Source of the DNA: Octopus sinensis
Lineage: Eukaryota
Direction of reading: 5' to 3'
NCBI RefSeq assembly: GCF_006345805.1
Contig: NC_043010.1
Location: forward strand, 15,748,001-15,812,000
DNA length: 64,000 bases
Part shown: positions 1-64,000 of the stretch, in pieces
How positions within the stretch are numbered: position 1 is the stretch's first letter
Layout of the letters: the number at the start of each line of letters is the position of its first letter
The notes under the pieces: model-generated
Databases searched by the model: none
What the model was told of the DNA's origin: nothing
Seen by the model: the letters and a program-made list of their open reading frames with translations, nothing else
Translations under genes and position numbers: made by a program

Positions 1-315
1 ATATCCCTCCCTACCACTACACACTCAATAACACTATAAAATGGTAAAATTTTTTCCCCAAGATCTTAGACCCCGCTTGGAGTAAACATTCTGACTAACT
101 ACAAAAGAAACCAGCAAAACAATTTTTTCTTCTTCCCTATCCCCCTTTTCTTCCTTTCCTTCTTTTTCTTTAACACCTCTTTCAGAGACAAAAACACACA
201 CACACATGCTCTCTTTCACTTTCTCCCCATTCATCACCCTCTTGTACTATCTTATATCCCTCCCCACCACTACATACTCAATAACACTATAAAATGGTCA
301 AAATCTTGCCACAAG
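1..315. repeat. Diverged direct repeat of about 60 bp (1-60 vs ~253-315)
   Basis: atatccctcc..accactaca.actcaataacactataaaatggt occurs twice. Confidence 0.8.
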
Positions 316-518
316 AACTTAGCTCAATTTGAAAACTCCACCAGAATGGACGAAAGGGCTAATATATGATATAAGTTATATGATGTATAAAAACATGTAA
401 TATACAAATAAATATCTGTAAATATAAAATCATCCGAATTTCTGAGTACCTCATTTCTTCTAATATAAAATACATGTACATCATCTCCAAACCTTCTGAT
501 ATATATATATATATATAT

Positions 519-810
519 AAAAGCACTGTCTGAACGTGGCAGATACTAGCATCGCCTGACTGGCATCCGTGTCGGTGACACGTAAAAGCACCAACCGATC
601 GTGGCCATTTCCCAGCCTACTCTGGCTCCTGTGCCGCTGGCACGTAAAAAACACTCACGGAGTGGTTGGCATTAGGAAGGGCATCTAGCTGTAGAAACAC
701 TGCCAAATCAGACTAGAGCCTGGTGCAGCCTCCATGACTTATCAGACTCCGGTCGAACCGTCCAACCCATGCTAGCATGGAAACTGGACGTTAAATGATG
801 ATGATGATGA
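519..810 (+). mobile_element. RTE 3'-UTR/tail fragment. Further copies: 7018-7185(-), 8933-9430(-), 10255-10615(-), 11630-11820(+), 20860-21237(+), 30068-30365(-), 31262-31446(+), 32023-32310(-), 47030-47397(-), 49640-49833(+), 50668-50852(-)
   Basis: Shared sequence aaagcacccactac..ggttggcgttaggaagggcatccagctgtagaaa..cccatgctagcatgg..ggacgttaaa(cga)(tga)n, identical to the 3' end of the RTE ORF-bearing copies. Confidence 0.9.
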
Positions 811-1995
811 TATACACAACGGGCTTCCTTCAGTTTCTGTCTTCCAAATCCACTCACAAGGGCTTTGGTCAGCCCGAGGTTATAGTAGAAGATACTTGAC
901 CAAGGTGCCACGCAGTGGGACCGAACCCGGAACCATGTGGTTGGTAATCAAGCTACTTATCACACTGCCACTTCCGCACCTATATGTATATATGTATAAA
1001 AAGACATGATGCTCGTGGGTGGAAAGTCTTTTATGACAGAGCTACTTGACCAGGGCTGACCTGGTACTAAACAACAATAGCAGCCAACAACACTCATGTT
1101 GTCATGGAAACGTGGAAGACAACAAAAATAGAAAGAAAAAAAAACACTAAGAAAATAAAAAAATTAATTAATTAAAATACTTTTCGTAATTAGAAGATAA
1201 TTTTCAATTCAATCAAGTTTGATAGGAACAAGTTTCAAACTGGTTTTCGTTGGTTTCAAAGCATAATCTTTAGTTCATTGGACTGTGTGTGTGTTCAATA
1301 ATTAATGGTCTGATTATTATTATTGTTGTTGTTGTTGTTGTTGTTGGTGGTGGTGGTGTTGTTGTTGTGTATTTGGTTTTTATTGGTCAGTACAGGCCAT
1401 CTATTTTGGTGGTCAGCATTGTTCATCTTGGACAATAGTTTATTTTTGATGTTTTTCTTTATCTTGTGCCAAAAATAAATTTGCTTCTACTGCCTCCATT
1501 ACATCCCACAACCACCACCACTACCACCCACTCACTGCCACAACCACCACCACTACCACCCCACCCACTCACTGCCACAACCACCACCAACTGCTGTAAG
1601 CACTTCACCAGTGAAATCACAAAACCACCCACCCACTCACCAGTGCAACCACAACATACCACAACACCACCAACCATCCAACATCTACCATCAACACCAT
1701 CTCCAGCAGCAATATCATACGCCAACAAGAAGGCTTCTACGTGGTCACTTGGCTTGCTAGACATAGTAACCTAATCTCTCTTAATTATAGCCTACCTTCT
1801 TATGTAATGTATTCCTCGATACGCTCTGTCTGAATACAAAATGGAATGGCCATGACTGGAATACCTTTGATCATAGCTGACCTGAGATTAAACAAACAAT
1901 ATCAGTAAAGACAAATGCCACAATCTGACCAGATCCCTTCTATTTGCTCATTTCCTCAACAGCAACAGCTGGAAGAGGGTTCAAAGGTTTAGTTT

Positions 1996-2530
1996 GTTGG
2001 CCCTGCCTGAGATTTGAAACCAAATCTGCCCACTTGTTGCTTATCAAAACAAGCAGGTGGGAGGGGATGCTCTCCACTCCAGATGATTCATGGAGAAACA
2101 CTTGACCCCCCAAGGATCTGTGCTGGTCAAGGAAACATCAGTCCTTTGTTTAAGGTTCCAACTAAATTACTGACCATAGTCTATATCTCTTCCTCTTTTG
2201 TGTCAGCCAGCCCAAGGGGCAACAGCCTCTTTTGCGCCAGCCATGACCAAAAGCAGCGCTTCCCTTCACCTGGCCACGAGAAAGAGTAGTGTTGGCCCTG
2301 CCTGAGATTTGAAACCAAATCTACCCACTTGTTGCTTGTCAAAACAAGCAGTGGGGGGGGGGAATCATCTCCGCACCAAATGATTGATGGGAAAACACTT
2401 GACCCCCCTAAGGACCTGTGCTGGTCAAGGAAACATCAGTCCTTTGTTTAGGGTTTGACCTACATTACTGACCATTGTCTATATAACAGAGAGCATTTTG
2501 TGTCAGCCAGACCAAGGAGTAACACTTCCC
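1996..2530. repeat. Diverged tandem duplication, period 295 bp
   Basis: gttggccctgcctgagatttgaaaccaaatct at 1996 and 2291. Confidence 0.9.
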
Positions 2531-3637
2531 TTCACCCAAAATAAGAGACTTTCAGTCACAAAAAAGATGATGCCGCCTTTATCCTTTCTTCCTTTCTAGT
2601 CAGCACCATGCATTCCTTACTCTTTCCCTCTCTACTGGCTGACAGCAAGTTCTACACTATCGACTGCTAACCAGTTAGTGGAACATTGTGGAGTTGTCAG
2701 AAAGTCATTTTTCTTTTTTTGCCCCTGAAGTGTAGCTTTAGTTTATAGGATGTACTTTGGACCAAGTTACTGATGTCCAAACTTAACAATAATCATCTCA
2801 AACTCACTAATGTGGGGAGGTTTGCAAAAGCAATGGGCTCCCCACCCCTCTCTCTCTCTCTCACTCTACTTTGCTGATTAACTCAACTGAAGGCCACTAG
2901 GTGGCTTTGAATAAAGAGGGCAGATTAGAGGTTTAACATTATTGGAATGCAGACTGAGTCGTGATCAACCCAGCTGGGTCGACGTGGAGGCACATAGCCT
3001 AGTGGTTAGAGCAGCGGACTCGCGGTCAAGAGTTCACGGGTTTGAATCTCAGACCGGGCAATGTGTGTGTTTATGAGTGAAAACATCTAAGCTCCACGCG
3101 GCTCCAGCAGAAGGTAATGGCGAACTTCTGCTGACTCTTTCGCCACAACTTTCTCTCACTCTTTCCTCCTGCATCTTGCAGCTCACCTGCAACAGACCGG
3201 CATCCCGTCCAGGTGGGGAACCTATACTTCAAGAAACCGAGAAACCAGCCCTTATGAGCCAGGGATGGCTCGAGAAGGAACAAACAAACAAAACAGCTGA
3301 GTCAACTGGGCAAGGGGACCTGATGTTGAAAAACCCAAAAATCCCTGAGACCAAATCACAATCATTATCATCATCATCGTCATCATCATCAACATTTTAA
3401 ATGTCCACTTTTCCAAGCTTGCATAGGCCAAATGGAATTTGTTGAAGTGGATTTCCTAAGGGTGGAGCCTAACCCTACCACCTGAACAGTCACAATAAAT
3501 CTCACACAAGAAACCAATGCTGGCAAACCAGGCTGAATTCTAACCCACGAATCATGGCATTTCTGGAAGGCAGAGCCAAAAGACAATGCTCCAAAACATA
3601 TCCCAATATCCACAAATTTCTGTGCCATGGGTCCACT

Positions 3638-4120
3638 TCTTCTTCTTCTTACGGCATTCACCCGGGGCGGGTTGAGCGGGCTTCATTCATCCTCAATGCT
3701 GCATCTCTCACAAACGCCGACCAGGCCTGGCAATTTGAAGCTAACGACCGCGTAATCCCCAACCACTCCTTATTCCAGCGGCGAATGTCGTAGATATGGG
3801 GGCCGAGGTTGGGTTCCAGATCAGCCTTGACTGTCATCAGCCAGGTTTTTCGTTGTCCACCACATCGCTTTCACCAACCCTGAAGGGGAGCTCGGCCAAT
3901 TGCTTTGTAGGTTGGGTTCCAGATCAGCCTTGACTGTCATCAGCCAGGTTTTTCGTTGTCTACTACATCGCTTTCACCAACCCTGAAGGGGAGCTGGGGC
4001 AATTGCTTCGTAAATGAATTCTCCTGGTTGACGACGGAGGGCATGACCCAGCCAACGCAGACGTCTCGTTAGGATGACTTGTCGGAGGGAGGTGATCCTT
4101 TAAATATTCCTCACCTCCCT
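3638..4120 (-). mobile_element. Second RTE-like family, C-terminal fragment with 13-bp TSD
   Basis: WLGHALRRQ..RQRKTWLMTVKADLEP, (GAA)n tail, perfect TSD ccatgggtccact at 3625-3637 and 4121-4133, internal duplication of about 103 bp. Confidence 0.8.
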
Positions 4121-4631
4121 CCATGGGTCCACTCAGATGACATAAGTCTACTCAAGCAGACACTTACCTTGTAAACCTCTGTATATTATACAAGCCTGTA
4201 TGTGGTTGGTTGACTTGTTAGAAATAGTAAATCAAATCTTCATCAAACCACACCCTTCCATCTTAGATAATGTCCAAATTACACTAGGAAAGATGAGGTA
4301 GTTATGATTTGAATGGCCTTTGATCACAAGTTGTCATTCTGCTCTATCAGGGTTGACCTAGGGCTACACAACAGTCACACACTTGTCATAGATAAAGAGG
4401 TTCAATGGGTATTGCTTCTAATCCTCAGATTAACTAATAAGCCTAAAAGAGATTTGAAAGATACTTACATATGCCATCCATTTTCTTCAGTTGTGTCTTC
4501 TAAGCATATTCTCTAAAATTAAATGCCAAACCTGAAAATCCAAAACAAACAATAACAACATTAACAATGATGATAATAATAATAATAATAATAAAGTAAT
4601 TCTTTTATTGGCCACAAGGGCTACTATAAAG

Positions 4632-4678
<47 letters not shown>

Positions 4679-4903
4679 TAATAATATAATCTTTTCTACT
4701 CTAGGCACAAGGCCTGAAATTTTGGGATGAGGGGGCCAGTCAATTAGATTGACCCCAGTATGCAACTGGTACTTAATTTATCAACCCCAAAAGGATGAAA
4801 GGCAAAGTCGACCTCAGCAGAATTTGAACACAGAATGTAAAGACACACGAAATACCGTTAAGCATTTTGCTGGTGTGCTAACATTTCTGCCAGCTCACTG
4901 CCT

Positions 4904-6612
4904 AATAATAATAATAATTAATTCGTTTATTGGCCAAAAGGGCTAACAAAAATCAATTAAAACATGTAGGGACAAAATACAGGACGAAAGTTACAAAAGG
5001 GTTTTGTCCGTTTAAAAAAAAAGTCATTGTAAAAATATGAAATAACAACGAAAATATGTAACAATTAAAACTACCAATAGGGGGATGCGCTTCGAAAGGT
5101 TACTCATGGAAAAACCCATAAAAGCCACGGGAGCCTGGTCAAAAAGGGGCCAGAGAGCCCTTTTCTCCTTTTATATTTACCTTTTTGTATCACAGGTGTA
5201 ACTTCAGAATTGGTCCGTTCATACTGGCCATTCTTGCGACATTCACCCATCTCTCAATAAACTTGCTATGAGACAGCACTTCCCTCTTGCAGCTCTGTCA
5301 AAGAGACGAGCTGTGGAAAGTCGTGTCTGACAAAACACAACCACACGCTTGAGATGCATGTCTGCACATCAGTAACCACGGTATGCCAAGGCCCCCGTTC
5401 AGCGGCCGTTGACAGCAGATGGAGCGCCTGACCAGTGGTACCTGACCCTTCCACAAAAAGTCAAAGAGCAAGCGCACCAGCTTGGCCAACCAGTGGTCGA
5501 GACAAGGGACGACAGTCAATCGGTAATAGATGACGGATGCGATGTACGCATTCGCCACCTCTGCTCGACCTTTCAGGGACAGCTTCCTCTCGGCCCATTT
5601 CTGGGTGAGATTGGCCACCCTGTTCATCACTTCTTCCCAGTTTTTATCCACCTGGAGATCCGGACAAAACCAGACCCTGAGCAGTTTAACGGGTCCGTCT
5701 GTCCAGCGCCCTACAACACTGTTGGACGGCATGGACTTGCCTCTCCAGGTGCCCACAGACTTTTCTGCATTAATCTTTGCACCTGTCACCGCTTCGTACT
5801 CGTTTAGCGTCTCGCCAATCAGGTCAATGTGCCCATGGCTCAACACCATCACGGTGACGTCGTCGGCATAGGCAGACATGCTGTTTCCACCTCCTAGATC
5901 ACGCAGGATACCCCTCAAAGCCTCCTACTTGCGCAGTAATGGCTCGAGAGTCAATATGTGAAGGAGGAAGGAGAGAGGGCATCCTTGGCGAACCGAATGC
6001 AAAATGTCAAACAGCTCCAAAAGGTGACCGTTCACCCGTATCACCGAGCAGATGTTGCTGTACGAAGAAGCGATCCACCCGTGGAAGACTGGACCAAAAC
6101 CGGCTGCCTTGAGAACAGCTGCTAGGTATCGATGGTCGACACTATCGAAGACTTTACTTTGATCTAAATTGATCAAAGCCCCACCCGTGCCAGCTTCATT
6201 ACCCACCCTCTCTATGATGTAGCGCATGAGATGGAGATTATCGTGTATCGACCTGGTCGGCACGGCGCATGTCTGCACCTTGCCAATCAGCTTGTCCACA
6301 ACAAGCGCCAATCTCTTGGCTAGCATCTTGGCCAAAATCTTCAACTCTGCATTGAGCAGAGTGATGGGCCTAAAGTTCCCTATAATGTCCCCTTTGTTTG
6401 GGTCCTTTCTCAGCAAAGCCACCTCTCCTCGACAAACAAAAGCAGGAATTCTCCCGTTTTGTTGCCAGTTGCAGTAGACGTTTGCCAAGAGGCCCGCAAA
6501 CAAGTCTGGCATTGAAGTGTAAACCCGGCGATCTGCCTCTCGTGCAGTTCTTCATTGCTTCCTCCACTTCTCAGGCAGATATCGGTCTTTCGCAGCACTC
6601 CGCCTCGCTGTC
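4904..6612 (-). mobile_element. L1/Tx1-clade LINE, 5'-truncated, frameshifted, internally deleted RT
   Basis: ORFs 5925-6512 and 5298-5918 carry NFRPITLLN.ELKILAK, LDQSKVFDSVDH, VRQGCPLS, AYADD, KLSLKGRAEV and GGLG. 3' UTR ends ccaataaacgaa plus (ATT)n. Confidence 0.92.
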
Positions 6613-8296
6613 TGAGAGAGAAAGGCAAAACCGACCTCGGCAGAATTTGAACTCAGAACGTAAAGATACACAAACAATAATAATAATAGTATAATGATTT
6701 CTTTTATCTTCCCCCATCAACCCCCAGTATATAACTGGTACTTTATTTTTATCAACTCTTTAAGGATGAAAGGCAAAGGTGAGTTCAATGGTATCTTTTA
6801 TCTTTTACTTTGTTTCATTCATAAGACTTAGGCCATGCTGGGGCACCATCGTGAAGAATTTTTAGTCAAATGAATCAACCCCAGGACTTACTTTTTTTCA
6901 AGTCTGATACTTATTCTGTCAATCTCTTTTGCCAAACCACTAAGTTACAGAGACATAAAACCCACCAACACCAGTTGTCAAGCAGTGGGGGGGGGGGGAA
7001 ATAGACACACACACACATCTTCCTCATCATCATCATCATTTAGCATCTGCTTTCTATGCTGGAATGGTTTAAATGGTTTGACTGAAACTGGTAAGCCATG
7101 GAGGCTACATCAGGTTCCAATCTGATTTGGCATGGTTTCTACAGCTGGATGCCCTTCCTAACGCCAACCACTCCATGAGTGTAACACACATAGATACATA
7201 ATTATTTAACTTTTATTTTTTACTTGTTTGAGTCATTAGATGGCAGCTATGTTGGGGCCCTACCTTGGAAAATTTTTAGTCGAATCGAATCCCGGTCTTA
7301 CTATCTTAAGCCTTGTACTTATTCTATCAGTCTCTTTTACCAAACTGCTAAGTTACAAGGATGTAAACACACCAACACCAGTTGTCAATTGGTGGTGGGG
7401 AACAAATACAGACACTTTGTAAGCCTAGTACTTATTCTATAGGTCACTTTTTGCCGAACCGCTAAGTTATGGGGATGTAAACACATCAGCATCAGTTGTC
7501 AAGCAATGTTGGGGGGACAAACACATACATATATATACATATATATACGACGGGCCTTTTTCAGTTTCCGCCTACCAAATCCACTCACAAGGCTTTGGTC
7601 AGCCCGAGGCTGTAGTAGAAGACACTTGCCCAAAGTGCCACGTGGTGGGACTGAACCCGGAACCATGTGGTTGGTAAGCAAGCTACTTACCACACAGCTA
7701 CTCCTGCGCCTATATGTATGTATACATATGTAGTGGCTTCATACAGGCATAGCATGGATTCGATCCTTGATCACCAAATTTCAATTAATAGTTCAACAGC
7801 TCTTTTCTCATGGTAAAACAATAGTTCTTCTGTAAGTGACAGCAGTTACATGTGCCAAATGCCTTCGCTAAGTAGAATAATGTCTTTGTCACTTGACCTT
7901 TCTAACCTCATCTAGTGGAGGCACATAGCCTAGTGGTTAGAGCAGCAGACTAGTGGGATCGCAGGTTCAAATCTCAGACCGGGCGATGTGTGTGTTTATA
8001 AGCGAAACACCTAAGCTCCACGCAGCTCCAGCAGAAGGTAATGGCGAACTTCTGCTGACTCTTTCGCCACAACTTTCTCTCACTCTTTCCTCCTGCATCT
8101 TGCAGCTTACCTGCGATGGACCAGCGTCCCGTCCAGGTGGAGAATCTATACGCCAAGGAAACCGGGAAACCGGCCCTTATGAGCCCGGAATGGCTCGAGA
8201 AGGAACAAACAACAAAACTTCTTCTAGGCCACTAAAAGCTAGAATAGAGATAATAGACCACCAACAAAATCCATTCTCAACAACATGTCCGTCTTT

Positions 8297-8366
8297 CTAA
8301 CTAGTTTTGGATAGTTATAAATACTAGAACAAATTCTAGTATTTATAACTATCCAAAACTAGTTAG
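8297..8366. repeat. Perfect palindrome with 33-bp arms and a 4-nt loop
   Basis: ctaactagttttggatagttataaatactagaa-caaa-ttctagtatttataactatccaaaactagttag. Confidence 0.97.
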
Positions 8367-8796
8367 TGAACAGACGAGAGTCATAGTCACAAGCAGGCTG
8401 CCACTAAAGACAAATGGCCAGAGGGAGAAAGAAGGTTACAACCAGCCAACTATGAGACAACTTCCCTTGACTCTATAACTTTCTGTAACTCACATTCTGT
8501 TCTCTGTAACATTACCATATCTCTCTCTATACACTACTATGAGAACAAATACACACCCTGGCCGAAATTAACTCTTTTTACCTCACATGCTTTTCCATTT
8601 ACTAATTATACATACCAACCTGTCGCAGTTTTGGATACATACAAAGTAATGGTAAATGAAAATATCTCTTTACAACTTCAACCACTGTTCTTCTTCCATC
8701 TTGCATACTGGCAACCAACACCTTAACAACAAACCACTACAATTGGTGACGACTCCGACATTCCATCCTATTGTTTATCTATTATTGTTTAACCAT

Positions 8797-8837
<41 letters not shown>

Positions 8838-11800
8838 AAACAAAAGAAAAAAATTCCTTCAAAGGGATGTAAATAAATTGTCAATTGTATTTAATTCATT
8901 TAATATTTGTATGTATGTATGTATATATATATATCATCATCATCATCATTTAACGTCTGCTTTCCATGCTAGCATGGGTTGGACGGTCCAACTGGGGTCT
9001 GGGGAGCCCGAAGGCTGCACCAGGCCAGTCAGATCTGGCAGTGTTTCTACAGCTGGATGCCCTTCCTAACGCCAACCACTCCGAGAGTGTAGTGGGTGAT
9101 TTTATGTGCCACCGACACAGGTGCCAGACGAGGCTGGCGAACGGCCACACTCGGATGGTGTTTTTTATGTGCCACCGACACAGGTGCCAGACGAGGCTGG
9201 CAGACAGCCACGCTCGGATGGTGTTTTTATGTGCCACCGACACAGGTGCCAGATGAGGCTGGCGAACGGCCACGATCGGATGGTGTTTGTTACGTGCCCA
9301 CAGCACGGAGGCCAGTCGATGCGGTACTGGCTACCGCCACGTTCGGATGGTTTTCTTGTGTGCCACCGGCACTGGTACCACAAAGATACAAATTCCATTG
9401 ATGTTCATCTATTTTGATTTGTTTTGATTTGATATATATATATATATATCATAAAACAAAGAAAAAACTATTCCTTCAAAGGGATGTAAATAAATTGTTA
9501 GTTTCATCATCATCATCATACTCCAGTTTTTTAAATCTGGGCTTTTGTCCCCGTTAATGGGGGTGGCCAGATCTACCTCAATGCCATAACAACAGAAGTA
9601 GGCAGGTGCAGCCCACCACAACCCTTGGGGTGGCTGGTGCCCATTCTCCTTTGCTATCATGAGGCTTTTTTGGAGCTGGATTTTCTATGGGGAGCAGGCC
9701 CTTGTTTATCCCCAACCTCAGTTTCTAGACATGAGTGGTCCTGAGACCAAGGCTTCTATGATGATTTTTAAGAAATGTGATAGAAAACTAGCTCAAGAAG
9801 GCAGGGACGCTACTCCCTGAGACCCCTGTCGAAGGCCCCCTACCCTAGTTTGTCAATTGTATTTCTCTATTTCATTTAATATTTGTGTGTGTGTGCGTCG
9901 TATATGACCATGAAATTGCACCTAGAAAGTTACCCGTTACCGTCTGAGGCATAAATCCAGGAAACATTGTTTATGGAAAACCAGCAGTTACTCGTGCATG
10001 CCAGCCACCCCCTCTCCATGTCAGTGACATTACCCAAGGGAAAGGCAAAGACCAATACAATTTGGTACCGGTGATGTCACAACATATTTCTACAGCTGAG
10101 TGAACTGAACCAACATGAAATAAAGTGTCTTGCTCAAGAACACAACACACAGCCCAGTCCGGGAATCAAACTCACTACCCCGTGATTGTAAGCCCAATGC
10201 TCTAACCACTGAGCCATGCATATTTACAACCATGCTATCTAGCAGCTAAGCACATCATCATCATCATCATCATTGTTTAACGTCCGCTTTCCATGCTAGC
10301 ATGGGTTGGATGGTTCAACTGGGGTCTGGGAGGCCAGAAGGCTGCACCAGGCCCAGTCTGATCTGGCAGTGTTTCTACAGCTGGATGCCCTTCCTGACGC
10401 CAACCACTCTGTGAGTGTAGTGGGTGCTTTTTATGTGCCACCAGCATGGGGGCCAGATGAGGCTGGCAAACAACCACGATCAAATGGTACTTTTTACGTG
10501 CCACCGGCATGGAGGCCAATCGGGGTGGCGCAGGCAACGGCCACATTCGAATGGTTCTCTTACATGCCACCGGCACTGGTACCACAGCTATAATTTCCAT
10601 TGATGTTGATCAATTTATGAATCTCAGGAGATGGGGCTAAAAGTCTAGAAAAAGCTGGATGTGTTGTTTCTTATCACTGTTTTGGTTTTTTGACAAATCA
10701 ACAAGAGAGAACTTTTGTCAGAGAAGCAAGAGAAAAGAAAGCAGGAGGAATGAATCTATTGAAGCGGAAACCATTGTATCTCTCTGAATATAAATGGCAA
10801 AATTTCTGCGTGTGTGTCCTTTACACAAATCCACAATTTTTCAGTTAGAGGGCTCACACTTTCTATGGTCATTCAAGACCATCCAAGGGTGGTTGTGCAC
10901 ATCTTTACATTTTCCCAGTCACCCTGCAAAGCCATTAAAAAAATCAATAGAAGTGACTTTTTTGTGAATTTTCTATCCAAAACCCAATCAAAATGCCCGA
11001 AACTTGATACGCTTAGCCCTTTAGTGTTCTGATTATTCTATCAAACACAATGCTTATTGATTCCCATTGATTTGAATTAATCATGCATTATCCCATATCT
11101 TCAAGATCTTGATGGTGTAATTACCTAATGTAGAATAATATTGTAGGGTAGGTGTGAGAGCCTGGATCAGGTCAGTTTGAACATAAAACAGATTAACTAT
11201 TTTGACCGGATATGGCCGGTTTAAATACTAAAGGGTCAAAGCTCATCAGCAATTAAGTGAGAAGATTACATTGTCTTGTTAAACCTCCTTCCCCAGTGTA
11301 CATAACCCACACCTGATATACCCTTATTCTTTTACTTGCTTGTCATTTGACTGTGGCCATGCTGAAGCACCGCCTTTAGTCGAACAAGTCAACCCCAGGA
11401 CTTATCCTTTGTAAGCCTAGTACTTATTCTATCAGTCTCTTTTGCCAAACCGCTAAGTTATTGGGACGTAAACAAAACCAACGTCAGTTGTCAAGTGATG
11501 GTGGGGGGGAGGGGTATACACACACAAATACATACATACATATATACATATATATATATACCAATTATATACTTTTTATTTATTATTTTGTACATTACTT
11601 AATCATTGGTATATGTTATATTTAATTACGTGCAGGTGGCACGTAAAAAGCACCCACTACACTCGCGGAGTGGTTGGCATTAGGAAGGGCATCCAGCTGT
11701 AGAAACTCTGCCAGATCAGACTGGATCCTGGTGCAGCCCCTGGCTTCCCAGACCTCAGTCGAACTATCCAACCCGTGCTAGCGCGGAAAACGAACGTTAA

Positions 11801-12326
11801 ACGATGATGATGATGATGATATATACATATATATATATATATATATACGATGGGCTTCTTTCAATTCACGTCTACCAAATCCACTTTGGTTAGCCTGAGG
11901 CTATAGTAGAAGACACTTGCCCAAGATACCACACAGTGGAACTGAACTTGGAACCATGTGGTTGGGAAGCAAGCTTCTTACCTCACAGCCACTCATGCGC
12001 CTATAGATTACATTTAAGAAGCATTTCTTAATTATCTGAAAGAAAAGTTTACCTAGGAAAATGAATGGAATGCAAACAAACTTTCATCTCCACTTGTCAG
12101 CTATTTGCAATGACAACAAAGTCATGGAGATAAAAAGCACCAGTGATGGTGCCACATAAAAAGGCACCCACGCCACTGTCTTTTAAAAAGCACTTATGCT
12201 AATGTCAGGTAAGAAGCACCTGTGCAGGTGTCATGAAAGAAGCACCTGTGCAGGTGTCGTGAAAGAAGCACCCAAGCCAGCACAGGTAAAAAGCACTTGT
12301 GCCAGTTCCACACTAGAAGCATTCAT

Positions 12327-12643
12327 GTGGAGGCACATGGCCTGGTGGTTAGAGCAGCGGACTTGCAGTCGAGGGATCGCGGGTTCAAATCTCAGACCAG
12401 GCAATGTGTGTGTTTATGAGCAAAAACACCTAAGCTCCACGCGGCTCCGGCAGAAGGTCATGGTGAAACTTCTGCTGACTCTTTCGCCACAACTTTCTCT
12501 CACTCTTTCCTCCTGCATCTTGCAGCTCACCTCCGACAGACCGGCGTCCCATCCAGGTGGTGAACACATACGCCAAGAAACTGGGAAACCGGCCCTTATG
12601 AGCCAGGCATGGCTCGAGAAGGAACAAACAACAACAACAAACA
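12327..12643 (+). mobile_element. SINE family C with 12-bp TSD agaagcattcat. Other copies: 2984-3293(+), 7915-8215(+), 46422-46728(+), 48441-48746(-), 60009-60280(+, truncated)
   Basis: A box TGGCCT(A/G)GTGG, B box GGTTC(G/A)AATC, (CAA)n tail. TSDs are readable at five copies. Confidence 0.92.
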
Positions 12644-15319
12644 AGAAGCATTCATGCATTGCCTTGTAGCTTTGATATTTCAATGACATGATAGCTAATT
12701 TTTAAAGTAATATTGTAGGGTAAGTGTGAGAGGACAGATCTGGTTGGTTTGTAGATAAAACTGGCAGATAATTTTGGTCAGATATGGCCAGTTTAAATGC
12801 AAAAGAGTTAAACACATTTTCAAAATAATCTTAATCAGGATAAGAACAGGAACAGAACATTATGTTATCAGTTAGCAGAATCATAACAGACGATGAACCA
12901 AAATCCAATATAATTTCATTATATAAATAAGGCGGCAAACGGACAGAATAGTTAACACGTTGGACAAATTGCTGTGTGGCATTTCTTTGGACTGTCTCTC
13001 TCTTTACTCTTTTACTTGTTTCAGTCATGTGACTGTGGCCATTATGGAGCACCGCCTTTAGTCGATCATATCGACCCCAGGACTTATTCTTTGGAAGCCT
13101 AGTACCTATTTCATCGGTCTCTTTTTTGCCGAACCGCTAAGTTACGGGGACGTAAACACACCAGCATCGGTTGTCAGGCGATGTTGGGGGGGGGACAAAC
13201 ACAGACACACAAACACGCACATACATACATATATATATATACATATATACGACGGGCTTCTTTCAGTTTCCGTCTACCAAATCCACTCACAAGGCTTTGG
13301 TCGGCCCGAGGCTATAATAGAAGACACTTACCCAAGGTGCCACGCAGTGGGACTGAACCCGGAACCATGTGGTTCGTAAGCAAGCTACTTACCACACAGC
13401 CACTCCTACGCCTACTCTTTATGTTCTGCATTCAAATTCCGTTGAAGTCAACTTTACCATTCTTCCTTTTGAGATTGATAAAACAAGTCCCAGTTGAGCA
13501 ATGGGGGTTGATGTAATTGATGTATCCCATACCCTAAAATTCCTGGCCTTGTGCCAAAATTTGAAACCATTATATAAGTACCCAGCATGTTTAGTTATTT
13601 CCATAAATATTTAATACAGGGGCCACTAGGCCATGCAGATATATAAGAAGTACATGCTGGAAGCAATGGCATTTGGGACATATAGATGGTAAAATCAGCT
13701 CTTGTTTGATTTAAAGTAATCTGTGGTGGAAATGAGGAAACCCACGAGTAGGTTAAGGTCCACAAAGCTGGGTTCAGAAAAAGGGGTTAGATGCTATAAA
13801 CACAAACACCCACACTACTTGTGAGGTGTAAACTAGGGGAATACCCATCCAGCTGTGTACCCTAGCATTTCCATTACTGAAAATGATCTACTGCTTTTGA
13901 GGGGGTTCCTTTTTATCATTTTTATTTTTATTTTTACAAAGGGGTCTTTGTAAAAAGCCATTCAGTAAAAAAGGGCACCAAGTAACAAAATGGTGAAAAA
14001 AGCTGATCTAAAGCTACATAACATAAGGGGTCCTTGTTTTCTCAAGATTGTCGGACACAATTTTGAGGGTGATTTGGCAGTTATTTTTAATAAATTGAAT
14101 GATTAGACATAGACCCTCCATGGCTCGACATAACTGCTGCGCTTGGTCCAAAGTTTTAACTCAACAAACCCACGAGCAAAGACATTGTAACTATTACCCC
14201 CCCCCCATTACCACAAGCATTGTGTATCTAGGACTATCATTACAAATGTAACATTCCTTTTAATTATATTTTTTCCCGATGTTGTTTAACCCCCAGTCTG
14301 ATCTGATTTATCAAAACAGACCAGCGGTCAAGGGCGTTCCAGCCATGACCATCTCGTCTATTTTTATTGATAAGGGACTACGGTGTCTTTCTTTATTTAA
14401 GACGAAAGGGTGCGATTCAAGCGAGATTTAACTGTCATTTCTAAGAGGCCGAATGACAACATGGAGGTTATTTTGATGGATCGACATTACAACTGCTGTT
14501 GTTTAACCCCAGGTCAGCCCTGACCGAGCTGATCTGCGATCAATGACTTTCGAGCCATGACTATCCTGGCTTTTCGGAATACATAATTAAATATCGCTTC
14601 CCTTTTTTTGTCTTAAGATGCTAGGACGTGATTTGGCTGCTATTTCTAGCAGTACGAGACTACGTCGAAATTCTTATGTAGGCTCGTATCGTTGTTTAGC
14701 CCGGGAGGTCGGCCTTCGTTATAACAGACCTGTGACCAAAACTATGAGCACCACTCCCTTTTATTTTGTCAGGTATAATGTATTTAATACTAACAATACA
14801 TAACACAGCCTCAGATGTTATTTTTAGAACGAAAGGGATGCGATTTACGAAAGATTTGGCTGCTATTTCTAGTAGGTTTAAATGACTATGTAGAGAATGG
14901 CCTCGTTGGCTCGTGGCTGGATTTATGATGACAGGGGCTGTTAGGAGGTGGATATGAAAACAAAACAAAAAACATATTTACATACAGAATACAAATATAT
15001 TTCGAAAAGAGAAGTGGGGGAAAAAAAACGTGTGTCTGTGTCTGTATAAACAGAAAACAGATTCAGTCATATACAGTTACCAGACATCTAAAATATATAC
15101 TGGTGCATGCTTACATGTGCATATATTTACATACAAACAGAAACAGCCAGTTGTATTCACAGACACCCACATCATACACAAGCCACGAGTTAATGAAGGC
15201 GACTATATTTGGTCGATAATTCTGCTAGAAGTAGTAACCAGCTGTCCCTCGAAATGACGCTGTATAGACTTAAGTAAAAAAATAATAAAAGGATACATTG
15301 GACACTGTAGTCCCTGAAA

Positions 15320-15404
15320 TAGATAGAGAGAGGTAGATAGATAGATAGATATAGATAGATAGATAGAGATAGATAGATAGATAGATAGATATAGATAGAG
15401 ATAT

Positions 15405-15437
<33 letters not shown>

Positions 15438-15612
15438 GATATATAGATAGATAGATAGATATAGATAGAGATATATAGATAGATAGATAGATAGATAGAT
15501 AGAGATATATAGATAGATAGATAGATATAGATAGAGATATATAGATAGATAGATATATAGATAGATAGATAGATATAGATAGAGATATATAGATAGATAG
15601 ATAGATAGATAG

Positions 15613-15695
<83 letters not shown>

Positions 15696-15755
15696 TGATA
15701 GATAGATAGATAGATAGAGATAGATTGATAGATAGACAGACAGACAGATAGACAG
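15320..15755. repeat. Compound (AGAT)n microsatellite
   Basis: Direct reading. Confidence 0.97.
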
Positions 15756-16666
15756 AAGAAAATGACAAAATGATCACAGTTTGGAAGACCTTTCATCACA
15801 GATTTGCACGATCGGGCCTGACCTGGTGCTAAATAACAGCCATTCACAAACGTACACCTACAGTTTTCACAAAACACAAAAATAAAAGATAAACGCATAC
15901 GTATACACCTTATTAAAAAACAAGGGCTATATACCCATACATACATATACATTCTCGTACACACTGTATAATATATATATATATAGGCGAAGTTTCATAT
16001 ATATATATACAATGAAGAAAGTGGAGGTGGTGGTGTCACAGCATGGCTTTAGCCGTCGTGACTAAAATAAAGTACAGAACCCCCATATTTACAAAACACA
16101 CCAATACTTCTTCTTCTCCCTAGAAGTAAACAACAAAACAGCAATGCTGCTGCCTCTCAAGTTTTGTCTAATAACAAAAAAACGGTAAAAGACTTCTAAA
16201 AGACTTCTCGGGTATTAAACAACCACAAAACATACTGTTCGTTTCTTTTTCTTTTCTTTTATTATTTTTTTTACGGGTGTTTGTTTTAGGGAAAAACTAA
16301 ATTAAATTAGGAATTATTGGAACCAAAAAAATTAATTAATTAATTAATCGGGATACATTTTCTGAAGAATCTTTAGATCAAAGACCCAAAGATGTACTTT
16401 TAGACGCGATTTGGCTGTCTTTAAGTTTGGTTGTTGTTGGTTTTGGACCAAAACTTAAAACCATCATTTACACAAATTAAAGATTATTGTTGAGAGAAAA
16501 AAATACCACAATTTAAACAACCTGTATTTCTTATTTTTTGTAATTAACACCTTTCCACGTGCACACATATGCACAGGAAACTTTTTTTTTTAAAGGAATT
16601 TTACCAAAATATGCAAAGTAAAGTAAAAATTTGTGAGACTTACTCCGTTTTCTTTCTGTTTTCCAG

Positions 16667-16708
16667 TGAAATAACTTGAGATCAAAACGTTTTCTTTTCA
16701 CTCAGCAG
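16667..16708 (+). other. Weak candidate non-coding (5' UTR) exon
   Basis: Canonical acceptor (acttac branch-like site, then tccgttttctttctgttttccag|) and donor CAG|GTGCGA. All three frames are closed. Lies in a SINE-free interval of about 2.4 kb. Confidence 0.3.
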
Positions 16709-17904
16709 GTGCGATATACATATACATACATATATATATACATATATAGATAGATAGATATATATATACACACACACAATCTATATTAGAGAGTGAGAGA
16801 CAGGGAAAGATGGAAGTTGATAAAAAAGATAGCTACATGTAGATATTCGTCGATGGCAGAGGCGAGATGCTGATCATACAGAAGTAAACAGACAATCGAA
16901 TGTGTTAAAGCGTCATGGCAGGATCGAATCTAGGTCCAGGGAGTACGAGAGAAGTAATCAGTGTAGATCTTTTGAAAAAATGCCATTTGCTGTCGTCAGC
17001 GTCGCGCGAACCACGCTTCCGTCTCTTTCTGGCTTTCTCCTTTTTTCTTTTTTTTTTCAGATTTTTTTCTCTTTTTTTTTGAGATTTTTTTTTTTTTCTC
17101 ACACTGTCAATCTCCGGTACACGGTACCACCGAAGAACCTGTAATACATAGCCAATATATACACCACAGTAACCATATATATATATATATATTTGTGTGT
17201 GTGTGTGTGTGTGTGTATGTGTGCGCGCGTGTGTGTGTGCGTGCGTGCGTGTGTGTGTGTGTGTGTATGTGTGTACTGTTTAGTTATTATATGTGTGTAT
17301 ACAAATATATATGTATTTATTTACATATATATATTTGTATACATACATACATATATTTACTGGTCAGAGCGATACGGTTTCCAGATGTCGCAAGAACTGT
17401 GTTAAGAAAACACTAATTTAAAAAAAAACAAATAAAAAAAGAATGTTTCTAAATAAAAACGAGAGAAATGATAACGAAGAAGAAGGGATTTCCCAAATAA
17501 AGTATATATTATTCTCTCTCTCTCTCCTTCTCTCTCTCTTTCTCTCTCTCTCACTCTATTGGCCTCTCTGTTCTCTCTCTCTTTATTCCTCTCTTTGTTT
17601 CTCTCTCTCCGTTTCTCTCTCTATATCTAATTGCTAACTTCAGTTGCTTTACATTAGTTACTTCCCCTGATTGCCGCTCTTTTACACTTGCGAGGAAAAA
17701 CAGACACTATCCCTCCCCTCCCCTCTTTTGTTTGTCTTCTTTTTTTTTTATTATATTTCTGAAAAGAAACTTTCTCGAAGTTGGTAGAAACTTTTTTTTC
17801 TTGGACAACTTCTTTTTAGCTTTTTTTCATTCTTTTCCTGTTTTTTATGCTTTTGGTATTTTTATAGTGTCTAAAACCTTTATGGTCAAATAACCACTAA
17901 TAAA

Positions 17905-17949
17905 AAAATATATATATATATATATGTATATATATATGTATGTGTATAT

Positions 17950-18002
<53 letters not shown>

Positions 18003-18252
18003 ATATATATATATATGTATATATACGTGTATATACATATATGTATATATATGTATATATATACATATATAATATATGTATATATATATGTTATATATAT
18101 ATGTATATATATATATCTGTATATGTATATATAATATATATATATATATATTACATATATATATATATATATGTATGTTAATATATCTATTATATGTGTG
18201 TATATATTATATGTATATGTAATATATATATGTATGTAATATATATATATAT
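17905..18252. repeat. Long (TA)-rich microsatellite; similar tracts at 27923-28100 and 28223-28600. Also (CT)n at 22945-23050, (AAT)n at 4570-4690, cryptic (CCA/CAA)n at 1505-1700 and a GA-rich tract at 24520-24930
   Basis: Direct reading. Confidence 0.95.
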
Positions 18253-18255
18253 AAA

Positions 18256-18510
18256 ATGTGACCTCGTGTGTACCGTTGGCGATTTTTTTTTTTCTCTGTC
18301 TTCCCTTCTATGTTTCCGACGAGAGCTCCGCTCGAAACGTTAATCCCTCCTTCTATTCCTTCTTTCTTGTCGTGAGTCCGATAATACTATATTTGTTCCA
18401 CGTCCTCGCGTTGTATTTTTTTTGTTGCTTTCTTGTTTGATTACTTATACAATTGTTTGTTTGTTTTCCACCTGCCTTCGTCGTTTGTCTATTTTCATAA
18501 AGCTTCCCGT
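18256..18510 (+). mobile_element. Penelope-like terminal fragment with a hammerhead-like core; inverted homologue at 48120-48295
   Basis: Two dispersed homologous copies containing CCGACGA(A)GAGC-TCC-GCTC-GAAACGTT. Confidence 0.55.
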
Positions 18511-18845
18511 TATATATATATATATATATTACTATTATATATATATATATACATACATATATATATATATATATATTACATATATCATATTCATTTTAAA
18601 ATCCCCTTTTCCATGCCCCCATGGGTTGGACGGAATTTGCTGAAGCGGATTTTCTACAGCCGGATGCCCTTCCCGTCGCCGAACCTTACTTATTTCCAAG
18701 TACAGTCATATTTCTCATGAACAGACGATATTCTTTCATAGAAGAGTGGAAATAAAGGCCGCCGCTTGCATAACGGTGACACTCGTTTACAACTATTGCA
18801 AGATGTGATGTCAAGGCAAGGAGACAGTAACACACACACACACAT

Positions 18846-20537
18846 ATCACCATCATCGTTTAACGTCCGTTTTTCATGCTGGCATGGGTTGGGCAGTTTG
18901 ACTGGGGTCTGGCAAGCCAGGAGGCTGCACCAAGGTCCAATCTAATCTGGCAATGTTTCTACAGCTTGACGCCCTTCCTAACGCCAACCACTCCGAGTGT
19001 GTAGTGGGTGCTTTTGACATGCCACCAGCACAGGAGCCAGTCGGTGCGAGGTGGCTGGCAACGACCACGTTCAGATGGTGCTTTTTACATGCCACCAGCC
19101 CAGGATCCAGTCCGGCATCGCTAGCATCAGCCACATTCAGATGCTGCTTTTGACATGCCACCACCAGCACAGGAGCCAGTCGGGGCAAGGGAGCTGGCAT
19201 CAACCAGTTCAGATGGTGCTTTTACATGCCACCAGCATGGGGAGCCAGTCAGGTGGATCTGGCAATGACCCACACATGAATAGTGCTTATTGCATGCCAC
19301 CAGCATGGAAGCCAGTCAGGCAGCACTGGTAATGACCCACGCATGAATAATGCTTATTGTGTGCTACCAGCATGGGAGCTAGTCAAGCAGAACTGGCATC
19401 GGCCACAACTACAATTTCCATTTGATTGCAGTTTCATTTGACTTTGATTTTGATGTACTTGACTCAATAGGTCTCCTCAAGCACAGCATGTCACCCTACA
19501 ATCCAAAGGTACTTTTTTAAGTGGGCTGCTTATGCGACACTGGTGTAGGGTACAGCTGTGATCTCACTATACTTGCCAGGTCTCCTCAGTCACAGCATAT
19601 CTCCAGAGGTCTCAGTCTTTCGTCATTGCCTCTGTGAGGCCCAACATTCAAAGGTCATCCCATGTCTTCCTGGGTTTCCCTCTACCACGGGTTCCTTCTA
19701 CTGTTTGAAAGTGGCACTTCTTCACACAGCTCTCCTCTCCTCATCCATCCATAGTACATGACCATACCAGCACAATCATCTCTCTTGCACGTCACATCTG
19801 ATGCTTCTTATGTCCAACATTTTTCTCAGGGCGCTTACACTGTCGTGTGTACACACTGACATTACATATCCAGCAGATCATGTTAGCTTCATTTCTTTCA
19901 AGCCTACGCATGTCTTCAGCAGTCATGGCCCATGTTTTACTGTCATGAAGCATGGTAGTTCGCACACATATGTTGTACAATCTACCTTTCACTCTGAGTG
20001 AGAGGCTTTTGTCACCAGTAGAGGTAGGAGATTTCTGAACTTTGCCCAGACTATTCTTATTCTAGTAATAATGCTCTATGAGCATCCCCCCCCCCATTAC
20101 AGACTCGGTCACCTAGGTAGCGGAAGCTATCAACTACTTCTAGTTTCTCCCATCTGGCATGTGATGGAATCTGTTTTCTGAGCATCTGTGGTGTTTATTG
20201 TCCCTGTGCATCTGCCGCACACAAAAGCTATCTTCCCGATTAACCTTCCTTTGATGTTGCAGCATCTCTTATGCATCCATAGCTTACACTGGGTACAGCT
20301 TATGGAGTTTCTACCTATACCTTTTCTACAGATTGAGCAGGGCCATCTACCTAAAAGGATTTGTGATGTGTTTGCCTTGCTACTTACTAGGACTTTGGTT
20401 TTTGCGACATTGACTCTAAGACTCTTCGATTCTAAACCTTGCTTCCACACCTGAAATTTCTTTTCTAGTTCTGGTAGTGATTCTGCTATGACAGCCAGGT
20501 CATCAGCATAGAGGAGCTCCAAGGGGCAACCTGTCTT
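18846..20537 (-). mobile_element. RTE-clade LINE, 5'-truncated (YADD to C-terminus, modular 3' UTR, (GAT)n tail)
   Basis: ELLYADD at 20499-20510, VNVAKTK, GRLY..CVRTTMLH.S.TW..LERNE. A C4HC3 motif lies at 20208-20339. Confidence 0.92.
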
Positions 20538-20554
20538 ATATATATATCCATGAG

Positions 20555-21350
20555 TTAAGGAATGGAATAGATAAAATCTAGGCTGCATATGTTTCATAGC
20601 AAGTGGACCCTCAGAAGTGGTAAATATCCAAGCGAGGTTTACACCAGAGGTTACTCATCAGGCCAAGGGTATCTTGGTTAAATGAAGATTACATTGTCAT
20701 TAGGAGGCTCATGTTAACACATGGAGGATTCAATCAGAATGCGTATATATATCTCCACTCAAAACTGTGCTCTGTACGCATTCTGATAAAATCCTCCATG
20801 TGTTAATAGGGGCCTCCTAATGACAATGTAATTTTCATTTAATCAAGATATCCTTGACAATCAAAAGGCAAGTGAAAATCAAAATCAAAATCGATCAACA
20901 TCAATGGAAATTGCAGCTGTGATACTAGTGCCGGTGGTATGTAAGAAAACCCTCCGAACATGGCCGTTGCCAGTGCCACCCTGACTGACTTCGTGCCGGT
21001 GGCACGTAAAAAGTACCATCCGATCGTGGCCGTTTGCCAGCCTCGTCTGGCACGTAAAAGCACCCACTACACTCACAGAGTGGTTGGCATTAGGAAGGGC
21101 ATCCAGCCGTAGAAACATTGCCAGATCAGACTGGGCCTGGTGCAGCCTTCTGGCTTCCCAGGCCCCAGTTGAACCGTCCAACCCATGCTAGCACGGAAAG
21201 TGGACGCTAAACGAGGATGATGATGATGATGATGATCCTTGGCGTGAAGAATAGCCTGCAATATACACCTCGCTTGGATATTTACCACTTCTGAGGTCCC
21301 ACTCACTATGAAGCATATGCGACCTAGATCTTATCTACTCCATTCCTTAA
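20555..21350. mobile_element. Fold-back MITE (arms ~195 bp, TTAA-GG...CC-TTAA, Kolobok-like ends) split by an RTE fragment
   Basis: 20555-20745 is the reverse complement of 20775-20857 plus 21238-21350. Confidence 0.8.
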
Positions 21351-21941
21351 CTCTTGTATTTTTATTCACATTCCTGGCAACCCCAGCTGCCTACCGTGAA
21401 ATATAAAATAATTTTTTTCGACTTATTCACAGCATCAATACAGAAAAAATTCACAACATTCCACCCCCAACAAATTTCTATTGTTCCTGAAAGCTCTCTT
21501 TCTTGAAGCTCACTTACTTCCTACACCTTGATCCTTGGATCTTATATTTATATATATATATATATACAAAGCCTTGTGAGTGGATTTGGTAGATGGAAAC
21601 TGAAAGAAGCCTGTCGAATATATGTATATATATATGTGTGTGTATATGTTTGTATGTCTGTGTTTGTCCCCCCAACATCGCTTGACAACCGATGCTGGTG
21701 TGTTTACGTCCCTGTAACTTAGCGGTTTGGCAAAAGAGACCGATAGAATAAGTACTAGGCTTACAAAGAATAAGTCCGGGGGGGGGATTTCCTTGACTAA
21801 AGGCGGTGCTCCGGCATGGCTGTAGTCAAATGACTGAAACAAGTAAAAGAGAGTAAAGAGTATATACATACATATACACATACATATACATATATATATA
21901 CACACTTATACAAAGGGGTTTGTATGATTGTGTATAGAAGA

Positions 21942-22279
21942 ATATATTACTCAAAGGAATTCCAATTCAGTCTGTTTATTATGTTTTATTTATATCCTTA
22001 TAATATTAATATAGGATATAGAATATATGAAATGAAATATTGATTGTCTTCCTGTCACAATCTGAACCTGATGAATGCTTAAAAGCAAGAAAGTATACTA
22101 GTTCAATGAGAATAGACATTTAATATTTAATATTTAATTTTCAATATTTCATTTGTTCAATAAGACAATCAATACTTCATTTCATTTCTTTCTTACTATA
22201 TATTCTATGTTCTATATCATATATTAATATTATAAGAATATAAATAAAACATAAAAAACAGAGTTGGAATTCCTTTGAG

Positions 22280-22286
<7 letters not shown>
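21942..22286. mobile_element. AT-rich fold-back element (arms ~110-125 bp)
   Basis: tattactcaaaggaattcc...attgattgtctt pairs with aagacaatcaat...ggaattcctttgagtaata. Confidence 0.75.
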
Positions 22287-22315
<29 letters not shown>

Positions 22316-22456
22316 AGAAAATGGAGGAATAGATTTCTTTCAATCATCAACTTCCAGATAATACCAATTCTGGATAAATGATATCCCATAGTGGGTTACA
22401 CTCATAACCCCTATCTTACTTTGTACTTATTTATATATATATATATATATATATTC

Positions 22457-22784
22457 TGAGACCCCCTTCGGTCATGACTGACCATGGGACTGCACCTCGA
22501 AAGTTACCCTTCCAGGCACAAGTCCGGGCAAGGTTGTTTGTGGAAGACCAGCAGTTGCCCATGCATACCGGCCTCCCCTCTCCACACCACCAGTGTATCC
22601 AAGGGAAAGGCAAAGGGGCCAATACAGCTTGGCACCTGTGATATCGCAACACATTTCTACACTGGAACAACGTGAACTAAAGTGTCTTGCTCAAGAACAC
22701 AACATGCCGCCTGGTCCGAGATTCGAGCTCACAACCTCACAATCGTAAGCTTGACGCTCTAACCACTGAGCCATGCGCCTTCAC
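22457..22784 (-). mobile_element. SINE family G; second copy at 9907-10227(-)
   Basis: gtgaaggcgcatggctcagtggttagagc tRNA-like head and gtgttcttgagcaagacact. Two copies of about 330 bp. Confidence 0.85.
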
Positions 22785-22942
22785 ATATATATATATATAT
22801 ATATACAACAGGCTTCTTTCAGTTTCCATCTACCAAATCTACTCACAGGGCTTTGCTTGAACTAAGGCTATAGTAGAAGACACTTATATATAAACCAACA
22901 CTTTCATTGATCCCACATCCATACTTTACCACCAGATTATCT

Positions 22943-23056
<114 letters not shown>

Positions 23057-23570
23057 GTCACACACACACACATTCATCCTGTTTACAGTATCATTAATAT
23101 TCTGATTTTCCACACTATCAAACATATCCTAATCCCCACTACCCTATTCATTCCTACTCATCTTGTGCCTTCAAGGTCCATACTGATACCTTATCACTTT
23201 CCCTATTTCTTATCACTTTCCAGCTTCACCTGATAACTCCTTCTCTCTTTTCAAAACTGTGAGAAGTTACATAGCTCCTCCACAGCAAGAAACCCATTCT
23301 GTTCTGGGCCTTTTTTTTCTCATAATTCACTCCCTCTACACCTCATCTCCAAGCATAAAGTTGCCTCCTTTGGGGCTCATAGTCTTACAAGCTACATGAT
23401 GACCTCACTACTGCTGGTGGCATGAAAAAAGTACCCATGATTAAATTGCACTGCTAACACTGTAAGACACAATACTGACTTATAAAACCTTCAGTGTATT
23501 TGTTACTGTATTGTTGTCACATAATGAAATAGGGTATCCCTACCAGCAATTAATACGTCCATACCAGTTG

Positions 23571-23895
23571 TCAGTAATGTGTTTAATGTTTAAAAAGTGG
23601 TATATCCAATAATATTACATCACTGTATTTAGTGGCTATTAAATAATGTGCTTGTGAATGGTTAGTGGTACTGAAAAAGGAGCAATTACTCCTGAAATAT
23701 GTATATACACCTACTCTTCTATCTTCAATCAGTAATGTGTTTAATGTTTAAAAAGTGGTATATCCAATAATATTACATCACTGTATTTAGTGGCTATTAA
23801 GTAATGCGTTTGTGAATGGTGAGTGGTACTGAAAAAGGAGCAATTACTCCTGAAATATGTATATACACCCATTGCCTACTCTTCTATCTTCAATC
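23571..23895. repeat. Recent tandem duplication, period 158 bp
   Basis: tcagtaatgtgtttaatgtttaaaaagtgg at 23571 and 23729. Confidence 0.92.
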
Positions 23896-24194
23896 ACGTT
23901 GTTTACATAGACATATTCATATACAAAACATTGTAGCTTTAAGTGCTGGCTCTAATTTCTGTAGAAATATATATGTATACTCTTTACTCTTTTACTCTTT
24001 TACTTGTTTCAGTCATTTGACTGCGGCCATGCTGGAGCACCGCCTTTAATCGAGCAACTCGACCCCGGGACTTATTCTTTTGTAAGCCCAGTACTTATTC
24101 TATCGGTCTCTTTTGCCGAACTGCTAAGTAACGGGGACATAAACACACCAGCATCAGTTGTCAAGCAATGCTAGGGGGACAAACAGACACACAA

Positions 24195-24227
<33 letters not shown>

Positions 24228-24969
24228 CATATATACGATGGGCTTCTTTCAGTTTCTGTCTACCAAATCCACTCACAAGGCTTTGGTCGGCCCGAGGCTA
24301 TAGTGGAAGACACTTGCCCAAGGTGCCACGCAGTGGGACTGAACCCGGAACCATGTGGTTGGTAAACAAGCTACTTACCACACAGCCACTCCTAAGAAAT
24401 ATATATATATATTAATAAGTACATATTTCTATATATACTCTGACCTCATCCTGCTGCCAGCATCTCTGGAATTTGAAACGGTCACTAACATTAACGTAGC
24501 TCGCTGTACGAAGATCCATGTCCAGAAGAGAGGTGAGGAGGGGAAGAAGGGGGAGAAGATAGAGGGAGAAAGAAGCAGATAGGCAGTGAGAGAGGGCGGG
24601 GGAGAGAGTAGGGGAGAGGAACGGAAAAGAAAGAGGAGTGAGCAGGAGAGATTGAAAAAAAAACAGGGAGAAAGGAGACAGAGAGAAATGGTTGGGGGGG
24701 GGGATAGGAAGGGGGAATAGGCGAGAATGCTGTTGGGGCATGGATAAGCGAGGAGATGGAAAGAGAGAGTAGGGGAGAACAGAGAGACAGAAAGAGAGAG
24801 AGAAAAAAAAGGGAGGAAAGAAAAAAGAAGAAAGAGAAAAGAGAGGAGAGAAGGTGAGAGAGGAGTCTATGTTGGAATGTGGATAGTCGAGGAGAGTAAG
24901 GAGAGAGTAGTTTCAGCGAGGGAGATTAATATTTGTTTTCCTAATCCTCCTAAAGAAATATAAAAGAGC

Positions 24970-26786
24970 TCTAGCTAGACCGCTTCAAATCCTTTTCCAG
25001 GAGTCCCTCAGGATGGGGAAACTACCAAAAAAAAACTAAAAGAGGGAATAATATGCCCTATCCATAAGGGAGGAAGCAGGACAGAGGCTAGGAATTATAG
25101 ACCTGTCTCCCTGACCTCCCACATCAGTAAAGTCATGGAGCGCATTGTCAAGAAAAGACTGATTGAGTTCCTTGAGGACAACGACCTGCTCTCTGACACC
25201 CAACATGGCTTTCACCCGGGAAGGAGCTGTCTTACACAGCTTCTGTGACATTATGACTGGGTACTGAAGCAATTAATGAACTGCGCAAAGGTGGATGTGG
25301 TATACCTCGACTTTGTGAAGGCATTTGACAAGGCCGACTATGGAATGATATGCCACAAAATACGGGGACTCGGCATCACAGGTAAAGTCGGAGAATGGCT
25401 GCATGATTTCCTGAAGGACATAAGCCAAACTGTAGCAGCCAGCGGAGCTCTCTCCACAGAGACACCAATAGTGAGTGGAGTGCCCCAGGGCACTATGCTG
25501 GGGCCACTGCTTTTCATGGTAGCCCTATCGGATCTGCCATCAGTGACAGAGGCAGCCATGCTTACCAGCTGTACCGACGACACAAAAGTCAGTCAGCAAG
25601 GAAACCGCTGATGCTACGCTCTTACACAAAGATCTAGATGCCATCTATACATGGGCTGAGGATAACAACATGCAATTTAACCCTTTAGTGTGCGCATTAT
25701 TCTACCAAAATTAATGCTTTTTCATCCACATTGCCTTGAACTAATCAGGCATTATCTTGTAGCTTTGAGATTCTGATGAGGTAGCTGTTAATTTTTAAAA
25801 TGATATTGTAGGGTTGGTGTGAGAGACCAGATTTGGCCATTTTGAACATAAAACAGGCAGAATACTTTTGGCCGGATATGGCCAGTTTAAATGCTAAAGG
25901 GTTAATGCAAGTAACTTCCAGGCTCTCCTCTACCATTTAAGCACTGCTCAGGAATCACGACATCAGTACACTGGACCTAGCAGAGCAACGATCCCAGAAT
26001 CAAATATGGTGCATGATCTTGGAATAGAAATGAGCAACAATGCCTCATTTCACACGCATATCAACAAAATGGTAGCAGTATCCAGAAGACTGGCCGGTTG
26101 GATTCTGAGAATCTTCTAGACGAGGGACCAAGAAACTATGATGACACTATGGAAGTCATTTATCCTCAGCTGACTGGACTACTGCTCTCAGCTATGGTCA
26201 CCTTATACTACAAGGACAATAGCAGAGCTTGAAGCAGTCCAACAACATTACACAAAGAAAATTGCATCAATGGAACGACTGAGCAACTGGGACAGATTGA
26301 CAGAGCTACAACTCTATTCCCTGGAATGAAGGCGTGAGAGGCATGCAGTGATATATATATGGAAGATATTGGAAGGACTGGTACCAAACTTTGGAATAAA
26401 GAGCTATACCAGACCACGAACAGGACGTCACGGTGCTGTCCCCATTGTGCCGACTGCTTTATCTTGGGTAAGGACGATGTACTGCAATAGCTTGAGTTTC
26501 AAGGGTCCACAGCTGTTTTACTGTTTGCCGAAGCATCTGAGGAGCCTCCATGGAGTGGATGTAGACGTTTTCAAACCTGAACTTGATCTCTGGCTCGCCG
26601 AGATCCTGGATGAGCCAATATCTAAGCAAGACACTCAAAAGAAAGCAGTAGCATCGAACTCTATCCTTCACCAAAAGCCGCTCCGACAAAGGTGGAGAGT
26701 GGAAAGATGATCACAATGGCGGTGCTCCAGCATGGCCACAGTCATTGGACTGAAACATATAGAAAAAAAAGAAAAGAAAAAAGAAA
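24970..26786 (+). mobile_element. CR1/L2-group LINE, decayed RT and 3' end
   Basis: NYRPVSLTSHISK, QHGF..GRSC, YLDFVKAFD, SGVPQGTMLGPLLF, TDDTK, YIWKILEGLVPN. Multiple stops. Tail ggcggtgctccagcatggccacagtcattggactgaaaca plus an A-rich run. Confidence 0.92.
25681..25901. mobile_element. piggyBac-like MITE (221 bp) inserted in the CR1-like RT
   Basis: TTAA|CCCTTTAG...CTAAAGGG|TTAA. Removing it restores the LINE frame M-Q-F-N-A-S. Older copy at 11017-11235 and a right half at ~12655-12807. Confidence 0.9.
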
Positions 26787-26956
26787 AGGCGTAGGAGTGG
26801 CTGTGTGATAAGTAGCTTGCTTACGAACCACATGGTTCCGGGTTCAGTCCCACTGCGTGGCACCTTGGACAAGTGTCTTCTACTATAGCCTCGGGCTGAC
26901 CAAGGCCTTGAGTGGATTTGGTAGGCGGAAACTGAAAGAAGCCCGTCGTATATATG

Positions 26957-26987
<31 letters not shown>

Positions 26988-27200
26988 TTATGTGTCTGTG
27001 TTTGTCCCCCCCGCCAACATTGCTTGACAACCGATGCTGGTGTGTGTACGTCCCTGTAACTTAGCAGATCGGTAAAAGAGACCGATATAATAAGTACTAG
27101 GCTTACAAAGAATAAGTCCCGGAGTCGACTTGCTCGACTGAAGGCGGTGCTCCAGCATGGCCACAGTCAAATGACTGAAACAAGTAAAAGAGTAAAGAGT
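26787..27200 (+). mobile_element. SINE family A (tRNA-like head, internal (TA)/(TG) microsatellite, second half with CR1-like tail). Other near-full copies: 7420-7712(-), 11325-12003(-), 13001-13413(-), 23978-24393(-), 29555-29935(-), 42995-43395(-), 50333-51085(+), 58972-59372(-), 61025-61420(-); 5'-truncated 21567-21860(+)
   Basis: A box TGGCTGTGTGG, B box GGTTCAGTCC, accttgggcaagtgtctt (CORE-domain-like), tail gactgaaacaagtaaaagag. Many highly similar copies. Confidence 0.9.
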
Positions 27201-27920
27201 AACCGAAAAAATTTTTTTCATTTTTATGAAATTTAGCTAAAGGGAGGTAACTGTGCAAAACATTTAAACATTTCGTTTTTGGATTTGGTTTGCAAGATTC
27301 TTTATGTGAGTTCGTGTGTTGAAGCATATTGTATCTGGGGAGAGTCATTTTCTTTTAATGCCTTATTATTTAACACACTCGCCAGTAAAATTTCCACTTA
27401 TTTACTTATTTATCCTTCTGAAATTTTCATTGCCTCTTGCAACCTTTTCAATAGTTGTTGACTGTCTGTTATTCAAGCTGCTGGGCCTCACAGAGGCAAT
27501 GTCTATTATTCTATCAGGGTTCTAGTTTTTAGAAATTCACCCAAATGCAATCAAGTATAAAAATTTCAAAGTTAGTCATGTGTGAACTTTTTTGATCAAA
27601 TACAAAAAAAAAAAAGCATTGATTTTCATTGTTTTCTTGCAAAAGCTCATCAAAATATAATACAGGACTTATGGAGTTACAAAATAGTTGTATGCTTAAA
27701 GCACACAGTATGGTGAGATTCAGTAACCAGGTTTTGAGTTGGTGTTCTGTTTGCTATGGGTAAGTCTTCTTGAGCACAGCAGAGGGATCTTTTCGGTTTG
27801 AACGGCAGTTTTTTTCTAGCGGTGTCATATGTAATTGTCACCCATAGTTATGACCCTAGAATCAATCTATTGCATTTCAATCTATTTTAGGGTTACGGTT
27901 AGTTAGGGTTAGGTTTAGGG

Positions 27921-27967
<47 letters not shown>

Positions 27968-28222
27968 GATATACACACGTATATATATTTATATATATAT
28001 ACATATATACGTGTATTTACCCACACACGCATATATCCTATATACATATATATACATATATGCTTACATACATACATACATACATATATATATATATATA
28101 TTGTGACGTATATTTGTCATTTGAATATGGCTAACCCCTAAGGGTGTAGCCCCAGGAAGACACCTCCTCCAGCTGGCTATAGACACACTTTCTGTGCCCT
28201 ATCACTCTGAGATTTATCATTG

Positions 28223-28259
<37 letters not shown>

Positions 28260-28293
28260 TATATATGTATGTATATATGTATGTATGTATATC

Positions 28294-28331
<38 letters not shown>

Positions 28332-28376
28332 ATCCATATATATGTATATCTATATATATGTATATCTATATATATA

Positions 28377-28518
<142 letters not shown>

Positions 28519-30469
28519 ATATATACATGTATATATATTTATATGCATAAATACATGCATTCATACATATACACGTGTATATACCCACATATGCATATAT
28601 ACTATCTAAAACAAACTATAAACCTGATCAAGTCCAAAGGGTAGTACTAGATATGGTGAGGACTTTATAGAGTTTTGGGGGTGTAATTAAATGTAGTCCC
28701 CGTAACTTAGCGGTTCTGCAAAAGTGACCGATAGATTAAGTACTATGCCTACAAAGAATAAGTCCTGTGGTTGAACTGCTCTCGAATAAAGGCGCTGCTC
28801 CAGCATGGCCGCAGTCAAATAACTGAAAAAGTGTAAAAGAATAAAAGGCAACAAAAGTGTTATATTCTCCTAGCCGCATAATTAAGGGAGATAACTGAAA
28901 AATATCTTTAAATAGTTACTTCCCTTGCATCATATAAAAAAAGACATCAAAGTATAAAATTTAAGTTTGTTCGTTTTCCGCTTGCGAAAGGGACACGACC
29001 ATTCGCGCACAAACAGACACGCATACACATCTAAGGGCACCAAGCATTCGCGTAGGAACAGACAAACATACACGTGTAACTTTTCCGCTGTTAACTTTAA
29101 CAAATAAACATTAACTATCTTATAATTTACATTTAATTACACCCTACAACTATATAAAGTACTAACAATGGATTTTTTCGGTTTGAACGGCAGTTTTTAA
29201 CATAATTTCTAGGTAACTAAAAAATTTTAAACTTCGTATACTGGTAGAATGTGTTTATAAAACATCTTTTTCTCTTGGCTTTATTGAGAAAATTCTATAG
29301 TTTGTAAGATATTTGTTGGTTTTTTTTCCTTCAATTTCTGCATCTTACAAACAATAACTGTCTAACACCCGTGGACATATTTTCAGCCAAATATTTACCA
29401 ATTTCAACGGATTTCATTCAAATTTGATGTCTCTGTCACTTATTTTGGTTTGAAATAAAGCACTTGATCATTTAATAATCCTAAGTTAATTCCGGGCAAT
29501 GCCAGGCTATACTGTTAGTTATATATAAAGACAGCACATTTCTGGGCATGTTTACTCTTTACTCTTTTACTTGTTTCAGTCATTTAACTGTGGCCATGCT
29601 GGAGCACCGCCTTTAGTTGAGCAAATCGACCCCGGGACTTATTCTTTGTAAGCCCAGTGCTTATTCTATCGGTCTCTTTTGCCGAACTGCTAAGTGACGG
29701 GGACATAAACACACCAGCATCGGTTGTCAAGCAATGCTAGGGGACAAACACACACATACATTTATATATATATATACATATATACGATAGGCTTCTTTCA
29801 GCTTCCGTCTACCAAATCCACTCACAAGGCATTGGTCGGCCCGGGGCTATAGCAGAAGACACTTGCCCAAGATGTCACGCAGTGGGACTGAACCCGGAAC
29901 CATGTGGTTGGTTAGCAAGCTACTTACCACAGAAAAACAAAGTTAAAGTGAGACAACAACATTCTCTAAGATATACGACCATTGCTTATAGGACTGAAAA
30001 TGTAAATGTGTTTTTGACATTTAACCATAAAACAACAGGCATTCATAATATTTGACGGCTATGATGAATCATCATCATCATCATCATCATCATCGTTTAA
30101 CGTCCGTTCTCCATGCTAGCATGGGTTGGACAGTTCGACCGGGGTTCTGGGAAGCCAGAAGGCTGCACCAGGCTCCAGTCTAATCTGGCAATGTTTCTAC
30201 AGCTGGATGCCCTTCCTAACGCCAACCACTCCGTGAGTGTAGTGGGTGCTTTTTACGTGCCACCTGCACAGGTGCCAGGTGAGGCTGGCAACGGCCATGA
30301 TCTGACTGGTGTATTTTATGTGCCACCGGCACGGAAGCCAGTCGAGGCGGTGCTGGCATCGGCCATCATTTTGAATAAAACCCATCTTTTGGTATTTAGC
30401 TCCTAACCACAAAGCAATTCCACTCAACGTACTGGTGGGGATACTTCAACTATCTCCATCCATACTCTA

Positions 30470-30857
30470 TAGAGAAAAAGACAGAATTATACCTGAGCTC
30501 CTTTTCAAACTACACCCATCTAACACCCGTGGACATATTTACAAAGTCAGAAAACAGCACAGCTCCCATGACTTCAGGAAACATTTTTTCATGCTGAGAG
30601 TTGCTGAAGCCTGGAACAAACTGCCAGCATCAGTTGTTAGTTGTCGGAGCACTGCATCCTTCAAAACTTTCATGCTTTCTGAGATTCACCAACACTACAC
30701 CTGATTTTCTCCCCTCCATACACACGCAAGCATGTATCTGACTCATACACTGTTCACTTCCCAGGCATTTGTACATTACTGCATATACTTTATATGCACT
30801 TTTGACAAGTTGTGGTGCACCTGAGCACTGTATACAAAAATTTCATTATTATTATAC
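30470..30857 (+). mobile_element. CR1-clade LINE 3' end (different family)
   Basis: NTRGHIYKVRK..FRKHFFMLRVAEAWNKLP..FK, the classic CR1 C-terminus. (ATT)n tail. Confidence 0.85.
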
Positions 30858-31104
30858 ATACTCTATGTGTTGATTTTGAATACATGCTGCAGATAAGTGG
30901 GCACAACAGTTCCATTTACCAAATCCACTCTGAAGATCTTGGTCAACATGGGGGGAAAAAAACACTTGCCCAAGGTGTCACACATCAGGAATCGAACCCT
31001 AAACCATTTGTTAATGAAACTGAGTTCATTTCCACAGGATTGTGGTGTGGCACAAATATATATGTTTAAATAAGATATAATATGAAGCACCATTTGGGTG
31101 TGGC

Positions 31105-31262
31105 CGTTGCCTACCAGAAAACTCTGAAACTCTTTATATAGCTATGGTGTGACCTCACCCGGAATTTGCATCACTGGTCTGAAACCCCTATCTTGCCCAG
31201 GATATTAATCGTCTGGAAACCGTTCAGCGACGTGCAACCAAGAGAATACCCTCCATCAGGGT
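31105..31262 (+). mobile_element. CR1-clade RT-thumb fragment
   Basis: Translates as LYIAMV*PHPEFASLV*NPYLAQDINRLETVQRRATKRIP. Confidence 0.7.
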
Positions 31263-31730
31263 ATTCTCTGGCCCTCATGCCGGTGGCACGTAAAAGCACC
31301 CACTACACTCTCGGAGTGGTTGGTGTTAGGAAGAGCATCCAGCTGTAGAAACTCTGCCAGATCAGATTGGAGTCTGGTTCGCCAGACCTCAGTCAAATCG
31401 TCCAACCCATGCCAGCATGGAAAGCGGACGTTAAATGATGATGATACAAGAAAATGGTGCTCTGTTATATTGGTTTGACTGATTTTCAATCTGGCATTTG
31501 GTGCCTGGTTGTCTGTTACTCAAGATCTGAAATACAGTGGAATCATGATACGGTGCCATCCATCAGTGTTCACAAAATATCATCAAGCGATATTGTCTGT
31601 GCTTTTTAGCATTTGTCATCTACACAAGATGATTTCTGTGGTTAGTCTAAGGCATTGTTAACAGCACATCCAAATTAGGTTGGATATGCTAATTAATGTC
31701 CATTACAATGGCTACTTCTGCTACTAACAG

Positions 31731-31775
<45 letters not shown>

Positions 31776-32309
31776 CAGATATAGGGTGAAAGATAATTTA
31801 ATAAAATCAACAAATTTCACCTACTAGTATTTCGGTATGGAAAAGGACCATATTTGGTAAAAACTTATATAATTATAACAATAAGGGTTTTGCAACAAGT
31901 TGCTTGATCACATAACGAAAATTTTAGAAATAGCAGCCAAAGGACTACTATTTCCTTTTTCTACAAAAATATGCCTCCACAGACAACAATATTTGTAGCT
32001 CACAAATACGTGTGTGTATATATCATCATCATCATTTAACATCCGCTTTCCATGCTAGCATGGGTTGGACAGTTCAACTGGGGCCTGGGAAGCCAGAAGG
32101 CTGCACCAGGCCCAGTCTGATCTGGCAATGTTTCTACGGCTGGATGCCCTTCCTAACGCCAACCACTCCATGAGTGTAGTGGGTGCTTTTTACGTGCCAC
32201 CGGCACAGGTGCCAGACGGGGCTGGCAAACGGCCACGGTCGGATGGTGCTTTTTACGTGCCACCGCACAGAGGCCAGTCGAGGCGGTGCTGGCAACGGCC
32301 ACGATCGGA

Positions 32310-32348
<39 letters not shown>

Positions 32349-32351
32349 CAC

Positions 32352-32386
<35 letters not shown>

Positions 32387-33214
32387 CGTACACACATATA
32401 TATATATAATAATAATAGTAAAAGCAAAATTCTGTCTGTCCATCTGGGACCCTTGTATCCCAGTCTACATTTGCTCCACATCATAGACATATTGTACTTT
32501 TTGGGAATTAGCCAGGATAATCCCAGGATTGAAAAATCTGTCCTTCATTTGGTTCTGGAACATCCAGCATTAGGATCTGATTTAAAAGCATTTGGGTTGC
32601 TATTTCAAGCAGGTAAAGCTACCGTAAGACGTGTTCGGGGTCATCGTCTTATTAAGAGAGGCAAACAAGAGTTACCTCCCTTAGACTAAAGTTATACAAA
32701 GGAATTTAGTGGTTCTTTTATCTTTTTCAGTCATCCGACTGTGGCCATGCTGGGGCACTGCCTTGAAAGATTTTAATCGGAAAAAGATGACACCATTTCT
32801 TTCTTTTTTATGCTTGGTACTTTTTTTATAGGCCTCTTTTACTGAACCGCTAGGTCACATGAACTTAAACACACCAATACCTATTTCTTTCCTACCTACA
32901 AGGGGCTAAACATAGCGGGGACAAACAAGGACAGACAAAGGTATTAAGTCGATTAGATCGACCCCAGTGCGTAACTGGTACTTTATTTATCGACCACGAA
33001 AGGATGAAAGGCAAAGTCGACCTTGGCGGAATTTGAACTCAGAACGTAACGGCAGACAAAATACTGCTAGGCATTATGCCCGGCGTGCTAACGTTTCTGC
33101 CAGCTCGCCGCCTATACCAGTTATCAAGTGGGGGGTGGGGACAAACAGACACAAAGCCACAATATACATACATATATATATATATCTTCTATAATTGTTT
33201 CTCTTATTAATTTA

Positions 33215-33688
33215 ATAACTACTGAGTTTCTTAAATTTTTGGATCTTCCTGGAATGCTTTCTCACAAACTGATATTGAAGAAGAAAGGAGTTCCAATCAT
33301 GCTTTTGAGAAATCTGGATCCCCCAAAGCTGTGCCATGGAACAAGATTGATCGTCAGTCAAATGCATCCACATCGTTTGGAGGCAACAATCTTCACTGAG
33401 CAAGGAAAGGGAGAAAATGTGTATATTTCAAGAATTCCACTGATTCCAGCAGACATGTCCTTAGAATTCAAGTAACTTCAATTTCCAGTAAGAGTTAATT
33501 TTGCAATGTCAATTAACAACAGTCAAGAACAACCACTCAAAATTGTTGGACTTCACCTCTGGCAGCACAGCTTTTCCCATGTTCAGGTCAATGTTGATTG
33601 TTCTCAAGTTGAAAATTGCTGCAATTTCTTCATACTCACACTAAATGGTAAAACCAAGAATATTGTTTATCCTGCTGCTTTACAGTAA
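33215..33688 (+). pseudogene. Helitron Rep/Hel PIF1-type helicase C-terminal relic
   Basis: TEFL..LD.PG...HKL.LK.GVPIMLLRNLDPPKLCHGTRL..RIPLIP.D...EFK*LQFPV...FAMSIN.SQ.Q.L..VGL..FSH.Q..V..S...GKTKNIVY. In-frame stop and decay. Confidence 0.9.
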
Positions 33689-33834
33689 TTTCCAAATGTC
33701 ACAGTGATACAAAATTCTCCAAATGTGATACTCTGTTATATGAATCTGAGATGGTAGATATAATTATTTCTCACTTCAGTTTTCGGCTGCAGGCCCAATT
33801 AGCCCTCTGCAAAGAGTATGGCTTTGAAGCTAGT

Positions 33835-34866
33835 ATCATCATCATCATCGTTTAATGTCCATTTTCTATGCTGGCATGGGTTGGATGGTTTGATTCAGGT
33901 CTGGAAAGCCAGCAGCTGCACCAGGCTCCAGTCTGATCTGGCAGAGTTTCTACAGCTGGATGCTCTTCCTAACGCCAACAACTCTGGGAGTGTAGTGGGT
34001 GCTTTTTACGTGCCACTGGCATTGGAGCCAGTTGTGGCGGGGCACTGGCATCAACTACATTCAGGTGGTGCATTTTATGTGCCACCAGCACTGATCACAG
34101 CTACGATATTGGTTTTACTTGACTCAACAGGTCTTCTCAAGCACATCATATAGCCCGATGCATCAAGGGTACTATTAAACAGGCAGGACTTGCAACACTG
34201 GCATCGCCCATGGCTGTGATCTCACTTTAGTTACTGGGTCTTCTCAGTCACAGCAAATCTCCAAAGTTCTCGATCTCCTGTCATTGCTTCTGTGAGGCCC
34301 AACTTTCAAAGGTCATGCTTCATCACCTAATCCTTTGTCTTCCTGGAGGCTACCTCATTGACAGGTTCCTTCCACAGTTAGGGTGCGTCACTTACTCACA
34401 TAGCTGCCTTCATCCATACATAACACATGACCATACCAGTGCAGTCGTCTCTCTTTCACCCACATTTGAGTCTTCTTATGTCCAAATTTTCACTCAGAGC
34501 CCTCACACTCTGTTCTGTATGCACACTGACATTACACATCCAGCGGATTATACTAGCTTCATTTCTTTCAAGCCTACACATGTCCTCAGCAGTCATGGCC
34601 CATGTTTCACTGCTGTGCAGCATGGCAGTTTGCACACATGCATCATACACTCTACCTTTCATCCTGTGCGAGAGGACCTTTGTTGTCAGCAGAGGTAGGA
34701 GTTCCCTGAACTTTGCCCAGGCTATTCTCATTCTAGCCGTTACACTCTCAGAGCAACCACCCACACTACAGGCTTGGTCACCTAGGTAGTGGAAGCTATC
34801 AACTACTTCTGGCTTTTCCTCCTGGCATGTGATGGAATCTGTTTTCTGTACATCTTCAGTGTTGGT
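33835..34866 (-). mobile_element. RTE LINE 3' fragment, same family
   Basis: VVDSFHYLGDQ..RIAWAKFRELLPLL..ETWAMTAEDM, then the 3' UTR and (GAT)n tail. Confidence 0.9.
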
Positions 34867-35036
34867 TAGACTTGATTGATCAAATCTAGGGCACATATGT
34901 AAATAGAAGAATGATTATGTGTGATCCATTGACCCATGATGGATGTGCTGTACCTTCATCAAATTGAAACCAGCTTTGTCTTTTCTGACATGCTAGTCTT
35001 CAATGGTATAGTTATTTCATTCCATGAAATAACTAT

Positions 35037-35240
35037 TAAGGTGGCGAGCTGGCAGAAACGTTAGCACGCCGGGCGAAATGCGTAGCCGTATTTCGTCGAG
35101 GTCGACTTTGCCTTTCATCCTTTCAGTGTTGATTAAATAAGTACCAGTTATGCACTGGGGTCGATATAATCGACTTAATCCATGTGTCTGTCCTTGTTTG
35201 TCCCCTCTGTGTTTAGCCCCTTGTGGGTAGTAAAGAAATA
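35037..35240 (+). mobile_element. SINE family D with 22-bp TSD ggtatagttatttcattccatg. Other copies: 4690-4903(-), 32881-33114(-), 49847-50080(+); fragments at 6618-6800 and 13495-13575
   Basis: ggcgagctggcagaaacgttagc head, B box gagttcaaattcc, central gcctttcatcctttcggggtcgata domain. TSD at 35005-35026 and 35241-35262. Confidence 0.88.
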
Positions 35241-36588
35241 GGTATAGTTATTTCATTCCATGTTTACCCTGATTGTGCAGACTTGTGATTTGAAGTATTC
35301 CAATCATGACCATCTCATCATTTCTTCAAGCATGTGTATTTAGGATTACATTGCAGAATAGGACTCTCCCTTTCTAAGGTAGCAAGCTGTCATTTGTAAA
35401 GGGTTTGGTTCCTTCATTGTCATGACACAGTGGTTGATGTTGATTAGCTCCATGTCAATCCAGATAAAGCACACCTACAATAGAAAACATTCCAGTGATG
35501 AATATTCCATTTAATATTCAAACACATTGTAAGAAAGCATAAGTGAAGGCAGACTTGAGTTTGGTCACTCATCTTTAGAAATGGCTAAATCTACCCCATA
35601 CTACATCTTAACTCCAATACCAACCTTAACCATGTTTAAAAGAATATAAGTGGGAGATTGTCTTTGTGACTGTAGTGTTGGCGGTCAGTGTTATGGGCCA
35701 TGATGAGCTATGTGGAGAGGATGACAGATGAGGTGGGCAGAAGTAGGGCTTGCAGGGGCTAGCGGAAGAGTAAAGGGCGCATGCGTGGCAAGAAGCATGT
35801 GTGGTCAGCGAGGAAGCACATGTGGTCAGTGAGGAAGCGTGGTCAGTTCCAGCATAGACGGCAAAGCGACAGGACGTGTTGAATTCGTGAGAGACGGCTG
35901 ATTTTGCTGAGATAAGGCCTTTTGTATTTCTTGCTCCCATTGCTTCTGTTTTCTGTTGTCCTTTTCCCCCATCACACTACAGTGACATATCAATCTCTAA
36001 AGAAACTTCCAATCATAAGGATGAAAGAGGTTAAAAAAAAAAAGGCGAATACTTTAGCCTAAAGTTTAGAGTTTTATTATTGCAAAAGACATGGCCATGC
36101 TCTTATTGAAATTGTTAATGGTAAAATACAATTGCTGCATAGTAACAGAAAGATAGGTGCTGAGGATATCGAGCACTATGAAAGACATGTTTGTGGTCAC
36201 TGAGAAGAGAAAGACTCAATGTTGTTTCGCCCCAGATCAGCCCTAATTGAAATGACCATATGATCGAGAAGCATTCAAGCCGTGATCATCCATCCTTTTT
36301 TTAGGGACTACATAGGAGTGCATTATCGAAAGGGTCTTCTTTTCATTTAAGATCCCCAAGGAGATAAAAGAATGCAGTCGTTTACAATCGATCCGTTAGG
36401 ATCGTTTGAAAGATTGCTCTTAATGATAAGACACACTGTCATTTGTTTCTATCGGCTGGTAACATGTAGAAGCTGGATGAGATTCAATGAAGTTGAAATC
36501 GGGATCCTTCGGATGTTGTAATCAGATGTGCTTTTCAGAGATTATAATTCAAACTATATAAGATTCAAAATATATATTTATATCTCTA

Positions 36589-37085
36589 CTAGCAGTATTG
36601 CCTGGCTTTGCAAAATGGTCACATTTAATTCAAAGCGTTAAAAATGTTATGAAAACAATTGGTATGTGTTCACAAAATCCAAACGATTAATACGAAAAAA
36701 CCCTCCAGGCTACATCCCGAAAAATAATTTCTTTGCCGAATTTCTACAGTGTTTACGGCGATTTGTTTTTATATCTTGATTTTTTATTTTTCATGCAATT
36801 TACGCATGCTTGCACGCGTGGTGAACACAGTTCACGTCAAACAGCTGACTGAGTAAAGTTCACTATTCAATGTATGGGATAAGGCCTAAACAAACACATT
36901 ATCGATTTTTGTACTTGTGAGATGAATTTCGGAAAAGAAATAGCGCAGTTCAATTTTCATTCGCCTAAACTTTAAGTGACCCATTTTTGGTGGTTCTATG
37001 ATTTGTTGGCTAGGAGGAGATGTGCCAGGAAGTTAAACACACAGATACACACACAGACACACAAGTTGAATTTTATATATATAGA
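36589..37085 (-). mobile_element. Non-autonomous Helitron, related termini and different interior; a third 3' end lies at ~29490-29518(+)
   Basis: TCTATATATA 5' end and ccaggcaatactgCTAG|T 3' end, matching the 62527 element. Confidence 0.7.
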
Positions 37086-37399
37086 GGTAAGCCTTGTTTG
37101 AACGAACTTATGATCAAAGTAGGCCAGGGCTGTATCCGTGAAGGAGTATATTGTTTTTTTTTATATGCAGAAATGTATGTTTATGTATGTGATTGTTTGC
37201 ATATATTTTTTCAAACGAGTGCATTTTAGAAGGGTAATGAAGGAGAAAGAAATAGAAAGGAGTGAACTGCTTTAAAATGGAATAGAAAGACAGAAAGAGG
37301 GACAAAAAGAGAATTTATGTACCTGTCCCATCAAAACCTGATGAATCTAAAAACAACTTTGCTGATTTCTACATGAAACAATTTGAAGAAAGAAAAGTT

Positions 37400-39122
37400 T
37401 GCCATACGACGGCGAGAAAGGTGGCTCTCCTAACTCAGACCTGGTCTGAGCGGAAGCTGTCCTTGAAAGGGAGGGTGGAGGTTACAGAGGTGTTTATTGC
37501 CTCTGTAATCACTTACCGCCTGACCGTCATGCCTTGCCCCAATTTGTGGCTGAACAAGCTGGAATGCATACTCTTTCGCTTTTTGTGGAGGGGCAGCAGA
37601 CCTCTTGTAAAGCGCTCTATCTGCTGCCAAAAGCTGTTGAAGGGTGGGTTAGGGATGCCATGGCTAAAAATGCGCGGACATGCGCTCAGGCTTAGGCACC
37701 TCTGGCTTTACCTGGACGGTGAGCAGGTGTGGTCTCCATTCGGCAAGCTGTTATTTCCACAGTTCACATCGTTTACCAAACTGAACCCATGGATCAAGTG
37801 TAGACCGAAGTTGGGCGTGTGGCATGCAGAGTGCCATTAGGCACTCGGGCTTCTCTCCCAGTCGGGCAACGCTGGTGGCGGGGGTACTACCTCGTTCTTC
37901 TATAGAGGGTTAGTAGAGTTTAAGTGTGACGACGTCCTGGGAGAAACCCTGGGCTTCAACGAAGATCAACTGGCCAGCCTGTTCCATAGAGCATTCGGTC
38001 CGGGGCCTATGGATAATTACCAAAAGTCCCTGGCCTGGCAATGTTACAGAGGAGCTTTACCGGTTCGAGATAAGCTCTTTAGACATGGGTGTGCACCTTC
38101 GCTGGTTTGTGCAAGATGCGAGAGGGACAGTGAAACTGTCCTGCACGCGATTGTCCAATGCCCCAAGGTGACTGAACTCTGGGCTTATGTCGAACACCTG
38201 CTGTCACATTCGAGAAGAGTACAACTGTCGAGCGAATCTGTAATTAAGATCGTTCCGGTAGTTGCTGTGGTGAAAGAGGTAGTATGGAAGACGAGAGTGA
38301 AAGGAATTGCAACAGGCATGTTCATCTCCAGTCTTGAGCTAATCAACTTTTTCGTTTTCCACATGAAACGAAAAATAAGGCTGGGTGGAAGTCTATAGCA
38401 AGTATGTTGCGAGTGAAAGAACCTGTTTAATCGAGAATGTAAAAAAGGAGAAAGCAAAGTCTTCAGTGTGAGTATGTGGTTTGTGGGGTCAACCGCGTCC
38501 TCCGCTTCATTTTGTGTTAATCACTCACTCTCATTTAATTATATATATTTTAATTGTTTGTTTATTCATACGTTTCGTCTCATTCGATACCCTGACCCCA
38601 ACGTTTGTTTTGTCTGTTCCAATATTGTCCCCTCTTTGGACTTTTTCGGTTTGAACGGCAGTTTTTTCTAGCAGTGTCATATGAAATTGTCACCCATAAT
38701 TATGACCCTAGTATCGATCTATTGCATTTCAATCTATTGCATTTCAATCTGTTTTAGGGTTATGGTTAGGGGTGGGGGGAAGGGTATCTTTTTGTCTTCA
38801 CAAATGTAAATAAACCCAATCTGTTTCTTAAACTAGGGACATATTCATACGGCACAGAATGTTTTCACCTCAATAGACGTCATTGATTGGTTGAAATTGA
38901 AGATAAAAGACAACAAATATCTTACAAACTATAGAATTTTCTCAATAAAGCCAAGAGACAAAGATGTTTTATAAACACATTCTACCAGTATACGAAGTTT
39001 AAAATTTTTTAGTTACTTAGAAATTATGTTAAAAACTGCCGTTCAAACCGAAAAGATCCCGTTTGTTTTGTCTGTCCCCGTATGGTCCCCTCTTTTCTCA
39101 ACCTTATGGTGAATAAAGAAAT
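37400..39122 (+). mobile_element. Second L1/Tx1-clade LINE fragment (RT thumb, zinc-finger C-terminus, 3' UTR)
   Basis: RKLSLKGRVEV..FRFLW..GGLGMP, then AWQCYRGALPVRDKLF..CARC..ETVLHAIVQC (CCHC). 3' end aataaagaaatt. Interrupted by a MITE at 38638-39060. Confidence 0.88.
38638..39060. mobile_element. MITE with ~30-bp TIR (GGGATCTTTTCGGTTTGAACGGCAGTTTTT); arm fragments at 27784-27922 and 29170-29345
   Basis: TIRs are visible and the interior is shared among three loci. Superfamily not determined. Confidence 0.85.
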
Positions 39123-39831
39123 TCTCTCTCTCTCTCTCCCTTTGTTTGTTTTGTTTTACTCCCCCCATCATATTTTGACAACTCTTCCTGTCACCAGAGG
39201 CGTAATGTCAAGGAAGAAAACGTAACTCTTGATTGAAAATTGTCAAAATATCTGTCTAAACTATGAATTGCATCTCTCTTAACTCTTTCAGCATCACTCT
39301 TATCTCTCTCACACATCTTGATAGGTACCCCCACCACCTCTCCCAATTGATGTCCTGGTCATCGTCAACAACGACAGACAAACATTATAATACACATACA
39401 TAATGTAATCCAACAATTGACCTGACATTTCAGTCGGCTTTTTGCCTTCTATGTTTATTAAACACACACACACATTTCTGTGTGTTTCCGTTATATTTTT
39501 TCAATACTCTACACATGTCACTTAATATTTCAGTTAAATTTTGAGGCTTGTTTTGACAAGTCTTCGCTTCTCCCATTTCACTGTCTCACCCTCAACTACC
39601 TCTCTGTAATCTATCTTTTCCTCACTCTTTGCTATGGTAAAAAGTGAGGGACAAATATTTCCTCTACCACTCCCTACTCTTATCGACTGTTTTATCATTT
39701 CCTTTTTTTTTTTTCATCAATTTGGCAATGTCCTTCTTTTTCCCCCACCCTCGAAATGCATATTTTATTTTCTCTCATTTCCTTTTGAAATAATCTAAAC
39801 TACCCCCATCTCACTCATTAATCTCTGAGAA

Positions 39832-40115
39832 AAACCTAATCATGATCGTTCGACTTGCTAGAAATAGCATTTAAATCGTCCTAATATAGCAATGCAGATT
39901 AGGATACACAAAAAGGCAGGATGGTCATGGCTGGAACACTTTGATCATAGGTTTACTCAATCAAACCTAATCATGATCGTTCGACTTGCTAGAAATAGCA
40001 TTTAAATCGTCCTAATATAGCAATGCAGATTACGATACGCAAAAAGGCAGGATGGTCATGGCTGGAACACTTTGATCATAGGTTTACTCAATCAAACCTA
40101 AGCTGAGGCTGAACA
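39832..40115 (+). repeat. Family E retroposon 3' part, here as a 131-bp tandem duplication. Related pieces at ~1000-1090, 1840-1900, 4200-4375, 14280-14900(-), 15210-15320(-), 35280-35420(-), 36220-36350(-), 59920-60005
   Basis: Recurrent gacttgctagaaatagca..ggatggtcatggctggaa..tttgatcatag..gctga..aaacaac. Confidence 0.7.
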
Positions 40116-40447
40116 ACTATACATAGTTTTAAACTCTTCCACTAAATCTTTTCCCTCCATCTCACTAATTCTTTCCTCTTCTATTTGTTTTTTTTTCTCT
40201 CCCGTTAATCTACTTTAAATCTCGTACTCATTATTATCTCCATCCTTACTTCTCTTTTTTTTTTTATTTACTTTCTTCTCGTTGTTTACTTAACACTCTT
40301 CCTTTTATAACATCACTCTCTCCATCCTCACTCTCTTTTTCCCTCCAATTTCTCTCTCCATCCTCACTCTCTTTTTCCCTCCAATTTCTCTCTCCCTCCC
40401 TCTCTCACATTGACTGAGTAGAGTAATCCTCCACCTACTCTTCTCTT

Positions 40448-40695
40448 TCTCCGTCACTCTCTCTCACACTCCTTTCTCCGTCACTCTCTCTCTCACACTC
40501 CTTTCTCCGTCACTCTCTCTCACACTCCTTTCTCCGTCACTCTCTCTCTCACACTCCTTTCTCCGTCACTCTCTCTCACACTCCTTTCTCCGTCACTCTC
40601 TCTCACACTCCTTTCTCCGTCACTCTCTCTCTCACACTCCTTTCTCCGTCACTCTCTCTCTCACACTCCTTTCTCCGTCACTCTCTCACACACTC
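40448..40695. repeat. 27-29-bp minisatellite, 9 units (tttctccgtcactctctc(tc)acactcc)
   Basis: Direct reading. Confidence 0.95.
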
Positions 40696-40911
40696 ACAGA
40701 CGGTTCAGAAGTCTTATATTACAACAGCCTCCACCTCAGCCTCTCATCCCACACTTTTCCTTGTTGACACACACACACTCTGTCTCGCTCTCACTCTTTC
40801 ACTCTCACACGACCAGCGCGCACATGCCGAGAGCAAGAATAAGCTACGTTAATACACTATAACTAAGGTGGTTGCCTGTTTTAGCTTTTATTTCCTGAAT
40901 GGATCTACATC

Positions 40912-41062
40912 ATGTCGACCCCGTCTCAAGACCCTTACCCGGATAAGGAGAGAGTCAGTAGCACTGAGTTACCCATGGAAGAACGTAGCCAGACCCGAGC
41001 ACGTCCCGTGCCACCCGTACCCGAGAGACCAGCCTCTATCAGGGTGTCTAAACATGGCCAAG
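40912..41062 (+). CDS. Candidate start-codon exon of an unidentified host gene (MSTPSQDPYPDKERVSSTELPMEERSQTRARPVPPVPERPASIRVSKHGQ, phase-1 donor)
   Basis: catcATGt start, 50 open codons, consensus donor AAG|GTAAGT at 41062/41063. Non-repetitive and CpG-richer than the flanks. Possible upstream acceptor gttttag| at 40884. Absent from the ORF track because the unspliced ORF is only 52 aa. Confidence 0.6.
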
Positions 41063-41417
41063 GTAAGTGACACACACATTTCAAATACGCACTTAACGAT
41101 TTATGTTCTAGCATTTCGTTTGAAAGGACAATTGAGTGAAATCCGTGTGAACACGTACGCGTAGAAAATGTTGATCGGGGAAGGATGTGGACTGGATTTA
41201 TGGATGCAGATGTGTCTGGGTAATTATAAAACAGCAATTATATACCATCAACTGTTTTTCAGTTTCTCTCTCTCTAAGGTACGCGCACGCGCACACATCC
41301 TCTGTGTCTCGCTCGCGCGCACACACATATATGTCTATTGCCGAGTTAAACTCCGCCTATACACACACACACACACACACACATTATATATATATACATA
41401 CATACACGCACACACAT

Positions 41418-41847
41418 AATCGTCACATATATCACACGCACACTCGTCACAATATATAAACACACACAGACACACTCGTCACAATATATACACACGCACA
41501 CACACACTCGTCACAATATATATACACGCACACACACTTGTCACTATATATACACGCACACACACATACTCGTCACAATATATACACACGCACAGATACA
41601 CTCGTCACAATATATATACACACACACACGTACTCGTCACAATATATACACACGCACACCACTCGTCACAATATATATATATACACACGCACACACTCGT
41701 CACATATATACACATATACTCGTCACAATATATACACACGCACACACTCGTCACAATATATATACACACACATACTCGTCCCAATATATACACACACACA
41801 CGTACTCGTCACATATATACACACGCACACACACACACTCGTCACAA
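41418..41847. repeat. ~30-bp minisatellite, 15 units (ctcgtcacaatatatacacacgcacaca-like)
   Basis: Direct reading. Confidence 0.95.
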
Positions 41848-43394
41848 TGTAGGACGCACCCATGTTATTATTATGTGACACAGATCTATGTATAAATGCA
41901 AATGCGTACAGAGATGTGTGTTTATGCGTTGGTTTCATGTTTTATACGTGTGTAATGTGTGTGTGTATAATAAATTGTGATTATGTATTTGACTTGATAT
42001 GTTTATAAACCGTCTCCAATTAGCTCCACACCTTTCTGAGTATCTGCATCACTAATTGATAATTGTTCAATGGTGATTTGCCCGGTGTTTTTCACTCAGC
42101 TAGATCGATGGCTATATATGAAGGTCCCTACATCTATATCTGTTATTGTAGTAAATATATTCTTGTATTTTTCGGTAGACAATCGACTTAGAGGTGTGTC
42201 TGCTTTTATATTTACTGTTGGTGCTTCTCTTTGTGTGTTAACACAATTTTGGATAATGTGTAGAATATTTTATAATATAGGAAACAGTGACTGAATAAAC
42301 CGATTTCGTGTGTGTGTGCGGGCTATGTCTAATATCTATTATAAATTTTTGACAGTGACTTCGAAGTCACGTGTGTGTGTGTTAACGTTAACAGAATTTT
42401 ACTCAGTATTTATTTAGTTGAAAACATTAAACGTTTTCATACAAAGAAAATTGTACAAACGTATATATAATATATACATACATGTATGTATGTGTGTGTT
42501 GATGTATGTGTATATTATGCTTGTATAAATATGTAACTAGTACCGAATGATCGCCTATATATATATATATATATGTATATAGATATATAGATAGAGAGAG
42601 AGAGCAATAAGAAAATGGAGAGGATCAATAGGTGGTTCGTCAACTTTTAGACATTATATTATGTTAACTTATTTATTTACTAAAATGACAATTACAAGAA
42701 TATACATACATGTATAACATATTATGCTTTACATATAAAATATATTAATATATAAAGATACCAGTGATTATTAGAATATAACATACAGGAATATAAATTG
42801 GGAAAAATGCAATTAGCTTTCGGAAAACACCCACCAAAATTTAACTCGGTTACACATCAGCTGACCAAATAACTTTTTAACCAAGTTGGGTTTTTTTATG
42901 ACACCTAAAAAAAAAAACCCTAGTACCTGAAACTGACATTCCTAACTAGACACACCTAACCACAAAGTTTTTACACACACACACACACATACTCTCTCTC
43001 TTTACTTGTTTCAGTCATTTGACTGCGGCCATGCTGGAGCACCGCCTTTAGTCGAGCAACTCGACCCGGGACTTATTCTTTGTAATCCCAGTACTTATTC
43101 TATCGGTCTCTTTTTGCCGAACCGCTAAGTTACGGGGACATATGCACACCAGCATCGGTTGTCAAGCGATATTAGATGGGACAAACATACACGCACACAC
43201 ATACACACACACACACATAAATATATATATATACGACGGGCTTCTTTCAGTTTCCGTCTACCAAATCCACTCACAAGGCTTTGGTTGACCCGAGGCTATA
43301 GTAGAAGACACTTGCCCAAGGTGCCATGCAGTGGGACTGAACCTGGAACCATGTGGTTGGTAAACAAGCTACTTACCACACAGCCACTCCTGCG

Positions 43395-43760
43395 CCATAA
43401 CTTGCATTCAAGAAGCTTTGAAACTTTTTCAAGGCTGACATCTATTTCAAAGAAGTACAAAACTCTTAATCTCCTTCAAAAGTAGGATCTTCTGGCTTCA
43501 ATGAACCTATTGTAGTGTTCCAGCTTCCTTCTGAGGGCCCCACGGAAGTCATCCAAAACGAAGGTGTCCAGGACTCTTATCACAACCTCCTTTATCTTCC
43601 TCTTTAGTTTAGGGAACAACCAAAACTTACAGGTGCAAGGTCTGGACTGTAATGATGATGAGGGACAGTTTTGATGCCCCATCTTTGTTGAGCAGTTGGT
43701 TACCAAGATGGAAATGTGCATTGTCCTGGTACAGGTGTTCTTCTGGTCTTTTGTGATGAA
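43395..43760 (-). pseudogene. Mariner transposase C-terminal relic
   Basis: Frameshifted YQDNA(H)..SILVTN..KMG..(YSPDLAP)..FWLFPKLK..YFEG. Confidence 0.75.
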
Positions 43761-45564
43761 ATCTCTTCATACACTCTTTCAAATCCTCGCTCAAATGGTG
43801 CTCAGATGGAGCTGTTAGCGCTCAACTGGCACAGGTGCCAGTCATCGAATATGGTTCAATTTCGATTTCACTTTCCCCAACATATCTTCGAAAGCAGAGT
43901 TTAGTGTCCAATGAAGGGAGGTTGGCATGGGTGCCAGTCGTCAAATTTGGTTCGATTTTGAATTCAATTTCGATTTCACTTGCCTCAACAGGTCTTTGCA
44001 AGCAGAGTTTTGTGTCCAAAGAAAGAAAGGTATGCATAAGTGGGCTGGCTACATCCCTGGTAAAGGCTACGGGTTATGGTCTCACATGCCCTGCTGGGTC
44101 TTCTCACGCACAGCATACTTCCAAAGGTCTCAGAAATATAAATACAATAAGAATAATAATATCAGGACATAACAACAGGTGTCTTTCGACTGGGGACGAA
44201 TTGAATTCAGCTGCCATGTGTGGAAATGAAGCCTTACGGCAGAGATACAAAACTTTCATGAACACAGGGAAGAATATCGTCGCAGCTCATTTATCAACGT
44301 GCAAGTGGCCAAGCATTTCACAGACACTTGTACCCTTAATGTAGTTCTTGGGGAGATTCAGCGTGACACAGAGTGTGACAAGGCTGGCCCTTTGAAATAC
44401 AGGTACAACAGTATCAAGAAGAAAGAGTGAGAGAAAGTTGTGGTGAAAGAGTACAGCAGTATGAACCAGACATTATAAAGTTAGACTTTTCTGTTTATAT
44501 TTTCTCTGATGAACTGGAATACCTATGATTCGAATTTCATCAAAATTGCAGATGAGGGTTATTTCCCTCTTTACACACCCTAAAAAAATTGTAATCATGA
44601 CACATATATCCCATACTACTGATTTTTATGCATAGATTCCAAAATTCCTGTCTTATAGAACCTGTTAAAAGGATTTTGCTCCTGAAAAATGGAGGTCATG
44701 GAGCTCTAAAATGGGGGTGGGTGTCTTAATGTCACCCAGAAAAGTTGAATTGTTGAGAATCTTTTTAACTTGGGTCTTATAATCTATTGTTTGAATGTCT
44801 TTGAAATAGGAAATATATGTATGTTCACTGGGTTTGTAAAAGGGAGCAAAGCTACAGGAAATGGAAAGACGAATGATCACAATAAGCAGTCAGTTACCCT
44901 ACCCTAGTCGTTACCACTCCCAATGTAGGATTCCTCACCATACAGGTGACAGGCACAGCTGTAAGATGCATTACAGATCTATAGCAATTGGAAGGGCGTG
45001 ACCCAACTGAAATAAACATTAACAACTGTGTGACGTGAGGGCTAAGGAGAAATGAAAGTGTCACTTCTGGAATTTGCAAATGACTACTATACTGATACGT
45101 AACTGGACAGAATAAATTTACAATCTATAAATGTCTTTGAATAACCAGTCACTCACCTGGGAAGGCCTTGAAATCAATGTTACCATCTGGGGACTCTGTG
45201 ACCCAGTGATAATAAAAAGACTGAAAGGAGGTCTGCAACCAAATAACTTTACTCAACTCTTTGCAACTGAATCAGTGGAGGCAAAGATGCGTCTCATTTA
45301 CTTGACAGTTTATGCACCACCCTGCAGAAAACACAACTCTTCTGTTTTAGCCTCAGACCAACCAAAGCCTTGTCAGTGGGTTTTGTAGACAGAAACTGAA
45401 AGAAATCAATCATATATATATATGTATGTAGGTATGTAAGTGGTAATACTAAGTGATCATTGACACTTATTACTACTTGATGTGGTTAGCCATAACCTGG
45501 AATCCACTTGAGAGCCAACCTAGCACCTGCCTGAATAATTTATCCCTGTACACTCATGTTTATT

Positions 45565-45603
<39 letters not shown>

Positions 45604-46019
45604 CAATATAGTGAGTGTATACAAGTGCATCTTTTCCTTGACATATGGACTCTTAGACAACTAAGGTATGATATATATATCTATCTATATATATATACAC
45701 ACACATATATATATGCATATATATATAGATAGATAGATAGATATGCATCAAATGAAATAAAAAGCAGAACACAAAGGATGTCGCGGTACACATGTTTCAA
45801 GCTTTATACAATAACCTATTCTTACATCAATGTATAATCGACATAACAGGTGGTTTAAAGCTCTCTTCAGCCGCATGCAATTGCTATACCCTCTCACCTC
45901 TGCTACTAGCTGGCATATACAGGTGCTTACACTTATCAAGTATTCACCCTGAATTTATATAGGTAGGTTGGTAGGTAGGCAGGTAGGCAGGCAGAGAGAA
46001 AGAGAGAGATCTGTCTCTG

Positions 46020-48110
46020 ATCTCACATGCTAGTCATGGAATACACTGTTAGAAGGAGGAGGATGGCATTCCTAAAAGAAACTAGCTTGCTGACAAACCT
46101 GTAATAATGGCTTCTATTCAATGAAGGGCTGCTTCACATAGCTACTACACCATTTTTACTGGGTTCTGAAAAACAGATCAACCAATCAAATGTGTGTATG
46201 CATATATATCTGGACTTTGCCAAAACCTTTGATGATGTTGATCATAAGTCACAAACTGCTTGACCTTGATATCCTTGGAAAACCAAGGGAGTGACTGCAC
46301 GACTTTTTAAAAGGTAGAAGTCAGAGAGCCACGGCCAATAGTGCCCTTTCTCTGTGAAGAGACATCAATTTTCAGTGGAGTCCCCCAGGGAATTGTACTG
46401 GAACTGCCTCCTACTGTTGCAGTGGAGGCACATGGCCTAGTGGTTAGAGCAGTGGACTCGCGGTCGAGGGATCGCAGGTTCGAATCGCAGACCGGGCGAT
46501 GTGTGTGTTTATGAGCGCAACACCTAAGCTCCACACCTAAAACTTCTGCCGACTCTTTCGCCACAACTTTCTCTCACTCTTTCCTCCTGCATCTTGCAGC
46601 TCACCTGCGATGGACCGGCGTTCCGTCCAGGTGGGGAACCTATACGCCAAGAAACCGGGAAACCGGCCCTTATGAGCCAAGCATGGCTCGAGAAGGAACA
46701 AACAACAACAAAAAAACAAAACTACAAGCTACTGTTGCAGTGGTTCTTACAGACATGTGTGCAGTCACACAGTCAGCTACTCTCACCAGCTTTGTTGACA
46801 AAACAAAACTATCACAAGCTGTTAAGAACCGTAATGGCACCATAAAACTAAAGAATGTCCTAAGTGCAGTATACAAGTAGGCTGGTGGAAAATTTACAAC
46901 ATTGAACTGAATGCTGTTCAATAAAAATTTTCAAGCACTCTGATATCAGCCCATGAACAGATAGCAATCTGGATACACAGAACCAAAGTTGACACATAAC
47001 CTAGGAGCCCACGTAAGTAATGATGCATCATTCATCATCATCATCGTTTAGCGTCCGCTTTCCATGCTAGCATGGGTTGGACGGTTCAACTGGGATCTGG
47101 GAAGCCAGAAGGTTGCACCAGGCCCAGTCTGATCTGACAATGCTTCTACGGCTGGATGCCCTTCCTTACGCCAACCACTCCGTGGGTGTAGTGGGTGCTT
47201 TTTACATGCCACCGGCACGGAGGCCAGGCGAGGCTGGCAACGGCCACGATCGGATGGTGCTTTTTATGTGCCACCGGCATGGAGGCCAGTCGGGGCGGCG
47301 CTGGCAACGGCCACGTTCGGATGGTTCTCTTACGCGCCACCGGCACTGGTATCACAGCTACAATTTCCATTGATGTTGATCGATTTTGATTTTGATTCCA
47401 CTGTGCATATTACTGAGATGGCAACACTGCAGGCAAGTGACTGGCTGGTTGTGAGATCGTGTAGAACAAGGAAAAGGGAAAGTATGCTACTACCTATGGA
47501 GAATATTTGTTCTCAGTAGCCTGGATTGCTGTTCCCCACAATGGTCACCGCAAAGTTCAAGTTAATAGCAGAACTAGAGGCAATCCAATGCCACTACACC
47601 AGGAAGGTTAACTCATTGCAACAGATGAGCTGTTAGTAGAGGCTGAAAGTGCTGACTCTACTTTCTAGGGATAAGACCTGAAAGATATGCAGTGTGTGTG
47701 TGTGTCTAGTTCTCAACTTTGGAATTGGAAGTTATACCAAACACTGGAGTTCATGTCGCTGCAGAGTTCCGAAGATCCTATCCTCTCCATCTTGAGTTAG
47801 GACACAATATTGTAACAGCTTAGATTTTTAAGGGCCCGCAACTTTTCGACACTTTTGCCAGACCACTTCAGGGATCTGTGAAGAGCAGATAAGGATGTAT
47901 TCAAAAAATATTTGGACAAATTTCTAAAGTACCAGATGAACTTGCATCACGACAGGAAAAATAAGAAAGAGTAGCTTTGGCCAACTCGTTACTTCATCAG
48001 AAACAGTTCTGGAGCGAGCTGGGAAATGAGTGTTAAGTAGAAACCAATCACACTAAAGGTTGTACCCCAGCGTAGCCATAGAAACCAGTAAAAGTAAGGA
48101 TATATTTGTG
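46020..48110 (+). mobile_element. Older copy of the same CR1/L2-group LINE, interrupted by SINE C and an RTE 3' fragment
   Basis: Degenerate YLDFAKTFD, SGVPQG, FVDKTK, IAELEAIQ.HYT and KGPQLF motifs collinear with 24970-26786. Confidence 0.75.
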
Positions 48111-48972
48111 TGTGAAGTTAATCCAAACATGAAAACACAAAGAGAAAACACAACAATGCTCAGGAAAGAAGGAGGGTTTAACGTTTCGAGCGGAGCTCTT
48201 CGTCGGAAACATAGGAAAAGGTAACATCCAAAGAAGGGAAGACGGAGGAGAAAAAAAAATCGCCAACAGTACACACGCGAGCACATTTTATATATATGTG
48301 TGTGTGTGTGTGTATGTGTGCATATATATGTATTCCTTTGTTCTTTTATACATTTCAGCCTTAAGGCTGTGGCCATGCTGGGGCACCATGCATATTATAC
48401 ATGTGTGTGTGTATTGGAGGTGACAGATCTCATCTAAGTATGTTGTTTGTTCCTTCTCGAGCCATGCTTAGCTCATAAGGGCCAGTTTCTCGGTTTCTTG
48501 GCGTATAGGTTCCCCACCTGGACGGGACGCCAGTCCGTTGCAGGTAAGCTGCAGAATGCAGGAGGAAAGAGTGAGAGAAAGTTGCGGTGAAAAAGTCAGC
48601 AGAGGTTTCGCCATTACCTTCTGCCGGAGCTTCGTGGAGCTTAGGCGTTTCGCTCATAAACACACACCTCGCCCGGTCTGAGATTCGAACCCACGATCCC
48701 TTGATTGCGAGTTCGCTGCTCTAACCACTAGGCCATGTGCCTCCACAATCTAAGTGAATGCATTTCATTCACAAGGCCTAAAAAGGTCAAAATATATCTG
48801 GTGTTCTCACTAGCTGCTACAGCTGCTGGGATGATTTTCATCTCCTAATATATATTGTTTTCAAACACAGCATGTCCATAAGAGATATCTTCAAATGAAT
48901 GTCACTATAAATTTCCTTTTAGCGATGTATTAACATTATGATATACAGATCAAATGGATATATATATATATA

Positions 48973-49605
48973 TCATCATCAGTATCATTGTTTAACTTCC
49001 ACTTTACATGCTGGCATGGGTTGGACAGTTTGACTGAGGACTGGCCAGCCAGTAGGCTGCACCAGGCTCCAATCTGATCGAGCAAGTTTTCTACAGCTGG
49101 ATGCCCTTCTTAATGCCAACCACTCCATGAGTGTAGTGGGTGGTTTTTACATGCCACCTGCATGGGAGCCTGTCGGGTGGCACTGGCATCGACCACATTT
49201 GAGTGGTGCTTTTTACGTGCCATTGGCATGGGGAGCCAGTCATGCGGGATGGCACGAACCCACGCTCAGATGGTGCTTATTACAGGTGCCAATCAGGCAG
49301 CACTGGCCACGACTATAATTTCGACTTCACTTGACTCAACAGGTCTTCTCAAGCACATCACATTTTCTGACGATAGAAGGGTACTTTTAAATGGGTTGGT
49401 TATGCAACACTGGCATCGGCCACGGCTACAATCTCACCTTATTTGCCGGGTCTTCTCAATTACAACATATCTCCAAAGGTCTCAGTCTCATGTCACTGCT
49501 TCTGTGAGGCCCAACTTTTGAAGGTCATGCTTCACCACCTCATCCCATGTCTTCCTGGGTCTACCTCTTCCACAGGTTCCTTCCACTGTTAGGGTGTAAC
49601 TCCTC
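48973..49605 (-). mobile_element. RTE LINE 3' fragment
   Basis: GRGRPRKTWDEVVKHDLQKLGLTEA, then the 3' UTR and tail. Confidence 0.85.
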
Positions 49606-50284
49606 TTTACATAGGCTATATATATATATATATATATATGGCACCAGTGCAGGTGGCACGTAAAAAGCACCCACTACACTCTCGGAGTGGTTGGCGTTAG
49701 GAAGGGCATCCAGCTGTAGAAACTTTGCCAGATAAGACCGGAGCCTGGTGCAGCCTTCTGGCTTCCCAGATCCCCGGTCGAACCGTCCAACCCATGCTAG
49801 CATGGAGAACGGACGTTAAACGAAGATGATGATGATATATATATTTATAGGGCGGCGAGCTGGCAGAAATGTTAGCACGCCGGGCGAAATACGTAACCGT
49901 ATTTTGTCTGCCGTTACATTCTGAGTTCAAATTCCGCCGAGGTCGAATTTGCCTTTCATCCTTTCGGGGTCAATAAATTAAGTACCAGTTATGCACTGGG
50001 GTCGATGTAATCGACTTAATTCCTTTGTCTGTCCTTGTTGGTCCCCTCTGTGTTTGGCCCCTTGTGGGTAGTAAAGAAATATATATATATATATTTGTAG
50101 TCCACAGATGAAATCTAGAGATTCTCAGTACAGAAGACACTTGGAGTGCTTAATGCTCAAAAGATTCAAACTTTGACTCCAAAGTCTTTACGGGGGATCA
50201 ATTCCACAGGGCAACGAGTTGTTATAATAGGGATCAAGTTGAGTAGATATAGAGGCAGTTATGCAGATAAACAAATTAGATATA

Positions 50285-51347
50285 TTAAAGATAATAGTTT
50301 GGGCATGAAACAGAAAATATGTATACATGCATAGGCGTAGGAGTGGCTGTGTGGTAAGTAGCTTGTTTACCAACCACATGGTTCCGGGTTCAGTCCCACT
50401 GCGTGGCACCTTGGGCAATTGTCTTCTACTATAGACTCGGGCCGACCAAAGCCTTGTGAGTGGATTTGGTAGACGGAAACTGAAAGAAGCCCATCGTATA
50501 TATGTATATTTATATATATATGTGTGTGTGCGTGTATGTCTGTGTTTGTCCCCCCCAACATCGCTTGACAACCGATGCTGGTGTGTTTATGTCCCTGTCT
50601 CCAAAGCCTTGTGAGTGGATTTGGTAGACGGAAACTGAAAGGAGCCCGTCGTATATGTATATATATATCATCATCATCATCATCATCATCGTTTAACGTC
50701 CGTTCTCCATGCTAGCATGGGTTGGACGGTTCGACCGGGGTTCTGGGAAGCCAGAAGGCTGCACCAGGCTCCAGTCTAATCTGGCAATGTTTCTACAGCT
50801 GGATGCCCTTCCTAACGCCAACCACTCCGTGAGTGTAGTGGGTGCTTTTTACGTATATATATATATGTATGTGTGTGTATATGTTTGTGTGTCTGCGTTT
50901 GTACCCCCAACATCGCTTGACAACCGATGCTGGTGTGTTTACGTCCCTGTAACTTAGTGGTTCGGCAAAAGAGACTGATAGAATAAGTACTGGGCTTCCA
51001 AAGAATAAGTCCTGTGGTCGATTTGCTCGACTAAAGGCGGTGCTCCAGCATGGCCACAGTCACATGACTGAAACAAGTAAGAAGTTAAAAAAAAAAAATG
51101 CAAAATGAGAGCAAGCAGAAGATGGAAATTTCAAATGATAAATATTTAAGTCCAGACTTACAGATATTTATATCAACATATTTCTGTGTTGTTTATATTC
51201 TGTGTAGGTTGGATCTATTAATATAAATATCTATATATTTATACTCAAATATTTATTGTCTGAAAGTCTCCATCTTTTGCTTTCTCTCATTTTGCACGTA
51301 TACATATATATTTATTTTCTGTTTCATGCCAAAACTATTATTTTATA
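50285..51347. mobile_element. Fold-back element (arms ~145 bp) split by a SINE A/RTE composite
   Basis: 50285-50332 plus 51098-51190 pairs with 51200-51347. Left end is TTAA-AG. Confidence 0.65.
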
Positions 51348-51355
51348 TCACACTC

Positions 51356-52391
51356 CAGGGAGTGAAACAAGAAGTAGTTGATGGCTTCCGCTACCCAGGA
51401 AACCAAGTTAGTAATGGAGATGGATACTCAGAGAGTATTACCACTGGAATAAGAATAGCCTGGGCAAAGTTTAGAAAGCTTTTACCCCCTACTGGCAACA
51501 AAGAGCCTCTCGCTCAGAGTCAAAGATAGATTGTACGATGCATGTGTGCGAACTGCCACGCTTCACAGTAGTGAAACATGGGCCGTGACTGCGGAGGACA
51601 TGCGTAGGCTTGAGAGAAATGAAGCTAGCAGAGTGTAAGGATCCTGAGAGAAATGTTGGACATAAGAAGCATTGGATGGGGCATGCAGGAGAGACGTTTG
51701 CGTTGGTATGGTCATGTACTACGAATGGATGAGGAGAGATGTGTGAAGAAGTGCCACTCCCAAACAGTTGAAGGAATCCGGAGTAGAGGTAGACCCAGGA
51801 AGACATGGGATGAGGTGGTCAAGCATGACCTTCAAACGTTGGGTCTCACAGAGGCAATGACGAAAGACCGAGACCTCTGGAGATATGCTGTGACTGCAAA
51901 GATGCGGCAAATAAAGTGTGTTCACTGCTGTATCCTACACCAGTTTCGCATAACCAGCCCCAGCCCATTCAAAAGTACCTTGGATCGTAGGGTGACCTGC
52001 TGTGCTTCAGGAGACCTATTGAGTCGAGTACATCAACATCAAAATGAAAATCAAATGGAAATTGTAGTTGTGATACCCATGCCAGTGACACGTAAAATGC
52101 ACCATCCGAACGTGGCTGATGCCAGCACCACCTTGACTGGCTTCCGTGCCGATGGGACGTAAAAAGCACCAACTGATTGTGGCCGTTGCCAGCTTCCTCT
52201 GGCCCCTGTGCTGTTGGCACATAAAAAGCACCCACCCTACTCACTGAGTGGTTGGCATTAGGAATGGCATTCAGCTGTAGAAACACTGCCAGATCAGACT
52301 GGAGCCTGGTGCAGCTTCATGGCTTCCCAGACCCCAGTCGAACCATCCAACCCATGCTAGCATGGAAAACGGACGTTAAATGATGATGATG
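51356..52391 (+). mobile_element. RTE LINE 3' fragment, same family
   Basis: ERRLRWYGHVLRM..RGRPRKTWDEVVKHDL..DRDLWR, followed directly by the modular 3' UTR and (GAT)n tail. Confidence 0.92.
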
Positions 52392-52509
52392 AATTTGTTT
52401 ATCCACTTAATTTCCTCTGTATATAAACACACACAAACACATATGCATTTAAATATACTTATAAGTATACATACTTACATGATACATATATATATCTTTG
52501 AATAGTAAA

Positions 52510-55500
52510 GCACAAAAGCACATTATAACATAAAGGGAGCTGTTGATGGGTTAACCGAGCACAAAAGCACATTATAACATAAAGGGAGCTGTTGATGGGT
52601 TAACCGAGCACAAAAGCACATTATAACATAAAGGGAGCTGTTGATGGGTTAACCGAGCACAAAAGCACATTATAACATAAAGGGAGCTGTTGATGGGTTA
52701 ACCGAGCACAAAAGCACATTATAACATAAAGGGAGCTGTTGATGAGTTAACCGAGCACAAAAGCACATTATAACATAAAGGGAGCTGTTGATGGGTTAAC
52801 CGAGCACAAAAGCACATTATAACATAAAGGGAGCTGTTGATGGGTTAACCGAGCACAAAAGCACATTATAACATAAAGGGAGCTGTTGATGGGTTAACCG
52901 AGCACAAAAGCACATTATAACATAAAGGGAGCTGTGATGGGTTAACCGAGCACAAAAGCACATTATACATAAAGGGAGCTGTTGATGGGTTAACCGAGCA
53001 CAAAAGCACATTATAACATAAAGGGAGCTATTCATGGGTTAACCGAGCACAAAAGCACATTATAACATAAAGGGAGCTGTTGATGGGTTAACCGAGCACA
53101 AAAGCACATTATAACATAAAGGGAGCTGTTGATGGGTTAACCGAGCACAAAAGCACATTATAACATAAAGGGAGCTATTCATGGGTTAACCGAGCACAAA
53201 AGCACATTATAACATAAAGGGAGCTGTTGATGAGTTAACCGAGTACAAAGGCACATTATAACATAAAGGGAGCTGTTGATGGGTTAACCGAGCACAAAAG
53301 CACATTATAACATAAAGGGAGCTGTTGATGGGTTAACCGAGCACAAAAGCACATTATAACATAAAGGGAGCTGTTGATGGGTTAACCGAGCACAAAAGCA
53401 CATTATAACATAAAGGGAGCTGTTGATGGGTTAACCGAGCACAAAAGCACATTATAACATAAAGGGAGCTGTTGATGGGTTATCCGAGCACAAAAGCACA
53501 TTATAACATAAAGGGAGCTGTTGATGGGTTAACCGAGCACAAAAGCACATTATAACATAAAGGGAGCTATTCATGGGTTAACCGAGCACAAAAGCACATT
53601 ATAACATAAAGGGAGCTATTCATGGGTTAACCGAGCACAAAAGCACATTATAACATAAAGGGAGCTGTTGATGGGTTAACCGAGTACAAAGGCACATTAT
53701 AACATAAAGGGAGCTGTTGATGGGTTAACCGAGCACAAAAGCACATTATAACATAAAGGGAGCTATTCATGGGTTAACCGAGCACAAAAGCACATTATAA
53801 CATAAAGGGAGCTGTTGATGAGTTAACCGAGTAAAGGCACATATTATAACATAAAGGGAGCTGTTGATGGGTTAACCGAGCACAAAAGCACATTATAACA
53901 TAAAGGGAGCTGTTGATGGGTTAACCGAGCACAAAAGCACATTATAACATAAAGGGAGCTGTTGATGGGTTAACCGAGCACAAAAGCACATTATAACATA
54001 AAGGGAGCTATTCATGGGTTAACCGAGCACAAAAGCACATTATAACATAAAGGAGCTATTATGGGTTAACCGAGCACAAAAGCACATTATAAATAAAGGG
54101 AGTGTTGATGGGTTAACCGAGCACAAAAGCACATTATAACATAAAGGGAGCTGTTGATGGGTTAACCGAGTACAAAAGCACATTATAACATAAAGGGAGC
54201 TGTTGATGGGTAACCGAGCACAAAAGCACATTATAACATAAAGGGAGCTGTTGATGGATTAACCGAGCACAAAAGCACATTATAACATAAAGGGAGCTGT
54301 TGATGAGTTAACCGAATACAAAGGCACATTATAACATAAAGGGAGCTGTTGATGGGTTAACCGAGCACAAAAGCACATTATAACATAAAGGGAGCTGTTG
54401 ATGGGTTAACCGAGCACAAAAACATTATAACATAAAGGGAGCTGTTGATGGGTTAACCGAGCACAAAGCACATTATAACATAAAGGGAGCTGTTGATGGG
54501 TTAACCGAGCACAAAGCACATTATAACATAAAGGGAGCTGTTGATGGGTTAACCGAGCACAAAAGCACATTATAACATAAAGGGAGCTATTGGGTTAACC
54601 GAGCACAAAAGCACATTATAACATAAAGGGAGCTGTTGATGGTTAACCGAGCACAAAAGCACATTATAACATAAAGGGAGCTGTTGATGGGTTAACCGAG
54701 CACAAAAGCAATTATAACATAAAGGGAGCTATTCATGGGTTAACGAGCACAAAAGCACATTATAACATAAAGGGAGCTATTCATGGGTTACCGAGCACAA
54801 AAGCACATTATACATAAAGGGGGAGCTGTTGATGGGTTAACCGAGCACAAAAGCACATTATAACATAAAGGGAGCTGTTGATGGGTTAACCGAGCACAAA
54901 AGCACATTATAACATAAAGGGAGCTGTTGATGGGTTAACCGAGCACAAAAGCACATTATAACATAAAGGGAGCTGTTGATGGGTTAACCAAGCACAAAAG
55001 CACATTATAACATAAAGGGAGCTGTTGATCAGTTAACCGAGTACAAAGGCACATTATAACATAAAGGGAGCTGTTGATGGGTTAACCGAGCACAAAAGCA
55101 CATTATAACATAAAGGGAGCTGTTGATGGGTTAACCGAGCACAAAAGCACATTATAACATAAAGGGAGCTGTTGATGGGTTAACCGAGCACAAAAGCACA
55201 TTATAACATAAAGGGAGCTGTTGATGGGTTAACCGAGCACAAAAGCACATTATAACATAAAGGGAGCTGTTGATGGGTTAACCGAGCACAAGCACATTAT
55301 AACATAAAGGGAGCTGTTGATGGTTAACCGAGCACAAAAGAACATTATAACATAAAGGGAGCTGTTGATGGTTAACCGAGCACAAAAGCACATTATAACA
55401 TAAAGGGAGCTGTTGATGGGTTAACCGAGCACAAAAGCACATTATAACATAAAGGGAGCTGTTGATGGGTTAACCGAGCACAAAAGCACATTATAACATA

Positions 55501-56030
55501 AAGGGAGCTGTTGATGGGTTAACCGAGCACAAAAGCACATTATGACATAAAGGGAGCTGTTGATGGGTTAACCGAGCACAAAAGCACATTATGACATAAA
55601 GGGAGCTGTTGATGGGTTAACCGAGCACAAAAGCACATTATGACATAAAGGGAGCTGTTGATGGGTTAACCGAGTACAAAAGCACATTATAACATAAAGG
55701 GAGCTGTTGATGGGTTAACCAAGCACAAAAGCACATTATAACATAAGGGGAGCTGTTGATGGGTTAACCAAGCACAAAAGCACATTATAACATAAAGGGA
55801 GCTGTTGATGGGTTAACCAAGCACAAAAGCACATTATAACATAAAGGGAGCTGTTGATGGGTTAACCGAGCACAAAAACACATTATAACATAAAGGGAGC
55901 TGTTGATGGGTTAACCGAGTACAAAAGCACATTATAACATAAAGGGAGCTGTTGATGAGTTAACCAAGCACAAAAGCACATTATAACATAAAGGGAGCTG
56001 TTGATGGGTTAACCGAGCACAAAAGCACAT
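52510..56030. repeat. 49-bp tandem satellite, about 72 monomers (gcacaaaagcacattataacataaagggagctgttgatgggttaaccga)
   Basis: Period read directly (52511 to 52560). Near-identical monomers. Confidence 0.98.
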
Positions 56031-56258
56031 GGTTAACCCATGAACAGCTCCTTTTATGTTATAATGAGAGTGAAGAGGCAAAAGTTGGGGAGAGAAAGAG
56101 CAAACATATAAATGTAGGAAGTGAAAGAGAAAATGCAACATCCTCATGTTGTTTGTCATTAAAATAGACATTCCCATTATTCCAAATGCCATTGCAGATG
56201 AGAAGCCTCTGAGAGACCTTCAGTATTAGATTAAATTTAGAATATTAAGAGAGCGAGA

Positions 56259-56291
<33 letters not shown>

Positions 56292-56631
56292 GTACTTTCG
56301 ATAATATGAAACAGGAAATTGGCAATATAATAGGTAGTGTGTGTATGTACGTTTGAAATCAAAGCATCTGCTTTGCTATACCATGCTGATTGTTATAATT
56401 ATAGTTGTTGAGTTTGGTCACTGTACTAGAGCAATCTCAAACGCAAGTCCTGACCAAACGACCATAAAAGGTATTACAAGAAGAAACTTAAAACAACTGT
56501 CAGGATTTTGAATTTTTCTTAACTTTCTGTTTATTTCCATTTATTTCATTGATTCAGAGTTTTAAAAAAATATGTAAAGATATCCTAAACTCCAAAATGT
56601 TTTTAAGGGAATTGCTTTCATCCATCTTCAT

Positions 56632-57305
56632 GATGATGATCATCATCGTTTAACGTTTGCTTTCCATGCTAGCATGGGTTGGACGATTTTGACTGAGGGC
56701 TGGCGAACCAGATGGTTGCACCAGGCTCCAATCTTGATTTGGCAGAGTTTCTACAGCTGGATGCCCTTCTTAACGCCAATCACTCCGAGAGTGTACTGGA
56801 TGCTTTTTATGTGCCACCTGCACGGGGGCCAGTCAGGCAGTACTGGCAACGACCTTGCTCGAATCTTTTTACACATGCCACCAGCACTGGTGCCAGTAAG
56901 GCGACTTCGGTAACGATCACGCTCAAACGGTGCCCTTTTACGTGCCACTGGCACGGAAACCAGTTGGCTGCTCTGGCAACGATCACGCTCGGATGGTGCT
57001 CTTGGCACCCTACTAACGCGGGCACAAATGCCAGTAAGGCGACGCCGGTAACGATCATGCTCGAATGGTGCCCTTTTACGTGCACAGGCACAGAAGCCAG
57101 TTGGCTGCTCTGGCAACGATCATGCTCGGATGGTGCTCTTGACACCCTACTAGCACGGGCACAAGTGCCAGTAAGGCGATGCTGGTAACGATCATGCTCG
57201 AATGGTGCCCTTTAAGTGCCACTGGCACGGAAGCCGGTAAGCCGCTCTGTCAATGATCACGCTCGTATGGTGCTCTTTGCACCCTGCTAGCACGGACGCC
57301 AGTCA
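56632..57305 (-). mobile_element. RTE 3' UTR with an expanded, alternating module array
   Basis: Standard tail at 56632-56800, then about 8-9 modules of about 60 bp in two alternating types. Confidence 0.85.
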
Positions 57306-57344
57306 TCTCTTACTATACTCCTCACATTGTATTGTAATTGGTTG

Positions 57345-57700
57345 CACTAATTGGTGGCATAACCAGGTGGGCAGACTGGGCTCGTTAGCCTTGGTTGGCA
57401 GCCAGTCTAGGAGAAGGAAAACTCTGACTCCAAACCCTCGCTCCGCTGCCTTGCGGATGCTCTTGGGAGAGGGAAAGGCTATGGGAGTAAACCCAGACAG
57501 AAAATCCGGAGTGGAGCCCCGAAGGCAGTAGGGTGTTGAATCTCGACCCCTTTCCGGCAACTCCTGCAGCCAACCAGATTCCAAACGTACTGCACTGCAT
57601 TCCTTTGGATTATGTCTGGGGGGCCGAGAGGGAGATTCTGGTGTCTGGGCAGCCCAGTGTCTTCGTTTCTACCGCCCAGGCTTGCGCCATGGAGAAACTA
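57345..57700 (+). mobile_element. Probable RTE 5'-UTR fragment
   Basis: agccttggttggcagccagtctaggagaaggaaaactctgactccaaacc resembles the motif I recall from RTE 5' regions. No ORF follows. Confidence 0.5.
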
Positions 57701-57991
57701 CTCCATCGATGGAATTGGTGGCATCTGTTCCTGAATAAAATTGTGCTATTCCAGGAAAACCATTACCTCATGAATTTCTAACTCTAAAATCACATTATTA
57801 AAGCTAAGCGCTCTAACCTCCTAAATAGGATATTATTCACTACTATGAGCAGCAAGATCAACACTTAGCATGTTGTGTTATATAGTAGAGGAAATCATTT
57901 AAAAGTTAATTTCACATCATAAAACTAGTAAAATCCTGGATATCATTTTACATTCTCATAGCAGTGGATAAACAAGTCACATAATGTGCAT

Positions 57992-58485
57992 GATAATAAT
58001 GATAATAATTCATTTGTTTATTGGCCACAAGGGCTAACAAAAATCAATTAAAACATAAAGGGACAAAACACAGGACGAAAGTTACAAAGGGTTTTGTCCG
58101 TTTGAAAAAGGTTCGTGTACAAAAGCAGGATATCAAAGAAATGTAAGTAACAATTAAAACTTCCAATAGGGGGAGGCGCTTCGAAAGGTTACTCGTGGAA
58201 AAACCCATAAAAGCCACGGGAGCCTGGTCAAAAGGGGGGGGGGGGGGTAGAGAGCCCCTTGCTCCTTTTATATTTCCTTTTAATTCTCACAGGTGTATCC
58301 TCAAAATTGGTCCGTTCATACTGATCATTCTTGCGACATTCACCCACCTTTCAATAAACTTGCTACCAGACATCACTTCCCTCTCTACTCTCATCTTCCT
58401 TTTCAAGTGAAGCTTGAAAAAGTTGATGAGGCCTTGGCCAAAGAGGAAAGTGTCTGACCTTAGCCCTTTCAAACGGGTCCACTAT
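57992..58485 (-). mobile_element. L1/Tx1-like LINE 3'-end fragment, copy 1
   Basis: Encodes WTRLKGLRSDTF..SKFIERWVNVARM..GPIL, the same C-terminus as at ~5180-5270. (ATT)n-type tail. Confidence 0.85.
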
Positions 58486-58971
58486 GATAATAATAATAAT
58501 AATGATAATTCTTTTTATTGGCCACAAGGGCTGACACACATGATTAGAAAACATAAAGGGACAAAACAGGACGAAAGGTTACAAAGGATTTTGTCCGTTT
58601 GTAAAAATCCATGTAAAAAACTGCAACAACAAAATATTTAACAATGAAAAACTCCCAATGGGGGGAGGCGCTTCGAAAGGTTCCTGGTGGAAAAAACCCA
58701 TAAAAGCCAACGGGGGCCTGGTCAAAAGGGGGGTAGAGAGCCCCTTTCTCCTTTTATATTTCCTTTTAATTCTCTCAGGTGTATCCTCAGAATTGGTCCG
58801 TTCATACTGACCATTCTTGCGACATTCACCCACCTTTCAATAAACTTGCTACCAGACATCACTTCCCTCTCTACTCTCATCTTCCTTTTCAAGTGAAGCT
58901 TGAAAAAGTTGATGAGGCCTTGGCCAAAGAGGAAAGTGTCTGACCTTAGCCCTTTCAAATGGGTCCACTAT
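58486..58971 (-). mobile_element. L1/Tx1-like LINE 3'-end fragment, copy 2
   Basis: Nearly identical coding part and the same 5' breakpoint (atagtggaccc) as copy 1, but a different 3' UTR. Confidence 0.85.
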
Positions 58972-59379
58972 ACTGTTTTACTGTTTACTGTTTTACTTGT
59001 TTCAGTCATTTGACTGCGGCCATGCTAGAGCACCACCTTTAATCGAGCAACTCGACCCCGGGACTTATTCTTTTGTAAGCCCAGTACTTATTCTATCGGT
59101 CTTTTTTGCCGAACCGCTAAGTAACGGGGACATAAACACACCAGCATCGGTTGTCAAGCAATGCTAGGGGGACAAACACACACACGCATATATATATACA
59201 TATATACGACGGGCTTCTTTCAGTTTCCGTCTACCAAATCCACTCACAAGGCTTTGGTCGGCCCGAGGCTATAGCAGAAGACACTTGCCCAAGATGCCAC
59301 GCAGTGGGACTGAACCCAGAACCATGTGGTTGGTTAGCAAGTTACTTACCACACAGCCACTCCTGCGCCTATGATGATG

Positions 59380-59411
<32 letters not shown>

Positions 59412-61447
59412 TGGTAAACTTTTGTAGGATTAGATCTCTGTGATGTAATCTACTAAACAGCTGATGTATCACACTCACTACAATTGTTTAGCATATTTGT
59501 CATAACTTTCCATGTTTAGCAGCGAGTGTAGACCTAGGTATTAAAGCTTAGAACATGTAATTCTGGTACTTAAGATAGTTAGGAATTTTATAAGAAACAA
59601 TTTGATTGCTTTATTACAGAGAATCTTCACGTTTTGTTCATGGCAAAAAAATTTTCTAATGAAGACCAGACTATTAAGTGTATGCTCCTAGGTTGAAGAC
59701 TTGCTACAGTTGATGTGCTTTGGTAATTTCTGGTCGACTTTGCTGGAAGAACTTACTTGTATCACCATAAAACAAACCCCTCTGATAATAAACATTAGAC
59801 TTTTTTTTCATGGTAAACCAATTTATTCCATTTTTGAATTATATCACAGAGTTCACTGAGTGGTTAAATCATTCAATCAGGAAACCAACAAGGGAAGCTC
59901 TTTGTGATTGATTGATATTCTAGAAATAGCAACCAGATCTCCCTTAAATAACCTCACTATTTTAAAAAAGAAGGGAGTTTTAGATAATATAATCCTAGAT
60001 AACTATGTGTGGAGGCACATGGCCTAGTGGTTAGAGCAGCGGACTCGCGGTCGAGGGATCGCGGGTTTGAATCTCAGACTGGGTGATGTGTGTGTTTATG
60101 AGCGAAAACACCTAAGCTCCATGCGGCTCCAGTAGAAGGTAATGGCGAAACTTCTGCTGACTCTTTCGCCACAACTTTCTCTCACTCTTTCCTCCTGCAT
60201 CTTGCAGCTCACCTGCGACAGACCGGTATCCCGTCCAGGTGGGGAACTTATACGCCAAGAAACCGGGAAACCGGCCCTTCTCATGTGACTAAATTTTGTG
60301 GGGAAAATTAAATCAAAGCTCAACATACAGGTAGTAACATCCTATTAGCAAAATGATATTAAGTACCAATAATGATATTTCCTGATTGCTGAAATTTGAT
60401 GTGAATACTTACTAAATTTAAAAGTTGGTCACAATCAAGTAGAAACAGACTTATATCAATCAGCATTCTCATTATTTTCATGATGTATTTAAAAAAAAAT
60501 AACTGCCATCAGGAAAATATTTTTAGCTAGAAGAACAGAAAGGTCTTGAAATGTTATTATTTATAAACTGAAAATGATTTATGTACTTGCATAGCGAGTG
60601 ACTTGATCTGATATCGTGTGCTGGAATGAAAACAATTGCAGCGTGGAAGGTGTTTATAAACCATTTAAGAAACACACAAAAACCGTTAGATTCACTTCAA
60701 CATTTAAATTTAATTTGTCAAAATATTTTCGTCGCTTTGAGACCGGAACCTGTTCGCTGACAAAGCTTCGTGCTGCATCTCATTGTTGTGAAAATAATTT
60801 ATTATTTTCATAATTTACATTTGACGGATATACCCTCCAGCCTTCATCAAGTGTCTTGGGGAAAGTTTGAACCTGGGTTTTCATTCCTAAGGTATTTTTC
60901 AATGTTGCGAATTTTAGGGCTTATAAATCTAATATTTTCCTATCCTTCCTTAATACTGGTTCCCATATGCTACTCATATCTGTACTTGGTCTGCTTAGGA
61001 GGTTGTTGTGTCCTAACATATACTCTTTACTCTCTCTTTTACTTGTTTCAGTCATTTGACTGCGGCCATACTGGAGCACCACCTTTAGTCGAGCAAATCG
61101 ACCCCGGGACTTATTCTTTGTAAGCCCAGTACTTATTCTATCAGTCTCTTTTGCCGAACCGCTAAGTGACAGGGACGTAAACACACCAGCATCGGTTGTC
61201 AAGCAATGCTAGGGGGACAAACACACACACATACACATATATATATATACATATATACGACAGGCTTCTTTCAGTTTCCGTCTACCAAATCCACTCACAA
61301 GGCATTGGTTGGCCCGGGGCTATAGCAGAAGACACTTGCCCAAGATGCCACGCAGTGGGACTGAACCCGGAACCATGTGGTTGGTTAGCAAGTTACTTAC
61401 CACACAGCCACTTCTGTGCTGCTTCTTTTAGTTTTCGTATTTTCCAG

Positions 61448-61486
61448 TGGTGTTCTCTGTTGATTATTTTAACTTCATCCCACAGG
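61448..61486 (+). CDS. Weak candidate 39-nt phase-1/phase-1 exon (VVFSVDYFNFIPQG when joined to the 40912 exon)
   Basis: Pyrimidine tract ttcttttagttttcgtattttccag| and donor CAGG|GTGAGG. Open in the frame that continues the phase-1 junction. Confidence 0.3.
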
Positions 61487-61812
61487 GTGAGGTGGTCTTA
61501 ATTTTTTACATACATGATCAGTTGTACCCGATTTAGCAATATCTCCTCGTGCCACGGCTTTGCGATGTTTATCTACCCTTATCAGCCGAAATGTGTTAAC
61601 AACAAACAAGATGAGGACAAATATCCGTCAAATATAAATAATGTACATAATTCCTTATCTCGTAAATACAGACCTGAAAATAATAGTCTAATAAAAAAAA
61701 AACATACAAACATTTTAAAACTTGCAGCACAGTCATGGTATCATTAGTGCACATATGCATGCCCACGTGTGCACACACACACACACACACACTCACTCAC
61801 ACACTTACACAC

Positions 61813-62060
61813 ATCATCATCATCATCATTGTTCGACCGTGGTCGAGACAATGGAATTTACCATGCTATGCTAGACTTCACGGTCCATCGTAGCATTGCG
61901 GAGGTCCTGTTGCTGGATGCCTGTATCCCTGGAGATTACATCAGGGTAGGAGAGTGTGCGCCCTCTGGTATCGCGAGTAGATGGCTTCCAGAGGAGAAGA
62001 GTAGAAATTGCCTCGTTTCCAGCTCTACTACAATGTCCAGCAAACTGGACTCTCCTACCT
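61813..62060 (-). mobile_element. Third RTE-like family, C-terminal fragment
   Basis: RRVQFAGHCSRA..LLLWKP..RGRTLSYPDVISRDTG..L.NA.MDREV, (GAT)n tail. Confidence 0.8.
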
Positions 62061-62097
62061 TTCACATATGCATGCCCACGTGTGCACACACACACAC

Positions 62098-62135
<38 letters not shown>

Positions 62136-62526
62136 ACACACACACACACACACACACGCATATACATTCATGAGTAACCAGCAGAAGCTTTTTTTAGTTT
62201 CATGCATATGTACGTCTATGCCTATGCATACATACATGTCAAAAATAGAAATTCCTTAGATAAATCAGTCTTAATTATCTATCTGCAATGCAAAACAATT
62301 TAGTAAATGCACACAACCTTTTATAGCCTACATAATAGTTTTAATAGAATAACAAAACTAATAGAATAGATTGCTTTGTAAAGATTAAAATTTAAGCTCC
62401 GTGCAATAAGCCTTTGTAGAGGTCACAGTAACGCAGTCTGCCTTTCAATACTAAAATGTATCAACTCTTACATCAGAAAGTACCACAAACACATAAAAAA
62501 AACACTTCTAAACAAAATATATTTCA

Positions 62527-62904
62527 CTAGCAGTATTGCCCGGCGTTGCTCGGATTTGTAAGGGAAATAACTATATAAGCATTTTTAGAGAGTTATAGCA
62601 AAAAAATGCATTAAAAATGGAAAAATAATGATGGTAAATTTTTTTTTAAATCGTTGACTCATCGTAGACATTTTTAGAGAGTTACTTCCCTTATATAATA
62701 GCGAAAAAAATGCATTAAAATGATGGTAAATTTTTTTTTAAAACGTTGACTCATCGTAGACGCGCGCTAATACCCAGAAGGGCTCGATATGAATCACGAC
62801 TATAAGATACCCGGTTTTGGTTAAACTGCACCGCAAAATGTGGGAGTAGTTAGGAATCTAAATCATAGGAGACAGACACACAACTTGACTGTTATATATA
62901 AAGA
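62527..62904 (-). mobile_element. Non-autonomous Helitron
   Basis: On the - strand: A|TC 5' end, subterminal hairpin ccg-agcaacgc-cgg, CTAG|T 3' end. Confidence 0.8.
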
Positions 62905-63412
62905 TATATTAGATATATTAACATTGCTCTTTCAATATGAAAAAGAAAAAAAACAACTCTGGTCATTAGTATAAAAATTGGCACAAACTAATCAATTTAC
63001 AAACACATGGAAAATTCATTAAAGAAATTCTAATATTGTTCTGTTGCTAACAACCCACATTTTCACAAGTTTATTCTGAGCATGTACACCGTTATTTCTA
63101 TGGCTGGTTACGATAAAGCCATATAACAGGATCTTCAAACTGAAGTTGTATACGAACTTCAATTCACAAATAAACAAATCCATAAAATCCTATAAGAAAT
63201 AAAAATAAACTTATCACTATAGAAAGATATCTGAAAAAGAACTTATCAAAATTATTCCCCACTATATATGTTACATGCATGCACAACCAGCTGCACATAC
63301 ATGCACTGAATCCCAGATTGATAAGTTGCTCTTGAATTACACTGTTAATGTGTGTGTGTGCGTGCAAGTATATGTGTGTAAGTTTGTGTGAATATGTATG
63401 TATGTCTGTATG

Positions 63413-63459
<47 letters not shown>

Positions 63460-63463
<4 letters not shown>

Positions 63464-63765
63464 CACCGTGACCGACCAGGCTATCAGGTGTTGCTACACA
63501 TCGCTGGTCACAATGCGCTTCGCATTGTTTTAGCCTTCAAATGACGCCACCCCGCTGGCTAAGCGAGCAGGCCAACAGAAGAAAGAGTGAGAGAAAGTTG
63601 TGGCGAAAGAGTACAGCAGGGATCGCCACAATCCCCTGCCGGAGCCTCATGGAGCTTTAGGGGTTTTCGCTCAATAAACACTCACAACACTTGGTCTGGG
63701 AATTGAAAGCACAATCCTACGACCGAGAGTTTGCTGCTCTAGCCACTGGGCCATTGTGCCTCCAC
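63460..63765 (-). mobile_element. SINE C variant with the same head and body but a different 3' tail
   Basis: Shares gtggaggcac.. and actctttcgccacaactttctctcactctttc, then diverges completely. Confidence 0.75.
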
Positions 63766-63790
63766 ATATATGTATGTATATGCACGTATA

Positions 63791-64000
63791 CGAGGTGGGG
63801 TGCCCAACAGAATGTTGCAATATTATTTTATTCACTTAGTTTTACATGTTTATACTTCTATCACCTTCAAAGTCTCCTCCATTTGAAGCAGTGCTGGAAT
63901 CCTTGAGAAATGATACCTTTTAATGCCTCATTATTTTTTCTTCACCTCTTCCACATCTGCAAATTCCATAGCACCAGCTTTCATCACCATTGATGGACCT
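63791..64000 (-). mobile_element. Mariner element 3' end (runs off the window)
   Basis: TA|CGAGG terminus. The reverse strand reads FADVEEVKK and ASNG..FEG remnants. Confidence 0.65.

Follow-up and report, generated by a model that had tools for sequence, protein, structure and literature searches.

Do two tandem arrays that carry the same hexamer, CGTCAC, on either side of a first coding exon constitute a regulatory arrangement, or are they minisatellites whose common motif has no bearing on the gene between them? The question is raised by a 64-kb window of Octopus sinensis (the window being the whole stretch of DNA that was analyzed), in which the initial annotation had drawn attention to 22 CGTCA pentamers of identical orientation within 1.4 kb. 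The pentamer CGTCA is accepted as a CRE half-site, to which ATF1 binds with a lower affinity that depends on context (PMC4824076). Common human VNTRs are overrepresented close to transcription start sites and are able to change expression (PMC8096271).

The exon and its host gene

The coding part of the locus and its immediate upstream region are composed as follows, with positions given in the window.

40696-40911, + strand: proximal promoter / 5'UTR region (four-species alignment)
~40760-40769, 40822-40831, 40840-40845, 40856-40880 and 40889-40903, + strand: blocks conserved between Octopus and Argonauta (alignment)
40912-41062, + strand: coding exon 1 of the SH3D19-like gene (phase 1), with 50 codons and one further base: MSTPSQDPYPDKERVSSTELPMEERSQTRARPVPPVPERPASIRVSKHGQ
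41063-41068, + strand: splice donor GTAAGT in the context AAG/GTAAGT (sequence)

The exon between the arrays is genuine and opens the coding sequence of an SH3D19-like gene. The 50 residues it encodes are 100% identical to residues 1-50 of the O. vulgaris protein CAI9732557.1 (P0001, 1161 aa), which was found by an exhaustive HMMER search after a word-indexed protein search with the 50-aa peptide had missed it (index limit). The exon starts every listed isoform in O. vulgaris, in O. sinensis and in the current O. bimaculoides annotation, and the ATG exon proposed by the initial annotation is thereby real. The Argonauta hians gene model opens with a homologous exon (MSTSSQVPNK...RPVPPVPQRPAA...KHGQ), and in the four-species alignment the donor begins with the same five bases, GTAAG, in every genome. 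Exon 2 lies outside the window, so that intron 1 must be longer than 22.9 kb; the annotated O. sinensis gene spans 101.7 kb. Exact look-ups of P0001, of P0004 and of the 52-aa read-through ORF returned no contigs.

The host protein has the layout of the SH3D19 type, being rich in proline towards the N-terminus and carrying several SH3 domains towards the C-terminus (Pfam matches SH3_1, SH3_9 and SH3_2), and relatives named SH3 domain-containing protein 19 occur in molluscs, a hemichordate and vertebrates. The names 'nek3', 'titin' and 'mediator subunit 26' in the octopus annotation were discarded as automatic misnomers, the protein possessing SH3 domains and SH3D19 relatives instead.

Two arrays and one hexamer

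The tandem repeats that bracket the exon are the following.

40445-40695, + strand: array A, upstream of the first coding exon, 9 units of 27/29 bp with one CGTCAC per unit
41359-41403, + strand: compound (AC)n/(AT)n microsatellite running into array B (TRF, sequence)
41404-41852 (TRF: 41404-41848), + strand: array B, in intron 1, 15 units of 23-34 bp, CTCGTCACAATATATACACACGCACACA

Tandem Repeats Finder (TRF) reports array A with a period of 27/29 or as a 56-bp dimer, at 8.7 copies and 95% matches. The unit reads CTTTCTCCGTCACTCTCTCTC(TC)ACACTC, and a unit-by-unit split finds cCGTCACt in 9/9 units. The 3' end of the array lies 217 bp upstream of the ATG and the nine half-sites occupy the region 217-468 bp upstream of it. 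Interruptions by A and G make the array an imperfect mirror polypyrimidine tract.

Array B starts approximately 340 bp 3' of the splice donor and is called with a period of 32 at 14.8 copies, 75% matches and 14% indels (TRF). Its unit can be written as CTCGTCAC + (AT)n + (AC)nG(CA)n and is largely an alternation of purines and pyrimidines; unit length ranges from 23 to 44 bp and varies by slippage within the (AT)n/(AC)n tracts. Thirteen of the 15 units carry an intact tCGTCACa, one reads TTGTCAC and one CGTCCC. Both arrays had been described by the initial annotation with the same unit numbers and motif counts (9 units upstream, each with cCGTCACt; 15 units in the intron, 13 of them with intact tCGTCACa), and both were recovered by TRF in combination with the unit split.

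To which extent is the hexamer overrepresented? On the plus strand CGTCAC occurs 25 times in the 64-kb window, 22 times inside the arrays (9 in A, 13 in B), and on the minus strand it occurs 6 times. Taken over both strands, 31 occurrences are observed and 11.5 +/- 3.5 are expected from shuffles of the window. If the arrays are removed 9 occurrences remain, which is no excess over the shuffles. The excess of CGTCAC is therefore real, yet it consists of two tandem-amplified founder motifs and not of 22 independent occurrences. The background frequency of CGTCA is about one per 1.9 kb, and neither CGTCA nor TGACG is found between the arrays (pentamer count 0). The ratio of observed to expected CpG is 0.55 for the window, in agreement with the CpG-poor setting that had been described, and 0.95 between the arrays. 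The single orientation of the motif was likewise confirmed, all 22 CGTCAC copies of the arrays being located on the + strand, and so was the statement that the units are otherwise unrelated: the consensus sequences of A and B share no 6-mer besides CGTCAC.

It remains to be asked how often two such units would share a hexamer by coincidence. In dinucleotide shuffles of both units a 6-mer or longer word was shared in 33% of the trials, and a CpG-containing 6-mer in 9%. Random neighbouring segments of the same sizes shared a 6-mer in 19-25% of the trials and a CpG-containing 6-mer in approximately 1%, or in 4-12% if both segments carry a CpG. Among pairs of minisatellites within the window, 22/105 share a 6-mer on the same strand. 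We also note that CGTCA or TGACG is rare in other minisatellites, being present in only 1 of ~70 of those in the fetched loci. The hexamer shared between the two units is within chance. Under the most favourable test, which was chosen after the fact, the coincidence of a shared CpG hexamer is mildly unusual. The weight that had been placed on 22 shared motifs is consequently not sustained, as they trace to two founder events and to a hexamer whose sharing is within chance. A common ancestor of the two units was rejected as well, since no 6-mer besides TC(C)GTCAC is found in both and their founders are located in unrelated flanks.

Comparison with other octopods

The window was compared with the orthologous loci of A. 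hians (L001, 58 kb), O. vulgaris (L002, OX597827.1, 119 kb) and O. bimaculoides (L003, 104 kb). The O. vulgaris locus is colinear with the window, with approximately 2-2.7% substitutions in long blocks (the two being about 2-3% apart). Array A has 9 units in the window vs 5 and a partial unit in O. vulgaris, and array B has 15 units in the window vs 25 (18 of them intact) in O. vulgaris; these numbers are taken from single assemblies and express a difference between sister taxa, not one within a population. The variable dosage that the initial annotation had suggested is thus observed between two genomes.

Certain units serve as landmarks, since they are common to the window and O. vulgaris and appear in the same order: a short first unit, TTGTCACT, a CGTCCC unit (once in the window, three times in O. 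vulgaris) and the last unit, which in array B of both genomes runs into AATGTAGGACGCACCC. This shared order argues that the arrays are orthologous and were altered by gains and losses of whole units, and that their expansion predates the split between the window genome and O. vulgaris. An assembly artefact was rejected as a source of the arrays, both of which recur, with the same landmark units inside them, in two assemblies made independently.

The situation in O. bimaculoides is different in that each unit is represented just once in its locus, which is colinear with the window, and is bordered by the same flanks. The upstream copy, CTTTCTCCGTTACTCTCTCACACTC, lies between ...TCTTCT and TCTGCC... 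and its hexamer is CGTTAC. The intronic copy is found at ...GCACACACACA/CTCGTCACAATATAGGACGCACCC..., single and with CGTCAC intact, and at the position of the second CpG of the array unit it reads CATGCAC. The two founders in O. bimaculoides therefore do not share the hexamer (CGTTAC upstream vs CGTCAC in the intron). While one must keep in mind that the O. bimaculoides assembly may under-represent arrays, its single copies differ from the array consensus, which argues against a simple collapse.

In Argonauta neither unit was found. The CT-rich upstream tract aligns weakly and has no counterpart at the place of the founder; the intronic site is missing from an intron 1 that aligns with Octopus in low-complexity matches alone. 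Conservation of the motif in other octopods, which had been suggested as a check, is hence not observed: the upstream hexamer is CGTTAC in O. bimaculoides, and neither motif is present at the corresponding places in Argonauta.

The units of array B offer a view of the motif after amplification. The CpG of the core is kept in 14/15 units of the window and in 23/25 units of O. vulgaris, and no CpG exists outside the core in 3/14 and 6/24 units, respectively. In both genomes the CGTCAC core is thus somewhat better preserved than the second CpG of the unit, possibly because the core is the sole part of the unit that does not resemble a microsatellite. A decayed CGTCAC core was counted in 2/15 units of the window and in 7/25 units of O. 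vulgaris, with TTGTCAC and CTCATCAC representing CpG transitions.

Neighbouring repeats

Further low-complexity and repetitive features accompany the two arrays.

39832-40101, no strand assigned: 131-bp tandem duplication, 2.1 copies, 98% identical (TRF), without CGTCAC
40130-40444, + strand: CT-rich, G-depleted low-complexity tract, sense-strand G 3-6%
40316-40406, + strand: 36-bp array within the CT-rich tract, 2.6 copies (TRF), without CGTCAC
52509-56030: 49-bp array, x72 (TRF), without CGTCAC; x82 in O. vulgaris and ~1.3 copies in O. bimaculoides

The 131-bp duplication is also present in O. vulgaris (L002, 9048-9318); in O. bimaculoides TRF calls no repeat at the matching place, where a single copy is read. 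Amplification of the 36-bp unit is confined to the window, the unit occurring once in O. vulgaris and having no more than a partial match of 20/36 bases in O. bimaculoides. Three motif-free amplifications (131, 36 and 49 bp) have taken place at the locus in the same lineage as those of A and B, each of them at no more than ~1.3 copies in O. bimaculoides. The promoter of Argonauta has independently acquired CA-rich 23/61-bp repeats, which fill ~600 bp from the conserved block CTTGTTGACA to the conserved block TGTCTCGCTCTC, an interval with just a short CA-repeat run in Octopus. Tandem amplification at this locus is not specific to units that bear CGTCAC.

In all four genomes the sense strand contains 3-9% G over 400-1200 bp 5' of the ATG, and this G-depleted upstream DNA is slippage-prone low-complexity sequence. 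The window in general is very rich in repeats, and SINE-like copies as well as reverse-transcriptase fragments lie to either side. A search of Rfam gave nothing above threshold; sub-threshold miRNA-like matches fell into the downstream TG/CA repeats.

Origin of the arrays

The units of both arrays lie head to tail, their copy number differs between genomes, and each has a single-copy orthologous founder, as is the case for minisatellites and VNTRs. We consider it probable that arrays A and B are ordinary young minisatellites (VNTRs) driven by slippage, and that the multiplicity of the motif is a by-product of their amplification. The founders would have been single-copy segments of ~28 bp in microsatellite-like, G-depleted DNA, one situated in a CT-rich tract upstream of the promoter (A) and the other in a (CA)n/(TA)n patch of intron 1 (B). 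Each founder may have contained by chance one hexamer of the CGTCAC/CGTTAC type, which amplification then multiplied. Tandem amplification would have occurred in the lineage of O. vulgaris and O. sinensis, likely through replication slippage together with unequal exchange. Whole units are still gained and lost, which makes the arrays true VNTRs beside a first coding exon. We infer both the mechanism of slippage and unequal exchange and the nature of the motif copies as by-products rather than selected binding sites. We find no support for the hexamer as such as an organizing principle: each array arose from one founder, O. bimaculoides has CGTTAC in the upstream one, and motif-free units were amplified too.

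With its (AT)n and (AC)n tracts interspersed by one G, array B resembles compound (CA)n/(TA)n microsatellites everywhere outside its 8-bp core. It differs from a plain compound microsatellite by the presence of this non-repetitive core in every unit, by which a founder can be defined, and it is therefore regarded as a minisatellite.

Regulatory readings of the motif

The arrays might instead represent a copy-number-variable cluster of CRE half-sites that would recruit CREB/ATF bZIP proteins, possibly in a methylation-sensitive manner, and would thereby tune the SH3D19-like gene. Judged from the sequence we hold this to be unlikely. The number and common strand of the 22 pentamers within 1.4 kb and the promoter-proximal position of array A would fit such a role, as would the adjacency of array A to conserved promoter blocks, a place where promoter-proximal sites act. 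The difference in copy number between the sister genomes and the CpG that each motif provides amid CpG-poor DNA point in the same direction, and human VNTRs that carry transcription factor binding sites do act in this way (PMC8096271).

These points are opposed by several observations. There is no full CRE, TGACGTCA, in any part of the 64-kb window, and the conserved promoter blocks contain no half-site. In O. bimaculoides the motif is present once in the intron and is replaced by CGTTAC upstream, and in Argonauta it is absent, so that any CREB/ATF function would have to be new to one lineage. Units without the motif expanded alongside those that have it, copies of the motif decay within array B, and the sharing of the hexamer is within chance, as outlined above. 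When the sites are extended they read GTGACGG and GTGACGA, neither of which prolongs the palindrome of the CRE.

The arrays resemble the CRE in possessing the pentamer CGTCA in every intact unit. They differ from it by the lack of a palindromic full site and by flanking bases that do not extend the CRE; binding to the half-site is weak and dependent on context (PMC4824076), and the site in the arrays lacks conservation both upstream in O. bimaculoides and in Argonauta. A more specific form of this proposal would be a lineage-specific, copy-number-variable cluster of weak CRE half-sites on either side of exon 1, newly generated by minisatellite growth, through which cAMP/CREB would come to control transcription of the SH3D19-like endocytic adaptor gene in O. 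vulgaris and O. sinensis and not in O. bimaculoides. This we regard as very unlikely on the evidence of the DNA itself.

A regulatory side effect of array copy number would nevertheless be plausible. Human eVNTRs are located upstream of CSTB, in the 5'UTR of MXRA7 and in intron 1 of DPYSL4 (PMC8096271; PMC8024321), and the octopus arrays share with them head-to-tail units of tens of bp, a location within ~1 kb of the gene start and in the first intron, a copy number that differs between close genomes, and a transcription-factor-like motif whose dosage could in principle scale with length. They differ from the human examples in that they are known from the sequence of two sister-taxon assemblies, and in a cephalopod. 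A narrow full-text search of the literature retrieved no study of octopus tandem repeats, and no such cephalopod locus has apparently been characterized.

Composition and dispersed repeats

An effect of the arrays could also be independent of CGTCAC and arise from base composition or from DNA or RNA structure, which likewise appears to us to have a low probability. Upstream of the gene, the CT-rich tract and array A would act as a polypyrimidine/polypurine element that disfavours nucleosomes or forms a triplex; in the intron, array B would act as a Z-DNA-prone or CA-repeat element (of the hnRNP L type) with a length-dependent influence on transcription or on the use of the splice donor. The low sense-strand G content of 3-9% persists in all four genomes despite a sequence that is not conserved, which suggests that the composition is maintained, and the CT-rich tracts of O. 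bimaculoides and Argonauta, which align weakly, occupy the same position. A further hint is given by the alternating purine-pyrimidine character of array B and its distance of ~340 bp from the donor, and length-dependent splicing enhancers made of CA repeats are known in vertebrates. However, O. bimaculoides and Argonauta use the same exon in the absence of array B, the pyrimidine tract of array A is interrupted by A and G, and mutation bias alone can sustain a low-complexity composition.

An origin of the arrays as tandem repeats inside a dispersed transposable element or satellite family, which the SINE-like copies and reverse-transcriptase fragments flanking them in this repeat-rich window might suggest, is largely refuted and extremely improbable: the founders in O. 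bimaculoides lie in unique colinear sequence, and a search for further copies of either unit, a check that the initial annotation had proposed, found none elsewhere in the window or in the orthologous loci of O. vulgaris (119 kb), O. bimaculoides (104 kb) and Argonauta (58 kb), which amount to ~345 kb of octopod sequence with the window, and none by exact match in JGI metagenome contigs.

Implications

Motif counts within tandem arrays do not constitute independent evidence of function, and the locus may serve as a caution in this respect. If the regulatory reading were true, it would be one of the few records, in a cephalopod, of repeat expansion having created an input for a transcription factor; the present findings do not point to it. 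What the locus does offer is a clean, small example of the birth of minisatellites. The founders are kept as single copies in O. bimaculoides, they have expanded in two sister genomes and continue to change there, and the distant relative Argonauta carries unrelated arrays instead.

Repeat content of the locus

Over its full length the window is colinear with the orthologous locus of O. vulgaris (OX597827.1), with a divergence of approximately 2-2.7% and numerous repeat indels, and both therefore represent different, closely related genomes, that of the window probably being O. sinensis. The 40 kb upstream of exon 1 of the SH3D19-like gene are packed with reverse transcriptase-like fragments and SINE-like elements, the latter containing internal tandem repeats of 63-70 bp, and no further host exons were found in this part of the window.

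5298-6512, minus strand, reverse transcriptase-like fragment
20130-20597, minus strand, reverse transcriptase-like fragment
25276-26710, plus strand, reverse transcriptase-like fragment
34456-34896, minus strand, reverse transcriptase-like fragment
37373-38398, plus strand, reverse transcriptase-like fragment
8950-9420, 19000-19400 and 32065-32409, examples of the many SINE-like copies

Intron 1, which contains array B (the downstream of the two CGTCAC-bearing minisatellites around exon 1), also holds a satellite with a 49-bp unit, AGCACAAAAGCACATTATAACATAAAGGGAGCTGTTGATGGGTTAACCG.

Window 52509-56030, 49-bp satellite, 72 copies (identity 96%)
O. vulgaris 21632-25650, 82 copies
O. bimaculoides 16623-16722, only about 1.3 copies and one partial copy, inverted

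This satellite is a further lineage-specific expansion from a near-single-copy founder in the same intron as array B.

CGTCA outside the two arrays

Among approximately 70 arrays surveyed, only one besides array B and its upstream counterpart, array A, bears CGTCA. It is found in O. vulgaris, in an intron of the SH3D19-like gene downstream of intron 1, and its units are 99% identical, each containing one CGTCA.

O. vulgaris 68916-69175, 52-bp minisatellite, five copies, unit GGGTCGTCATAAAC
Window 28095-28110, minus strand, solitary TACGTCACAATATATA where a long (TA)n array ends

The single copy of TACGTCACAATATATA resembles the array B unit in its core and AT-tract, which is probably a chance match.

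In Argonauta hians three TGACG pentamers occur in intron 1 (10266, 10377 and 10808), less than 800 bp downstream of exon 1. Two of the three read GTGACG and make up half of the only four CGTCAC/GTGACG hexamers in the 58-kb Argonauta locus. Their orientation is opposite to that of the Octopus motifs, with which they cannot be aligned. The cluster is probably due to chance in a relatively CpG-rich stretch; it is the sole hint that half-sites recur near exon 1.

Conserved features of the promoter region

Immediately upstream of the ATG, short non-coding blocks are common to Octopus and Argonauta (GCATGCYGAG, TAAGCT, ACTAT..CTAAGGTGGTTGMCTGTT and ATTTCCTGMATGGA), and likely represent the 5'UTR or core promoter. 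Two promoter blocks, CTTGTTGACA and TGTCTCGCTCTC, adjoin in Octopus and are interrupted in Argonauta by minisatellites, which are an expansion at the same promoter independent of that in Octopus.

Window 40690-40911, conserved blocks
Argonauta 9281-9832, CA-rich minisatellites (23/61 bp, approximately 600 bp)
Window 40100-40700, G-depleted sense-strand tract
O. vulgaris 9400-9800, the same
O. bimaculoides 9400-9800, the same
Argonauta 8600-9800, the same

In all four octopod genomes the sense strand upstream of the ATG contains 3-9% G over a length of 400-1200 bp, compared to a background of approximately 19%. The sequence of this tract is not conserved among the four; its composition nevertheless appears to be, and the depletion could arise from a mutation bias or from a structural role in the promoter.
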